Part shown: in pieces, positions 1 to 64,000 of the stretch | How the letters are laid out: each line of letters begins with the position of its first letter | How positions within the stretch are numbered: position 1 is the first letter of the stretch | From: an uncultured virus (IMG/VR IMGVR_UViG_2061766007_000665) | Taxonomy: Duplodnaviria; Heunggongvirae; Uroviricota; Caudoviricetes | Length of the DNA: 64,000 nucleotides | Virus record (IMG/VR): IMGVR_UViG_2061766007_000665 | Direction: 5' to 3' (one strand) | The notes under the pieces: model-generated | Databases searched by the model: none | What the model saw: only the letters and a program-made list of their open reading frames with translations | Told to the model about the DNA's origin: nothing | Position numbers and translations under genes: made by a program

Positions 1-216
1 ATTATAGCTAATCACGATATAGAAGGCCTTAAAAAAGTTAGGGGAATCAAAGATTATATTGCTCAACGCATAATTGAGCGGTATGAAGCAAATAAAGACC
101 TTTCGTCTATTTATATGGAATTAGAAGGGTACGGGCTAACAAGTGGACTAATTGGTAAAATGATGGCCCACTATAAAAACCCGCATAAGATTATTGAGAT
201 TGTTAAAAATGATCCG
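1..216 (+). CDS. Fragment of RecD2-like helicase HhH region, probably a mis-scaffolded piece of the gene at 1848-4239
   Basis: Frame 1 reads IIANHDIEGLKKVRGIKDYIAQRIIERY...LEGYGLTSGLIGKMMAHYKNPHKIIEIVKNDP; HhH motif and ...NDP resemble the RecD2 N-terminal region missing in gap 2205-2797. Confidence 0.65.
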
Positions 217-227
217 NNNNNNNNNNA

Positions 228-1848
228 GGCTTATCTGATAAGTTGTGTCATTATGTATGGGATGTACTTATTGCTATGAATCGTGGATATGGATTTAACA
301 CATCTCATACCTTGGGCTATTCAATCATAGCGCTACAGGAAGCTAATCTTGCATATCACTATCCCATTATTTATTGGAATTGTGCTAATTTAATTAGTGA
401 TTCTGGTGGAGCAGATAGTACCGTAAACTATGGTAAAATTGCTGCTGCTATTGGTCGTATGCGTAAAGAGGGAATTAAAATTGTTCCTCCGTACATCAAT
501 GAGGCTCGTTTTGGATTTAAGCCAGACGTAGATAATAACGAAATAGTTTATGGTCTTAAGGCCGTAGCTGGTATTGGCGCATCTGTTGCTCAGGCAATAG
601 TAAACAATCAGCCATATAAGTCTATGGCGGACTTCTATGAAAAAATGCAAAATGTAAAAACCGTAGATGACGGATTTACATTCGGTGATACTGCCATGAT
701 TCAGCTAATTAAGGCCGGAGCTTTTGATTTGATAGAGAACAAGCCTCGCGTTAAAATAATGGCCGACTTTGTGCGTAGTATTANNNNNNNNNNNNNNNNN
801 NNNNNNNNNNNNNNNNNNNNNNNNNNNNNNNNNNNNNNNNNNNNNNNNNNNNNNNNNNNNNNNNNNNNNNNNNNNNNNNNNNNNNNNNNNNNNNNNNNNN
901 NNNNNNNNNNNNNNNNNNNNNNNNNNNNNNNNNNNNNNNNNNNNNNNNNNNNNNNNNNNNNNNNNNNNNNNNNNNNNNNNNNNNNNNNNNNNNNNNNNNN
1001 NNNNNNNNNNNNNNNNNNNNNNNNNNNNNNNNNNNNNNNNNNNNNNNTAGACTTGAACCCAAATATGCGGCTCCGTATTTCGAAGAAAATTTTAAGGATT
1101 CGTTAGAAGAATTTAAGGACTACGATTATGATGATCAAGGCTTTTATATCGTTAAGCGTGGTAGCTTCGATAGGGTTTANNNNNNNNNNNNNNNNNNNNN
1201 NNNNNNNNNNNNNNNNNNNNNNNNNNNNNNNNNNNNNNTAAGCTCAAAGTTCTTAATGAGCCAAGGTATCTTAGGGCTGTTAATGAACAAAGGTTTAAAG
1301 ATCTTTGGAAAGAAAAGGCTGCTGGTACAATAGCAAAATGGGAAATGGATTCTCTTTATTACTATTATGGAGAACATGAACTTGCTCACGTAGACCCTCA
1401 TAAATACAATCTTGTAAACTTTGATGATTTGCCAACAGAGCCAGAAGTAGTAGATAATTATTATTATAAGGGTCAGGCGAAGCCAAGATACAATCTTGTC
1501 CAAATAGCAGGAACCGTTATTGACAAAGATAAAAATCATCACACAGTTACTCTTTTAACGGTTGATGGCGTAGTTGTGGTTAAACTTTACAAGGGTCAGT
1601 TTGGTTTTTATGATAGAGAAATATCGGAAGTAAAAGAAGATGGATCGAAAACCAAGATTGAAAAATCATGGTTTAAACGTGGAACAAAGCTAGTTGTTAC
1701 TGGTTTTAGAAGCGAAGAGTATTTCATTCCAAGAAAGTATAGCGATAGTATTTATAATCATACAGTAAGACTTATCAAAAGTATAGATAAAGACAATAAT
1801 TTAGTTATTCAGTCAGAACGTGCTGGAGAGGAAGGAGACACACAGTAA
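228..1848 (+). CDS. dnaE: DNA polymerase III alpha subunit, C-terminal part (interrupted by N gaps)
   Basis: YGFNTSHTLGYS, PPYINEA..F, IVYGLKAVAGIG, LIKAGAFD motifs; C-terminal OB fold (AGTVIDKDKNHHTVTLLT). Confidence 0.9.
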
Positions 1849-4239
1849 TGGCTGTTGCATCACCAAATTTAATTAAACTTAAGGCATATTATATCGGATG
1901 TTCTTATCCAAAATATCCAGATGTGTTGGGCGAGGGAGACAATACCTTCGGAATTACGTCTTGGGATATCCTTGATGTGGAAGAAGGAACCCCTCGTCTT
2001 AACAAGCGTTTTGGCTCTGAAATACTATCTGTCAAGGGAACCTTTTATGAGCCATTAAAAAATAAGGTTCCTTATACAATTATTGCTACAAACCCAGAAA
2101 CCAATCAATATGGTGTTACATATGAATTGGTATATGTAAATGAAATTGTAGACTTTAAAAGCACAAAGGGGCAAATAGCGTTTCTGTCTACTTTTTTAAC
2201 CAATNNNNNNNNNNNNNNNNNNNNNNNNNNNNNNNNNNNNNNNNNNNNNNNNNNNNNNNNNNNNNNNNNNNNNNNNNNNNNNNNNNNNNNNNNNNNNNNN
2301 NNNNNNNNNNNNNNNNNNNNNNNNNNNNNNNNNNNNNNNNNNNNNNNNNNNNNNNNNNNNNNNNNNNNNNNNNNNNNNNNNNNNNNNNNNNNNNNNNNNN
2401 NNNNNNNNNNNNNNNNNNNNNNNNNNNNNNNNNNNNNNNNNNNNNNNNNNNNNNNNNNNNNNNNNNNNNNNNNNNNNNNNNNNNNNNNNNNNNNNNNNNN
2501 NNNNNNNNNNNNNNNNNNNNNNNNNNNNNNNNNNNNNNNNNNNNNNNNNNNNNNNNNNNNNNNNNNNNNNNNNNNNNNNNNNNNNNNNNNNNNNNNNNNN
2601 NNNNNNNNNNNNNNNNNNNNNNNNNNNNNNNNNNNNNNNNNNNNNNNNNNNNNNNNNNNNNNNNNNNNNNNNNNNNNNNNNNNNNNNNNNNNNNNNNNNN
2701 NNNNNNNNNNNNNNNNNNNNNNNNNNNNNNNNNNNNNNNNNNNNNNNNNNNNNNNNNNNNNNNNNNNNNNNNNNNNNNNNNNNNNNNNNNNNNNNNGAGT
2801 AATTACAGTAGAAGATAATGACAATAAATATAATAGAAGAGTTTATCTTAATTCTGTGTATAGACTTGAAAAATCAATCGCATATCATTTGAATCGTTTA
2901 CTTCATGCCCCAAATAAATTTGCTTATTCAGACTGGAAAGAAAGAATTAAGGAACAAGAATATAGACAAAACTTTAGTTTTGATGATGACCAATTAGCAG
3001 GAATTAAGCTTGGTCTTGATAATCAAGTCTGTCTAATTAATGGTGGAGCTGGTGTCGGCAAAAGTTCTTTAGTTGGCGGAATATTGGCTGCGCTTGGTAG
3101 TTATAGCTTTGCTCAATGCGCTTTATCTGGCAAAGCGGCTTCTAGATTACAGGAAGTAACTAAAAGAGACGGCATGACAATTCATCGTTTGCTTGGGTAT
3201 TCTCCGTCTACTAACAAATTCGCATTCAATGAATCTACCCCTCTTGGATATGATATTATTATCCTTGATGAAGTTTCACTTGTTGGAGGAGAGGTTTTTC
3301 TTGATTTATTAAAGGCCATTCCTACCGGATCAAAATTATTAATGCTTGGAGATAGTGGCCAGCTTCCGTCTATCGGTTTATTAAACTTAACTACCGATAT
3401 GATTGAATCTGGGGTTATTCCTTCGGTGCAGCTTACAAAGATTCATCGTCAAGCAGCTGAGTCTGGGATTATTACTGATAGCGCTCGGATTAGAAATCAA
3501 AATCAGTTGTTTGCACCCCATTTTACTGGCGTGGAAATTCACGGACATAAGCAGGATATGACCATTGATATTAGTGCCAAGTCTGACGATACAGCTGAAC
3601 GCGTTCTTAATTGGTTTGATGGCTATTTTAATGGTCAACAGATAAAAGGGGACATAAATAAAATTCAGATTTTAAGTCCCGTAAAAGACAGGGGAAATGC
3701 CTCAGTTTACGCCCTAAATTGTGAAATTCAGGGTCGACTTTCCCAAAATCTTGGCCCGCTTGTTGTAAAAACACCCTCAAATAGGGAAAAAAGAGGGGGG
3801 TACGATTTACACGTCGGAGATAAAGTCAAATGTACCAAGAATTTGTATCGGCAGTGTTGTAATGATGATGAAGAAATCATCCCTGTATATAATGGATGGN
3901 NNNNNNNNNNNNNNNNNNNNNNNAAATATTATCGGCGTTAAATTCGATGCGTGGGAAGATATTGTCTATATGCCAGTTGTCGTAGCAAAGGTAAGCCTAA
4001 TTCTTGGATACGCGGCTACAGTCCATTCTTCACAGGGAAGCGACTGGCCTGTAGTAATTGGGGCTATAGACACGTCTGTCCCTCCGTCTATGTTAAATAG
4101 CGCATTGGTTTATACAATGGTTACTCGTGCGAAGCATTTGTGTGTTCTTGTTGGACAAAACGGTGCTATCAGTAGAGCAATATCCGTTAATGCTACAAAT
4201 AATAAGAATACGTTTTTAAAGGAGCTGCTTAAAGGTTGA
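1848..4239 (+). CDS. recD: RecD2/TraA-like SF1B helicase (ORFs 1848-3941 and 3862-4239 joined across gap)
   Basis: Walker A GGAGVGKS, TIHRLLG, ILDEVS, GDSGQLPSIG, HRQA, YAATVHSSQGS, YTMVTRAK. Confidence 0.9.
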
Positions 4240-4240
4240 T

Positions 4241-4732
4241 ATGAATAGAGAAGAGAGACGTAGAAAGCAAAAAGAATTAAGAAAACATGGATTTAGCAAG
4301 AACGCTGCAAAAGCTCAGGTGGCAGCGTATTTTGCTTATCAACCGCTAGATGATGGCGCAATGGTCCGCCTTAATTATGAATTAATGATAAGACATAAAG
4401 ATTGGCGTAAACAAAGCGATGAGTTTAAAAAGTGGGTTGAAGACCACAAAAATGATTTGTTTCATGTTGAATATGATGAGAAAAAGAAAGAAAACAATGC
4501 ATACGATATGAAATTTCAGGTTCATTTGAAAGAAGACACCACCGATCCAAAATGGCTTTTTAACTCAGAAACCTTAATACCGATTGCAACTGCAAAAGTT
4601 AAGCTCGAATCCGGTGAAGAAGCAATTGTGCCATTTGAAGATTTTAAAGGGTCTGATCCAAACGAATTAATTAATTCAAGTTCATTTAACGAAAAAATTA
4701 ATTCGGCTGTAAACAAAATTTCGGGAACGTAA
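4241..4732 (+). CDS. Hypothetical phage protein
   Basis: 163-aa ORF packed in operon, MNREERR start. Confidence 0.7.
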   Translation: MNREERRRKQKELRKHGFSKNAAKAQVAAYFAYQPLDDGAMVRLNYELMIRHKDWRKQSDEFKKWVEDHKNDLFHVEYDEKKKENNAYDMKFQVHLKEDTTDPKWLFNSETLIPIATAKVKLESGEEAIVPFEDFKGSDPNELINSSSFNEKINSAVNKISGT

Positions 4733-4733
4733 A

Positions 4734-5366
4734 ATGACTAAAGAAGAAGCATTAAGAGCAAAATTAAAGACATATAATAAGGGTGTATTTTTCGACACAG
4801 AAACCACAGATATAAACAAAAACTATATTATTACATTGTCATACCGCGTGTATGAACGCGGCAAAGAACCAATAGTAGGAGAAATAAGATGCAATCCTCA
4901 TTATCCTATTAACCCAAATGCATCAAAAGTCAATGGCTTCACTGACGAAATAGTGCAAGACTACGAAGATTTTGACATTCAATGGGCACAAATTGAGCCT
5001 TATTTTAGGGATGCTATATGGTTTGGTCACAACGTATCATTTGATATTAAAGCGTTGATGTTAGAATTCAAACGCTATAATATAAAAGTTCCACATCATT
5101 ATGTTGTGGATACACTTACAGCGGCTCGTACTATGCTAAAGAAAAATGTAGATATTGATAATCATAAGCTGATTACGCTTTGCAATTTCTTTAATTTGGA
5201 AATTGACGAAGATAAATTTCATGGATCGGCCTATGATATTGAGATGACAGAAATGGTATATCGTGAGCTGAGGAAATTAAATCACAATAGGGGCAATAGA
5301 TATAATTATCTATTTATCCCTAAAGAAGTAGAGGGTGACTATGGAGACATAGCCTTGTCAGAGTAA
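4734..5366 (+). CDS. DEDDh 3'-5' exonuclease (Pol III epsilon-like)
   Basis: FFDTETT, GHNVSFD, VDTL, HGSAYD motifs. Confidence 0.9.
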   Translation: MTKEEALRAKLKTYNKGVFFDTETTDINKNYIITLSYRVYERGKEPIVGEIRCNPHYPINPNASKVNGFTDEIVQDYEDFDIQWAQIEPYFRDAIWFGHNVSFDIKALMLEFKRYNIKVPHHYVVDTLTAARTMLKKNVDIDNHKLITLCNFFNLEIDEDKFHGSAYDIEMTEMVYRELRKLNHNRGNRYNYLFIPKEVEGDYGDIALSE

Positions 5367-5382
5367 AAGAGGAGGAAAATAT

Positions 5383-5753
5383 ATGGNNNNNNNNNNNNNN
5401 NNNNNNNNNNNNNNNNNNNNNNNNNNNNNNNNNNNNNNNNNNNNNNNNNNNNNNNNNNNNNNNNNNNNNNNNNNNNNNNNNNNNNNNNNNNNNNNNNNNN
5501 NNNNNNNNNNAAAATTTTAGCTAGTGCTTTAAAGATTCTTGCGTTTGGTGCTGGAACTTGTTTACTAACTTTGGCTATTTCAGCCATAGTGCCTTGGGCT
5601 ATTAGTAATGGTTTAACCATTCCTGAAGAATATTCTACCGTTATCCAAACTGTTGCAATACTTGGTATTTGCCTAACCGGTACGATTAAATACATAATTG
5701 AAGCATTTACAAAGATGAAGAATATCTTAAATTCAAAGGGAGCTGAACAATAA
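5383..5753 (+). CDS. Small membrane protein (holin-like, unconfirmed)
   Basis: GAGGAGG RBS then ATG at 5383, N gap, two hydrophobic segments. Confidence 0.45.
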
Positions 5754-5755
5754 TA

Positions 5756-5959
5756 ATGATCAGACTTTATTCTACTAATTGTCCTCGCTGCATGGTGCTT
5801 GAGAAGAAGCTTCAAAATAAGAATATTGCGTTTGAAAAAGTCACCGACTTTGATGAACAAAAACTTATTGATGATGGATTTGATTCTGCTCCGGTACTTG
5901 AAGTAGATGGAGAAAAAAAGGATTATAAAGCAGCTATTGTGTGGATTAATGAAAGGTAA
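5756..5959 (+). CDS. Glutaredoxin/NrdH-like redoxin
   Basis: LYSTNCPRC and SAPVLEVDG motifs, 67 aa. Confidence 0.85.
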   Translation: MIRLYSTNCPRCMVLEKKLQNKNIAFEKVTDFDEQKLIDDGFDSAPVLEVDGEKKDYKAAIVWINER

Positions 5960-5961
5960 AT

Positions 5962-7909
5962 ATGAATATTGAGTTGAAGTTAAGCTCGGATTTTGAGCGT
6001 CAATTAGAGTATTTGAAAAACAAGTATGGCTCTGATTTTGAATATATTAACGGAGTTCATCCTNNNNNNNNNNNNNNNNNNNNNNNNNNNNNNNNNNNNA
6101 TTTGTTGGCCAGGATACTTTAGCAGATACCACAATTGACCCAAATGCTAATGCTAACCATAGAGATGTACGCAGTTTTATGACTGAAAAGGGGAAGAGCG
6201 AAGATAAGCTTTTTGGCCTTAATAAGATCTTTATGGAAATTAAAAAACAGTGGGGTTTGAGAACCGCAAAGGCATGGCTTGAACAAGAGTTTAGTAAAGG
6301 GTTTTATCTTAATGATAGCGCCACAGCTAGCTACTTTCCTTACTGTTGGGCGAACGATCTTACTAGACTGTCTACTGAGGGATTGTTCTTTTTAAATGGA
6401 TATAATAATCAGCCGCCTAAACATCTAACCACCTTTTTTGATGATGTTATAGAGTTTGTTTCGTTCTTGGGAAACAGACAATCTGGCGCAGTTGGTTTAC
6501 CGAATGTGATTATTTGGGCATATTATTTTTGGAAAAAAGATGTTGAAAACGGCTATTATTTAAAAGATCCCAATACATATCTGCGTCAAAATTTCCAGAA
6601 ATTTATTTATCGTTTAAACCAACCGTTTATGAGAATTGACCAAACCGCTTTTACTAATGTAAGCATTTTTGATAGACCATATCTTGAGGCTTTGTTTGGC
6701 GGTATGGAATTTCCTGATGGTAGTTTTGCAATTGATGAAATTGAAGAGCTTATTGAGTGTCAAAAGGTTTTCATGGAAGTTGTTAGCGACATTCGTACAG
6801 AAAACATGTTCACTTTCCCGGTTTTAACTTTTAGCCTTTTATATAAAGACAACAAATTTCAGGATGAAGATTTTGCAAAATGGGCATGTACACATAATAT
6901 GAAGTGGTCCGATTCCAACTTTTTTGTTAGCGATAATGTTGGTGTTTTATCTAATTGCTGTAGGCTTCTTTCTGACACACAGAAACTTGATGCATTTATT
7001 AATTCTATTGGTGGAACAGCGTTATCTGTAGGATCTTGCAGAGTTAGTACAATCAACCTTGTAAGAATTGCATATGAGGCGATGGACGCTGTAAAAGATA
7101 AAATAAAAGCTAAAGATAGATATCTTAAGATTTTACGCGAAAGAACAGAACTTGACTGCAAAGCGCTTTATTCAATGCGTCATATTCTTAAGAGAAATAT
7201 TGAGAAAGGCCTGCTTCCCAACTATCAAAATGGTGCTGTTGAATTAGATAAACAGTTCTGTACAATTGGTGGAATTGGCATGTATGAAGTAATGGACATG
7301 TTCGGTCTCATTAATACGGACGAATTTGGATATAAGTCTTATTCTGATGAAGCAGTAGAATTTACTTCTCAAATTTTGGCCGTAATGAATGAAGTTAAAG
7401 ATACATTTGATTGTGATTTTACTTTTAACATTGAAATGATTCCAGCAGAAAATTGTGCGGGAGTTATTTGTCAGGCCGACAATCTTCTTTATGAACGTGA
7501 CAAATATTTCATTTATTCTAATCAATGGATCCCGCTTACAGAACAGTGCACAATTCAAGAAAAGTGTAGACTCGGTTCTCTCTTTGATAAACAGTGCGGT
7601 GGTGGATGCATTGCCCATATTAATATTGAAAATAGATTTGCTACAAAAGAAGAGGCCTGGGATATGCTTAATTATGTAGCATCCCACGGAGTTATCTATT
7701 TTGCCTTTACTACAAAAATTTCTGTTTGTGAAGATAAACATGCATTTATTGGTACTCAAACATGCCCTAGATGTGGCAAACCGGTTGCCGATAAATATGC
7801 TCGTGTAGTTGGCTTCTATACTCCGGTATCTAGCTATCAGAAGATACGTAAGAAGGAGTTTCAACTTAGACGTTGGTATAATGTCTTAGATAAAGACGGA
7901 GTGTTTTAA
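5962..7909 (+). CDS. nrdD: Anaerobic (class III) ribonucleoside-triphosphate reductase; likely true start ATG 5962, frame offset by gap
   Basis: PYC, QSGAVG, FTFPV, SNCCRL, MIPAEN, Zn site (C..H...CPRC), glycyl-radical loop RVVGFY. Confidence 0.93.
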
Positions 7910-8400
7910 TGAATAATATCAAGCTTAAAGGCGTGGTTTTAGAAGATTTCGTTAATTATAAATATCCGTGCATGTTTTTAATTACCTGCTTTTGTGATTG
8001 GAAATGCTGTTTAGAAACAGATATGCCGGTTTCTGTTTGTCAGAATTCATCATTAGCTATATCTCCAATTAAAGAATATAGCTTTCAGAGTTTATTAGAT
8101 GTATATAAATCTAATGATATAACTAAGGCAATCTGTTTTGGCGGATTGGAGCCTATTATGCAAATAGACGAAATAATATCTATGATCGAGTTTTTTAGAA
8201 CCAATGGCATTGATGACACATTCATTATATATACTGGGTATAACAAGTCTGAAATAGTTGAAATTGTTGAAAGATTAAAGAGGTATAATAACATTATAAT
8301 TAAATATGGTCGTTATGTTCCCAACGATAAAGAACACTTAGATAGTGTTATTGGCGTTATGCTTGCTTCTTCTAATCAATATGCAGAAAGAATAAGTTGA
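7909..8400 (+). CDS. nrdG: Anaerobic RNR activating radical-SAM enzyme
   Basis: CDWKCC...CQN cysteine motif, GGLEP, YTGY, LASSNQYA; adjacent to nrdD. Confidence 0.88.
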   Translation: MNNIKLKGVVLEDFVNYKYPCMFLITCFCDWKCCLETDMPVSVCQNSSLAISPIKEYSFQSLLDVYKSNDITKAICFGGLEPIMQIDEIISMIEFFRTNGIDDTFIIYTGYNKSEIVEIVERLKRYNNIIIKYGRYVPNDKEHLDSVIGVMLASSNQYAERIS

Positions 8401-8605
8401 TGTTAAAAATTATTGATAATAGAGATATAGATCTGTTAGATATAGCTAAACAGCAATTAAAAGAACAAAAAGAAAAATATGGTAAGGCATATTGTCCGTG
8501 TTCTTTTACTAGGAATCAGGATTGGGTTTGCCCTTGTAAGAAGTTTAGGGAACAAGACTATCCCGGAGAATGCAATTGCGGTCGTTACGAGAAAATAGAG
8601 GCTGG
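8400..8605 (+). CDS. Ferredoxin:thioredoxin reductase catalytic-subunit-like protein (3' end in gap)
   Basis: YGKAYCPC...WVCPCK...GECNCGRY = CPC/CPC/CxC FTR signature. Confidence 0.78.
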
Positions 8606-9170
8606 NNNNNNNNNNNNNNNNNNNNNNNNNNNNNNNNNNNAAAATAAGATAACTGTCTATTCTGCCGATGGCAGCACAATTATTAAAACATACGAAGGTG
8701 GAATTCACACTTTTTTTGGAGATTATGAAAAAGAAGGGTGCGTCCATTTTGTTGATGAAAATGGCAAGCATCACAGGATTTATGGGTTTAATGTTTTTAT
8801 ANNNNNNNNNNNNNNNNNNNNNNNNNNNNNNNNNNNNNNNNNNNNNNNNNNNNNNNNNNAATGAATTTCTTAAGAGTACATAACCGGTGGCCTTTTACTT
8901 TACAGTATGGGTACATTGATGGGGAAGAAAGTATAATGGATCAAATTTTAATTGATTATGGCATCCCCGCAAAGTTTGTTTCTGATTTTCACAAAGAAGA
9001 TTCAGAATTTGAATTTAGCTTTATTAAAGTTAATTATCATTACGGAGATGTGCTTGAAAAGAAGGTTTTCCCCGAACTTGATTTAAAAATGGAAGAAAAA
9101 TACGGGGAAAAATATATAANNNNNNNNNNNNNNNNNNNNNNNNNNNNNNNNNNNNNNNNNNNNNNNNNNN

Positions 9171-9196
9171 ACTTTAGCTTTTTGTTGTGTTATAAT
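9171..9196 (+). promoter_or_regulatory. Sigma-A-type promoter, TTGACTTTAGC class (-35 partly in gap)
   Basis: (ttg)ACTTTAGCTT, 17-bp spacer, TGT-TATAAT. Confidence 0.7.
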
Positions 9197-9252
9197 GTAA
9201 TAGAAATTGGGGTTGGACTTAATTATCCAATCCCAATTTCGGGGAGAATTAC

Positions 9253-9866
9253 ATGATCGATATAAAAACGTACTTGGAATTAAAAAACAAGCATACAGAT
9301 TTCTATATAAAAAAAGATCGTACTGGGGATGAGTTAGAGAGCTATAATAAGATTATAGACTATAACAAATCGCTCATTAAGCGATATCCGTTTTTACTTC
9401 CAAGAAACATTTGGAACGGATATNNNNNNNNNNATTTACCCTTGCAGACGAAATCCCTGATGGATGGCGCATAGCATTTGGAGATCAAATGCTAGAAGAA
9501 ATTAGAGATGAATGTATAAAATGCAATTATTTAGACCAATATACAATCATCGAAATTAAAGAAAAATTTGGTGCGCTACGTTTGTATACCGGACCCGTTC
9601 CAAGCAATAGTAGATTATCAGAAATAGCTTATAAATATGAAGCTATGTCGGAAAAAATTTGTATAGAATGTGGTGAACCGGCTAAATATATATCCACCGG
9701 GTGGATATCTCCATATTGTAAAAATTGCGCTCAAAAAATTGCAAATGAACATAACCAAGAAAAACAGGAGCGGGCAAAAAGCCAGCATGTAATTTGTGAA
9801 GATGAGCCATTTGAAAAATATTTTGTAACTTTAAAGGAGTTTGAAGATGAAAAAGAGTTGGATTGA
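9253..9866 (+). CDS. Conserved phage hypothetical protein (ORFs joined across gap)
   Basis: IPDGWRIAFG, IKEKFGALRLY, CIECG..CKNC. Confidence 0.65.
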
Positions 9867-10383
9867 TGATTATGTTTCCATTAATGAAGACGCTCAATTT
9901 GGAGGTGCGTTTAAGGTTCGTAGCATCGGACTTGGTATTGTTACCGATAGTGATTCTCTGTATATTACACAGGTAGAATATCGTCAGCCTGTGACAATAG
10001 TTTTTTGGTCTGACGGAACCAAGACCTTGGCCAGATGCTCAGAGAACGACATATATTCTGCTGAAGCCGGGCTAATGGTGTGTGTAATGAAAAAGGTGTT
10101 TAATAGCAATTTTACAAAAAAGATGCTTAATGATTGGCTTCCTTCTGATGGAAAACATAAAGTAGATTTGAAATCAATCCGGGCTAAGAAAAAGGCAGAA
10201 CAGCATGAATAAATATATGGTATTGACTGGTTCTGGAGCCCACCTCTTTTACGCAGCAAAAGATTTTGATACGGTTTTAAGCCATGTCAAACAAATGGGA
10301 TATACTGTTGAATCCATTCTCTGTGAAGGAGCATATAGCCATAATAAATATAATGAATTAAAAGACTATACGGTGATAAACGA

Positions 10384-11202
10384 ATGAAAAAGTATTTTGT
10401 CGTCAGTGACGTTCATGGTTTTTACAACGAACTTCAAACAGCATTAGTCAGTAAGGGCTGGGATATTAATAATCCGGATCATGTTTTTGTATCTCTTGGT
10501 GATCTTCTTGATCGTGGCCCGGATGCTGTAAAGTGCCTCGAATTTGTAAACAGTCTTCCCGATGAAAGAAAAATTTTAATTCTTGGAAACCATGAAGACC
10601 TTATGATAGAGGCACAAAATCGCAAAGAGTTTCGGAGCCACGATATTCATAATGGAACAAATGAAACCTGTTATCAGATTTTTTCGTCAATTTATGGCGA
10701 CCAGGATTATATGATGAGCGCCACTGACGATGAAGTGCTTAGGATTGTTCAACATAGTGATATATGGACCAAATATTACAACTCATGCGTTAATTACGCA
10801 GAGGTGGGAAATAATATTTTTGTACACGGATGGATTCCTGTTGCATATAAGTCAGATGAATACGGTATCATAGAGAATGTTAAAAACCCCAAATGGAGAA
10901 ATGCGTCTGAAGCATTGTGGCGTAAGGCTCGCTGGTTTAATGGTATGGAAATGTGGGCCTGCGGCATTAGAGAAAAGGGGCACACTATTTGGTGCGGTCA
11001 TTGGCATGCGTCTTGGGGACATGCAAATCTTCATCATGATGGGGTTGAATTTTTAAAGCCGATCGAAACTTATTATCTTGATGAATATGGAGTTAAGCAC
11101 CCGTATGCTAAGTTTACTCCTTTTGAAGATGCTGGTATTAAATGTATAGATGCATGTACTGCCTATAGTGGGTTTGTCAATTGTGAGGTTATAGAAGAAT
11201 GA
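10384..11202 (+). CDS. Calcineurin-like metallophosphoesterase (Ser/Thr phosphatase-like)
   Basis: SDVHG, GDLLDRG, GNHE, VHG, GHWH. Confidence 0.9.
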   Translation: MKKYFVVSDVHGFYNELQTALVSKGWDINNPDHVFVSLGDLLDRGPDAVKCLEFVNSLPDERKILILGNHEDLMIEAQNRKEFRSHDIHNGTNETCYQIFSSIYGDQDYMMSATDDEVLRIVQHSDIWTKYYNSCVNYAEVGNNIFVHGWIPVAYKSDEYGIIENVKNPKWRNASEALWRKARWFNGMEMWACGIREKGHTIWCGHWHASWGHANLHHDGVEFLKPIETYYLDEYGVKHPYAKFTPFEDAGIKCIDACTAYSGFVNCEVIEE

Positions 11203-11475
11203 AAGACGATAAAGACTTTGGCTTGATCGTTAATTCTGCGGTTAGATATGCTTGCGGACGCCGTACTTATATAGTCGGCGTCGTTTGCAATTATGTAAAA
11301 CGTCATATAGATGATTTGAGCGAACATGATTTAGAAAACATTATTTTATCTATTGAGTCAAAACGAGACGCAGAATATATTGAAGAGCCTCTTGGAGATC
11401 CATGTGATGCTGAAAAATGGATCACGTTGCTAGATTTTCTTAAAAAAGAATTAGAAAAATATAATTAATTTTTAA

Positions 11476-11510
11476 AAACGCTTGACTTTAGCTTTTCTTT
11501 ATGTTATACT
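11476..11510 (+). promoter_or_regulatory. Sigma-A-type promoter, TTGACTTTAGC class
   Basis: TTGACT 11482, 17-bp spacer, TGT-TATACT 11505. Confidence 0.85.
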
Positions 11511-11535
11511 AACAACATAAGTGAGGTAATTATTT

Positions 11536-12550
11536 ATGGCAAAATTGTATATGCTTATTGGACTTCCGGGTTCGGGTAAAACAAGCTGGGCGAATGATCA
11601 TGCTGATGCGTATAATGCAAAGGTCATGTCTTCTGATGCATTTAGACGCCTTGTTTGTGGCAGTGAAGAAGACCAAACCCGCAATAATGAGGNNNNNNNN
11701 NNNNNNNNNNNNNNGCGTAGCAACGCTTTTGGAGAATGGTAGAGATGTTATTTATGATGCCACAAATCTAACCAGAAAAAATCGTGAGCGGACTATGAAG
11801 TATATCAATTATAAAGTAAAAAACGTTGAATATACTGCGCTTATCTTTACTACTCCAATTGAAATTTGTAAGGTAAATAATCAAAAACGCACACGTCAAG
11901 TCCCGGGAAAGGTTTACGATCGTATGCTTAGGCAATTTGAAATGCCTTTATATAGCGAAGGATTTGAGCATATACACACTATTGACATATTTACCAGTCT
12001 TTTGAATCCGTATTCATATATAGCTAAAGCATATGATTTTAGTCAGGATCATCCGCGCCATGCAGAAGATTTGTATACGCATTCTATACTTGCGTTATCG
12101 TCTATGACAGAAAATGAACAAGAAATTTATCCGAATCTTTTATGCGCAGCTTTTCTTCATGATATTGGTAAATTATACACTAAGACAATAGACAAAGATG
12201 GGGTTGCTCATTATATCGGGCATGAAAATTATGGGGCATATTTGGCTTTATCTATTGATTATAAGACGGTAAAGAAAATGATATCTTCTATGCTTGAAGA
12301 TGAGGGTGATGTTAGCACATTAAATTCATCAGATATTAATCCGATTGAGGTTGCTACAATTATTAATTGTCATATGATGCCTATCAATTTACAGCAGGGA
12401 TCTATGGAAACCTGTAACAAGAAAAGCGTCCTATTGCAAAATCATTATATGCAGCATAAACGTATTAATGGAGATACTGAGAGATTGTGGGATTCTGTCA
12501 TGACGCTTCATAGATGTGACCTGATGGCATCTCGTCCGGTGAGTAAATAA
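11536..12550 (+). CDS. Polynucleotide kinase (AAA_33) fused to HD phosphohydrolase (ORFs joined across gap)
   Basis: GLPGSGKT, SSD..R, YDATNL..KNR, H..DLYTH, LHDIGK, GHENYGA. Confidence 0.85.
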
Positions 12551-12561
12551 AGGAGAAAGTA

Positions 12562-13257
12562 ATGGGTTTTGATGCTTGGATTAATGTGTATCCTCGTTAT
12601 AAAAATTATACTATAGAAGACATAGAGACTGTTGAAAAGTATTTTAATTATGAAAAAAGCGAGGGACTTCAAAAGGCTTACACTTTAGAACAATATCTTG
12701 AAGGGAAAACCGTAGATAAAGATGCGGTTGAGTTTTACCGGAATTTCTTGCACAACGAGTCAGAATTTCTGCGCAATGTAATTTATAAAGAAAAAGCCAG
12801 TTGGTGTTCTAATGGCACGCGCCTGTATCATATTATTGAAAATTATAAATATGGAGACAGTGCGCGTGATACTCCTACAGAATTTGAACTTACCAAAGAC
12901 GATTTAATTCATATAATCAACAAATGCGTTAAAAATTTTAAGGACATTAGTGTTCCAAAAGATTGCTATATAAACAATGCTTTTAGAGATGTTCAGCAGT
13001 GTGATTACTATGATGGCGAATCNNNNNNNNNNNNNNTAATGTATCCTTGCGACGGTGTTGTTCTGACAGACAGAGATGGAAACGAACACACAAAATATAC
13101 GTCTGAATGTGCGTATGATGGAGAATTTTGGCTTACTGTAATGTCTTCTGATGAAGATGATTACATAAATTATATGGGCTACCTTGTAGCTCTTGTAGAG
13201 TGTCTTACTACGGTAGATTTTGAAAAAGAAATGGTAGTGTATGGAGGTGGATGGTAA
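12562..13257 (+). CDS. Hypothetical phage protein
   Basis: AAGGAG RBS, 231-aa ORF. Confidence 0.7.
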   Translation: MGFDAWINVYPRYKNYTIEDIETVEKYFNYEKSEGLQKAYTLEQYLEGKTVDKDAVEFYRNFLHNESEFLRNVIYKEKASWCSNGTRLYHIIENYKYGDSARDTPTEFELTKDDLIHIINKCVKNFKDISVPKDCYINNAFRDVQQCDYYDGEXXXXXXMYPCDGVVLTDRDGNEHTKYTSECAYDGEFWLTVMSSDEDDYINYMGYLVALVECLTTVDFEKEMVVYGGGW

Positions 13258-13431
13258 TGTCTAAAGTTAGCTATACAGAATGCGATGTATGCGGTAAGCC
13301 AATAAATTCAATGCACGGAAAATTTGTTATTAAAAATGAAGCTGGCAGAAATGGATTTGAATTTACTCGTAAATTAGACATCTGCTCAGATTGCTGGCAT
13401 AAAATCCATAAGTATATCGAGGAAAATAAAA

Positions 13432-14595
13432 ATGTTGGTTGATGGAAAAAGAGAACTTGCATATACTGCAAAAATTACTAAAGTTGCACCGATCGAAGGC
13501 GCCGATAACATTGAACTTGTCACTATTAATGATGGATGGAAGTGCATTGCAAAGAAAACTGAATTTAATGAGGGAGATACTTGCGTATATTTTGAAATAG
13601 ACAGCAAACTCCCAGAGAAGGAATGGTCTGAGTTCCTTAGATCAAAAAAATTTAAGGTTAAGACTATGAAGCTTGGTAAATTTGGTGTGGCTTCTCAGGG
13701 GCTTGCTCTTCCTATTAATGCTTTTACAGACGATGTTATACCAACCGATATTGGGATTCCTCTTACGACAAAACTTGGGGTTACTTATGGAGTAGAAGAA
13801 GATAACGACAGAAAGGCATCTAGTTCCGATCTTAAATATAAGTCTATGGCAAGTAGACATCCAAACCTTGCAAAGACTTGGTGGTGGAGAAAGATTTGGA
13901 AAATGCCGCATGGTAAGCAAATCTTATTTTTGCTCTTTGGTAAAAAGAAAGATAAGCCGCTCGCTTTCCCCGCTTTTGTTAAAAAAACTGACGAAGAGCG
14001 TATTGAAAACGAACCTTGGCGCATTGGTGATAAAAAGATTTACCTTGCTACTGAAAAGCTTGATGGTACCTCTACAACTTTTGCTCTTAAGAAAATTAAG
14101 CGTAATAAATATGAATTCTTTGTATGTTCTCGTAATGTTCGTCAGATGACACCGGAACAGAACTGCGCTCATGACCACAATATTTACTGGGATATGGCAA
14201 TTAAGTATGATATCGAGAACGTATTAAGAACGCTGCTTATTAATTATAATCTTGATTGGATTTGTCTCCAGGGTGAGTCTGTTGGAAGTGTGCAGGGTAA
14301 TCCTCTTAAGCTTGATCACGATGATTTCTATGGATTCAATTTAATTTTTTCCGATCGTGGAAGACTCCCCTCTGATATTTCAGCAGATTACATGAAGGAT
14401 TACGGAATTAAGTGGGTTCCCATTCTTGGTGAAATGACAATTCCCAATACAATGGAAGAAGCAAAAAAGCAGGCTTATGGCAAGTCTATTGTAAACCCTG
14501 CTGTACTCCGCGAAGGAATTGTATATCGTAGCCTTGATGGTCAGGATAGCTTTAAAAACGTGTCTGTTGAGTACCTTTTGAAACATAACGGATAA
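13432..14595 (+). CDS. ATP-dependent RNA ligase (Rnl2/DRB0094-like, N-terminal OB domain)
   Basis: PIEGADNIE, YFEIDS, SQGL, KTDEERI, TEKLDGTS, QGE, REGIV, SFKNVS..YL. Confidence 0.9.
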   Translation: MLVDGKRELAYTAKITKVAPIEGADNIELVTINDGWKCIAKKTEFNEGDTCVYFEIDSKLPEKEWSEFLRSKKFKVKTMKLGKFGVASQGLALPINAFTDDVIPTDIGIPLTTKLGVTYGVEEDNDRKASSSDLKYKSMASRHPNLAKTWWWRKIWKMPHGKQILFLLFGKKKDKPLAFPAFVKKTDEERIENEPWRIGDKKIYLATEKLDGTSTTFALKKIKRNKYEFFVCSRNVRQMTPEQNCAHDHNIYWDMAIKYDIENVLRTLLINYNLDWICLQGESVGSVQGNPLKLDHDDFYGFNLIFSDRGRLPSDISADYMKDYGIKWVPILGEMTIPNTMEEAKKQAYGKSIVNPAVLREGIVYRSLDGQDSFKNVSVEYLLKHNG

Positions 14596-14676
14596 AAAAA
14601 TTTNNNNNNNNNNTAGAAAAAAATTATGGTATAGTGTATATGTAAGTTAAAGATGGCATAAATAAGAGGTACATAA

Positions 14677-15359
14677 ATGAGAAAAATTTGCGCGTCCCTT
14701 TTAATCGCTGCTATGATTGGAACTTCATTTATATATGNNNNNNNNNNNNNNNNNNNNNNNNNNNNNNNNNNNNNNNNNGTAAAACTGAAGACGTTGAAGC
14801 CGAGCGAGAAGCGTTTAGAGCCAATGCTGTATCTACGTATATCAGTATTGGCGCTAAACAGGCTTATGAAGCAACTAAGGCGCAATATGAAAAAAAGCTT
14901 CAAGAACAGAAAGCTGTTTACGAAAGAGAAATAGAACAATGTCAATATATGATTACCAATCTTGAGATTGTTCTTTCTCACGAATATGAAAATTACGCTT
15001 GGTGGTTTTATGAAATGTCTGCAGATCAAGTTGAAGAATTCTGCAGGGTGGTCCAGGCCGAAGGAATGAGCTATCGTAACCAAATCGCTATTACCCAAAC
15101 AGCAATTAATCTTGCTATCGCCTATGGGGGCACCCCATACTATTGGATGTGTCAATCTGGGGCATATACAACTCCTACTGAACATAAACTATTACAATCC
15201 ACTATTGATAATGTCATGGCAGTCTTTCTTGATGGAGCAAGAGTAACTAGTAGACCTATCAAGTATTTCTACTCTTATACCATGATGCCAGAAGGTTCCA
15301 GGTGGCATCAACAACAGACATATGTAATGACTATTGATGATCACCATTTCTATGAGTGA
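14677..15359 (+). CDS. Secreted/membrane-anchored SleB-like cell-wall hydrolase (ORFs joined across gap)
   Basis: N-terminal signal-like segment, coiled coil, RVVQAEG, Q.GAY, YFY, IDDHHFY. Confidence 0.6.
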
Positions 15360-15817
15360 GGTGTTGACAAATGAGCAAGACGAAGCGAAGAATCCAGCGG
15401 CGATATGCAAGTATGTTCAGTTGTTGCGGTGAGCGGATGCTTGAAAAAGAGGGATATCGGACGGAAACAGATCGTTTATTTGTTTGTCAGCGATGCGGGA
15501 AAAGTAAGTGGATAAGATATGCGCCGAAGGAGGAAGAAGAATGAGCGTTTTAATCAAGGGAATGGATATGCCTTGTGGCGAAGAAGCACTCACAATCCGA
15601 ATATATCCAAATGGAACGGTAACATCGTACCCGTGCATGGGTTTTGTAAAAATAGCAGATGCGGTCGAAGTGCCGAAACACGGGCGGCTTATCGATGCTG
15701 ACAAAGCAGCAGAAGCAATGTTGTTTGAAATGTGCGGAACTGGCTATCAGTCGAGGGCTATGGACATTTTACAATACGACTTTTATACGCCGACAGTAAT
15801 TGAAAGCGAGGAATAAA

Positions 15818-16168
15818 ATGGGAGTTTATATTGAGGATATGGATATACCGAAATCCTGTGCGGAGTGTCGACTTGTAGGAGCAGATGGGGATATATTGTT
15901 CTGTCGATCCGTCGGTTATGTCAGCGAAATGGTACATAAACGGCATGAAAACTGCCCGCTCTCTGAAGAAAGAGCCGCAGATGCAATCGAAAAACTTATG
16001 CCAAAAACGGCACGGTGGGAAGATACTTACAAAGACGGTGATTGGCATTGCTCAAATTGCGGCGCGATTGTAGAAAAAGACGAGCAAATAAATCATAACT
16101 GGTATTGCTGCTATCATTGTGGCGCAAAGATGGAAAACCCATTTATGGATACAGATGAACATTCGTGA
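15818..16168 (+). CDS. Zn-ribbon hypothetical protein
   Basis: PKSCAEC, HCSNCG, CYHCGAKM. Confidence 0.6.
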   Translation: MGVYIEDMDIPKSCAECRLVGADGDILFCRSVGYVSEMVHKRHENCPLSEERAADAIEKLMPKTARWEDTYKDGDWHCSNCGAIVEKDEQINHNWYCCYHCGAKMENPFMDTDEHS

Positions 16169-17246
16169 ATTAAAAATTTGGCTAAAAGAACAAATCAAAG
16201 AANNNNNNNNNNNNNNNNNNNNNNNNNNNNNNNNNNNNNNNNNNNCTCAAAGCACGGACAAAGAGTTGCTTATGAGAGGGTGCTTAAACTGATAGAATAA
16301 AAGTTAATGACTATGATTAATGAAACAGAAAAATTAATTGGCAAAACAATTAGCAAAATTGAAATTGATGGGTATGGTGTCTATATTAAGTTTACAGACG
16401 ATACTGAGCTTGAATATAGTGCTAGTGATGGTGGTTATTCTTCTTGGGGAATAATTGAATAAAAAGGCTAGATCATCGTTTTTATGAATAATTATGATTA
16501 GAGTAAATTGCTGTGATAATTGTATACATTATACTTGGTACACAGATTATTGTGATCAATGGAAGTGCACGGTTGATGGGGCATATTGCTGTCACATGTT
16601 TAAGATTTGGCCTAGTTTAAAGTATAAAGGAGCAAGGGGCAATGGTGGAATACAACCTGAGAAAAAACATTAGAGCTTATCAATGGGGTGTGGATCCTAC
16701 GATGACCATACTTGAGAATTGCGGTAGATATATTAGAAATGCCCATCTTCGAAAGCGCGGCAAAGATGGCCAATTAAAGCATCTTATGGCCATGACTTGC
16801 ACGACATGCAAGGGTAGATGGCTTACTCTTGAAGATAAAGACTGGATTATTGTTGAGGACATTGGCGGTAACGATACTTGGGAAGTGACTGATGTTCTTG
16901 GTGATGAAGAATTCCAGTGGCGCTATAAAAGGGTTTAATTAGCAGCTTATGAAAAGAGGTTTTGATATGAGAGATATTGCTCGTATTGATAAGTTTTGCG
17001 ATCAGCTTAAAGAAGAGTGGAAGAAGTACCCAGATTATCGTTTTGGCCAAATGATTATGAATGTATTTGGCGAAATGGCTAAAAGTGGCAAAGATCCCTT
17101 CTTCCCGGAAGACGAAGAAATGATGAAGGCCATTAAAGCGCACCTTAACAAAATTGCTTTATATAGATGATAACGCATTAGCGATATCATATATTAAAGG
17201 GAGTACCTTTGCGGCGGCTCAGGTTTNNNNNNNNNNNNNNNNNNNN

Positions 17247-17322
17247 NNNNNNNNNNNNNNNNNNNNNNNNNGACGGCCTTATAAGCCGTGCGTACCTGGT
17301 TCAACTCCAGGGAGGAGGACCA
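17247..17322 (+). tRNA. tRNA-Ile(UAU), 5' part in gap (start estimated)
   Basis: acggc-ctTATaa-gccgt anticodon arm, cctgg-ttcaact-ccagg T arm, 3' ACCA. Confidence 0.85.
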
Positions 17323-17358
17323 TTAAAAAATATCACATTTTTTGAAAAATTTTTTTGA

Positions 17359-17393
17359 AAACGCTTGACTTTAGCTTTAAAATGTGATATAGT
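17359..17393 (+). promoter_or_regulatory. Promoter driving the ncRNA/tRNA island, TTGACTTTAGC class
   Basis: TTGACT 17365, 17 bp, TGA-TATAGT 17388. Confidence 0.85.
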
Positions 17394-17427
17394 ATATTTG
17401 TAAGTGAGAGAGATCCACTTACAGAAC

Positions 17428-17988
17428 CTTGAAAAAAGCATANNNNNNNNNNNNNCCGAGAAGCTACTGAATAATGAGGCCGTGATCCAGGGATACCTGA
17501 GGAGCGAGCCTTCGGAATATCAGCGATGGTATAATGGAAGAGGGAGCATAAACCTCAACGTTAAGGTGGCTGTGCTGAGATATATGGTGTATAAGATACG
17601 GTGTGCGCGGTTGCAAAAATAGANNNNNNNNNNNNNNNNNNNNNNNNNNNNNNNNNNNNCTAACGGGAGTTAGTAAGTAAATCTGGTAATCCAAACTAAT
17701 GCGATCCGTCATGAGAGCCTTCGAAAGAGGGCTATAACGCGACAGCCGGTAAAAGTAGCCAAACGACGGTGGAAGAAAATGAATTCTATGATGGAGAATT
17801 AACTACACTGAATGTCTGGTGAAATTTGCAGGTATCAGACCTGTCTGTGCATGGGCCGTAGGCGAGGCAATAAGTTAGGGGTCGCTCCCCAAAGCTCAGT
17901 ATTGCTTCCACAGTGATCGAATATACAGTAATATAGGTAGGTAAGGCGAAGGCCTAAGATGTGTTATAGACAATGTGCTTTTTTCAAG
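17428..17988 (+). ncRNA. ROOL-like large ornate ncRNA (~560 nt)
   Basis: Perfect 13-bp terminal pairing cttgaaaaaagca/tgcttttttcaag; ordered motifs gggatac, tccaaac, cggtaaaagtagc, ctgaatgt..gtgaaa, ggggtcgctcccc..gctcag, gtgatcgaata, gcctaa recalled from ROOL; tRNA-cluster context. Confidence 0.75.
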
Positions 17989-18004
17989 CGAACTTTGACA
18001 ACAT

Positions 18005-18131
18005 GAAGAAGTGGCGGAATGGTGTAGACGCTTACGCGAATAAGATTGCCTCTGGCTCTTAGCCAGGTTTGGCGGCACATCTACTGTATGTGTGAAGTGC
18101 AATCATGTTTGGTTCAAATCCTAACCTTCTC
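18005..18131 (+). ncRNA. tRNA-mimic RNA with branched insert instead of anticodon arm
   Basis: D-arm gtggcggaatggtgtagacgc, T-loop ggttcaaatcc, agaag/cttct acceptor, gattgc/gcaatc stem enclosing two hairpins, no CCA. Confidence 0.55.
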
Positions 18132-18142
18132 TAATATTATAT

Positions 18143-18229
18143 CCGGATGTGGCGGAATCGGCAGACGCAGCGGACTTAAAATCCGCCGGTGTTATAACCA
18201 TGCCAGTTCAAGTCTGGCCATCCGGACCA
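18143..18229 (+). tRNA. tRNA-Leu(UAA)
   Basis: ccggatg/catccgg acceptor, gcgga-ctTAAaa-tccgc, long V arm, ACCA. Confidence 0.95.
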
Positions 18230-18400
18230 TAATTGAGAAGAGACCTCAATTTATTGTATACAATAAAGAATGTCTCCATGAGATGCGAAACTCCAGAAAG
18301 TTCTCTTGTACGGGACCGTACGAAAAAGCCGTTACTAGTAAACCGAAGAACGTAAAATACGGTGCATGTTGGTAATCGTACGAGGATTGACCAACAACTT

Positions 18401-18908
18401 GTCAACATAGTGTAATGGATAGCACGCTTACTGGTTTCGACTGGTAGGAAGTATAGGTTCAAATCCTATTATTGGCTTATTGGAAGGTAATCTTCCCTGT
18501 CCGTGCTATATTTCACTCCTTTATAAGTGGACGGCAGTAACATTAAAGAGAGTCGTGGATCAGTGAGCACGTAACAAAAACTGTGAGTTAGTGGTGATTG
18601 GACAAGTATAAATCCCACCAGCAAGACCCACGCTGCGAGAGGGGTTGCTACCATACAAGGGCAACAACGCCTATGGTGAGCAAAGTATGGCGAAATGAAC
18701 CACCGTCAAAGGTTTCTAGGTAGCTGCAGTATATCCTAGTTTTAGTTATTGGACAGACTGGCATTAACCGGGATGCGTGGAAAACCTACCGTGAATAGTG
18801 AAATAATCTATTTGGGATTAAGTAGGAGATATGGGTAGATATATTCCGATAACTAAAATCCAGATCCTCATGTTTAGCAATTTCATCGAGAGGGAAAAGA
18901 AATTGCTT
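18401..18908 (+). ncRNA. GOLLD-like large ncRNA (compact, ~500 nt) with 5' tRNA-like domain
   Basis: tRNA-like 18401-18476 with UUCG-capped extended stem; motifs aaatcc..gcaagacc..gcgag and gactggcattaaccggg recalled from GOLLD; 14-bp stem 18740-18753/18845-18858. Confidence 0.6.
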
Positions 18909-18911
18909 TAT

Positions 18912-18986
18912 GCTGGCATGGCTCAACGGTAGAGCAGCTGATTTGTAATCAGCAGGTTGGGGGTTCGATTCCCTCTGCCAGCTCCA
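18912..18986 (+). tRNA. tRNA-Thr(UGU)
   Basis: gctga-ttTGTaa-tcagc, full cloverleaf, CCA. Confidence 0.95.
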
Positions 18987-18989
18987 TTG

Positions 18990-19057
18990 ACCGACTACGC
19001 GGTGTCATCGGTCCTCCTTTCTTCGTAACGGTCCTGGGCATGACTAAAAACTGCCCA
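18990..19057 (+). ncRNA. Small structured RNA with H-type pseudoknot (skipping-rope-like, tentative)
   Basis: cctcctttc tract then ggtc/gact and gggca/tgccc pseudoknot stems. Confidence 0.45.
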
Positions 19058-19077
19058 ACTGCTTTAAGGAGAATATT

Positions 19078-19266
19078 ATGGCTGGTTACAATGTGTCGAG
19101 CAAAAACTTNNNNNNNNNNNNNNNNNNNNNNNNNNNNNNNNNNNNNNNTCATAGTATTTTTAAAGATGTAGAAACAGGAAGATTAGCCGTTATTCCTCAT
19201 AAGCTTAATCCAATTATTGCAGAGAGAATTATTAAAGATTTTAAATTAAACACCAATATTAAATAA
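19078..19266 (+). CDS. HicA-like small protein (partly in gap)
   Basis: AAGGAG RBS; HSIFK...G..AVIPH.L....ERIIK pattern and ~62-aa size typical of HicA. Confidence 0.55.
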   Translation: MAGYNVSSKNXXXXXXXXXXXXXXHSIFKDVETGRLAVIPHKLNPIIAERIIKDFKLNTNIK

Positions 19267-19267
19267 T

Positions 19268-19343
19268 GGGGTATTAGCTCAGCTGGGAGAGCGCCTGCCT
19301 TGCACGCAGGAGGTCAGCAGTTCGATCCTGCTATGCTCCACCA
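19268..19343 (+). tRNA. tRNA-Ala(UGC)
   Basis: cctgc-ctTGCac-gcagg, G3-U70, ACCA. Confidence 0.95.
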
Positions 19344-19705
19344 AAACGCGGTATCATCACGCGGTTAAGCCGTTCCTGGGCGCTAAGCATTGGTCAGGCT
19401 GATGCAGGCGAATATGGTTCGAATCCATAAGGGTCCAGTAGAAGATGCGGGCGATGACGGAGCCATTACATGACAACGACATATGGTAAATGGTGCCACC
19501 CCACCAATGGACGCGTTGGTTCATATGTCCGATCGTGGCTGAGTCTTTTCCACCACCTGGTACTGAATGCTGTTATTGGGACATTATCGGGGACTCCTTT
19601 GAGAACAATCTGCTTGTAATGTCTAACAAATAGTAAGTGGACTTGAAAAAGCCGGGGAACAGTAAGCGATACGTTTACCAGAGAAGAATTCAGGCTTCTC
19701 ATTAT

Positions 19706-19805
19706 ATCACTCTTGTGGCGGNNNNNNNNNNNNNNNNNNNNNNNNCGCGCATGTCGTAGAAGTAAGACAACTACATGTGGGGTGTAAATCCTCACCAAGA
19801 GTGAT
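19706..19805 (+). ncRNA. Second tRNA-mimic RNA, related to 18005-18131
   Basis: 10-bp atcactcttg/caagagtgat, gtggcgg D-arm start, gtgggg-tgtaaat-cctcac T-like arm. Confidence 0.5.
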
Positions 19806-19814
19806 TTCAATTAT

Positions 19815-19891
19815 GTGCCGATGATGGAACAGGCATACGTATTCGACTCAAAATCGAAGTTCTGTGGGTTCGACTCCCACTCGGCGCACCA
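19815..19891 (+). tRNA. tRNA-Leu(CAA), short variable loop
   Basis: ttcga-ctCAAaa-tcgaa, 77 nt, ACCA. Confidence 0.9.
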
Positions 19892-19959
19892 ATCCCCTCC
19901 GGGTTTGTGGACTGACGGTGAAAGCTCAATCTTTGCGGAGATATGAGAAAGGGAATTTT

Positions 19960-20045
19960 GGAGGGTTACTCTAATTGGTAAGAGGCCGGTCTTGAAAACC
20001 GGTGTAGCGAAAGCGATCAGGGTTCGAGTCCCTGGCCCTCCGCCA
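19960..20045 (+). tRNA. tRNA-Ser(UGA)
   Basis: ccggt-ctTGAaa-accgg, V arm, GCCA. Confidence 0.95.
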
Positions 20046-20225
20046 AATGCCCCATCCAAATATCGAAGCTAGATTCTTAACAGCCCTCTTCGAGGCATGG
20101 GGAAGCAATGCAGGTGCCACGAACCTGTTCTAACTGAGCGTGACTTGGACAAAACGCGGCTTTAGAGCAGTATGACGTAACGGTCGGCAGTGGTAAATGG
20201 AGTTCGATGAACAGCCTGCATTATT

Positions 20226-20313
20226 GGGGAGATAAGCCTAATGGTAAGGCACTCGCTTGGAAAGCGAGGAGTAACTGGGTGACCAGCGTGTGGGTTCAAG
20301 TCCCGCTCTCCCC
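20226..20313 (+). tRNA. tRNA-Ser(GGA), 3' NCCA in gap
   Basis: ctcgc-ttGGAaa-gcgag, long V arm, ggggaga/tctcccc. Confidence 0.9.
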
Positions 20314-20649
20314 NNNNNNNNNNNNNNATTAAAGGAGAAAATAATGGTAGAATCTATTTCTGTTACAGAAAAAGGGAAAGAGGCAGAATTTGCCCCAAAA
20401 TATGATAAGGATATTGGACTTTTAATTCCGCAAGTTTTTTATACTGATAAAGATTGTACAGTTGATTATCTAATAATAAGCAACAACATACTTTCTGATA
20501 TGTTTAACCAGCTTTTTCTTGATAAAACAATTGACGATTTAAAATGATATGATCTCTTCAAAAAAATCGAAAATTGGCCCAAATAACCCCCTAAAAGTCT
20601 ATATAAAAGTGTGATTTTATTTTTAAATTTTTTTATTATTTTTTCCTCA

Positions 20650-20684
20650 AAACACTTGACTTTAGCTTTTGTTTGTGATATACT
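20650..20684 (+). promoter_or_regulatory. Sigma-A-type promoter, TTGACTTTAGC class
   Basis: TTGACT 20656, TGA-TATACT 20679, followed by gtaagttaaa. Confidence 0.85.
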
Positions 20685-20703
20685 TATCATGTAAGTTAAA
20701 GAT

Positions 20704-20793
20704 GGAGGGTTGGAGTAATGGTATCTCAGCGGATTGCTAATCCGTCCTACCCCTCATAAGGTAGTGTGGGTTCGAGTCCCGCACCCTCCGCCA
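20704..20793 (+). tRNA. tRNA-Ser(GCU)
   Basis: gcgga-ttGCTaa-tccgt, V arm, GCCA. Confidence 0.95.
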
Positions 20794-21398
20794 TATAGGA
20801 GAAAGAAATGAGAGGAATCATAGAAGCCGCAATTATGCTAGAGGGCGATAGAATCGTAGCTGGCAAGAGACATCATCAGATTATCGCCAAGCTTGCAGAA
20901 ACCGGCCATACATCCGAATATAAAAAGTGGCACGAAGATGGTTTTATTGTTGTAACAGATAATTATAATCTTAATTTCTGGACAAGAGAAGCATGTACAG
21001 AATGGGCTAAAGAGCACAATATCCCAATGGCCGGTTCCGTACTTACGTCAGAAGATGTAATACCGGCCGATGAAGATCTACCCGTTTATATGTTCTTTGG
21101 CAAACTAGAAGGAATTAATTGATATGCTTTGTAATATTTGTGTGACTTCAAAAGAGCTTTGCGACTCCTGTAAACACAATCCTAAATATAGGAACTTGAA
21201 GGACTATTTCATTGACTATGAACTCACTTGTCCTTATAGACTTACATGGTGTGTGTCTGACCCAGGGTATATAAAAGCTCATTATTTAGATTGGTATAAA
21301 AGCATGTTTGGAGACAAGCTTCCAGCAGATGTTGTAAAAGAATCTTGTGAGAACTGTGTACGTGGCAGTCTTTATGATGATGAGGATAAATAATAATT

Positions 21399-22114
21399 AT
21401 GTATAAAGGACTTTATAATACATTTAAACATTGGTATGATGGTGGCCAGGTCTATTTCTATGCTGATCCGCATTTTGGTGACGAAGACATGAAATATATT
21501 CGCAAGAATTATATTGGAGACGAAGAACAGATTAAGCATATCAATTCTAAAGTTGGTAAAAAAGATACACTTGTAATTCTTGGTGATATTGGCGATATTA
21601 AATGCGTCCAGAAGCTTAAGGGCCGTAAGATTTTGATCTGCGGAAATCATGATATGGGGGCCACTAAATATCAGCGCCATATGGAGTTCTATTTCTATGA
21701 TGACAAAGATAGGGCTATGGAAGCCTTAAAGAATCGTAAGATTTGTCAGTTTAGAGAAGATGGATATAATTATACCACTCAGTGTCATGAATACATTGGC
21801 TGGTCTNNNNNNNNNNNNNNNNNNNNNNNNNNNNNNTTTCAGAAAATATTATTCTTTCTCATGAACAGGTTAATTTCCCGTACGCTCTTAATATTCATGG
21901 GCACGATCATAGTTATTGGGCAAAAGATGATGAGCTTCATTTAAATGTATGCGCCGAACATATTAACTATACTCCGGTATCTTTAAAAGAAATTATTGAG
22001 TCTGGTAAGCTTAAAAACATTCCTAATATACATAGACAAACGATTGATAGGGCCACAGATCGTAGAAAACTTGCAAAAGGTATTTTAAAGGAGCTTGAAA
22101 ATGGGAAAGCTTGA
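21399..22114 (+). CDS. Calcineurin-like phosphoesterase (frame offset by gap)
   Basis: ADPHFG, LGDIG, GNHD, then LSHE and IHGHDH after gap. Confidence 0.85.
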
Positions 22115-22336
22115 TAAGATTTATATTGATGATGAACTCCCAGAACCTGATGAAACCATGATGTGCACGCACTATATTGTTAGAAACCAAGGTTTGCGCA
22201 GCACGTGGGAGGTGTGCAAAGACGATTGTGGGCATCTTTATTGGGTTCAAGTTAGTCGTCCCGTTCCAGACACCATGTATGTTTGGAGATATTGACTTGA
22301 TAAGGAAGTTAATAATTAGGCTTTTATAAGCCTTTT

Positions 22337-22412
22337 CGGGGTGTAGCGCAGTTGGTAGCGCGCCTGCTTTGGGAGCAGGATGTCGTGCGTTCGAGTCGCA
22401 CCACTCCGACCA
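22337..22412 (+). tRNA. tRNA-Pro(UGG)
   Basis: cctgc-ttTGGga-gcagg, ACCA. Confidence 0.95.
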
Positions 22413-22973
22413 TAAGGAGAAATAAAAATGGATAGGATCTACACAATTACAGCATGTACAAAACTTGAATCTGACGAAAAGGGTTGGCCGTATTTTGGCA
22501 GTATGCGAGTGCTTGGTTGGTACGAAGAATTTAGTGACGCCGATGAAGCTCTTCGTGAAAACGTATTAGACATTTATGAGTATACTTATAATTATGCGGT
22601 AATTGAATGGGTAGAACCGGGACTATACCCAAACATTATAGATCGTCAATTTTATCAGTGGGATCCTGTTAAAAAAGGATACCGTCCTATTACAGAACCA
22701 AAGTTTATGAAACATTTTTGCAATATTAGTATGGGGTAAAAACAATGGACATTAGCATTATTAAATGGAATAAGGAAACCACTCCTCCTGATGGAGATGA
22801 AGTTCTTGTGCATATGAGAGACGATCATGGCGATAGCCTTAATTGGTATACTACTACAGCAGTACATTTCGGAGATATTTGGGTTAAAGACAATGATTAT
22901 CTTTGCGGAACTGTAATGATGTGGGCTGAGATCCCCCAGGATATAATTTCAATTCATGATTAATTTTTTTCAA

Positions 22974-23008
22974 AAACGCTTGACTTTAGCTTTAATTTGT
23001 GGTAATAT
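22974..23008 (+). promoter_or_regulatory. Sigma-A-type promoter, TTGACTTTAGC class
   Basis: TTGACT 22980, TGG-TAATAT 23003, gtaagttaaa downstream. Confidence 0.8.
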
Positions 23009-23039
23009 ATAATCGTAAGTTAAAGCTATGTCAATTTAT

Positions 23040-23114
23040 AGCGGAGTGATGCAATGGTAGCAATTCAGGCTCATAACCTGAAAGTTGCGGGTTCGAATCC
23101 CGTCTCCGCAACCA
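23040..23114 (+). tRNA. tRNA-Met(CAU), initiator-like
   Basis: tcagg-ctCATaa-cctga; unpaired A1:A72; ACCA. Confidence 0.9.
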
Positions 23115-23365
23115 AAAGTCAGTGTGAGGGTTAGAATTGTGGCTGGAAGCGGGGCAGAAATAGTAAGTGGAATGACACTCCTGAGACAATCTGGGTTTTT
23201 GGGGCAACGGCGAAAGCTGGACCTACTCGGAACGTAACTATTATAGCTGTGTAACATTGATTTATTACCTTGGCGATAAGGGCGCCGCCTATAGGTGGCA
23301 AAAATCGTTCCAGCAATGCAGATGTACTGCAGGCGGTTGACGGTGACCGAGTGGAACCGTAATTT

Positions 23366-23444
23366 GGGCGAATAGGCGAATTGGCATAGCCACTTGCCTT
23401 AGGNNNNNNNNNNNNNNNNNNNNNNNNNNCCACTTTGCCCACCA
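23366..23444 (+). tRNA. tRNA-Leu(UAG), partly in gap
   Basis: gggcgaa/tttgccc acceptor, cttgc-ctTAG, ACCA. Confidence 0.8.
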
Positions 23445-23630
23445 GAGAGGACGGCTGGTCCTTGTCAAAACCTGATCATATATTGTTAAAATTATTAAAA
23501 CCGGCGGCTATTATAGAAGCCGTCATATATGTAAATTATTTAATCGATCAGGACAGCTAAACCCCAGAACCAAAGATCTAGTTCTGAGCATGAAAGGTGC
23601 GTGGCTACCGGGAAGAGAACGGTTTTTAAT

Positions 23631-23705
23631 GCCTCAATAGCTCAATGGTGGAGCAGGCGGCTGTTAACCGCAAGGCTGTAGGTTCGAACCCTACTTGAGG
23701 CGCCA
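23631..23705 (+). tRNA. tRNA-Asn(GUU)
   Basis: gcgg-ctGTTaa-ccgc, GCCA. Confidence 0.95.
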
Positions 23706-24076
23706 TTTTAAAACAAGGAGACTATAATGAATTTAAAAGACGAAACTATTAAAGTGTTGCGGTACTACGGTAAAACGGTTGATGAAATTAACTGGATCGG
23801 TTGTAGAGATTTTACAATACCTTGTGACTTATTTTGGCAACTTGCTGATAAAGAATATGATAGTGGATTTGGCGCACAAGAAGTAGCATCAGATTTAATT
23901 ATAGTTGGAAACAACTGGTGGCTTGAGCGATATGAATACGATGGGTCTGAGCATTGGGAATATAAACAGTTTCCAATAAAGCCAAATAAAACCAGGGTAG
24001 TTGACAGAGTTATGTTAGGTAAGCATGGCTGGAGTTCGTTGTACGATCTTAATAAAGAAGACTAAGACAAAGAAAA

Positions 24077-24519
24077 ATGAAAAACTCTTATATTGATCAA
24101 TTTAAAGGTAAATACGAATTTTTAAGTAATTTTTACCCGGTTAAAGTAAACTACATGGGACTTACGTTTGACAATAGCGAAGCAGCATATCAGGCTGCAA
24201 AATGTCCTGAACGCGCACAAGAGTTTATTGGAATTACACCCGCTTATGCTAAATCGCTTGGTAAAAGAGTTCCGCTTCGTGATAATTGNNNNNNNNNNNN
24301 NNNNNNNNNNNNNNNNNNNNNNNNNNNCAAAACCCCGATCTTAAATTAAGACTAATTGCAACCGGAGATAGCGAGCTTATTGAAGGTAATTTTCATGGAG
24401 ACCGCTACTGGGGTGTCTATAATGGAGTCGGAGACAACCATCTTGGAAAAACGCTAATGGCTCTTCGTGAAGTATACTGTAATGAAATTTTGGAGCAAGA
24501 CGAGGTTTCCGGGCAATGA
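24077..24519 (+). CDS. NADAR (YbiA/DUF1768) family protein (ORFs joined across gap)
   Basis: FLSNFY, SEAAYQAAK, AKSLGK, QNPDLK..LIATG..ELIEGN..DRYWG, G.NHLGK.LM.LR. Confidence 0.88.
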
Positions 24520-24882
24520 ATTTTCAAAAGCTAGTAGACAAATATGGTAACGACAAACAATTTTGGGAAGAAGCAAAAAGAGGTATTAACATGGATCCTA
24601 AAGAAGAAACTGTAGAAACCAAGATTTATCCGGTTCAAGATTATTTGGTTATTTATGATGACGATTTTAGATGTATGTATCACGACGTTACCTGTTTGAA
24701 GGAGCTTATTGGGCACGTAATTGAAGACAATAGGCCGGCTAGTTTTGCAGTCCTTACCAAAGCAATTCATGGGTTTGATGATAATGATCCAGATCTGGTC
24801 GAATTTTATAACAGTTCTTGCCCCATTTCAAGAATAGCTCATATTTNNNNNNNNNNNNNNNNNNNNNNNNNNNNNNNNNNNT

Positions 24883-24958
24883 GCGGTCGTAGCTCAATTG
24901 GTAGAGTGCCAGCCTTCCAAGCTGGATGCTGAGGGTTCGAAGCCCTTCGGCCGCTCCA
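24883..24958 (+). tRNA. tRNA-Gly(UCC)
   Basis: ccagc-ctTCCaa-gctgg, TCCA. Confidence 0.95.
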
Positions 24959-25112
24959 GATTCTGCGCAAAATCATTAAGGCTTAATACTAGTTAACACC
25001 CTTAATGATTGGCACAGATAATTTAAAAACACTTTTCACGTTTTTATTTATGATTAAAGCAAAGAAAACATCGAAAGTCACAAAATAACCACATCAAACA
25101 CGTAAATAATTT

Positions 25113-25187
25113 GCGCTCATAGCTCAACGGATAGAGCCACGGTCTTCTAAACCGTTAATGAAGGTTCGATTCCTTCTGGGCGTACCA
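25113..25187 (+). tRNA. tRNA-Arg(UCU)
   Basis: acggt-ctTCTaa-accgt, ACCA. Confidence 0.95.
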
Positions 25188-25817
25188 AAGGAGTGAAATA
25201 TGGTAGAATTAATTGTATGGCTTTTCTTCGCATCTGTGTTAGCATATTTGGTAACTGATGCATTGGATATTTTCCTTGAAACAGACCATAAAATTCTTAA
25301 AGGACTGACATTTGCGTTTACAGCTCTTACTTTTTTGTCATTGATCGGAATGTTTCTTATTGGATAATTGAATATTATGAAGTCTAAAAAAATCGATCTA
25401 AACTCCAAACTCACTAAATGGGAACCGTATCAATACAAACTTGATTTTATTACTAGTAATTCTGGAATTAGCGTAATAGATACTTCTTGTATGACGGTGT
25501 CAGAAATTAAGCAAGAGCTTAAAGAATTTGGGGCATCAACTGTTGTAAATAATGTTAAAACAGGAGTTTTATATGCTGTAAGAAAATTAAACTGGTGCGG
25601 GAAAGACGAAAAGACAAATGAACTAGGATATAGTATATCTATNNNNNNNNNNNNNNGATTAATTGGGTACAAAATTTCGCATGTTGGCTTTGTAAAACAC
25701 GACGATTTTTATAAAGTTTTTAATGATGCTCAAAGGTTTATTGTTTTAAAAGACAATGATGGGCTTTTTAAAGATCTCCGTTATGGCAAAAAATATGTTT
25801 AACAATGGATTAGAAGG

Positions 25818-26159
25818 ATGGAATTTATAATGAATAAAGAAGTAAAGCATTATCCCGGCAAAGATAGCACAGGAAAGCCTCAGGTTTCTCTTGTACCTAC
25901 TCAAATTATTTGGGATATTACTCAGGTTCGAGAATATGGCAATAACAAATATCATGAGCCCGATAACTGGAAGGTTGTCGACCCTCAGAAATTTATAGAC
26001 GCTATGCTTAGACACACGCTTAAATTCTGGGAAGACCCCCATGCTATTGATCCAGAAAGCGGACTTCCTCATTATAAGCATATAGCGTGTAATCTTGCAT
26101 TCATTTGTGATATGTTCGCAAAACAAGAGAAAGAAAAGCGGGAGAAAGACAATGGCTAA
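25818..26159 (+). CDS. dATP/dGTP diphosphohydrolase-like (DUF5664) protein
   Basis: GKPQVSLVP, YGNNKY..DNW, AMLRH, DPESGLPH..HIACNLAF. Confidence 0.8.
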   Translation: MEFIMNKEVKHYPGKDSTGKPQVSLVPTQIIWDITQVREYGNNKYHEPDNWKVVDPQKFIDAMLRHTLKFWEDPHAIDPESGLPHYKHIACNLAFICDMFAKQEKEKREKDNG

Positions 26160-26457
26160 ATATCGTAAAAAGCCCGTTGTAATTGAAGCAATCCAGTGGA
26201 CAGGGTTTAATCAAGACGAAATTAGAAAATACTTTGGTACAACGTTTGAAGAGAGATCCGAGGTTCGTGGTAATTATGAATACGATGAAGAGAACCTAAA
26301 GTTTTATCTTAAAAGCTATATTCTTACAATTAAGACTCTTGAAGGTAATATGATGGCAAGCAAAGGCGATTATATTATTCGCGGAATTGATGGAGAATAT
26401 TATCCCTGCAAACCCAAAATCTTTGAAAAGACATACGAATATGTATCGGAAAATTAA
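26152..26457 (+). CDS. Conserved small phage protein (PGDYG-like)
   Basis: YRKKPVVIEAIQW...TLEG...GDYII.G..GEYYPCKP.IF.KTYE. Confidence 0.7.
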   Translation: MAKYRKKPVVIEAIQWTGFNQDEIRKYFGTTFEERSEVRGNYEYDEENLKFYLKSYILTIKTLEGNMMASKGDYIIRGIDGEYYPCKPKIFEKTYEYVSEN

Positions 26458-26796
26458 CACTTATAAAGGATTAATTCAAAAAAATGAGTAGAAGAGCGTG
26501 GGCAACTAACGAAANNNNNNNNNNNNNNNNNNNNNNNNNNNGATCCGGTTGGTGATTCTTCAATAGACCCGACAATAGAGGACAATCTTAAAACCCTTAT
26601 AGATATAACTAACTGGTGCATGGACGGGCTATATAGTGCAGCCAGATTTAGAAAGAGTCATTATCGCAGTATGGCAGATATAGGAGAACGCGCATACGCG
26701 TCTCTTCTTGAATATAAAGATTGGATTAATGGAGTAGAAAACGAATTAAAATAAAGCANNNNNNNNNNNNNNNNNNNNNNNNNNNNNNNNNNNNNN

Positions 26797-26823
26797 GACT
26801 TTAGCTTTTATTTGTGATATATT
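26797..26823 (+). promoter_or_regulatory. Sigma-A-type promoter, TTGACTTTAGC class (-35 partly in gap)
   Basis: GACTTTAGCTTT..TGA-TATATT, gtaagtt downstream. Confidence 0.75.
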
Positions 26824-26842
26824 ATATATGTAAGTTGAATTT

Positions 26843-26906
26843 AGGGCCGTAGCCAAGCGGTAAGGCATGGGACTTTGACTCCCACATTCGCTGGTTCGAA
26901 CCCAGC
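26843..26906 (+). tRNA. tRNA-Gln(UUG), 3' end in gap
   Basis: gccaagcggtaaggc D arm, tggga-ctTTGac-tccca, gctgg-ttcgaac-ccagc. Confidence 0.9.
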
Positions 26907-28279
26907 NNNNNNNNNNNNNNNNNNNNNNNNNNNNNNNNNNNNNNNNNNNNNNNNNNNNNNNNNNNNNNNNNNNNNNNNNNNNNNNNNNNNNNNNNNNNNN
27001 NNNNNNNNNNNNNNNGATCTGGATTTATTGCTGGAGTATTGTCAAAATTTTATACCGATGAAGCAAAGGTTAGAGAGCTGATTAATCACGGTTCTGCAGA
27101 TTATGTTTATCCAGGCAGATATTTTGGTGCTGCAAATGATGGCTTTGAGCCCGAAGTGATGCATTTCGACTCACCCGATGATCTGTATGTAGCAATTGAT
27201 CCAATACGTATGGCGTCAGAAGGCGACTATCCGGAAGAAGATTTGATTTTTCTGACAACGCATATATTTATTTTTGATAATTATGGCGTAGTAGAAGATG
27301 ATAAGCCTGGATGGTCTTGTTGGTATGATCAATCTGGACACGATATTAACTGGGCATATCATGATAATGGCGAATATTCTGCGTCCGAATTAATTGAAGA
27401 AGAAAACGAAGCGATGAAATACTACAAAGAAAAAGGACTGGCACAGTATCTTTAAAGGGGAATTAAATGCAATCGGAATATGAGCGCGGAATCCTTTTAT
27501 ATGCTAACGCAGGGAAAGGCTATAAAGTATCATTCATAACTAGCGATACCTTAATGCACGCAGCCGCTATCATTCGATGGTTTTATGAAGACGATGAAAA
27601 AGCTAAAAATTTGATAGATCGCGGAACATATGTTAGACTTGATTGCAATGATTCGCAAATGACGACATGTCCATCATTCTTTAGTACCGATATTCCGGAA
27701 AGATATGCATGGCTTCCAAGGTTGTATTACAGAACCGAGGTCCAAAAATGGTATGTTTGTACATGCGGTAATAGAGCTGGCATATTTGAAGAAACCGAGC
27801 TTAGAAAATGGATAGAAGAGCGTTTTCCGGAATATAATGAGCCGAGCTGTCTTTCTACATTAATAGATCGAGACATGCAACACAAAAAAACCAAAAACAA
27901 ATTTGAACAGTGGAAAAAAGAGAAAAACAAACTTTTTGAAAACGATGATGCAAGATAGGAGAAGAGTATGAAAGAAATTATTATTCTGGCACTGTCTATT
28001 ATTATTCCGGTACTTATTGTAATAATTGGTTTTCTGTGGATTCATAAAGATGATTATCCAAGCAAAGCCATTAAGAACCTTGACAAATACATTATGGACT
28101 CCCTTATTGAGGAGCGCGATGCTCTTATGATTCGTTATAAAGATCTTAAAGTTAAAAAAGACGTTGTTGCTCCGGAATATTTCGATGTTGTTTATAGAGA
28201 ATATAAGAATGTAGAAGAACGTTTAGAAATTAATCGTGCTAGAATAATGGCTGAAAAGAAGAAAATGGCGGAGGCATAG

Positions 28280-28945
28280 TATGTCGTTTAAAATGTTTAG
28301 ATATTTAAATAAATACGTAGGAACATATAGAGTTATGGCTCGANNNNNNNNNNNNNNNNNNNNNNNNNNNNNNNNNNNNNNNNNNNNNNNNNNGATGAAA
28401 CCGGGGCTCTTGACGACTCTTTTGATGACCTTTATATTCCTTGCAGACGTGGAGAGATAAGGCACACGTATAGAGATACCCGTGGATACGAAGTTCTTTG
28501 TTGGTATACAGACTCATCTACTCAGGGAAAAAACGTATATAAAGAACTGTCTAAAGACAAAGACCTTTGGCTCGAGGCAGACGATGTCGATCCTTTTGAT
28601 TATTATATTTATTTTAGGGCGGAAGATATAGAAAAAATTGCTGCTGTTGTTGAACCAAAGACCAATGGCAAGAAAATAACCCCTTTTTCGTCTAAAAACC
28701 TACCCAAAACTCCATACGAAATTCCGGAAGAAGACTTGAAGAAATATAAAGCAGAAATAAATGGCCTTTCCATGACCGATGTGCTTAAGCTTTATAAGGG
28801 CTTTGAACAAAAGATACCGGAGCTAAAAGGTAAAAAGTTTGACTTTAAAAAGGCTAAAATTGAAGCTCGACTTAAAGGGAAAGAACTTATTCACAGTCTT
28901 GGACTTTGGAGCGAATATGTCCAGTATATTAAGGAGAACAAATAA
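28280..28945 (+). CDS. Hypothetical phage protein (spans gap)
   Basis: GGAGG RBS, ATG 28280, open frame after gap to stop overlapping ligase start. Confidence 0.6.
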
Positions 28946-31008
28946 TGGATCTGAAAGAGCTTACAGATAAACTTAATTATTACAGAGACCAATATTATAA
29001 TTTTAGTAACTCTGTAATTAGTGACGAAGAATATGACAATTTATTCGATCAGCTTGTAGCTCTTGAAAATCAACTTGGCACCTTTATGTCTAACTCTCCT
29101 ACGCATACTGTTGGATATACTGTGCAGCCTATGCTTAATAAGGTTAAACATAGTCATCCGATGCTTTCGCTTAATAAAACCAAGAGCGTTGATGATATTG
29201 TTAAATTTGCCAATGGTCAGGAAATTATCCAAATGCCTAAAATGGACGGTCTTACCTGTTCTTTGCATTATAATGCTAACGGAGAACTTGAAAGAGCGGA
29301 AACAAGGGGCAATGGCGAAATTGGAGAAAACATTACAAATAACGCCTATCAGTTAACAAACATTCCTCTAAAAATTGATAATGGAGGAGTTCCCTTTACC
29401 GTTGATGGTGAGGTTATTGTATCTCTTCAAGATTTTGAAGAATATAATAAGAGTCTCCCGGAAGATCAAAAGTATTCTCACCCCCGCAACTTTGCAGCCG
29501 GTGGTATTAGGCAGCTTGATACAAAAGAGACGGCTAATAGGAAATTAAGATTTGTTGCTTGGAAAGTTGTTGAAGGATATACTAAAGATCAGACGCTTTT
29601 TATTGATCGTCTTAAATTAGCTAATAAGCTTGGTTTTGAAACAGTTGATTATCTTGTGTGGGATGCAGTTAATATTAGTAACAATATAATTGAACTGGCA
29701 ACTCATGAATCCGGAGAACTGGGAGATGCGGTTGTAGACAAAGAGCTTTTGAAAGAAAAGTATACTAACCGTGATATGTTGCTTCTTTTCATTGAATATA
29801 TGAAAGAGTCAATGGCAGAAATCGGCTATCCCATTGACGGTCTTGTTTATACCTATGATGATTGCGAATATGCTTCTACTCTTGGAGAAACCGCCCATCA
29901 TCCGCTTCACTCTCTTGCATATAAGTTTTATGATGAGTCATATGAGACTATGCTTAAAGACATTGTATGGCAAGTTGGTAAAACTGGCGCTGTAACTCCT
30001 GTTGCCGTATTTGATCCGGTTGAAATTGACGGTTCTATTGTAGAAAGAGCTTCGCTCCATAATATCTCTATTCTTACAGAAAAACTTGGGGATCCTTACA
30101 AAGGCCAAAAAGTTTGGGTAACCAAGTGTAATATGATTATTCCGCAGATTGTAAAAGCAGATAAGGCGCCATCCACTAACTATAAATGGATTGGTCAACC
30201 CGTGGTTTGTCCATCTTGTGGAAAGCCTCTCAAATATAGAAGTGCAAATGGGGTCATTACGCTTAATTGCATTAATGACGCATGCCCAGCTAAGAACCTT
30301 GAAAAGTTCGTGCATTTTGTGTCTAAAGATGGCATGGATATTGATGGCCTTTCTGAAGCCACGCTTGATGCATTTATTGAAAATGGATTAATTCATAAGT
30401 TTAAAGACATTTATATGCTTAAACTTTTGAAGAATCATATTCTAGATCTTGAAGGCTTTGGTGAAAAGAGCTATAATGCTCTAATTGCTGCCATAGATAA
30501 ATCTGCCAATGTGAAGCTTAAAAACTATCTTTGCGCATTATCTATCCCCCTGATTGGTAAATCTGCTGCGAAGAAAATCAGCGCTCACTTTGATGGCGAT
30601 TATAGCAAATTTATTGATGCGCTTAGAACCGATTATGATTTTACTCAAATTGATGATATCGGCGTTGTAGCGTTCGATAATCTTAGAAACTGGAGAGACA
30701 ATCCTCCAGAAATTGAAAATGAGCTTCTTGATGTTATCAAATTTGTTAACACCGATACTCAGAAGGTCGCCAACGACTTTGTTAATGGCAAGACATTTGT
30801 TATTACTGGCGCCTTCAGTAAACCCAGATCAGAATATGAAAAACTTATTGAAAGCATGGGTGGTAAGCTTGCTGGATCGGTAAGCAAAAAGACCGACTAT
30901 CTTTTAACAAATGATGCGGGATCTGGTTCAACAAAGGCTAATAAAGCAAAAGAACTCGGTATTCCTATTTTATCAGAAGCTGAATTTATGGTGAAAGTAA
31001 ATGGATAA
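28945..31008 (+). CDS. ligA: NAD-dependent DNA ligase
   Basis: HSHPMLSL, KMDGL, TRGNG, DGEV, PRN, IDGLV, GKTG, LHN, Zn finger, HhH, BRCT. Confidence 0.96.
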   Translation: MDLKELTDKLNYYRDQYYNFSNSVISDEEYDNLFDQLVALENQLGTFMSNSPTHTVGYTVQPMLNKVKHSHPMLSLNKTKSVDDIVKFANGQEIIQMPKMDGLTCSLHYNANGELERAETRGNGEIGENITNNAYQLTNIPLKIDNGGVPFTVDGEVIVSLQDFEEYNKSLPEDQKYSHPRNFAAGGIRQLDTKETANRKLRFVAWKVVEGYTKDQTLFIDRLKLANKLGFETVDYLVWDAVNISNNIIELATHESGELGDAVVDKELLKEKYTNRDMLLLFIEYMKESMAEIGYPIDGLVYTYDDCEYASTLGETAHHPLHSLAYKFYDESYETMLKDIVWQVGKTGAVTPVAVFDPVEIDGSIVERASLHNISILTEKLGDPYKGQKVWVTKCNMIIPQIVKADKAPSTNYKWIGQPVVCPSCGKPLKYRSANGVITLNCINDACPAKNLEKFVHFVSKDGMDIDGLSEATLDAFIENGLIHKFKDIYMLKLLKNHILDLEGFGEKSYNALIAAIDKSANVKLKNYLCALSIPLIGKSAAKKISAHFDGDYSKFIDALRTDYDFTQIDDIGVVAFDNLRNWRDNPPEIENELLDVIKFVNTDTQKVANDFVNGKTFVITGAFSKPRSEYEKLIESMGGKLAGSVSKKTDYLLTNDAGSGSTKANKAKELGIPILSEAEFMVKVNG

Positions 31009-31408
31009 TGAAAACAAATGCCCGGAAGGCTGCACAAAATGCTGTTCTTCTAATCTTCCTTTAAGTGAATACGAGATAAATAAACTTAAAAAAGTTATTA
31101 GGCGCAAAAACATAAAACCCTTTAATAGAAATGAAAGGTGCTCAAAAGAGGATAAATATATTGATATTTGTCCATTTCTGAACGATGAAGGAAGATGCTC
31201 GGTTTATTTCTATAGACCGGATATTTGCAGGCTTTATGACTGCCACAACGAAGAATCTACTCGTGAGTTTAATCATCGTGATAAACACATAGTTAATTTT
31301 ATGAGGGAATTCTTCCCGGAATACCCTTGCGCAAATGCTCCAGATATAACTGCGATTAGTGCATATTATGAGCAGAAAAAAGAGCAAGCATTTGGAGGTA
31401 TCAAATGA
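31001..31408 (+). CDS. YkgJ-family cysteine-cluster protein
   Basis: CPEGCTKCC, CPFL...CSVY..RPDICRLY. Confidence 0.85.
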   Translation: MDNENKCPEGCTKCCSSNLPLSEYEINKLKKVIRRKNIKPFNRNERCSKEDKYIDICPFLNDEGRCSVYFYRPDICRLYDCHNEESTREFNHRDKHIVNFMREFFPEYPCANAPDITAISAYYEQKKEQAFGGIK

Positions 31409-32297
31409 ACGTAGAACTATTAAATCCAGACGAATGTAAAAGATTTTTCACCGATTGGGGCAATGCCAGCAAGGTTTGTTATGGCACAGATATTAAAAAT
31501 ACAGACCTAATTGGTAAAGCCTGCATGGAATCTGGCCACAATTCTGGCTCTAGAGGTACTTATTTTAAGTTTGAAGTTACCGGAGTTCCTCGGTTTACGG
31601 TTGATCAGGCGGTTCGTGCACAGGTTGGCACATTTATGAACGTGCAGTCTTTTAGATATGTAGATAAAGAAGATTTTAAATACGCAATCCCAGCAGATAT
31701 TGACGATGATAAAGAGCTTCTTAAAGACTATAAAGATCATATGAATAAAACAATGGCTCTTTATAAACGCATAGAATCTCATATCGAAGATAAAAATGAT
31801 AAAAAGGAACGGGCTCATGAACAGGCAAGATATGTCCTTCCTATGGCGACTGAAACGTCCTTTGTAATGGGATTTACTTACGAAGCACTTGTTCACTTTA
31901 TGAATGTTCGCCTTTGTGCAAGAGCAGAAGACAAAATTAGAGAACTTGCTCAGCTTATGAAAGACGAAGTAATTGCGGTTCTTCCTGAGCTTAGAAAGAA
32001 GCTCGTTCCGCAGTGCCAGGCTCTACTTTATTGCCCGGAAGCCAAGAGTTGTGGCGCCTATATGTCTAAAACCGATCTCATGGAAATTATTGAAGAAAGC
32101 AAAGAATATTATTATTTCTATGACTGTATTGATGATAAGATCCGGGCATATCATAGAAAACTGGCACAGTCTGAACTTCATTATGATTCTGGAGACTATG
32201 ACTCATATATTGGCAAGGCTAGAAATAAAGCAGAAGCAAAAAAACTTTTGCTTGATGGCGGATATTATTTAGACGTTGTACAAGAAGTGGTTGATGA
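31405..32297 (+). CDS. thyX: FAD-dependent thymidylate synthase (end in gap; ORF track fuses it to a downstream membrane protein)
   Basis: SGHNS, GVPRFTVDQAVR....NVQSFRY, EQARYVLP, RLC.RA...IR. Confidence 0.85.
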
Positions 32298-32624
32298 NNN
32301 NNNNNNNNNNNTGACTCGTGTAGTATACTATTATATTCTTGTGTGCGCAGTTATTTATCTGATTAACCATGGTTGCCAGCTTGTTAAATATAAGAACGTG
32401 ATTGCTAATCTTAAGTTTATTCGTAATATCACGGAAGGCTCGATCGAAGATATGGTTGTTAGCGGAAAAGAACCGCCAATTGACGGAATTTTTCCTACGC
32501 TGGCTCTCTCGTTTGTACCGATTGCTAACATATCATATCTTGTATTTGTACTTAGGCTGTGTTTTCTTACCACCGAGTCTAAGTTAATTCAACGTTATAA
32601 AGAAATTTTTCAAAATTATTCTCA

Positions 32625-32659
32625 AAACGCTTGACTTTAGCTCAGATTTGTGGTATAGT
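32625..32659 (+). promoter_or_regulatory. Sigma-A-type promoter, TTGACTTTAGC class
   Basis: TTGACT 32631, TGG-TATAGT 32654. Confidence 0.85.
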
Positions 32660-32901
32660 ATACATAGTGGTGAGGGAAGCACCACTACCATGCAGAGGGT
32701 CTCTCGTATATACAACATATAGTGTAGATATATAGACAGATACACTATATGTTGTATGTCAGAGGCACATAAAACTATCATTTTATTTGGTGGTGTAAAT
32801 TATGACCGATCAAGATGAAAAAATCATATTAACAGGCGAACCACCTGAACAAGAGGTTGGCTTGATTGATATGCACGAATTAATTATAGAAGAACATTCC
32901 A

Positions 32902-33501
32902 ATGGCTGATAAAAAACTTAACGACAAGCAAAAGAAATGGGTCGAAGACAATCTTGGACTCGTATATTCATATTTAAGAGATAAGCATTTAAGCAGAGAG
33001 GTTTATGAAGATTTGCTATATATAGCACTCTGTGAAGGCGCTTTAAGGTATGATCCAAATAAATCATATAATATATCCTCGTATGTTTACTTACTTTTTG
33101 ATCACGCTCTTTTCACCAATAGTAGAAACGCTAATAGACAATGTAGAAAACTTGAAAATCCTCTTATCTATTTAGACAATGAAGATCTATATAGCGATGA
33201 TGGCGAAATTGGAGATTACCGAGATTGTATAGAAAGCAAGACTGTATCGGTAAGAACAAAAGAATCAATAGACAGTTATATTTGCACGATGGCCGCATAT
33301 CATCAATGGAAACAGGGTTTGACTAAAGAAGATAGAAAATTAGTAGACAGCATGATTGATGGCATGAGTCAAACCGAATATGCTAAAGCAAATAAGGTTT
33401 GTCGACAAGCGATTAGTAGTCAATTAAAGCGTTTAAGACGGTCTTTTGAGGCCGCGATGAAAGGGAAGCCATATGTCCTCCACAAAAAATTCTACAATTG
33501 A
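32902..33501 (+). CDS. Sigma-70-family sigma-factor-like protein
   Basis: Region-2-like NLGLV...EDL..IAL..GA.RYD..K...SSY; region-4 HTH GMSQTEYAK..VCRQAIS..LKR. Confidence 0.75.
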   Translation: MADKKLNDKQKKWVEDNLGLVYSYLRDKHLSREVYEDLLYIALCEGALRYDPNKSYNISSYVYLLFDHALFTNSRNANRQCRKLENPLIYLDNEDLYSDDGEIGDYRDCIESKTVSVRTKESIDSYICTMAAYHQWKQGLTKEDRKLVDSMIDGMSQTEYAKANKVCRQAISSQLKRLRRSFEAAMKGKPYVLHKKFYN

Positions 33502-34281
33502 ACAAATTCCAGCAAAGTTTACAGAGCCCAGAGATGTTAAGAAAGAACTTAATGTTTTTAAAGGATATAGTTATGGTTGGAAGAGGCTTCGCGNNNNNNN
33601 NNNNNNNNNNNNNNNNNNNNNNNNNNNNNNNNNNNNNNNNNNNNNNNCACAAAAGGATATGCTGATATTGATTTATGGAATTTTGATAGGCATTTGTCTA
33701 ATCTTATGTGCGCTGCTCTTGATGAGCTTGCAGATTCTTCTTATGGCTANNNNNNNNNNNNNNNNNNNNNNNNNNNNNNNNNNNNNNNNNNNNNNATTGC
33801 CAAACCGAAAACGGTTCAGATTATGAAAAAAGGGAAAACAAAGCCTATAATGATATGTGTAGCTATATTACTCGTACATATACCGTAGACGATTTTAATG
33901 GGCTTGGCGTTCTAAAGCAAGACGTTTCTGATCAAAAGAAATATGATGCAGCTGCCGAAGAATGGAAAAAATCAATGCAGGCTCATAGCAATTTTATGAA
34001 AAACGAAAAAGACAAGGCTCTTGATATGTTAAAGGAGGTGTATTATGACCTCTGGGACTAAAAAAGAGTCAAAAATTATCGAGGGGTCTTTTAAAAACGA
34101 TAAGTTCGTTTGTCCGTTTAGAACACAAACCATTGTTACCCAACTAACACAAACCATTGCTGAACAAACGGTCAAATTTCCGGAGTGTCAATATGGGCAA
34201 TGCCCTTTTTATTACCCGGCGGGTAGAACTCCTGCTGAAAAATGTATGAGAATAGGACTTGAGTCATATTAAGGAGGATCC

Positions 34282-34732
34282 ATGCAAAACACAATTATTT
34301 GCGGCTTTAGTGGAATTGGAAAGACCATGGCTGCTCAGGCTTTTAAAGAACGTGTAATCGATATGGAAAGCAGCAAATATTCTAAACTATCCGATGGGAG
34401 NNNNNNNNNNNNNNNNNNNNNNNNNNAAGGAATACGAAGAAGGCGAAGACAAAATTATTCTTATTTCTTGTCATTCAAATGTTAGAGCAATTTTAACTGT
34501 TGAGCACATCCCTTTTGTGATTATTTATCCTAAAAATGACCGGGAAACCAAGAACGAATATATGATAAGATGGCTTGCAAGGGGGAGCTCGATCGACTTT
34601 ATACGCGATATGGATCAACATTGGTCTAGTTATATTATGTCGTGTGAAACAGATAACGCTCCATCAATCTATCTTACAAAAGACCAATTTTTGGTTGATA
34701 TTCTACGTAGAACGTATCTACATCGGAGGTAA
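34282..34732 (+). CDS. Small P-loop kinase-like phage protein (joined across gap)
   Basis: GFSGIGKT, D.ESS, ISCH..VR. Confidence 0.7.
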
Positions 34733-35832
34733 TGATGGATAAACCATATAATATTTATTTAGACAACGCAAGCACGTCATATGTCTATAATGCTGCGATC
34801 CAAGTTGCTGAGCAAGACCTGTTCGATGCTTGGGCAAATCCTTCTAATATATATGATATAAGCAAACTCAGCAAAGAAATTATTGAGAATGCCAAAAGAC
34901 ATTTGGCAGAGATTATTAATTGCGATCCGGAAGAAATATTTTTTACGAGCGGGGCGAGCGAAGGAAACGCATGGGCAATTAAACAAAGAGAAATTTGTAT
35001 GTGCTCTCCTTTTGAACACCACAGCTATTTAGCAAATCCGGCAACGAAAGTTGTAACAGACAAAGAGTTTTACGATTTCTTTAAAACCCCATATCGGTTT
35101 GTAGGAAATAAGAGCTATGCCCATATTTTGGTGTCAAACGAAACCGGCGAAGTCTTTAACGTAATTCCGCTTTTCAAAAAAGCTCGTGATAATGGTATGT
35201 TTACCATTTGTGACTGCACTCAGGCGCTTGGAAACATTGGAATTGATGTAAGATTGCTTGGTTGCGATATGGCTGTNNNNNNNNNNNNNNNNNNNNNNNN
35301 NGCTCCTAAAGGGATTGGCTTCTGTTATATAAGAAAAGATGCACAAAATGGCATAGTTCCTCTTGTTTATGGTAGCCAGCAAAATGGGCTTAGAGGGGGT
35401 ACCGAGAATATTGCGTTTATTCATTCTATGTCCGTAGCTGCCGGTCTTGCTGATAGTATGGTTGTTGTAGCGATCGAGCGTGGAGCAAAGTTTAAAGATA
35501 TAATTAGAGCAGAACTTAATAATGCTGGCGTTGAGTATACCGAAACAGTCCTTCATCAGCATCAAAGCAACAACATATTTAGTTTTTGCTTAAAAGATGT
35601 TGAAAGCGAAGTAATTCAGCAGCTTCTACAAGACGAGGGTATTTATGTTGGTACCGCAAGTGCTTGTAATACAGGAGAAATGGGCAATAATAAGACTCTT
35701 GAAGCACTTGGTATTGCTCCTGAGTATATTAGGGGCCATATTAGAATGAGTTTTAGCATAAAAAATAGTGAAGAGCAAGTTCGGATAGCAATTAAAGAGG
35801 TTATTAAGTTTTATAAGGAGCTTACGGCATGA
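34732..35832 (+). CDS. iscS: Cysteine desulfurase (IscS/NifS-like, class V PLP)
   Basis: IYLDNAST, ANPSN, FTSGASEGN, NETG, DCTQALG, PKGIG, RGGTEN, GTASAC, IRMSF. Confidence 0.9.
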   Translation: MMDKPYNIYLDNASTSYVYNAAIQVAEQDLFDAWANPSNIYDISKLSKEIIENAKRHLAEIINCDPEEIFFTSGASEGNAWAIKQREICMCSPFEHHSYLANPATKVVTDKEFYDFFKTPYRFVGNKSYAHILVSNETGEVFNVIPLFKKARDNGMFTICDCTQALGNIGIDVRLLGCDMAXXXXXXXXXAPKGIGFCYIRKDAQNGIVPLVYGSQQNGLRGGTENIAFIHSMSVAAGLADSMVVVAIERGAKFKDIIRAELNNAGVEYTETVLHQHQSNNIFSFCLKDVESEVIQQLLQDEGIYVGTASACNTGEMGNNKTLEALGIAPEYIRGHIRMSFSIKNSEEQVRIAIKEVIKFYKELTA

Positions 35833-38434
35833 ATGATGAAGAGCGTTTGGACCAATTAGATGTTGGCGTAACACATGCACTTAACATGATCGACGATCTT
35901 CATGAAGACATTCATAACATGGAACACAAGTATCAAGGCTGTTCTTATGATATTTATGAATTAAAACAGTATAATATTGATGAAGATTTGCGTTTTCGCG
36001 CTATTGAAAATGAATTAAAGTATACAAAAGACAAAAACGCGATGTACCAAAAGGTTATTGATGCCTTGGTTACCCAGCTTAATTTAAAAGTGTACTATCT
36101 TGGCTTTAAAATGCCGCAAAACGCATCATTAATTGGACAAGAGGGAGTAGAATACGTAGCCGTATGTGCGTCTGATAAAGATGCTGCTGAGCTAAAATGC
36201 AGAAATCTTTATGATAGATACTTAAACGCCAAGCTTGTTGAAGTAAAGGAGTACGAATGTGTCGCCTAATATAAATGTTTATAATGTAGATGGAGAAATT
36301 GTCGGAAATATGACTACAAATTATGTAGATCCATATACCAGCGCACAAGCGGATNNNNNNNNNNNNNNNNNNNNNNNNNNNNNNNNAATATTGTGAGTGC
36401 AAGCCCATATTGGAGCAATTGGCACACGACCACTACAAGCGCTCCATACGTCAATATTTTACCCACGTCTACTTCATCTTGGACCACTTCATATACTCCA
36501 ACCGTGTATGATATACAAGAAATAATAGAATTAAAGGAACAAGTACAAGACTTAATTGCTCAAATCAAGCATCTTAAAACACTTATTCCTACTGATAAAA
36601 AGACATATCGTGTAAGCGTATATCACAGCGACGACGGGAAGATTGCAAAGCCATATAGAATTGTATATGTTCAGGCAAAAAGCGAATCTAGTGCCGTTCT
36701 TGTTGCACAGAATACTATAGAAGGTATAAACCCGGCTGATAGATTTATTGCGGAGGAATGGTAATGGATGAAATTATATGCAACTGTGATCCAAAATGCC
36801 CATATTTTCCTGATATGAGTTGCGATAGTTGGGAAATGGGCGAGGATGGAATAAAACGCAGGAAACGTCCGAAGGTGTATAAATGCTTATATGATCTAAA
36901 GCCAATTGATTGGCAACGCGAGTGTCCTAGAATTTTGGCTAAAGATAATGTAGATAATGAAGACGGAGAGATAGAAGAATATGAGTATACTAAAATCGAA
37001 TAGTTATAAGATTAGCGGTCAAATTGATTCACTTTCTTCTAATCTTAATGATATTCAAGCTACAGTAAATAATATCAAAAGTGTTCAAGATGGATATAAT
37101 ATGCAGCTTGAGGCTCAGAGGAAACTTTTGTTTCAAGAAAGAGATGAGCNNNNNNNNNNNNNNNNNNNNNNNNNNNNNNNNNNNNNNNNNNNNNNNNNNN
37201 NNNNNNNNNNNNNNNNNNNNNNNNNNNNNNNNNNNNNNNNNNNNNNNNNNNNNNNNNNNNNNNNNNNNNNNNNNNNNNNNNNNNNNNNNNNNNNNNNNNN
37301 NNNNNNNNNNNNNNNNNNNNNNNNNNNNNNNNNNNNNNNNNNNNNNNNNNNNNNNNNNNNNNNNNNNNNNNNNNNNNNNNNNNNNNNNNNNNNNNNNNNN
37401 NNNNNNNNNNNNNNNNNNNNNNNNNNNNGCGCTCTTCCGTGGTATAAAAGGCTGGGTAAGAAGGGTTTTAATAAAGCTTTGGAGGAAGCTTTAAAAGAAG
37501 CCGATCACAATTATAAAGAAATTATTGATTATGCAAACAAAGTATATCAAACAAAAGATGTGGAGGTAGGCAATGCATCACGTAATGCCACACGAGCTGC
37601 TCAACAAAACACAACAGGAAATGGAAACAAAGGCTCCGGAAATAATGGAGGAACAAATGGAAAGCTCAACTAAAACTTATAATAGTCTTGAAGAACGGGA
37701 CGAAGCCATGTATCAAGAATACCTTGAAAGAATGAAGGAGCTTGAGGATTCTGAGCCACCTATGCCTGAAGTGACCGAAGTTATGACCGAAATTGCAGAA
37801 CAAACGGAACAACCTAAAGATGATGGAGTGGAAGAAGGCGTGACAGAAGATATGGTAAAAGCGGAGGATATTATTGAGCCGCCTCTTGAAAAGCCCTCTG
37901 AAGTTGCTAAAATTCTTGAGTATTATGGTCTTGATTCTAACAAATGTTTAAATAGTTTTTGCGATCCGGCATTTATTGGAATTACAAACGATCATAGAGC
38001 CGCATATATATATGAAGGTTTGATTAGTGCAATGCAGAGTAAATTTAATATGTCTCAAGAAGAAGCCATTAATACACTAAACAAAGATCTTGCTGTTTTT
38101 GGGCCTAATGATCCTGTCATTGTTTATCTTGTTGAAAATCCGGAGGATGAAGAAAATGGGAATTAAAACTACTTTTGAAAAGAATGGTTTTGAAAGATAT
38201 GAAGAAGATGTCCTAAATAGATTTGTTATTTGCGATGCAGAGGTTGATGAAGACGGCAATTTTATTGCTAAACATGGCGGTCAGACTTTGTTTGTTCCAA
38301 GAGATGTTGTGCATAAATGCTACATCAATTATCTAAATGGTAACACAGATTATCCCGGAGCAGTCCTTCGCATGGTATCTTATGCTACTCGTGAGGTAAA
38401 AAAAGCTTTCAAGCTCGATGTATAAACAGAGAGA

Positions 38435-38655
38435 TACGGTCATATTTGTCCCTAGTAAAAATTCAAAAAAGACGGACTTACGGTCATATATGTCCGTATC
38501 TCGTTATCAATTCTTACGGACAAATATGACCCTATTACGGTCATATTTGTCCCTATTATGGTCATATATGTCCGTATCTATTACGGTCATATTTGTCCGT
38601 AATACGGTCATATATGTCCATAGTTTTGTCAAACTTACGGTCATATATGACATCC
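38435..38655. repeat. Iteron-like array, 8 copies of ~20-bp TACGGTCATAT(A/T)TGTCC(G/C)TA
   Basis: Copies at 38435, 38479, 38515 (inverted), 38536, 38557, 38582, 38603, 38636; AT-rich tract follows. Confidence 0.9.
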
Positions 38656-38889
38656 TAACTATATATAGATGAATATAACAATATGTATTCTAACAATATA
38701 AAAGTAATAACATTAAAATAATAATATGAATCCGTACGGTGCTTCGCACCTGGATTGGAGAATAGGTATCATTATCAAAGATCGGCTANNNNNNNNNNNN
38801 NNNNNNNNNNNNNNNNNNNNNNNNNNNNNGCGCCTTGGTCAACTGACTAGACTTTCAAAACGCTTTAAAATTTTTTCAACAATTTTATG

Positions 38890-38925
38890 AAAACGCTTGA
38901 CTATAGATAATTTTTATGGTATACT
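38890..38925 (+). promoter_or_regulatory. Sigma-A-type promoter of HTH gene (variant TTGACTATAG)
   Basis: TTGACT 38897, TGG-TATACT 38920. Confidence 0.8.
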
Positions 38926-38931
38926 TATAGT

Positions 38932-39441
38932 ATGAAAACAGAGAAGGAGACAATTAAACAGACTCAAGTAGACNNNNNNNNNNNNNNNNTAGAAGATGAA
39001 AAACTTGTACTAAATGGCTTTACTAAATCTGATAATAAGATTAGGTATGACTGTCTAAATGAATGTAGCGTTGGAGCATATATAATTTACCTAACAATCT
39101 TATCTCATAGGAACTCTAAAGATCAGCATTCATTCCCAAGCACTAGAACAATAGCCGCTGAAGCTCATATGAGTAAAAGACAGGTTGGTAGATATATCAC
39201 AGAACTCTTTGAGAAAGGTTACTTGATTATAGACTCTGGTACACATGGGATAAGTAATAAGTATTATTTCCCAAAGGAAGATTTCTATGAAAAGTTTAGT
39301 GAAAACCAGGTCTTTGCAAGGAAACGTAGTACAGGTTTTGGAAATTATAACATAAACGCAAATAAACCTAAAAAAGAAGAAAAGGCTGAGTTAGTTAATG
39401 AAATTGAAAAAGATGAGGGGGATGATGACTTTGACTTCTAA
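38932..39441 (+). CDS. Winged-HTH protein, replication-initiator-like (HTH_36)
   Basis: IYL.ILSHRN...SFPSTRTIA.....SKRQV.RYI.EL...GYL...SN.Y. Confidence 0.75.
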   Translation: MKTEKETIKQTQVDXXXXXXEDEKLVLNGFTKSDNKIRYDCLNECSVGAYIIYLTILSHRNSKDQHSFPSTRTIAAEAHMSKRQVGRYITELFEKGYLIIDSGTHGISNKYYFPKEDFYEKFSENQVFARKRSTGFGNYNINANKPKKEEKAELVNEIEKDEGDDDFDF

Positions 39442-40954
39442 GAAAATGGCAGTATGTAATAATTCTAAGAAAATTTCGATCGGCACTAGAAAACTCAAGG
39501 GTGGGAAAAATAGATTTAATTACCGCCCTAGAGTGGAATTGAAATTGTAGATAATACGAAATGCTGAGAGCCATTGAAATTCCAATAGTCACTTTATTAG
39601 AGTAAAGCATTAAAGTATTAAAGTAATGAATCGTAAGCGGCTAGAAACGTTGAAATTTCAAGGGTCGCTTTAACTGGGTAAAGTGTGAAAGTGGGATCTG
39701 GCTAAAATAGGCTTCGGATAGAGTACGCGGAGTCTTCGACCTCAAGAATATGCTGATCTGGCGCCCTCCTCCCCCTCTCTCCACTTTTCTCCACCCTCCT
39801 CCCAAATTTCACTAATTTTTGTCAATTTTAACCCAAAAAAAAGGAAAAAACACTATGTCAACAATAAAAACAGCCCCGGACGATCAAATTCCGGACAATA
39901 CCTACAACCCCAACCCCAAGCACCATACCTACTCCGTGTCGGTGACCTCACTTTCCAATTATTCTTCTTTCACCCTTCTAATGAAAGCGGATAATGAGGA
40001 AGAACTTATAAATAATTTAAATAACAAATATTCCCCGGATGCATATTGCTATTCTTATGAGGAAATTGAGCAATGAGTTCTAATGATCCCCCTTTCCGGG
40101 TAAAATGTTTTATATCGTATTATGAGCAAGGGAAATATCCAATAATCGCTCAAAACTATCTTACAATAATTCCCCCTTCAGGATCATCGCCTAAAAACCT
40201 TAAAAAGTCTCAAAAGGTTGTTGATATTGATAATCATTTCAGCTATGTAATTTTAACTGAATTTACTCAACATAATGGCTTCAAGATCCCTGTATATCTT
40301 ATGATCCAGGGGCGCACTAAAGTCGAGGCCATAAATAATTTTGTCAATTTCTATAATATCATTCCCGATGGTAAAATTTATTTATATAAACTAGATCCAG
40401 GTAGAGGATATTTAGTGGGTGGATCGCTATCTCCCAAACCTATCAAGGTCATCACTTTTTCCTACTATCAGCGTGAATGTAAAAAACACTATGTTTAAAT
40501 TAAAATAAATGATAAGCACGAATGGCCATATCATATCAAATATTCCGGAACAAGTTTGGGGCGTTTTAGTTACAAGTAAGCGTTTTATCGACGATTCTCA
40601 TGATCTTGAATTTTGTGACGTAAACATATCTTACAAGTGTGTAAACTTTCTGGATCCGGATTTGCCGAAACATGAACAATACACATATATAGTAGGATTT
40701 AATGGATTGGCTGATGGATCAATGCATACATATTATTTCTTAATATTTGCTAGAAACCCAGGTCTAGCTGAGCAAAAGGTGCGCAAGATATTTAATTGTA
40801 ATCAGTTTTATGATATAACCACAGGCAAAGATAAAATAACCTTTGGTTATGATATTCAGGTGATCACAAATGGAGTTGATGCCTTTAATAGATACGCCAA
40901 CAAATGGCCTGTAAATTCTGAAAAAATCTCAAAAAAATCAAAAGAATTTTATGA

Positions 40955-40989
40955 AAACACTTGACTTTAGCTAAAAAATATGTTATTAT
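40955..40989 (+). promoter_or_regulatory. TTGACTTTAGC-class promoter upstream of an ORF-free hairpin transcript
   Basis: TTGACT 40961, TGT-TATTAT 40984. Confidence 0.8.
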
Positions 40990-40995
40990 ATATAC

Positions 40996-41250
40996 GTAAG
41001 ATACAGGTGGATTACATCACCTACTAATCAGCCTCCCCGATTAGATCTTACAATCACCTCTCTTTTGTGGCCCCATCATTGGGTGACTTTTAGAGGAGTA
41101 AGCTCTCCAAGTTTTCAATAGTAAAACTATCCCGCAAGGGATTTATGAATTATGGTTGTTATGGGTTTGCAACTTACCCATTACAATATCGATTTGTTCT
41201 GTTATCTGTTTGTCAGCAAAAGCGACCCTTAAAAATAGGGTCGTTTTTGT
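40996..41250 (+). ncRNA. Candidate multi-hairpin small RNA
   Basis: Between promoter and terminator, no long ORF, gtaagat/atcttac closing stem, serial hairpins. Confidence 0.55.
41218..41250. terminator. Intrinsic terminator, possibly bidirectional
   Basis: aaaagcgaccct-taaaaat-agggtcgttttt. Confidence 0.85.
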
Positions 41251-43000
41251 ATGGTCATACCCTCCCATAAGTTACTTCCTATTTCATGTGCTAAATTTAA
41301 AAAATCCGCCCCTATTTTGAATTTTTATAGCGCTGTCGATAAATGTATCAACCGGCCGTAAAATAATAAAAAATACCCCGAAAAAATGTAAAAAAATAGG
41401 GGGCGTACGATGAAGAAAAATCGGTGGCTGAAATTAGAGAAAAAATATGGCTGGGCGGAAATTAGAGGGCCCGCGTAAATNNNNNNNNNNNNNNNNNNNN
41501 NNNNNNNNNNNNNNNNNNNNNNNNNNNNNNNNNNCCGCAGAAATTAAAAAAAAGGGGGGCGTGAAAATAAAACGTGGAGTTTAAATAAAAAAGCAGGCAA
41601 TATACTACCCGCTCACTTTAGCCCTGCGACAAATAGTAGCCCCCGCTTGGTTTTAACTGTTAAAAACAGTGCTCATGTTATTTAGTTGTGAGTTGAAATC
41701 AGATAGTATCTACATCTATATCCTCCTCTGTTTTGAATTCAAAATGATTAAATTTATTCATTGCTGCTCTAAGAAGATTTTGAAGATTTTTATCGTTAGC
41801 AATAGTTTTATATGCCATTTCATAATCCGCAAGGATCATTTTACCCAATTGCTTTATGTTTTCTACCGTAATTTCAAAGTCTTCTTCTGTTATTTCAGCT
41901 GATATTGTTCTATTATAGAAATTGTTTCTATATTTAAGTATATCAATCCATTCGCTTCCATAGTAATGATTATCCCAACCAAATATATATCGTTGGTTTT
42001 TTACGTTAAACATAATCGTTCCATCGATTTTGTGCCTGTCGGATTTATTGTAAAAATTTACCGCGGTTTCAATATACAGATTATTTATAGGTTCCATATA
42101 ACTTACCTCTGTATTTTTCATATTCTTTAATCTGGCATACTTCATAGCACAGGAAAGCGTTTCTTTTATCTTTTCTATTTACGACTCCAATTTTAAGATC
42201 TGCCAAATTACCCCCTCTTTTAACATAAAGATCTTTAAAAAGCTCAAGCTCTCTTTCGCTATAAAGATAGTTAATCGCAAGTTCATATCTTTTATGCTTA
42301 GCAAACAAAGTATTATTTACGCTATCGCTAATATATGCATCAGCTACTTCTTGAGCTATATTATTATAGAAAGCTACTCCAGCTCTTCCGCCATGCTTTT
42401 TTTCTGCTAGCTTTTCATCCGGCTGTTTACCATGATTTTCTTCAGAGAATTTTTCAAATTCTTTGCGCATTTCTGCAAGGTCTTCTTTAGAAAACATAGA
42501 TTTATAAGCCATACTATTCTCCTTTCTTAAATGTACTTACATACAGAACTAACAAAAACACAGCTATTAATTCAATTCCAATAATCCATCCTCTTGTTGT
42601 AAGCATTATCTCCAATCCTCATATACTTCGTGTTTGCGCTGTTCTTCCATAAATTCTTCGTCTTCTTTAGTCCATTTACGTTCTGACGGCTTAGAGTTTT
42701 CTCCTACAGAAACAATTAAAAGGAAAAGTCCTGCAAGAAGTATTCCTAATAGCGGATACCACACTCCTATACCGATTCCAAGCCCAATTATTTCTATATA
42801 GAGCAAAATTCTTTGGGTTTTATAGCTCATTTCTTTTTTCTTCATAATTAACCTCCTAGTACAATAGATATAGCTACATATTCTTCAAATATATTTTCTT
42901 CTTCTTGCAATTTACACCAGTCGTTCCATTGTTCTTCATTCATTTCTTCTGGACAAATGTAACAATCAAAATCATCAAACATTGTATATTTTCCTCCTTA

Positions 43001-43029
43001 ATTATAACACTCTACAATTTCAATGTCAA
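43001..43029 (-). promoter_or_regulatory. Consensus sigma-A promoter
   Basis: TTGACA-17 bp-TGT-TATAAT on minus strand. Confidence 0.75.
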
Positions 43030-44039
43030 CATCATAAACGAATTCTGTTTCATCGATGAGTTTTTGTAGATCTCCATCATCTACATTTTGAACCCTAAGT
43101 ATCGCTGTCATGATTAAGTTCCTCCATATTCTTTTACAAGTTTTTTAAATTCTTTAATCTTTGCTTCAAGCGCTTTAACTTCTTTTGTTTTCTTTTCAGA
43201 CGCTTCTCTCATTACTTCATACCACTCACTTCCTCTTCCGTTATTAACGTCAGAAATCATTTGCTGGTAGTCAAAATAATTTAGATCTAGCTTTTTTGCG
43301 ATGTTATAAATTAGTTCGTTTTCATAATAGCCCATGATTATTCCTCCGCTCTCAAAATTAGTTTAGAATTTTCACAGATACCGCCATCAATATGTAGAAT
43401 AAAGTCCGCATCTAGCACAATAGGAGTCTCCCACGGATCTTCATCTCCCCACTGTACTCCTACATCTGCATTACCATACCCATTAGTTTTAATCTTATCC
43501 AGAACATCAGACAGCTCGTTAACAGTCATAACAATCCTCCTCTAATTCCGATACCGGCATAGAAAAAATAGGAAATACATCAAGATTTGCTTCTTCAGGC
43601 TTGTTAATATTATATGCCGCCAATACTTTTTTCTTTCCTGAATCAGAAAGATCGTACCAATAAAAATCAATTTCTCCCATAATCAACCTCCTAAGTTAAA
43701 TCAACATAACCATAACGGTCAATAATAATTTCTATTCCTTCACCAGCTGAATATATTTCTGCGTCTATTAAAGATCCTGGATAAGATGACTCAATAATCT
43801 GAGCGATTTCTTTTATCTTATCTGGATTAATTGTAATTATACCAATAGTTTCCATAGTTATTTTACTCCTTCTCTTTTTGTAAAACGAGAAATCGCATCA
43901 GTAGTATCATAATATTCGTCATCTAGGGCCAGAGCTTTTTTATTAAGACTGTTTTCAGGATAAGCTTCTCTCGCATTAATTACATCAATTATATGGTCTT
44001 TTAGCTCATCCAGCGTCATTTTATTTAAATCTTTCATAG

Positions 44040-44315
44040 CTAATTTCCTCTCCTTTGGCACATCTGGACAAATTGATATTCGTTAATTACTGGAATTCCA
44101 AGCTCTTTAGCCCTTTTATTTTTAATTGTACCACTTTCCGTATCGTTTGTCAATAGGAAATCTGTTTTTTTTGTCACGGATTTTGCAAGAGTACCTCCCA
44201 TACTTTTAATCCATGCTTCATATTTATCTCTGGTCTCAGAAAAAGCTCCAGTGATAACAAATACTTTACCGGTTGCAAAAGTAATATCGTCTAGACTAAA
44301 TTCTTTTTCCTCCAT
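44040..44315 (-). CDS. Stand-alone BRCT-domain protein
   Basis: GKVFVITGAF..R......I.SMGG....SV.KKTD.LL.ND..SG..K...AKELGIP. Confidence 0.9.
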   Translation of the reverse strand: MEEKEFSLDDITFATGKVFVITGAFSETRDKYEAWIKSMGGTLAKSVTKKTDFLLTNDTESGTIKNKRAKELGIPVINEYQFVQMCQRRGN

Positions 44316-44897
44316 TATTATTCCTCCCTCCAGATGATCCAGTAAATTCTGGCTTTTTCATCATATTTAACATTATAACCGCTAGCTATATATTTGTCAA
44401 GTACTGGTTTAATAATTTCTTCTTTACGGCCGTGATCGTAAGCACCGTAATTATTTTTACTAATATAGCATTTTCCTTTACCGTTATAAACGGCTTGCTT
44501 AATTTGCTCGTCAATATTTGCTTCATATTCCTTTTTAGTATCTTCTATAGATTGGTTCGTGTTGCTATTAACAATAGCCCAAGACAATTCAATCATGTTT
44601 TACCTCCTTACATACAATTTTCAATTTTATTGATCAGCCTATTAGCTTCTTTCAAGGCCTCTTCATCAGTCCATAAACGAGCTCCGTAGTCTTCTCTATA
44701 AACTCCATGCCCATCATCTTTTACTACGAAAGAGGCGACTACTTCTGGTTTAGAACCATAATTAGCAGTAAGGCACCAGGACTTACCATAGCCCCAAATG
44801 CCACGATTATGCTTTCGGTAAGTATAAATATGATCTCCGTTTTTATACACATAATATGCATCATGAATTTTGTTAAGTTCACACATAATTAATCTCC

Positions 44898-45632
44898 TTA
44901 GTGATCCCAGCACCCGCAAACTTTAGCTTTATCAGAGAAACAGATTTTGCATTTATCACAAGTGAAGTTATGATCAAGCTTACCATTTTTGTTATAAGCA
45001 GGGCACATAGCGTTGATTTTAAATTCTTTCGGATAAGTATAGTCCTTAGGCATATAAACAAATGCTCGCACATTCTTATAATTCTTAAGAACATCCATAT
45101 AATCGTGATAACAAGAAAATTTCCAGATGGAAACATTCATATAGAAATTATCCGGGATATCGTCTTTATGAACTCTATACGCAATCTTAAGCAGATCGGT
45201 AGCTTTAGAATATGCGTAGAATGGAATCTCAGGCCACTTGCGAGCAAGGTCCATCCAAGCTTCAATTTCAGGAACTCCCTGGAATTCACCAGAAGCGTGA
45301 ATACGAATAGCAGTGGGTTTAATCTTTGCACGCTTAATCTGGAGATTAAGATCTTCAAAAACCTGCTTCAGATCTTTACGCATAGCCAGCGTGTTTTTTA
45401 CATGGCTCTTTACTGAAGTTGCGTGATCCCAGCCATGACGAACATATTCTTTAAATACATAGCAAGGAGATTTTTTCGGATTATCACGGTTGTAGCAGCC
45501 CACGCAGTATCTACCGCAAGTTCCTTTGCAGCCAGCAATTTCACCGTCGCCAGCGAGCTTATTAAAGCTCCACATGGTTTTACCAAGTTTGGTATTACCA
45601 TTTTTAACAAAAGTCGCACTATAATCAGCCAT
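44898..45632 (-). CDS. GP88-like (radical-SAM-related) phage protein
   Basis: GNTKLG, TC...C..CY, RIHASGEF, YAYSK, CP...C..C..C. Confidence 0.75.
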   Translation of the reverse strand: MADYSATFVKNGNTKLGKTMWSFNKLAGDGEIAGCKGTCGRYCVGCYNRDNPKKSPCYVFKEYVRHGWDHATSVKSHVKNTLAMRKDLKQVFEDLNLQIKRAKIKPTAIRIHASGEFQGVPEIEAWMDLARKWPEIPFYAYSKATDLLKIAYRVHKDDIPDNFYMNVSIWKFSCYHDYMDVLKNYKNVRAFVYMPKDYTYPKEFKINAMCPAYNKNGKLDHNFTCDKCKICFSDKAKVCGCWDH

Positions 45633-46699
45633 GATTAATCCTCCTCTACATTTTCATATTTTTCAAGAATATCTTCTACGGATCCCATATAATAATCAAA
45701 TCCAATTTCCATCAGATCTTCTTCCATTTGATCATCGTCGTCAGGATCGTAGTCTTCTCCAAGAATATAATCAGCTGCGCATGAAGAGCACATCTGTTTA
45801 CCTTCAATCTCGTAGATATTTGCAGAATGAGAAAGCTCTTCTCCACATTCATCACAAATAAATACGTAATACGGTTCTTTATATTTACAATATCCAGAGC
45901 AGGTTTCACATCCTACACAGTCGCTTCTTTTTTCAACCATTTTAAACCTCCTTCGCATCATTTAATGCAGCCATAAGTCCATTGGTAATTTCGATACCTC
46001 TCAGAATAGGCTGAAACATACCATTTTCTTTACCGTTATTCATATTAGTGAATAAACGGTTCAGATCCTCAATATTTCTTTCAACCGTGTCTTTCAGGTA
46101 TCCAAGCTCATCTTCTGTAAGCGTTACTGAATATTTCATATTAGCCTCCTTACATATGATAATCCCAAATACGATTAAAATGAAGGGTAATTTCTTCTTT
46201 TGTATCCAGAATTACTTTAACGACACAGCGCATAAAATAATCCATTGTAAACAGCTCGCCGTCATAAAGAATCATAAACCCTTCATCATCTTCATATGCC
46301 TGTTTTAACGTGTACATCTGAAATGAAATCCCACCACCAGGAGTATCATATGCATAATCTTCCAATTGCATGTTTTGCGCTACCTTATAAAGCTTATCAA
46401 GCCGTTCTTTAAACACATCATATTTGGCCTTAAAATAATTCAGTGGTGAGTCGTGATTAAGCCTCCATTCTTCTTTTTCTATACTGATCTTTAGATCATT
46501 ATCAAAGCAATCATGGATCCATGTAATGTCTTCTTTTCTTCTTTTTTTATCTGTTTCTATAACGTAATCAGCTGAAGCATTTATTACTTTGAGCCCAGAC
46601 AACACCTGATCTTCAGTCCAATCATCATTATTAGCAAGTTCTTTTGCTTCTTCATAAACTTCAAAAACTCTGCTGTGCATCTTAATCCTCCTTTTTTAT

Positions 46700-46730
46700 A
46701 TTATAACATATATAAAACTAAAAGTCAAGT
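46700..46730 (-). promoter_or_regulatory. Sigma-A-type promoter, TTGACTTT class variant
   Basis: ACTTGACTTTTAG..TGT-TATAAT, 17-bp spacer. Confidence 0.8.
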
Positions 46731-46775
46731 CACAGCTTGATATTATTTTAGTTTTTAAAGAAATACTCTCCTGGA

Positions 46776-47822
46776 TCACTTAGCGATCTCCAGGAGAGTG
46801 TCGGTAAAGTACCCGAGCTGTTCGTTACCGTTCAAGGACTGTTCAACGAAGCTCTCGTCTTTAGTCTTACGCAGCGGGACGACATGCTGTGCAAAATCAG
46901 AGAAGGCGTAGTAAGCCCCAAGAGCAGTTCCTTTAAAGTTAGCCAGATCGGGCATATCATAGCAGCTCAGAAGCTGTGCTACCTGCTCAGAGAAATTATC
47001 CACAAATCTCTGGGAATCGCTATCTTCCAAGCCCTTGATCTTACCATAAGCGTCAAAGATATCCTGATCTGTAATCTTAATAGACGCAAGGTATTTAGTA
47101 TAATTTTTCATAGCAATTTCCTGAGCTTCAGATGCGCGAATAATTCTCTCAGCTTCCTGATTGATCTTATTCTGATTAGATTTAGAATGACGCAAGGTGG
47201 TCTTCTGTGTTGCATCATGAAGCATTCTATGGATCTGGTTCTGGCAGAACAGTCTGACCATAGAATAAGCTACAGTAAAACCTGCAGACTTATCATGGCT
47301 GGTAACCAGAGCAATATAGTTATCTACATCTTCTCCCATTACCTGGCCAGAGGAAATTTTGTACTGCAGGAACATGCGCGCACCGTCGTTATAGACTTTA
47401 CCATACGCAGGTTTAACGTCGTAGCCCTTCTTTTTAATCTCATCCAGAACAGAGAGATAATACAGGATCGCATTATCAAAATCAAAGATCTCATAGCGAT
47501 CCGTGATGTTACGGCCAATTACCTTATCGTTTTTAGAATTAACCAGGAACGAACAGTTTTTAACCTCCTCATAATCACCGTTCGAGTTAACTCTAAATGC
47601 AGGCTGCTTAATAGCCTTAAAGTCAGCCCCGATTTTAGTAATCAGTTCAGACGGAGTCCCAGCAAAGGACTCAAGATTAGATGTGCCACGAGCACTTACG
47701 TTTTCACGATGCCCGTTCATATATTCGGGGTAGTTAGGCACCACCATTTTCTCAAGGACCGGATAAACGATCTGCTTCTGTGTAGATTCATCGATCTGAT
47801 TCAGCGTAAGTTTAGTTGCCAT
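46776..47822 (-). CDS. DUF932/DUF945 family phage/plasmid protein
   Basis: RYE, G.RMFL, SHD.S, RLFCQNQ, RH, GTA..AY.A.SDF..H. Confidence 0.8.
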   Translation of the reverse strand: MATKLTLNQIDESTQKQIVYPVLEKMVVPNYPEYMNGHRENVSARGTSNLESFAGTPSELITKIGADFKAIKQPAFRVNSNGDYEEVKNCSFLVNSKNDKVIGRNITDRYEIFDFDNAILYYLSVLDEIKKKGYDVKPAYGKVYNDGARMFLQYKISSGQVMGEDVDNYIALVTSHDKSAGFTVAYSMVRLFCQNQIHRMLHDATQKTTLRHSKSNQNKINQEAERIIRASEAQEIAMKNYTKYLASIKITDQDIFDAYGKIKGLEDSDSQRFVDNFSEQVAQLLSCYDMPDLANFKGTALGAYYAFSDFAQHVVPLRKTKDESFVEQSLNGNEQLGYFTDTLLEIAK

Positions 47823-48077
47823 TGTTCCTTCCTCCTTTAAATTAAAGTATGATTCAAAAGATGTCTTTTTATCGCAATGTACTGATTCATTTCTTCATCA
47901 GTATACCCGCAAACTGATTGAATATGTCGTAATGCATTAATCAGATGATACTTATCAGCGCATCCAATATATACAAACGACTCTGGTTCATTCATTGGAT
48001 TCTTTGTATAAATCCAATAAATCCAATCTTTATACTCTTTTTTATCCATGGCAGTTACCTAAAAGGCAAAGAGCCCT

Positions 48078-49844
48078 CTACATGAGGGCCCTCTGCAGCA
48101 CAGTGATGACGTTTTCATGAAGAAGCTCAGCGTAGCTCTTCTTTTTACCACGACCCACAATGATGTGGCGCGCATTCGGAGCATACGTTTCCGCAGCCTT
48201 CTGATTATCACTGTCAGTAATAATAGAACACTTCGTATTGTTAAATGCACCGAAATTCTTTTCGTGGCACGACCGGTTAAATGCATAACCATCAAAGAGA
48301 ATTATGTTATAGTTGAAGGAATCTTTCCTCTGAAGTTTCGCGTAGATCCCCCAGATATCGTCATCAAGATCCGTACCTCCACCGGCCTGAACATGACGCT
48401 CCTTCTTAGTTCTGAGAGTTTCCCCGACTTCGCACGTCACCAGATCGAAGTCAAAATAGGGGTATTTCTGTTCGAGATTGATCAGAGATCTGAGCAGTTC
48501 ATTCGTCTTTGCGATATTTCCAGAGAAAGATCCAGACGTATCAATGAACAGATTCAGATGCAGCTTATCAAATCCCTTAATCGGACCATTATGAGACTTA
48601 TATTCCCAGATCCTCCAGTCATCTCTAGTGAGATTTCTCGGATTCAGAATACCGGAATATCTGCGCATCGCAGCTCCCTGATTCTTTTCCTTAGCAGTAA
48701 ACTGCTCAAAGATTTCAGCGAGCCTTTTGGTGAGTTCGGGATTCTCATGACGGTTCAGAACCGTATCCAGCATTTTCTGTGCACCCCTGACGCCGTCACC
48801 AGCACCACGACCACCTTGCTGATTAGTTCCGGTTTTACCTCCAGTCTGAATTCCCTGAACACTAGAATCACCCTGATTTTGCTTTTCGGAGGCTTTTTCA
48901 GCGATTCCAAGCATGGCTTCTTTATCTTCTTCAGATCCGCCCTGCTTTCCATTAGATCCTGCTCCCTGGCTCTGACCCTGGCCATTACCAGACTGTCCGT
49001 TACCATCAACCAAAATGATAACGTTCTGATTCAGCCCCTTATTTTCTTCTGAAAGCATTTCAGATACAATGGAATCCTGAATAGACTGGCCTGCTTTGTC
49101 AAAATCGGTTCCGCACTGCTGTTGAGCCTTTTTATCAAGATCCTGTTTTTTATTCTTCTGATACCATTTCTTAGCGATCTTAATCAGAAGTTTATAAACG
49201 TCGCCCTGATAATTCCTTACTTCATTATCCCACATAGGATATTCACATCCGCTCCACTGATCGTAGCTAAGCTCATTGTTGATCTTGAAATACCTATCAA
49301 TCAGGAATTGAACTTCTTTAACATATTCGTCTTCACCCGTGCGGAAGCGAACTGTGTTATAAAATTCTTCCATTGCAGATTTAGCAGGATCACCATGATA
49401 ATCATTCAGAAGTACGACGTTTTTCTTGAAATTAACCCCAAGATAATAATCTCTGAGAATAGTTTCAATTCTTTCGTCTTCAAAGATATTCATGACATGC
49501 TGCTTCAGCTGATTGCATCCATCAAAGAGGCTCTGAGGGCTAAGCAGAGCATGAGATACTTCATGATAAAGCATTCCACGCGTGAGCTCTTCTACTTCTT
49601 CAGGATATTGCAGCTTCTGGAAAGCATCTTTCATTACATCATAACTGATCGTAATTTCGTCAGCAATCGGATCATAATACGATGTAGGGGCGTGCTCTTC
49701 AAGAGTTGCAGAAAGCGGACGACCTGCATAATAAGAAAGCGGGAGAGTCTTTAAAACATTTTCATATTCCAGAAGACTTACCTTGCATTCCTCGTGTTCT
49801 TCTTCAGTTGCGATAACTTTTTCAAGTTCTTCCAGCATGTTCAT
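48078..49844 (-). CDS. VWA-domain protein with N-terminal HExxH metallopeptidase-like region
   Basis: HEVSH, N.FED.RIE, G/Q-rich linker, MIDAS IDTSGS, GGGT, LFDG. Confidence 0.85.
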   Translation of the reverse strand: MNMLEELEKVIATEEEHEECKVSLLEYENVLKTLPLSYYAGRPLSATLEEHAPTSYYDPIADEITISYDVMKDAFQKLQYPEEVEELTRGMLYHEVSHALLSPQSLFDGCNQLKQHVMNIFEDERIETILRDYYLGVNFKKNVVLLNDYHGDPAKSAMEEFYNTVRFRTGEDEYVKEVQFLIDRYFKINNELSYDQWSGCEYPMWDNEVRNYQGDVYKLLIKIAKKWYQKNKKQDLDKKAQQQCGTDFDKAGQSIQDSIVSEMLSEENKGLNQNVIILVDGNGQSGNGQGQSQGAGSNGKQGGSEEDKEAMLGIAEKASEKQNQGDSSVQGIQTGGKTGTNQQGGRGAGDGVRGAQKMLDTVLNRHENPELTKRLAEIFEQFTAKEKNQGAAMRRYSGILNPRNLTRDDWRIWEYKSHNGPIKGFDKLHLNLFIDTSGSFSGNIAKTNELLRSLINLEQKYPYFDFDLVTCEVGETLRTKKERHVQAGGGTDLDDDIWGIYAKLQRKDSFNYNIILFDGYAFNRSCHEKNFGAFNNTKCSIITDSDNQKAAETYAPNARHIIVGRGKKKSYAELLHENVITVLQRALM

Positions 49845-50119
49845 TTTGTACCCCCTATTGTTCCATCATCCACTCTACAAATTCATTCTTCAGATTATAC
49901 ACATTTGTAAGATCTGCAGAATTACATACATAATCCCAATACGCTTTCGTTTTAGGATCACTTTCAATAAGTTTTTTAAGTTTTGGGATCTCAATCTTTA
50001 AGCAAGATTTTCTTTCTTCCTCTTCACGATTAAGATCCGCCTCGATCATTTCAGAGATCTGATCAAGGTATTCATTCAGTCTTTGCGCCATGGCTCACCT
50101 CCTGAGGCCCTGGCCGCCC

Positions 50120-51283
50120 TTAAAGGGCAGCCATCAGGTCTTCAGCTTTAAGCACGAACTTCTGAATATCAGAGCATCTGTCAACCAGAGGCTCAGGCAG
50201 GCCAAACGCCATACCATTGACAATCAGGTTCATCGTACCGATGATGGTGAATCCATCTTTAATCTGGATCTTTTGACCCTTAAAGATGAATTCTTTCTTA
50301 CCATCCAGGATACCCTGAAGGAATCTTACCGTTTCAAACGGCAGCAGATTCATTTCATCGAGAGTCAGCGGGAGACCCTTTTCCATACATTCGCGCATGG
50401 TCGACTTATTAAAACCAGGCTTACCATCAGTAAAGACGAAGTCCTGCATCAGATCATCCGGCAGCATCGAATTGTTGCATACGATACAACGGCCATCAGA
50501 TTCTTCACAAGCCCGATATGTCTTACCTGCGCCCTGAGAGCCATAATAGACCTTCAGACGGGTATTGATCCTCTTGGAAGGAGCAACAATACCAAGGATC
50601 GTCATGATGCCCTTAAACTCTTCAGACTTCATCTTATCAACGATGGCATCCTTGTACGGGCTATCTGTCAGGTTGAAGTAATTGCGAATATACTCGGTGC
50701 CTTTATCAGTCCCATCAGAGAGCTTGAAGCACAGAGTATTCACAAAACGGAAGTTGGGCTCGAACTGAAACTCCTTAAAGAAGTCAATCAGACCTTCGAG
50801 AGCCTTTTTGCGAGCTTTCTGGCCGATCAGTTCTTCGAAGCACGAAAGATCAACAGAATCCTGGAAATCCATGATGCTCTTCTGATCTTTATACTGCTTA
50901 CGGATCTCAGAAAAAGCCGTGAGCTGCGCATTATCCACAACCTGCTGAAGCTTCTTAAGCTTATTCAGGTTGCTTTCGATCATGCCGGTATGATACTCGA
51001 TCACAATGTTACCGAGCTTGATCGTAAGTTCGGGCTTTTCTTTCTTAGGTTTAATGCCCTTAACAGCATTGATAGCCTCAAGAGTTGCGAGCTCAAAAGC
51101 CTTCGCTCTGAGATCATCAAAAGTTTTACCCGCTACACCTTTCAGGGTTTTATGCGCAATGCACTTACCACTGAACGTGTCGTTCGCCGCGTCAATAAAG
51201 GTTACTTCCAAGATGCATTTATCATCCGTCGCATTGTAACCATTAAACGGCTTGCCAATAACTACATCACCAATGTTGAACAT
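50120..51283 (-). CDS. MoxR/AAA_5-family ATPase
   Basis: GSQGAGKT, LDEMNL, GTMN, LPEPLVDR. Confidence 0.88.
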   Translation of the reverse strand: MFNIGDVVIGKPFNGYNATDDKCILEVTFIDAANDTFSGKCIAHKTLKGVAGKTFDDLRAKAFELATLEAINAVKGIKPKKEKPELTIKLGNIVIEYHTGMIESNLNKLKKLQQVVDNAQLTAFSEIRKQYKDQKSIMDFQDSVDLSCFEELIGQKARKKALEGLIDFFKEFQFEPNFRFVNTLCFKLSDGTDKGTEYIRNYFNLTDSPYKDAIVDKMKSEEFKGIMTILGIVAPSKRINTRLKVYYGSQGAGKTYRACEESDGRCIVCNNSMLPDDLMQDFVFTDGKPGFNKSTMRECMEKGLPLTLDEMNLLPFETVRFLQGILDGKKEFIFKGQKIQIKDGFTIIGTMNLIVNGMAFGLPEPLVDRCSDIQKFVLKAEDLMAAL

Positions 51284-51321
51284 AATCTTTTACCTCCCTT
51301 AGGTTTCTATGTTCTTAAAAT

Positions 51322-52857
51322 TTACCAATTGCAAACAAGACTGAGCTTGTCGGCCAACTTGTGGAGTGCGGCAGATTCTTCATCATTCGGCTGACGGTTA
51401 TGTTCACCGCGAGCCTGAACGATTTCATTGCCTTCAATTTCGAGCGTAATCAGGCTTTCATCATCTTTCTTTCTAAAGAAATAGATGAGGCATTCGCCAT
51501 CACACACTCTCTTAATGTAACTTGCTACGCAATGATTTAATGCATTGCCTTCGTTGATTACATCCTTAGCGGTTTTGGGCTTGATGATCTTATATCCTTC
51601 ACCAGTGAGATCTTTATTCCAGGTACCATAAGCATTCTGGAATTTATTTTCAACATCAGGAGTAATGGCTACTCTCTGGTTTCTCATCATGATGTCGTGG
51701 GTGAGAGTCAGATACGAAGTATAAAGCGAAGGATTTGTGTGATAATTTTCACACATTCTAATGTAATCTTCGAGATCCTTCATATACTTCTTCACATCGG
51801 TATATCCTTGGTTAATTACCTCATTGCAAACGTAATGTGCAAATTTACCAAAGGAATAATATTTATGAAGATATATAGATCCCGCATAATATGTCATAAG
51901 CGTATGAATCAGCGTAGTTTCTCTTGGTACGTATTCCCCTCTTCCCCATGTTTCATAGCTAACGCCATAGAAGCCAAGATCATCCTGAGTCTTGTGGAGT
52001 TCTTTGATGAATTTAACCCACTGTTCTTCAGTGTAGTTAAATTTGCTGTCATCTTTGAATTTGGTAACTACCAGCATGTCATTGATAACACCTTCTTTAA
52101 CTGCCAAAGCATATCCTTCTTTAGACATGTTCATAAGCTGATATACTGGCAAGCTTTCTGTGAAGTTTTTACCAATCAACGCATCTCTTACTGTATTAGT
52201 AGGAGACGTCCGCAGAATGATTTCAAGCGATTTATTGCCTTTGTATCTCTGAGGCAAATTTGAATATTTCAGATCGGTCTTAATATTAATATCGTAAAAC
52301 GTATTAATAAATTCATCAGCCGATACTTTATCAAGGCCGCTAGTCCAATCATTAAGGTATGATTTCCCAAAATGCGGATTATATTCACGATTGCCAGTTA
52401 TAACATTTTCAATATATTCACTGGTAACAGTAAACTTACACATCGTATTCTGAGCATTAATTTTATACTCATAATTACGAATAATTGCTGCAGCTTTTTC
52501 AAAGCAATAGCCAACAATTACAGAAAACTGACCGCTCTTATAATCTACATCTCTGGTTTCATACTCTTCTCCAAACTGATCAGGATTTACACTCTGACCA
52601 TCAGGAATCGAGAAAAAGAAAGTATTGTTTCTGCCATTGAAGCACAGATAGGTTTTCTTTTTCGGAGCGATGTATTTGCCTTTGTACATTTTAGTATACA
52701 AATTATTTCGCTCATTGATGGTGTCTTCTAGACTTGCTTTGGTTTTTGCGATCTTTTTATTCAGATCGGCAATTTCAGTATCGAAATTAGTTGCTCCATC
52801 ACAGAAGAAATCATCAACCTTCTGATCACCGGAATAGTAGTCTTTTACGTAGCTCAT
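51322..52857 (-). CDS. PcfJ-domain protein
   Basis: DY..M, L...HD, P....V..EG..LNHCVASY, IYFFRK, TLEI, VQARG..N. Confidence 0.85.
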   Translation of the reverse strand: MSYVKDYYSGDQKVDDFFCDGATNFDTEIADLNKKIAKTKASLEDTINERNNLYTKMYKGKYIAPKKKTYLCFNGRNNTFFFSIPDGQSVNPDQFGEEYETRDVDYKSGQFSVIVGYCFEKAAAIIRNYEYKINAQNTMCKFTVTSEYIENVITGNREYNPHFGKSYLNDWTSGLDKVSADEFINTFYDINIKTDLKYSNLPQRYKGNKSLEIILRTSPTNTVRDALIGKNFTESLPVYQLMNMSKEGYALAVKEGVINDMLVVTKFKDDSKFNYTEEQWVKFIKELHKTQDDLGFYGVSYETWGRGEYVPRETTLIHTLMTYYAGSIYLHKYYSFGKFAHYVCNEVINQGYTDVKKYMKDLEDYIRMCENYHTNPSLYTSYLTLTHDIMMRNQRVAITPDVENKFQNAYGTWNKDLTGEGYKIIKPKTAKDVINEGNALNHCVASYIKRVCDGECLIYFFRKKDDESLITLEIEGNEIVQARGEHNRQPNDEESAALHKLADKLSLVCNW

Positions 52858-52885
52858 ATTATCCTTCCTTTCTGTAAAAAGCTGT

Positions 52886-52921
52886 GGGGTGAGCTGGCAT
52901 TTATGTTAACCAGCCCACCCC
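52886..52921 (-). terminator. GC-rich hairpin, probable terminator/attenuator
   Basis: ggggtgagctgg...ccagcccacccc followed on minus strand by a T run. Confidence 0.55.
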
Positions 52922-53419
52922 TTCCTAAGAGAGGACCGGTTATTTAATCGAGATGATCTTCTCAATCCCGATGTTAAAGATCGCGGGCTTAGGGGCTTCC
53001 GGGTTGTACTTCGGGAATTCCGAAGCTAAACACGCAGCTTCAGCAGTCGCCTTATCGATCTTCTGACCATTTTTGAAATACGTCGTCTTACCATAGCCAG
53101 AATTTGCTCTTGCAACTCTGAGCTGAATACCATTCTTACCATTGATATAGAACGGATACTCAGCCCACGTTGTACCTTTCGGAAGAGCACAAGGTTCAAC
53201 CGGCAGGTTACCAACATTGCGTCCATTAACAACGGCTTTGAGATTGTTATATTCAACCCCAAATCTGCCCTGAGTTACTGTGACCTTTTCATAAACGTCA
53301 CCGCATCCAGCACGAGTCTTGAGCTTTTTGCCATACACGATCGTATGGATCGAACCCTTCTGAGTGTTTTTGATGATTTTGTCGATGTCGCTTTTAGTCA
53401 TTTCTTTACTCCTTTTTGA

Positions 53420-55156
53420 CTAAAGATTATATTGTTTGCAAACCTGGCTCCAAGCATAAGACGGCATTTTCCCGCTTGAAACTAACTTATAGAAATCCCT
53501 ATATACCCTGTTTTCATAACACATCAGGCCGTCTGTATTTCTATGTCCCCATCCGGCATGTATAACATTTGTCTCAATTGCGTCTGCGAACACATTAAAA
53601 TGTTCTTCAAACTCTTTATAGTCAACACTTGCTATTTTATCTGCTCCATAAAGCTGAAACATGATTTTTATGGTATTATCGAGGGCTTGGTAACGATTCC
53701 AGCTCTTTTTATGATTCATCATCCAGAGATTCATATAATTTATCTGAGAATGAGAAAATCTAAGCTGCTTCGCATAATCAGTAGACTTCCAGTCTACCTT
53801 GCCAAAGAGCCTTTCGATAAAGGCGTTGGTACAGCATGCAAGCCATTCTTTGAGATCGGGAAATTTTTCTGCAATTGCCGCTCTGAGTGGAAAGTTGATA
53901 TTTGCTATCAAAGTCTGAATCTGACTATTCCTAGAAACTTCTTCACAATTGCCGTTTAATGCAGTGCCGATGATCGGGTCTTTGTTCCATTTGTCGACAT
54001 CAAAGAAAATGGAACTTCCATAACCCCAATATCTAGAAGTGCTGACTCTTCTAGATTCATATTGATTGGCCGCCTGGTTCCATCCAATAATGGCAATTTC
54101 TCCTTTCGGACTAATATGAATATAGTCAGGATTGTCTTCTACTTTGAAGATCTTAGGATCAGCCTTAATCTGAGAGATATCGATCTTACAAATCTTTTTA
54201 GGACTATCATACATCGGAGCGTGATCATCAACGAATTGTTCTACGGCCGTTCTATATTCATATTTACGAGTATAATGAATAAGATATTTACCTCCGTCGG
54301 TTGCATCCTCTAAGAACCAATAGCTAGTAGGAACCTCATGGCCACCTCGTTCAGTGGGGCAGATGTAAAACTTATCAAATTCAGGTCGTTTATTGCTAAA
54401 TGTAACAATAAGGCCTTTCTTTTCCAGCTTTGTAAGTTTACTGGTGACTTTGGGCCTCATGTTTTTGTACATGTTGGCAATTGCCCAATAACCGGTCGGC
54501 TCCGTAAGACCAAAGAACTTGCTTAATTCTTCATCCGCATGCTTGTTTGCCACGTTATATTTAAACGTGTTACAGAGATATTCGAGGAAGCCCTCATTAT
54601 ATTTTGTGTTGTTAGAAGTTTTCCATGCTTTGTTTCCATTTTCGCCATAAGGCATTGGATCATTATCGAACAGGAATACTCTTGAAGTGCTACAAAACGT
54701 GTATTTTCTCTTATCCACGTTTACTTTTTTATCCAAATTACCAATGGGGATACGAATGACTCCAATTTCTACAAATCCTTCGGTTGTATCCGTAGCAGGA
54801 ACGCGCTTTGCATAGCATACTTTTTCAACACAATCAGGACAAGGCCTGGTGTATTTTTCATAGTTGTTATAAGAGCCATAACCATGAATTCTTTGACTAA
54901 CCGGTTTATAGGTTTCTTCATTCCAGTCTCTGCTTTTATACCGGAGATATTCTACATAACCAGTAAGCAGATCATGAACTCTGGTGTAATAACCAAGAGT
55001 TTTGTTATTGCCTTCGGTATAGATAAACATCTTCGGAACCAGTGCAGGATCCGGTTCAGTATTCTTGAGAACATAGTCAAGAATGATAGCCTTTCTACTC
55101 GCGTCCTGTTCAGGAGTCGTAGAAATCACCGGTCTCTTTTTCTTTTCTTCAGCCAT
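53420..55156 (-). CDS. Large hypothetical protein
   Basis: 578-aa ORF with GAAAGGAG RBS. Confidence 0.75.
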   Translation of the reverse strand: MAEEKKKRPVISTTPEQDASRKAIILDYVLKNTEPDPALVPKMFIYTEGNNKTLGYYTRVHDLLTGYVEYLRYKSRDWNEETYKPVSQRIHGYGSYNNYEKYTRPCPDCVEKVCYAKRVPATDTTEGFVEIGVIRIPIGNLDKKVNVDKRKYTFCSTSRVFLFDNDPMPYGENGNKAWKTSNNTKYNEGFLEYLCNTFKYNVANKHADEELSKFFGLTEPTGYWAIANMYKNMRPKVTSKLTKLEKKGLIVTFSNKRPEFDKFYICPTERGGHEVPTSYWFLEDATDGGKYLIHYTRKYEYRTAVEQFVDDHAPMYDSPKKICKIDISQIKADPKIFKVEDNPDYIHISPKGEIAIIGWNQAANQYESRRVSTSRYWGYGSSIFFDVDKWNKDPIIGTALNGNCEEVSRNSQIQTLIANINFPLRAAIAEKFPDLKEWLACCTNAFIERLFGKVDWKSTDYAKQLRFSHSQINYMNLWMMNHKKSWNRYQALDNTIKIMFQLYGADKIASVDYKEFEEHFNVFADAIETNVIHAGWGHRNTDGLMCYENRVYRDFYKLVSSGKMPSYAWSQVCKQYNL

Positions 55157-55815
55157 TTTGTTTCTCCTTTCCTTTAGAAACTATTTGTTGAGCAAAGAAT
55201 GATAAAATAGGACCATGTTGTTAATTATGAATATTAAATTAATACATGTGATAATACAGGTAAAACGTAAATCGCGCAGCTTTTCTTTTTTATCTTCTTC
55301 TTTTGCCTGAGCATATGTTACAGCATCTTTAATGATTCCTGTAATCATGTAGCCCAAGAACCCAAGAGTAAGAATAATTGCTATTGTACATACAATTGCT
55401 TCAAATGTTGTCATTGAGCATCGCCTCCAATTTGGATACGCATTCTTTTGCGTTTTTCAGATTGATCTGGATCACCTGGTTAATACCATATTGACGATCC
55501 GGCTCGGCATTTTCCTTGAGCTGTGCAAGCTCTTCAATCAGCTCACTATGATGTTTGAGCTGTTCAGTAATTTCAGAAATAGTCATGATATCCTCCTTAC
55601 CATCCAAAAATTTCTTTCTGGCAATCAGGGCAGATATGAGAGATAATCTGCTCTCTTTCAGTCGGGGTTAACGACACGAAGGCATCCTGAGCGAGGGCTC
55701 CATTGTTGTAAGCCTCGATCTCCTGAATCAGCGGGCTTACAGTGTGGGTTTTGCCGCAAAAGGGACAGACAAGTTCGGTTTTGATACGCATAGTTTGTTT
55801 CTCCTTTCATAAACT

Positions 55816-55848
55816 ACTATACCACAATAAAAAGCTAAAGTCAAGTGA
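55816..55848 (-). promoter_or_regulatory. Sigma-A-type promoter, TTGACTTTAGC class
   Basis: CACTTGACTTTAGCTTT..TGG-TATAGT on minus strand. Confidence 0.85.
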
Positions 55849-55885
55849 TATCATACGATATACTTGTATACAATTCTCCTTAAAT

Positions 55886-55921
55886 AAACAAAACCCCTGA
55901 GGGGCTGTTATGCCCCTCAGA
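55886..55921 (-). terminator. Intrinsic terminator
   Basis: ctgaggggc-N6-gcccctcag then T-rich tail on minus strand. Confidence 0.7.
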
Positions 55922-55943
55922 GACTTTGGAAAGGAGAACAATA

Positions 55944-56140
55944 TATAAGAGTCTGGATTGGCTCACCAGAGAGGGCAATAGTAGTTAACTCTGAAATACT
56001 CCATTATATTACAGGTACTTTGTCCTTTGCCCTTCTGGCTTTTGAGTCATTAAAAGCATTACCGACATAATGCTATACCAGATCCTCAGACGAGCTCACT
56101 GACGTCAGATTCCCCTGGTGAGTCAATCCAGACTCCTATA
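55944..56140 (-). ncRNA. Candidate ~200-nt structured RNA closed by 26-bp stem
   Basis: Inverted repeat 55944-55969 / 56115-56140 (24/26 Watson-Crick), between tRNA and terminator. Confidence 0.55.
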
Positions 56141-56224
56141 TTTAATTATGTAGGCTTCTCGGTTTTACCCATACGGGAGGTTTGCCCGTTACCGGTTTAT
56201 TGTGCGTTCAGCCATTCGCACTTA

Positions 56225-56300
56225 TGGTCCTCCACCGAGGGGTTGAACCTCGCACACATGGCTTATAAGGCCACTGCTCTCACCACTGAGCTAGTAGAGG
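56225..56300 (-). tRNA. tRNA-Ile(UAU), second copy
   Basis: cctctac/gtggagg acceptor, gtggc-ctTATaa-gccat, cgagg-ttcaacc-cctcg, ACCA. Confidence 0.93.
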
Positions 56301-57267
56301 ACAATGCCCTCAAAAGAGGGCAAAGTGAAAGGAGGAAAAAATGTATGTAAACGCTTGTGCGTTTTACACAATGTTGCGTCCTTCTGCCTGGTATTCTTTG
56401 ATCTTGTTGGCGTAGTAGATTGCAGCATAAACACCATCGAAGATGGGTGCCTTGATCTTGCCAGTATTGTAAAGAGTTTCAAGATCTTTAGAGTGGAGAT
56501 CACCACGATCTACATGAAACACATCAATCACAAAGCTCAGCTTCGCAGGACCGGGAATCGATTTCCGACGTCCAGCTTTCATCATATCCAGGATGCTACG
56601 ATAACTTTGTTTGTTGCGGTATCCGAGAATCATGCCAAACTCTTCTTTTGAGATATCGTTAAACGTTCTCAAAAATTCAATATTTTTCCAAACTTGGAAC
56701 ATTTCCTTATCGCAAGCACGATATTCATTAACCTTGAAGCAACGCCCATCTCTGAACGATCTGGAATACGCGAGTTTTCCCATATTGTCGATGTATTGGG
56801 TTTCGGTGTATTTGAGAGTGATGTCCATATTGGGGTACCTCTTCTTATTGAAGGGATATCTCGCGTGATAACGATCTTCAGGGTTGACAGTGATGGGTGC
56901 GGTGGTGGTGATTACGGTCTTAGCCATTGTTTTGTTCTCCTCTCTTAGAACTACAATAGATAAATAAAATTAATGTTTTAGAACTCAGGCTCATTAAAGC
57001 CAAAGTCTGCATACGATTCGTCCAATCTATCTTCTGAATCATAAAAATAATTCAGAATATCTTTTCTATGCCGTTCATCTGTGAACATATCTTTTGTTGC
57101 ATTTTTTAGAGGCACTAGTGTCTCATAATACATGACACTAAACGGATCGAGCCGTTTGTGCCTTTTGTCGTATTCCTCGACAGCCTTTGATACGAGAGCA
57201 AACTCAAATTTACTGAGTTCAACCACGACGGCTTTTTCATTGCCTTTAAAAGTCATACTGTACCTCC

Positions 57268-57675
57268 TTACAGATTTTTCTGAATATCAGAAATCCATCT
57301 AGCAAAGATTGATTGTTCTTCCGGTTCTTCCTTATTTTCTTCGTTTTTGTCTCTTTTATCTTCGCAGATAAATTCGTAAAGCGGATATAAGCAATATCCA
57401 CTTTCTCCAAAAATTCCAACCGGTTTTGCAAGGCCATTTGTGATAAGGAACTGTTCAGCCCATGAGCAATTATTGACATCAATAAAAGCCATGTTTTCTT
57501 TAAGATGCTCGCAACCACATTCTGGTAATACCGACAATGTCGCATAAGGGCCACAATCGTCCCAGAGCTGAATTCTCAGCCCCATATTCGTTTTAGTGAT
57601 ATCTACGCCGACCTCGATCTGGCCAACAAACGGATCATTTACAGTATACATTTGTTTTCTCCTTTCTAACGCCAA
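57268..57675 (-). CDS. DUF4313-like protein
   Basis: YATLSV, AFIDVNN, FL..NGLA, SGYC.YPLYEF. Confidence 0.7.
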   Translation of the reverse strand: MALERRKQMYTVNDPFVGQIEVGVDITKTNMGLRIQLWDDCGPYATLSVLPECGCEHLKENMAFIDVNNCSWAEQFLITNGLAKPVGIFGESGYCLYPLYEFICEDKRDKNEENKEEPEEQSIFARWISDIQKNL

Positions 57676-58965
57676 ACCTTTTCTTCAATGTCCATTACTT
57701 CTTGAAGAAGTAAGAAATCTCTGTGGAACATTTTCATCGCTGACTTTGCTTCAGACAGCGCCTTCAGATATTTACTGAAATTCTCTTCACTCATTTTTGT
57801 TACCGGAGCCCCACAAGAGAAATAAATTCTGATATCTCCCATGTTGAGTTGTGCCGTGGGTTTATACATTTTGTTGATTGGCATGTCATTAATGGCTGTT
57901 ACTTTGATAATGGTTGTCATTTTATTCTCCTTTCTTGAGCTCATCACGGAGCTCTTTCTTATGGTTCTGTCTATCGTTTGCCTTGTCTTTGGCCGTTCTA
58001 TGAATACGTTTCCAATTTTGGAACAACGGTCGTTCGTCAGCCGAAAGACGAAGATCAGTTTTCTTCTTTTTCTTTTTGCTCATAATAGCCTCTATTCCGT
58101 GGATCGTTAATCCACATTTCATGAAAAGAATTGCAATGATCTATTTGACCTGGATATGCACATCCAGTGCAATCCTTTTCGTTTTTCCAAAACGGACATG
58201 TGACGCATTCTAGCGTCAGAAACCCTTCTAAACAATTATTAGATAACTTAACTTCAGCCATTTTCGTTTCTCCTTTCATTATCAATACAACGAAGTGCTT
58301 TGGCTTACAAAGACGGGCAGGCGGACGCCTAATGGTAAATATCGCGAAGCGATAAATATATCCCCCACAACATGGCGCCTTAAGCTGCCTTTACTAGCCA
58401 GCTACCAATAGCAAGCTAGTAAAGACAGCCCTATATAGGGCTGTATTTTTAAGAAATTGTCCACTGATAATCATAAATCCGCTTATAATAAGCGCCATTT
58501 ACGATTTCAGACTTTCGAACAGCTTTATGAGCCGCTTTTTTGCAAAACACAGAGTAAGAAGAATTGTGCTTTCTTTTAACCCTATCGTCTTTAAGATACA
58601 TACCAACATACCTTTTAGCATGCTGCAGATCTTTTGCCTCCTGCTTTTTCCTTGCATCGTGATTTCGCTGAAGCATGAGCGACTCAGAACGAAGGAAGCG
58701 TTCCCACTCTTTAAAATTAGCAAATTCCATTTCATGCCCTCCTATAAGAAACTAAGCTGTACATCTTCACCGGGTTCTGGTGTAGACTTAAGATATTTTT
58801 TATCGAGCGAAAGTTTAGCTGTTGGCAGTAGGCCTAGCTTTTGCTTTGCTCGAAAAGCAAAATTAGCCAAGGCCTTGGCTTCTGATACAGCCAAGGTCTC
58901 GGCAACGTACATTGGAATAACGGTTATGTCAAACCGTTTTACCGGTCCTTCATATTTGTATTTCA

Positions 58966-60066
58966 TTATTCTTCTCCTTTCTTGCGCATTTCGATCCACT
59001 TATCGGGGTCTTTCTTAAAGTCAAGGAAGTTACCATAGGAGAATTTAGTGGATCCGGTGATGTAGACAAGCGTGGGCACATCGATATATTTATCTTCCAC
59101 GAGATCATTGAATCTCATGAAGAGGTTAAAATCACCAAGCTTTTTGGTGACTTCATTTCCATCTTTATCGACGCTCTTGTAGGTTTCTCCCTTCACAGAA
59201 AGGATATACGTACGAACTTCTTCCACGCTCATGATGTGGGGCTCTCGACGAGTGCGATCGTCCCAATAAAGGTCATTGAAGTCTCCGTTCGGATCAACAT
59301 TACGGAGAATGCCAACTACCTTTCTGGAAATAAGAAGATCAAGCTTATCTTCTTCTGTCATGTTTTCTGCAACCTTTTTCATTGCTTCTGCTTCGCGGGA
59401 ACGATCGATCTGATCAACGGGTTCCTGCCCAAGGGCTTCAGCCCATGCTTGCTCTTTCGTCATGTCACGAAGAATGGAATATAGGAGCTTGTTATCTTCC
59501 CGCATTTGCTGTTGACGACGACGATACTCTTTCATTGTAGTGTTGAACCGATCAAATTCTACACTTTCTTCATATGTCATATTATCAACTACAGCAGTTG
59601 CTTGAACACCGAAGATGTTCATGAAGGTCTTTTTCTTCGGCCAGAAATTGGAGAGGTACTCTTCATATTCAGCGCTAACGCCATCATTATTAATGGCATT
59701 AACAAGATCATAAAGACTTTCTTGGTTTTCGGTTTCTTCACTGGATTTACCAAACCAGTATTTCTTGTTATTGCAGACGATGAATTTAGATCCATACTGG
59801 TCTTCTCCTCCAGTGCATCCGGGGACTTTAGAAAGAAGATCGAACATACGATCTCTTCCTTCGTTGATGCATTCAACTCTTTTAGCAAAGAGTCCATGAT
59901 TGATCTTCTTCAGGAACTTTTCATCAAAGTCCTTTCCTTTAAGCCATTCGATCTGGCCTTCGGTAAGAGGAAGATCTGCGAATCTCTTCGCATCTTCTTT
60001 GGCGGCAGCTTTCAGCATTTCATTAGTAGCTTTCATTTTAGTTCTCCTTTCATAAGAACAAAACAA
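58966..60066 (-). CDS. Hypothetical protein
   Basis: ~357-366-aa ORF, strong RBS before MKATNE. Confidence 0.7.
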   Translation of the reverse strand: MFCSYERRTKMKATNEMLKAAAKEDAKRFADLPLTEGQIEWLKGKDFDEKFLKKINHGLFAKRVECINEGRDRMFDLLSKVPGCTGGEDQYGSKFIVCNNKKYWFGKSSEETENQESLYDLVNAINNDGVSAEYEEYLSNFWPKKKTFMNIFGVQATAVVDNMTYEESVEFDRFNTTMKEYRRRQQQMREDNKLLYSILRDMTKEQAWAEALGQEPVDQIDRSREAEAMKKVAENMTEEDKLDLLISRKVVGILRNVDPNGDFNDLYWDDRTRREPHIMSVEEVRTYILSVKGETYKSVDKDGNEVTKKLGDFNLFMRFNDLVEDKYIDVPTLVYITGSTKFSYGNFLDFKKDPDKWIEMRKKGEE

Positions 60067-61149
60067 TAAATATTATGAAGAGACGATATTGTCCTTCTTA
60101 ATGTGCACCAATAATGATACACATTAAGAAAGGCATATAGCCTTTCTTACAGTTCCCTCCAACTGTAACGAAGAAGAGTTCTTCTAACCCTACCAGACCT
60201 CGCATGCTTAATGAGGAACTCATAAGATCTAATGCACTGATCTTCCAGTGCGTCGCGGAAGATTTCATAATCTTCCTGTACAGACGTCCAAGAAAACTTG
60301 TAGCCTGCGAACAGCATGATTGCTGCGCATGCCTCATAGCGAGGCTCGCATACAGTAATGTTAATTCTAGCCATTTTAGTTCTCCTTTCTTAGAACAGAC
60401 TAAAATAAAAGTACATAATTGTACCTTCTTTAAATGCACCTATGTAGATGCACTTAAAGAAAGCCAATTAAGGCTTTCTAATTACGGATGTAAATTTGGG
60501 CAGTAGATGTGCATATCGCCATCTTTTGCGTGCACCCCATCTGGGGCAACTGTCTGTTTCCCTACGATATCCATAAGTCTGTAATTGTCATTAAACTTAT
60601 AGAGCAGGTTTTCTGGCGTATTTGCCAGATATTCTTTGCGGTTAAGGTAGTTACCGCATGTGATAACAACGTTTCCGTTGTATCCACTCATGGCTATTCT
60701 TGCCACTGTGTTATACACACAGTCAATTGGCAAGCTGGGATTATAGACGGTGTTGATTAACACCATCAAATCATACAGGGAGTTTTTGTCAAACATTTTG
60801 TTACCTCCTTACAGATAGTTATAATAAGTGGTAAGAATTTTATCAGGATTATTAAATCCATAGACAATAAGAAAAATGAACAGAGCAATGACTATAAGAG
60901 ACATTGCAAGTACGAACATAAACGCAAGAAATTGCGTTTTGTTCAGTTTATAGCGTTTTTTCATCATTTTTCTCCTTTCTTTTGATGAAAAACAGACTAA
61001 AAACAAGAGCTAATTTACATTTGGATACAAAAAACAAAAAGAATTCCAAATGTTACCCGGTCTTTTTCCATTACCAAAAATAAAAAATTAAAAAAATNNN
61101 NNNNNNNNNNNNNNNNNNNNNNNNNNNNACAATTGTATACACAATTGCA

Positions 61150-61370
61150 GTTAGTTCCTTTTTCGCACATTTTTTATCAAAAAAGGAACTAACCGATTCC
61201 ACTTTTTCTTATGCTGGACTCACTTTTCAGTACCTCTTAAACCATTGATTTTATGCCATTTCTCGAACCCCTCAAAAATTTGGTGTTTTTCGCACCTCAC
61301 GAGCCTTGAAATTTCAATGGGTTTCGTTAGTTCCTTTTTTGCGACTTTTTTGTTAAAAAAGGAACCCTAA
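61150..61370. repeat. Two related palindromes GTTAGTTCCTTTTT-N-AAAAAGGAAC
   Basis: Copies at ~61150-61193 and ~61326-61369 at the divergent strand switch. Confidence 0.8.
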
Positions 61371-61539
61371 TAATAATATAGTACTTAATAGAAAAAAATA
61401 TACAAACCATATCGGAGATACTTCCACTATTGCTTTACACACACCACATACTTATACACCTCCGGCGNNNNNNNNNNNNNNNNNNNNNNNNNNNNNNCAT
61501 CATCACAATAGACTCTAAAAAAAATAAAAAAATTTTTTC

Positions 61540-61575
61540 AAAACACTTGACAACTGCTTTTGATTATGTTAGAAT
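61540..61575 (+). promoter_or_regulatory. Sigma-A-type promoter, TTGACAACTGCTTT class
   Basis: TTGACA 61547, TGT-TAGAAT 61570. Confidence 0.85.
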
Positions 61576-61665
61576 TTAGGCAAGGTTGGTCGGTTGGCAT
61601 ATACCTATCTATCATCTTACATAAATTATAGCTTTACTTAAGGAGAACAAATAAGTATTACTATC

Positions 61666-62433
61666 ATGTCTAAAGAAGCAAAACGTAACTCACTCTATTT
61701 TCAGATTCCAAATTCTATCATTCAATATGCATGCAGCCCATGTTATATTGAAAACCATAATTCTATGGTGCTACCTGTCTATCTATATTCAGCAGTAAAT
61801 TTTCAATATCATAATGACTGTAAGGNNNNNNNNNNNNNNNNNNTAGCCTCTACTTTTGATCATACTAATAACAAGCTTTGGAAAGATGTCCGCGATGCAT
61901 TAAAGCTCCTTCATTCCGGATACAACACAACAATCTTTACTCCAGAATTGAAGATTAAATCTAAATCGATTGACATTCCTCAATCTATTGAATATAAAAT
62001 GCATATAGATAATGTTTCGAAGACTGATCGTATAGAATATTACTTTCTTAATAGATATGCGTCTTTTGCGTCTGGTGAAAGTATGAATGGATATACTACA
62101 TTCTATCATGACGAATATAATTATCTAATAGATTCTATTTCATACGCTAATGATAATTCTCCAAAAGATATAAACTTGGTCCAACTTATTACCGTATATT
62201 CATATTTCAAAATGCAGATTCAGTATTTTAATAGCCTTTCTAAAAATTCTGCTTTTGATTATTCGTTTAGACAAACACTTGACACAATATCTACTAATTT
62301 GTGTATGGCTAGACGTGTATTAATGAGATACATTAACTTTTTATATGATATTGGTATGATTGACTTTGATAAACAAGATTCAGGATCAAGAAACTCTCGT
62401 GTATATACGCTTTCGATGCGTTGGAAAAAATAA
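61666..62433 (+). CDS. Protein with C-terminal winged HTH (Rep/regulator-like)
   Basis: YFQIPN start; QTLDTISTNLCMARRVLMRYINFL..IGMI...NSRVY. Confidence 0.6.
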   Translation: MSKEAKRNSLYFQIPNSIIQYACSPCYIENHNSMVLPVYLYSAVNFQYHNDCKXXXXXXXASTFDHTNNKLWKDVRDALKLLHSGYNTTIFTPELKIKSKSIDIPQSIEYKMHIDNVSKTDRIEYYFLNRYASFASGESMNGYTTFYHDEYNYLIDSISYANDNSPKDINLVQLITVYSYFKMQIQYFNSLSKNSAFDYSFRQTLDTISTNLCMARRVLMRYINFLYDIGMIDFDKQDSGSRNSRVYTLSMRWKK

Positions 62434-62459
62434 TTTTTGTTTTCCTGAAGTTTTTTTCA

Positions 62460-62495
62460 AAAACACTTGACAACTGCTTTATTTTGTGGTATAGT
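62460..62495 (+). promoter_or_regulatory. Sigma-A-type promoter, TTGACAACTGCTTT class
   Basis: TTGACA 62467, TGG-TATAGT 62490. Confidence 0.85.
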
Positions 62496-62584
62496 ATACA
62501 TGTAAACAAAAAAGACACAAGAGATTGTGTCAGATGTAGAATTTTAACCGAAAGGAGAAATATGAAGTAACATATATTATTGAA

Positions 62585-63241
62585 ATGTCTAGTAAGCCGA
62601 ATACAAAACAAAAAATATTCTGGGACGTCGATGATGTTATATTAAATACATCAGAAGCTATTATTGATATTATTAATCAGAAATATCGCGTCCCAAATGG
62701 CCTTAAGCCAAAAACAGAAGATGATCAAAAGTCCTGGGGATATAAATCTATATATAGATCGTTTTCTGAAAGTCAGTTATTTGAAATTTTAGAATCCAAC
62801 GAATTTTGGAAAAAGGTTAGGATTAATAAAGATTTTAAGCGCATTCTTGATACTGGAATGCTTGATAACTATAACAATGTTCTAGTTACAAAAGGGACTC
62901 TTACAAACCTTTCTCTTAAAATTGGATATCTTAAATCACATGGACTTAATTGTGATAGAGACTTCGTCTATGATCCTATCGTAATCGAAGCTGGAGAAAG
63001 CGCTACTGATAAATCTGCAATTGATATGCGTGGAGCTATTCAGATAGACGACAATATTACTAATCTTATAAATACTAACGCGCACATCAAAATTCTTATC
63101 AAAAATAATCATGATACCGTCTTTAATAATTCGTTTGGCCATTATACGGACAAAATTGACCCTGACGATATCTTTTACGAAGTAAACACAATCTCTGAAA
63201 TTGAAGAGATTTTAAAATTTAATCTAGAATACAAGCTTTAA
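62585..63241 (+). CDS. HAD-family 5'(3')-deoxyribonucleotidase-like protein
   Basis: WDVDDVI, VT, K, DKS, QIDDN..NL. Confidence 0.8.
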   Translation: MSSKPNTKQKIFWDVDDVILNTSEAIIDIINQKYRVPNGLKPKTEDDQKSWGYKSIYRSFSESQLFEILESNEFWKKVRINKDFKRILDTGMLDNYNNVLVTKGTLTNLSLKIGYLKSHGLNCDRDFVYDPIVIEAGESATDKSAIDMRGAIQIDDNITNLINTNAHIKILIKNNHDTVFNNSFGHYTDKIDPDDIFYEVNTISEIEEILKFNLEYKL

Positions 63242-63257
63242 TTTAAAAAAGGACAAC

Positions 63258-64000
63258 ATGAAACCAAATCGTTTGTATTATGTTGTCAAGCTATCTTCAT
63301 CTTTACTTAAAGAANNNNNNNNNNNNNNNNNNNNNNNNNNNNNNNNNNNNNNNNNNNNNNNNNNNNNNNNNNNNTAGAGATATTACAGGGCAAAAAATTG
63401 ATAGAGACATACTTGAAGAGTGGTATTCTGAACGTGATAGATTAAAAAAGAAAAAGAATAATACTAAAGAAACTCGAACAAAGATAAAAGAACTCCAAGA
63501 CAATATATACAACATGATGTATATAAAAGAATACATCACAGTTGTTATGGAAAATGAGAAAGATTATGAGCACATGTTCAAACATGGCTTTGAATTTAAT
63601 GGCCGTGTATATAGAAGAATGAGCTGCTCAGCTTCTCAGGCCAGAGTTTCAACTATAGTATTTGTAGATGAGTCTATTAAAGATGAATTAAAAGATAGAC
63701 TTGATAACGGAAGAGATTTAAATCATCTGTTAGCACCTAGTAAATATAATGCATACTTTGGTTTATATTCTTCTGCGATTAAGCAAGTTAGGAAACCAAG
63801 ATTCTGCATTGTAAAAGACTATACCGAAACCAGACAAGTAGACGTTGATTATGTTATTGAGACAGATAAAGACTCTGATGATATAATCGAACCTAGAACA
63901 GTTGATGTTGACTTTAATCTATTTGACGGATCCGGTATGATCAGTCCTGAATTTGCTGCTAAATGGGCAGAAGATTTAGGTGAAGATTATGTACCTTGTC
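63258..64000 (+). CDS. YonO-like single-subunit RNA polymerase (cellular RdRP homologue), N-terminal part, runs off window
   Basis: Manual translation: GFEFNGRVYRRMSCSASQARVSTIVF, SKYNAYFGLYSS, FDGSGMISPEFAAKW. Confidence 0.8.

Follow-up and report, generated by a model that had tools for sequence, protein, structure and literature searches.

The DNA considered here comes from a large phage of the cattle rumen and was analysed as a window of 64,000 nucleotides (the whole stretch, IMG/VR IMGVR_UViG_2061766007_000665), in which a promoter at 17365-17393 is followed by about 3 kb that are nearly all non-coding and organised on a single strand (+). The question raised by this locus is whether it houses an undescribed RNA-based phage system, with two giant RNA classes in tandem among tRNAs as the initial annotation proposed, or an arrangement of a known kind. 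The locus is a ROOL-tRNA unit of the known kind which carries in addition one candidate new small RNA family, and the claim that had made it look exceptional, of an RNA-based system new to science with two giant RNAs, does not hold. The features of the unit are as follows.

17365..17393 (+), sigma-70-type promoter, TTGACT, 17 nt, TG-n-TATAGT (extended -10 TG)
17400..17422 (+), 7-bp hairpin at the putative transcript 5' end, GTAAGTG (17400-17406) with CACTTAC (17416-17422), read from the sequence
17413..17988 (+), ROOL RNA, Rfam RF03087 match at 17413-17975, closing helix extending to 17988
18005..18132 (+), S1, class-II tRNA-like element, expanded and degenerate, 16 nt after ROOL
18143..18229 (+), tRNA-Leu(TAA), ARAGORN and Rfam
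18230..18400 (+), spacer S2, four hairpins, no homologue, no Rfam match
18401..18477 (+), aberrant tRNA, 6-nt anticodon loop TTTCGA, ARAGORN 'tRNA-???', Rfam tRNA 43 bits
18478..18911 (+), spacer S3, 434 nt, no homologue, family or coding signal
18912..18986 (+), tRNA-Thr(TGT), ARAGORN and Rfam
19078..19266 (+), 62-codon ORF, AAGGAG 6 nt before the ATG, partly masked, no family
19268..19343 (+), tRNA-Ala(TGC), ARAGORN and Rfam
19344..19705 (+), spacer S5, tRNA remnant, then about 260 nt unexplained
19368-19436 (+), tRNA remnant in S5, perfect T arm TATGG-TTCGAAT-CCATA
19706..19805 (+), S5b, class-II tRNA-like element, read from the sequence, unscorable
19815..19891 (+), tRNA-Leu(CAA), ARAGORN and Rfam
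19960..20045 (+), tRNA-Ser(TGA), ARAGORN and Rfam
20107..20222 (+), S7 RNA, conserved structured RNA of 116 nt, no Rfam 15 family
20225..20315 (+), tRNA-Ser(GGA), ARAGORN and Rfam, 3' end running into an N mask
20344..20547 (+), 67-codon ORF at the end of the unit, no family
20656..20684 (+), next promoter copy, followed by a 13-nt leader and tRNA-Ser(GCT) at 20704

The ROOL RNA and its promoter

ROOL is a known RNA of roughly 580 nt that assembles into RNA-only cages. The ROOL-like RNA predicted for this locus is a true full-length member of RF03087 and the first RNA of the unit, as a covariance-model scan against Rfam aligns it to positions 1-574 of the 574 in the model with 216.9 bits (gathering score 99.1, E 1e-47). 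It shares with the family a long closing helix, a setting among phage genes and same-strand tRNAs, 13 of which lie downstream. Its score is below the 288-406 bits of 27 other phage ROOLs, partly because 49 nt are masked; N runs at 17227-17271, 17443-17455, 17624-17659, 19110-19148, 19722-19745 and 20315-20327 both lower the ROOL score and hide parts of two tRNA-like elements. The closing helix pairs 17428-17440 with 17976-17988 over 13 bp at 100% complementarity. An equivalent helix of 8-29 bp is found at the same place in other loci, where its sequences are unrelated, and measures at least 12 bp in 49 of 62 distinct ROOL flank pairs. As an nhmmer query the window ROOL matches 93 of 95 ROOL loci in IMG/VR and 36 of the 40 that come from bacterial genomes and MAGs. 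Contigs of an RNA-library run, considered further below, also lie on it at near-identity.

The promoter noticed at the outset is confirmed as a near-consensus site with a phage-specific 27-nt motif, TTGACTTTAGCTTT-N4-TGTGATATA, which is present in the window in seven near-identical copies (up to 3 mismatches) where 100 shuffles gave an expectation of 0. Four of the seven copies stand 12-28 nt ahead of ROOL or a tRNA, and the places where the motif was met elsewhere, one in IMG/VR and five in metagenomes, are all unrelated. Judged by the spacing from the promoter, transcription would start near 17400, and the 7-bp hairpin may form the very beginning of the transcript. From 17400 to the next promoter copy at 20656 the + strand is free of predicted terminators, which, together with the strength of the first promoter, supports the proposal of one promoter serving a one-strand unit; ROOL, the tRNAs and the small RNA are probably transcribed from it together.

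tRNAs, tRNA look-alikes and spacers

ARAGORN and Rfam agree on seven tRNAs in 17400-20313, not the six of the initial annotation, and one of the seven is aberrant. CCA is encoded in all of them but possibly tRNA-Ser(GGA), whose 3' end is masked. The aberrant tRNA at 18401-18477 forms a cloverleaf but has 6 nt in place of the usual 7 in its anticodon loop, a feature that recurs in six of 645 tRNAs from 263 loci examined. The tRNA mimics that had also been proposed are borne out in part, by the degenerate S1, this 6-nt-loop tRNA and two further remnants. S1 combines a Leu-type acceptor and D-arm start with the hairpin TCTGG-CTCTTAG-CCAGG, a long variable hairpin and the T loop TTCAAAT; its acceptor pairs at 6 of 7 positions, it has no CCA, and ARAGORN reports it only at the 80% threshold with a 4-nt anticodon. 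It occupies the slot that in three other loci (L128, L152 and L116) is taken by expanded tRNAs 11 nt after ROOL. That it serves as an RNase P site is conjectural, because it does not match the Rfam tRNA model even at E<=10. The remnant in S5 has a perfect T arm. S5b has an acceptor-type helix of 10 bp (19706-19715 with 19796-19805), a long variable hairpin and a T loop of non-canonical sequence, TGTAAAT; it too has no CCA, and it cannot be scored because an N run covers its D/anticodon region.

The description of the unit as almost entirely non-coding with one small ORF is accurate, the ORF at 19078-19266 being the only one with a ribosome-binding site in 17400-20313. Four mechanical ORFs that overlap the spacers, three of which also run over tRNA genes, belong to no Pfam family, and tblastn with 20,403 six-frame ORFs of related loci gives matches in the spacers at chance level only (E 0.001-0.01). 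Within S3, 18740-18753 and 18845-18858 form an inverted repeat of 14 nt, and a hairpin of 9 bp stands 5 nt ahead of tRNA-Thr. The fold z-scores of the spacers (-0.30, -1.55 for S2, -1.04, -1.29 and -0.68) do not bear out the high degree of base pairing noted at the outset or set any of them apart from shuffled sequence, in a test that is without power here because the 3' part of the genuine ROOL scores just -0.88.

The same spacers were compared with several sets of sequences. S1-S7 have no credible match in 88 loci, 95 ROOL loci and 40 genome loci with the exception of a weak match of S7, which led to the RNA family described below. Sixteen spacer pieces give no credible match in four whole relatives, the lone match of S1 (E 0.13) lying in unrelated sequence, and S3 and S5 show only chance matches of 16-29 nt in 50 whole viral records. 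The 16-mers of the aberrant tRNA and of S3 occur at 15 and 10 places in IMG/VR, respectively, all of which are chance or tmRNA 5' ends. Among the spacers themselves there is no paralogy at z>3, only short shared words. The stretch at 19437-19705 likewise has no homologue, family or coding signal. The idea that the long spacers at 18478-18911 and 19344-19814 are large RNAs finds no support, as these have no detectable relative or family in the sets searched; apart from S7, the long spacers most likely consist of tRNA debris and filler that evolves fast.

A conserved 116-nt RNA

Several unclassified RNAs had been anticipated in the unit and at least one conserved unclassified RNA is present, the S7 RNA at 20107-20222 which ends 2 nt before tRNA-Ser(GGA). 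It is built of two stacked helices, P1 (20107-20114 with 20215-20222) and P2 (20115-20120 with 20190-20195), with a variable hairpin domain inside P2 and a conserved 19-nt 3' strand (20196-20214), and its core looks single-stranded. The conserved strands read GGTGCYAC-GAAG on the 5' side and GTAAATGGA...AACAGCC on the 3' side. Across the copies the 19-nt strand is almost invariant, while the inner domain ranges from 8 to about 105 nt. Seven copies are found in five phage records, in every case on the strand of the tRNAs. Four of the seven are followed at 1-5 nt by the start of a tRNA or tRNA-like gene, one copy sits exactly between two tRNAs, and three are at least 105 nt from the next tRNA or have none nearby.

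The window copy reaches 93.1 bits with the covariance model R1, which also found a copy outside its training set (55.7 bits, E 1e-11), in a phage whose ROOL closing helix resembles that of the window. Over the seven copies 92.6% of the cells pair, against 75.2% in shuffles, and eight of the 14 pairs show compensating changes on both sides; 0 of 500 shuffles reach either value, though the pair counts are inflated because the structure was derived from six of the same seven sequences. When the partner columns are slid, pairing drops to 22-51%. Covariation in homologous loci, which had been named as a check on the RNAs of the unit, is found for the 116-nt RNA. The S7 RNA can be regarded as a conserved folded RNA and a candidate new small RNA family. 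A regular expression of its signature finds only the same six full-length copies in 2.66 Mb and misses the minimal copy of L059. In two sets of 50 other whole viral records R1 has no convincing match in 46 and 49 of them, respectively, and it has none in 36 ROOL-bearing bacterial genomes; the one marginal match is without the signature. Weak matches in L014, L063 and L296, also without the signature, were dropped. A word search of the literature returned nothing relevant, which is weak evidence since papers are not searchable by sequence.

The T4 RNA species I and II are small RNAs that are processed together with tRNAs. Along with drum (RF02958), skipping-rope (RF02924) and phage tmRNA, they resemble the S7 RNA as short folded RNAs among phage tRNA genes. 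Among the loci surveyed, L003 and L184 have drum and skipping-rope next to tRNAs, and L067, L148, L154, L117 and L136 have tmRNA. The T4 species are named in the legend of a map of the T4 tRNA region (PMC2330249). The S7 RNA matches none of the three Rfam families drum, skipping-rope and tmRNA. The S7 RNA may join this short list of RNA families that are kept in the tRNA islands of large phages.

Several known families were sought in the window and rejected. RNase P RNA, tmRNA, ribozymes, drum and skipping-rope have no Rfam match there at E<=10, and the tmRNA mode of ARAGORN finds none. An HDV-like or theta ribozyme, sought with our own unvalidated descriptor (nested double pseudoknot of P1, P2, P3 and P1.1 plus a catalytic C ahead of the 3' strand of P2), gives 0 strict matches, and the relaxed form of this descriptor shows no excess of the catalytic C (45 starts, compared with 73, 58 and 59 with A, G and U).

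Proposed release of the RNAs and competing readings

The reading that we favour, with a probability of roughly two in three (0.68), is an RNA-gene operon of ROOL, tRNAs, tRNA look-alikes and the 116-nt RNA which are released by tRNA processing, with no GOLLD. Host RNA polymerase would most likely start near 17400 at the consensus-like promoter, which the phage repeats ahead of several RNA genes, and would transcribe ROOL first, followed by the decayed class-II look-alike, the seven tRNAs, the 62-codon ORF, the two remnants and the 116-nt RNA. The non-tRNA RNAs would then most likely be cut from this precursor by the tRNA-processing enzymes of the cell, with RNase P cutting where the next tRNA or tRNA-like element begins and 3' trimming acting behind the preceding one.

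The linkage of ROOL and tRNAs was surveyed in 71 distinct ROOL sequences (93 loci), in whose flanks of 2.5-4 kb tRNAs were sought. The flanks of 67 contain tRNAs, and 0 of the 321 flanking tRNAs lie on the strand opposite to ROOL. A tRNA stands no more than 45 nt away on the upstream side in 40 of the 71, on the downstream side in 29, on both in 23 and on at least one in 46. This strand bias and proximity fit the release of ROOL by tRNA-processing enzymes; the route suggested by the initial annotation is supported to that extent, as both ROOL and the 116-nt RNA abut tRNA genes in other phages. The ROOL of the window differs from its published counterparts in that it comes first after a promoter, not directly between two tRNAs, and has behind it a degenerate tRNA-like element, not a true tRNA. 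The locus is a simple test case for the ends of ROOL, having one promoter, ROOL at its head and a tRNA-like element 16 nt after the closing helix, and with 46 of 71 loci carrying a tRNA at 45 nt or less and none of 321 tRNAs on the opposite strand, the excision of ROOL by these enzymes is directly testable.

An alternative that we consider unlikely holds that only ROOL and the canonical tRNAs are functional, and that the rest, with the 116-nt element, is debris of tRNA-gene duplication and decay or a small selfish repeat spreading through tRNA islands. S1 does have 13 nt in common with the start of tRNA-Leu, and another 13, all identical, recur in the T arm of the aberrant tRNA (the D5/D6 repeats), T-arm-like hairpins are present in S5, S1-S6 are without a homologue in any set searched, and the 116-nt element is doubled in two relatives, as a mobile repeat would be. 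Its compensating changes in two helices and near-invariant 19-nt strand are, however, unlike neutral debris, and the element is always on the strand of the tRNAs.

At the other extreme, and distinctly unlikely, the 116-nt RNA would found a new class of phage RNAs with a role in the biogenesis or defence of tRNAs, in a transcript where ROOL, S1 and the 116-nt RNA are deliberately 'punctuated' by tRNA-shaped signals. It might then serve as a self-cleaving or RNase-P-guiding leader for tRNA 5' ends, or as a decoy that draws host nucleases away from the phage tRNAs they attack. If this were true, tRNA-shaped signals would allow one transcript to yield a set of working RNAs.

It is quite improbable that ROOL forms a transcription unit of its own and that the tRNAs are read by upstream read-through or from weak internal promoters. 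A hairpin and T-run often follow ROOL in the 40 loci of bacterial genomes and MAGs (seen by eye in 70-nt flanks and uncounted), but behind the window ROOL the T-run is paired within the closing helix and no terminator is predicted. Weak promoter-like sites (9 of 12 matches) lie inside the unit, yet such sites are not in excess (35 found, 30.1 expected in shuffles), and a start from the one at 18113-18140 would fall inside tRNA-Leu. Contigs of the RNA-library run map to ROOL, the tRNAs and 18429-18557, and ROOL is the sole part covered at near-identity (17456-17589 with one difference and 17595-17957 with 0), which would be equally possible with a separate short transcript; these contigs are assembled, their starts, ends and strand are not readable, DNA may be present in such a library, and the uncovered parts prove nothing.

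Very unlikely, too, is the reading of the 116-nt RNA as a self-cleaving ribozyme, or another leader acting in cis, by which the tRNA behind it would gain its 5' end, as a counterpart of theta ribozymes. The latter are outlined by Kienbeck et al. (2024, PMC10879173) as minimal HDV-like ribozymes at the 3' ends of phage tRNAs, used by gut phages for making tRNA ends and found in genomes enriched for RNA ligase. The likeness lies in small RNAs that abut gut-phage tRNA genes, in the conserved and apparently single-stranded core, in the four copies of seven that end 1-5 nt before such a gene, and in the RNA ligase and polynucleotide kinase genes, whose products act on cleaved RNA ends and which lie 6 kb upstream of the unit behind a copy of the same promoter motif. 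Theta ribozymes, as described there, occupy the 3' side of tRNAs that mostly do not encode CCA, whereas here six or more of the seven tRNAs encode CCA and the S7 RNA is on the 5' side. Moreover, the window copy and four others match no ribozyme family of Rfam at E<=10, three of the seven copies do not adjoin a tRNA, and the stretch of 3-8 nt from P1 to the tRNA resembles an ordinary RNase P leader.

The presence of ROOL in phage and prophage tRNA islands, with a suggestion of co-transcription with tRNAs, is already published (Weinberg et al. 2017, PMC5737381; Kretsch et al. 2025, PMC12286853), and the locus is therefore not an undescribed kind of system. GOLLD is reported from phage tRNA islands, sometimes linked to tRNAs (PMC12286853); it shares this habitat with the window and has no sequence or structure match in it. 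Rfam finds no family beyond tRNA and ROOL even at E<=10, and GOLLD in particular is missing at its gathering score in the 64 kb and at E<=10 in both 17000-27500 (10.5 kb) and 17976-20330 (2.4 kb, with the laxest filters), with which the claim of two giant RNA classes in tandem fails. Although ROOL is present, some 1.7 kb of the unit belong to no tRNA or ORF and the two RNAs are described as sharing genomic habits (PMC5737381), it is hardly credible that ROOL, a GOLLD-like giant and further large RNAs make up one undescribed RNA-based system, as GOLLD is also missing at gathering score from 34 related or ROOL-bearing loci (7 + 15 + 12), which largely refutes this part, and S3 and S5 have no relatives in 50 whole viral records.

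The PHROGs genes of the phage include, besides the polynucleotide kinase and RNA ligase, NrdD, a NAD ligase and a thymidylate-synthase-like protein. In INPHARED 452 records match over tRNA-sized pieces and 0 cover 80% of the query. The best relatives in IMG/VR, at 49-59% identity by RNA ligase (65 loci) and 59-67% by phosphoesterase (2 loci), show little synteny with the window phage. The unit had been called GC-richer than its surroundings, which is moderately so with respect to the AT-rich promoter and ORF parts (0.29-0.37, compared with 0.41-0.53 in most of 17400-20313), but the upstream coding DNA (15200-17000) is similar at 0.40-0.45.

The promoter, the proposed transcription unit and ROOL

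The locus is a phage tRNA island carrying the giant RNA ROOL (Rfam RF03087), which is a known kind of arrangement, together with a candidate new small RNA family represented by a 116-nt RNA. ROOL is already known from phage tRNA islands. The elements between the tRNA genes downstream of ROOL are numbered S1 to S7, and the features referred to below are as follows.

Features of the locus
17365-17393, promoter
17413-17975, Rfam match to ROOL
18005-18132, S1, a tRNA-like element
18230-18400, S2, spacer
18401-18477, aberrant tRNA
18478-18911, S3, spacer
19344-19705, S5, spacer with a tRNA remnant
20107-20222, 116-nt RNA
18143 to 25187, + strand, 13 tRNA genes (ARAGORN), with one further gene on the - strand of the window

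Copies of the promoter motif in the window
11482, ahead of the kinase gene
17365, ahead of ROOL
20656, ahead of tRNA-Ser(GCT)
22980, ahead of tRNA-Met
26795, ahead of a masked tRNA
32631 and 55818

The promoter, which had been named in the initial annotation, has the elements TTGACT and TATAGT with a TG, separated by 17 nt, and is a copy of a 27-nt motif, TTGACTTTAGCTTT-N4-TGTGATATA. This motif occurs seven times in the window at three or fewer mismatches, compared to none in 100 shuffles. At four of the copies a structured RNA starts 12-28 nt past the inferred transcription start. The copies at 17365 and 20656 delimit a unit which therefore extends from about 17400 to 20656; no terminator is predicted on the unit strand over this range, and promoter-like sites inside the unit are not in excess (35 versus 30.1 in shuffles).

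Rfam confirms the ARAGORN set of tRNAs, adds a partly masked tRNA at 26850-26906, and finds ROOL as the only other family across the 64 kb. The masked tRNA (26843-26906) starts about 13 nt past the promoter copy at 26795 and is truncated by an N mask; the Rfam match covers model positions 8-63 only. The stretch 17272-17322, which ends 43 nt upstream of the ROOL promoter, looks like the 3' two-thirds of a further tRNA. It retains CCA, acceptor strand, T arm and an anticodon arm, ACGGC-CTTATAA-GCCGT, that carries the anticodon TAT; no tool calls it because its 5' part is N-masked (17227-17271).

ROOL scores 216.9 bits against a gathering score of 99.1, and the match spans the full model (1-574) although 49 bases are masked. 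The closing stem is poorly aligned by the Rfam model: the true closing helix pairs 17428-17440 with 17976-17988 in 13 perfect pairs, which places the 3' end of ROOL at 17988 and not at 17975. Equivalent helices of 8 to 29 pairs and unrelated sequence close ROOL in other loci; of the 62 distinct flank pairs compared, 49 form helices of at least 12 pairs. The helix of the window resembles the versions in three comparison phage loci (L128, L116 and L152). Used as an nhmmer query, the ROOL of the window matches 93 of the 95 ROOL loci from IMG/VR, and 36 of the 40 in bacterial genomes and MAGs. Metatranscriptome contigs cover 17456-17589 with one difference and 17595-17957 with none; being contigs, they speak only for presence in an RNA library and not for ends, strand or level.

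The initial annotation had read this stretch as ROOL-like, GOLLD-like and tRNA-mimic RNAs in tandem among tRNAs under one promoter, with several unclassified RNAs. As an observation this was largely right. Its ROOL is borne out at full length, and its operon logic holds, as does one of the unclassified RNAs. The GOLLD-like label is left without support: with permissive Rfam filters at E<=10, no match to GOLLD, RNase P, tmRNA, any ribozyme, drum or skipping-rope came up in 17000-27500 or 17976-20330, where the search yields tRNAs and junk-level matches only. Theta ribozymes bracketing ROOL, looked for with an ad hoc HDV-type descriptor, and reduced RNase P RNAs gave no match here.

Elsewhere, ROOL and tmRNA-type sequences do occur close together. 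In one locus (L174) an 81-nt tmRNA-like RNA consisting of the tRNA-like domain only (2653-2733, 58.9 bits to Rfam tmRNA) is found about 50 nt past ROOL. In one ROOL subfamily (L117, L148, L136, L154) tRNA-Thr precedes ROOL, and ROOL is followed either by a small ORF or immediately by tRNA-Ala; a tmRNA lies slightly further on, so that ROOL and tmRNA are combined in one island.

A candidate small RNA family and the remaining spacers

The 116-nt RNA family came to light when five whole relatives were searched with the spacers by BLAST, which gave short matches to 20187-20225. Its members consist of a closing helix, P1, with a second helix, P2 (TGCYAC with GTRGTA), stacked directly on it, an inner domain whose length varies between 8 and about 105 nt, and a strand of 19 nt (AAATGGA...AACAG) that is nearly invariant and returns into P1. 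A covariance model, R1, trained on six copies, gives the window copy 93.1 bits and found a seventh copy, outside the training set, in the phage of locus L116 (55.7 bits, E 1e-11). With only seven copies, from which the structure itself was derived, 92.6% of cells are paired compared to 75.2% in shuffles and both partners vary in 8 of 14 pairs, values which 0 of 500 shuffles reach in either case. When the partner columns are slid, 22-51% remain paired. P2 takes the forms CCAC/GTGG, CTAC/GTAG and CCTC/GAGG. R1 gave no further convincing match over 1.9 Mb of loci, in 36 bacterial genomes, or in 46 of 50 and 49 of 50 further whole viral records, and five copies had no Rfam match at E<=10. Four of the seven copies end 1-5 nt ahead of a tRNA or tRNA-like gene; the copy in L274 exactly fills the gap between two tRNAs, and in the window 2 nt separate P1, whose last base is 20222, from tRNA-Ser(GGA) at 20225.

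Of the several unclassified RNAs in the initial annotation, this is the one case that is borne out. S2 (171 nt), S3 (434 nt) and some 260 nt in the middle of S5 have no relative in any sequence set searched, no paralogy among one another, no coding signal and no Rfam family. The fold z-scores of the spacers (-0.3 to -1.55) do not discriminate, the value for genuine ROOL being -0.88. Any of the three may be a lineage-specific RNA; the economical reading is that they are leftovers of tRNA-gene turnover. A 266-nt RNA-library contig has about 95% identity to 18429-18557 followed by 130 nt unlike the window, which hints that S3 may be mosaic among related phages. Between tRNA-Met and tRNA-Asn lies another non-coding, GC-rich (0.46) stretch of 516 nt (23115-23630) without an Rfam family or a homologue in four whole relatives; it has one 14-nt word in common with S5.

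tRNA look-alikes

S1 is a 128-nt element located 16 nt past the ROOL closing helix. Its start resembles that of the neighbouring tRNA-Leu (GAAGTGGCGGAAT versus GATGTGGCGGAAT), and it continues with a hairpin (TCTGG-CTCTTAG-CCAGG), a long variable hairpin and a T arm of which 13 nt are identical to the T arm of the aberrant tRNA. Six of seven acceptor positions are paired, CCA is lacking, and S1 does not match the Rfam tRNA model. In L128/L166, L152 and L116/L178 an expanded class-II tRNA (Leu-TAA or Tyr-GTA, 135-150 nt long) begins 11 nt past ROOL. These tRNAs encode CCA and carry 49-64 nt inserted immediately 5' of the anticodon loop; the one in L128 (2608-2746) scores 33.3 bits in Rfam. The position of S1 is meaningful, as this is the same slot, and S1 appears to be a decayed relative of these tRNAs. 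The D-arm sequence of the expanded tRNAs occurs in 21 places, seven of which are the expanded tRNAs themselves, all directly behind a ROOL motif. The other 14, none with a ROOL motif upstream, comprise 12 normal tRNAs (79-83 nt), a tRNA of 122 nt whose variable arm is long (L210) and a tRNA-Leu with an interruption in its anticodon loop (L216).

The aberrant tRNA has a sound cloverleaf and a 6-nt anticodon loop, and since such loops are found in 6 of 645 tRNAs across 263 loci it is a minor oddity. Its anticodon arm (ACTGGTTTCGACTGGT, 18438-18456) exactly matches the 5' D-loop-analogue region in several phage tmRNA genes (L090, L094, L095, L098), probably by chance. Further remnants are found in S5 (19368-19436, with a perfect T arm) and at 19706-19805, which is class-II-like with a 10-bp acceptor-type helix and an N-masked core (mask at 19722-19745). 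Among the comparison loci, L008 (813-945; also the Rfam tRNA match L004 737-858) has a tRNA-Leu whose anticodon loop contains a hairpin of about 45 nt, less than a group I intron would need; the same phage also codes for an RNA ligase.

Proposed processing and the phage setting

Co-transcription of ROOL with tRNAs was proposed already in 2017 (PMC5737381). Of 71 distinct ROOL sequences, which represent 93 loci, 67 are flanked by tRNAs, with 0 of 321 tRNAs on the opposite strand. With ROOL ends extrapolated to about 20 nt, 46 have a tRNA within 45 nt on at least one side: 40 have one upstream, 29 downstream and 23 both. This comparative picture supports a model in which ROOL would be excised by tRNA-processing enzymes. 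In the window ROOL comes first behind the promoter, preceded by a 7-bp 5' hairpin and followed by S1 and then tRNA-Leu, and RNase P cleavage at S1 or tRNA-Leu would free it with a short tail. Cleavage at tRNA-Ser(GGA) could likewise free the 116-nt RNA.

The window is phage DNA, and cattle-gut metagenome runs contain DNA near-identical to it. PHROGs names an exonuclease V/Dda-like helicase, an anaerobic ribonucleotide reductase, a NAD-dependent DNA ligase, a thymidylate-synthase-like protein, a polynucleotide-kinase-like protein (11558-12550) and an RNA ligase (13432-14595). Polynucleotide kinase and RNA ligase are the classic tRNA-repair pair of phages; here both genes (11482-14595) are located just upstream of the RNA operon with their own copy of the same promoter motif ahead. 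A phosphoesterase gene (21261-22081) is apparently split, as one ORF of L066 aligns to 21261-21701 and then in another frame to 21839-22066, which is either a frameshift or an assembly error. One ORF in several relatives (e.g. L039) aligns to 24092-24286 and 24328-24471, pieces that belong to two separate ORFs in the window.

Follow-up and report, generated by a model that had tools for sequence, protein, structure and literature searches.

A probable ROOL RNA gene, divergent in sequence, in the tRNA island of a large uncultured bovine-gut phage

Identity and boundaries of the element

At positions 17428-17988 on the plus strand of the window, the 64,000-nt stretch of uncultured-virus DNA analysed here (IMG/VR IMGVR_UViG_2061766007_000665; Caudoviricetes), we identified what is very probably (about 85%) the gene for a ROOL RNA (Rfam RF03087) of a large uncultured bovine-gut phage. 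Membership of the element in the ROOL family, taken by itself, is nearly certain. A reading made earlier from the sequence alone (hereafter the sequence-only reading) had proposed a ROOL-like noncoding RNA at this position and named the Rfam ROOL model as the way to check it. When we ran that comparison, the RF03087 covariance model aligned over its whole length (model positions 1-574 of 574) to 17413-17975 (+) with a score of 216.9 bits (E 1e-47), well above the gathering score of 99.1 bits, which supports the proposal. The match contains 49 masked bases, and its score is lowered because of them; these Ns lie in two runs, 17443-17455 and 17624-17659, exactly where the sequence-only reading had placed them, and the two are among 45 such runs in the window. 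Scanning 16900-18500 at E up to 1 recovered the ROOL match again and gave no other Rfam family over the ROOL element and no ribozyme family 5' of it. GOLLD gave no match in the window at its gathering score, nor in 16900-18500 at E up to 1.

The ends of the element had been drawn at a perfect 13-bp terminal pairing, and this pairing held up in full: 17428-17440 and 17976-17988 are 100% complementary, with arms 535 nt apart. The corresponding features are as follows.

17428-17988 (+): gene for the ROOL RNA, bounded by the outermost pair of P1; 561 nt including 49 Ns; identified by RF03087, P1, and the family alignment with its covarying fold
17428-17442 (+): P1 5' strand; a perfect 13-bp stretch followed by U-G and A-U, up to the first N run
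17974-17988 (+): P1 3' strand; reaches 13 nt past the 3' end of the Rfam match

No perfect inverted repeat in 17380-18020 is longer than the one formed by the P1 arms. When the sequence, with Ns removed, was shuffled 300 times with its dinucleotides preserved, a 13-bp repeat arose anywhere in only 2 shuffles, and with arms at least 500 nt apart in none. By direct reading, the pairs U17441-G17975 and A17442-U17974 lengthen P1 to 15 pairs, at which point it reaches the first N run. The sequence with which the P1 of the window begins, CCTTGAAA...TTTCAAG, is also seen in relatives, and the window groups with those of the CCTTGAAA form. Likewise, in all six control ROOLs a CCTTGA-type word opens the closing helix and its complement ends it, outside the ends of the Rfam match. 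A strict helix search placed a terminal helix at the P1 position in most of 61 distinct relatives, with a few calls weak or doubtful. As the P1 sequences differ between relatives, the helix covaries as a whole.

The Rfam model mis-registers the outer helix of the ROOL in the window; its alignment sets this helix further 5', with many non-standard pairs, and ends at 17975, missing the perfect stem. We therefore define the element as 17428-17988, because the 13-bp stem is the family P1 and carries the start word of the relatives, and on this ground the boundaries of the sequence-only reading are to be preferred to the 17413-17975 of Rfam. The resulting length of 561 nt falls among those of relatives measured alike (528-769 nt).

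Near-identical sequence is present in four bovine-gut sequencing runs from four studies, one of which is an RNA library. A 354-nt contig of this metatranscriptomic library matches 17660-17957 with 0 differences; the contig gives no ends, strand or level, and as an RNA library may hold DNA, it is evidence of presence rather than proof of transcription. DNA runs of two further studies match the ROOL with 0 and 1 differences, and the DNA run that matches best may be the source sample itself. The variant A17716G occurs in one contig at a depth of 4.84 and may be an error. As to read cover, RNA run X6 has none on the unique spacers by the ROOL and DNA run X1 covers 30 of 30 bins; we draw nothing from either.

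Fold, conserved blocks and inter-subunit contacts

To examine the fold independently of Rfam, we built a MAFFT alignment (A2) of the window and 26 relatives, picked from 59 sequences so that redundancy stayed below 92% identity. RNAalifold on these 27 members gave 72 consensus pairs, 60 of which show, in at least one sequence, changes on both sides with the pair kept. These compensatory changes bear on an alternative in which the region is protein-coding, or is some other non-ROOL element structured by chance. Open reading frames of 72 aa (+) and 82 aa (-) do overlap the region, but both cross N stretches and neither spans the whole element; they are the longest over it, which bears out the earlier statement that it holds no credible ORF. 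Together with the full-length model match and the absence of any other Rfam family at E up to 1, the compensatory changes effectively refute this alternative, to which we assign a negligible probability.

Of the 72 consensus pairs, 59 are kept in the window, 7 are broken, and the remaining 6 have gaps or Ns. The other 26 rows of A2 keep 33-72 pairs, the other divergent members among them 55-65. For four of these 59, MAFFT had placed the P1 of the window beneath the family P2, a misplacement that arose because Ns hide the true 5' strand of P2. The sequence-only reading had also described many GNRA and UUCG hairpins, and this description stands in part. In the Rfam and RNAalifold structures, four GNRA tetraloops close helices (GATA 17492-17495, GCGA 17523-17526, GAAA 17723-17726 and GAAG 17948-17951); the UUCG strings, at 17511-17514 and 17720-17723, are not tetraloops in the consensus structure.

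All of the near-invariant blocks of the family are found in the window: GGGATAC, AATAGA, TATAAC, AAAGTAGCC, CTGAATG, GGTGAAATTTG, GGGTCGCTCCC, GCTCAG, GAATAT and GGCGAAGGCC. The single departure follows GCTCAG, where the window has TAT in place of the near-invariant ACT of the family. The following features lie within the fold.

17660-17673 (+): hairpin with loop GGGAG (17665-17669); aligns with a family loop that covaries with a downstream strand; abuts the second N run on its 5' side
17689-17695 (+): single strand AATCCAA, in which TCC (17690-17692) complements GGA (17666-17668)
17762-17807 (+): variable linker of ~46 nt, unaligned in A2 and in Rfam; flanking pairs 17758-17761 with 17817-17820
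17878-17890 (+): invariant hairpin GGGGTCGCTCCCC, then GCTCAG; paired in 27 of 27 A2 rows, though relatives were fetched using this hairpin motif and its invariance among them is therefore by selection

Bridge B4, formed by J6/8 with L8, is described in the text of Kretsch et al. 2025 (PMC12286853) as a conserved, covarying quaternary contact in ROOL. By our reading of that text, rather than of a figure, the covarying loop and downstream-strand columns of A2 are this bridge, with the loop as the L8 side. The two vary together across A2 (TGGC/GCCA, TGGT/ACCA, GAGA/TCTC, TGAT/ATCA, TGGA/TCCA), and loops form at least 4 contiguous pairs with their own partners in 20 of the 27 rows, as compared with 12% of 628 mismatched control pairs. 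In the window the candidate contact is GGA/TCC, with 3 pairs where the family norm is 4, and 3 pairs are also reached in 46% of the mismatched controls.

Two other long-range pairings were rejected. I2, which joins 17498-17510 to 17879-17891, was treated as chance, its matching complement being found in only 7 of 62 elements, and I5 (17492-17499 with 17829-17836) is not a family feature, as the TATC partner appears, by eye, in 5 of the 27 A2 rows. A third candidate pairing, I3, would join 17766-17778 to 17902-17914.

The freed RNA would be expected to fold into a flat ROOL monomer, eight copies of which, held together by loop-loop and A-minor contacts, would form a hollow cage of D4 symmetry with the ~46-nt linker inside. 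This linker corresponds to the region that is disordered inside the cage of the solved ROOL (PMC12286853). Reasoning from the conserved blocks and helices, we think it likely that the copy in the window assembles into an octameric cage like those of the solved members; our confidence is weakened by the 3-pair B4-type contact and by the masked bases.

Genomic setting, transcription and relatives

The ROOL lies in a tRNA island and 2.8 kb downstream of the end of an RNA-repair module, whose features are given here with those immediately around the element.

10384-11202 (+): metallophosphoesterase (PHROGs, Pfam)
11558-12550 (+): AAA_33 kinase with HD phosphohydrolase (PHROGs, Pfam)
12562-13257 (+): ORF of unknown function inside the repair module
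13432-14595 (+): RNA ligase with OB domain (PHROGs, Pfam)
17272-17322 (+): 3' two-thirds of a tRNA, recognised by eye; 5-bp stem, 7-nt loop CTTATAA (anticodon TAT), T-arm and encoded CCA
17355-17383 (+): alternative, overlapping promoter-like site; 10 of 12 matches
17365-17393 (+): sigma-70-type promoter-like site with extended -10 TG; consensus match; predicted start near 17400
17399-17423 (+): leader hairpin, between the predicted start and P1
18005-18131 (+): degenerate tRNA-like element, 16 nt after P1; by direct reading and alignment A1 with L158 and L160
18143-25187 (+): tRNA array, 13 ARAGORN calls, the first a tRNA-Leu(TAA) at 18143-18229

Phosphoesterase, kinase-HD and ligase, at 10384-14595 (+), make up a typical RNA end-healing and sealing set. 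Genes of phage type stand on both sides by PHROGs and Pfam: DNA polymerase pieces, a helicase, NrdD, NrdG, an NAD-dependent DNA ligase, thymidylate synthase and a sigma factor. Homology to DNA polymerase falls in two separate ORFs, 243-1106 and 1345-1848 (+), and N runs lie within these ORFs as well as in the space that separates them; the gene at 243-1848 may be split or interrupted, or this may be an effect of masking. The partial tRNA upstream at 17272-17322 loses its 5' part to the N run 17227-17271 and was called by neither ARAGORN nor Rfam, presumably owing to the Ns; together with the 13 same-strand tRNAs downstream, it places the ROOL inside the island. Two tRNAs of the window are unusual in their own right. 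One at 18401-18477 (+) has an oversized anticodon loop, reported by ARAGORN as 'tRNA-???' with a 2-base anticodon and aligned by Rfam as 11 nt against 6 in the model. A lone tRNA-Ile(TAT) at 56225-56300 (-) lies far from the main array and apparently has the same anticodon as the half-masked tRNA upstream of the ROOL.

The promoter and the leader hairpin had both been reported by the sequence-only reading, and we recovered both. The former reads TTGACT-17-TATAGT with TG before the second hexamer (10 of 12 matches), and the latter has perfect 8-bp arms, 17399-17406 and 17416-17423, around a 9-nt loop. In the interval 16800-18600 there are 6 promoter-like sites, where 3.2 would be expected, and no terminator-like site, hence none between the ROOL and the first tRNA. 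We propose that the ROOL has a promoter of its own, from which transcription would start near 17400 and pass first through a short 5' hairpin, and that the transcript, in the absence of a terminator, would continue through the tRNA-like element into the tRNA array. Nucleases that process tRNAs would then free the ROOL, with an RNase P cut at the 5' end of the next tRNA or tRNA-like element fixing its 3' side. Such a release would fit the relatives, since in many of them tRNAs abut P1 within a few bases. Taken together, transcription from 17365-17393, reading into the tRNA array and trimming by tRNA-processing enzymes form a sequence of events that we consider reasonably likely.

To place this arrangement in the family, we counted tRNA distances at 61 distinct ROOL loci from viral contigs (L001-L080). 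A same-strand tRNA ends within 30 nt before P1 in 41 of the 61 and starts within 30 nt after it in 29, many of these distances being 0-7 nt; a tRNA is present somewhere in the fetched flanks of 54 loci. Neighbour pairs recur, with the orders Met-ROOL-Ser and Thr-ROOL-Ala. The coincidence of tRNA and ROOL ends suggests that tRNA-processing nucleases define the ends of the ROOL. The window differs from most relatives in that neither end of its ROOL adjoins a called tRNA, the closest being one that begins 154 nt downstream, and the promoter and hairpin occupy the site where most relatives have a tRNA.

These same observations could be read to mean that the ROOL is a structured 5' leader of the tRNA operon which protects the precursor or guides its maturation in cis, the cage being incidental. 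A promoter of its own, the lack of a detected terminator, the tRNA array directly downstream and the 0-7 nt that separate ROOL from tRNA in many relatives all agree with such a role, as does the suggestion of Weinberg et al. 2017 (PMC5737381) that the proximity of ROOL to tRNAs could reflect co-transcription. However, a same-strand tRNA within 300 nt is absent upstream in 16 and downstream in 22 of the 61 relatives, and related phages run tRNA islands without a ROOL. Moreover, the solved ROOL cages are described as very stable at nanomolar concentration, and with their conserved, covarying inter-subunit contacts they point to selection on assembly itself (PMC12286853). We therefore regard a cis scaffold as very unlikely and keep to a ROOL that would be freed from the transcript and assemble.

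The tRNA-like element behind the ROOL, uncalled by ARAGORN and Rfam, has class-II D-arm and T-arm motifs and an insertion of ~42 nt before a possible anticodon arm; the copy in the window has acceptor mismatches and is without CCA. Elements laid out in the same way stand behind each of the two ROOLs of a 402-kb phage record, at L158:1354-1493 (-) and L160:1356-1494 (-), and in these the acceptor stem, encoded CCA and 7-nt anticodon loops (one with TAA, one with GTA) are intact. Across the three elements the insertion between D-arm and anticodon arm measures ~42-50 nt, and among 62 ROOL loci only these three (the window, L158 and L160) have a D-arm to T-arm spacing above 75 nt. When folded, these elements reached z-scores of only -0.85 to -1.21. 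The 402-kb record itself (G009; L039, L053, L158, L160), estimated complete, carries its two ROOLs ~204 kb apart, with scores of 328 and 313 bits. One could imagine the ROOL and the tRNA-like element as a single mobile functional unit, in which the cage carries or displays the tRNA-like cargo and, with the repair enzymes, shields or decoys phage tRNAs from host anticodon nucleases. A tRNA-like element as natural cargo would parallel the engineered 3' tRNA fusions to ROOL; we nonetheless offer this as a speculation and judge it improbable.

The ROOL of the window shares no more than 54% identity with any of 58 others, and its 217 bits are the lowest score obtained here, five control records scoring 286-399 bits. 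Its 3' part is unmatched in 50,697 records of cultured phages, and the best match of the RNA ligase of the window among cultured phages is 34% identical. A core motif retrieved 89 viral stretches, the best of them 70-79% identical over patches of ~110-130 nt, and a lineage-specific pattern retrieved 5 loci from metagenome contigs, none close to the ROOL of the window. BLAST of the ROOL found no match within 7 kb of the ligase in 65 RNA-ligase relatives (49-59% identity), and the ROOL model found none in 7 whole related phage records (5 + 2) while matching 5 of 5 positive controls; these absences are indicative only, as the relatives share 49-67% protein identity and some of the records are fragments. 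Its absence from the nearest phages found suggests that, within this phage group, the ROOL is an accessory cassette. One relative (L092:1992-2189) carries a drum RNA (75 bits) and a skipping-rope RNA (61 bits) back to back in its tRNA island, upstream of the RNA ligase, so that structured RNAs of various kinds are found in the tRNA islands of this phage group.

This divergence raises the question of whether the element is a decaying relic, descended from a ROOL and carried along in the tRNA island after losing assembly and function. Consistent with decay are the low score (217 as against 286-399 bits in the controls), the 7 broken consensus pairs, the 3-pair B4-type contact, the changed near-invariant triplet and the degenerate look of the adjoining tRNA-like element; absence from all 7 related phage records would further make the ROOL dispensable in this lineage. 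Against decay, all of the long conserved blocks are intact, four GNRA loops close helices, P1 is perfect over 13 pairs and a strong promoter-like site is present. The number of kept pairs is similar to the 55-65 of other divergent members, the score is depressed by the 49 masked bases, and an exact copy occurs in the RNA-library contig. On balance a relic appears quite unlikely, and we favour an intact ROOL gene.

Possible function and comparison with known systems

Atomic structures of ROOL have been solved ahead of any function, and every natural copy in a clear setting therefore adds to its context. The placement here is clear, at the head of a phage tRNA array and beside an RNA end-healing and sealing module, and a lineage as divergent as this one could test which inter-subunit contacts ROOL truly requires. 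The family-wide count adds that ROOL ends usually coincide with tRNA ends, pointing to tRNA-processing nucleases as the makers of the termini. The copy in the window overturns nothing known, and amounts to routine annotation with useful comparative numbers. Kretsch et al. suggest that ROOL encapsulates tRNAs, ribosomes or other molecules (PMC12286853). As the ROOL of the window is placed with phage tRNAs and an RNA-repair module, our own guess, which we give one chance in three, is that the cage may serve the tRNA and translation take-over programme of the phage.

The solved ROOL of Kretsch et al. 2025 (PMC12286853) is described as a homo-octameric cage of D4 symmetry, ~280 Å across, with a disordered linker inside, and the same text places ROOL in phage and tRNA-island contexts. 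Solved members include env-120, from cow rumen (PMC12286853), and those of E. faecalis and Firmicutes CAG:227 (Ling et al., as given in PMC12515178); according to the summary of Ling et al. in PMC12515178, fusing a tRNA precursor to the 3' end leaves the ROOL octamer undisturbed. GOLLD, a large ornate RNA of phages and prophages found near tRNAs and a former of 14-mer cages (PMC12286853), is alike in kind but unrelated to ROOL in sequence and fold. Drum (RF02958) and skipping-rope (RF02924) are small structured RNAs (~80-115 nt) from families unrelated to ROOL, and neither occurs in the window.

Within ROOL, the copy in the window, at 561 nt, is shorter than both env-120 (659 nt) and the family average (581 nt), and its P2 region is shorter than that of the model (25 versus 33 nt). 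It departs from most ROOLs in having its own promoter and leader hairpin and in not abutting an upstream tRNA, and from the family norm in its 3-pair B4-type contact. It resembles its family in the full-length model match, in P1, the conserved blocks, the covarying helices and the variable linker, and in being carried by a phage, within a tRNA island and in the rumen. It adds an ordinary, if divergent, member to a known family, and comes from the habitat in which ROOL was first found.
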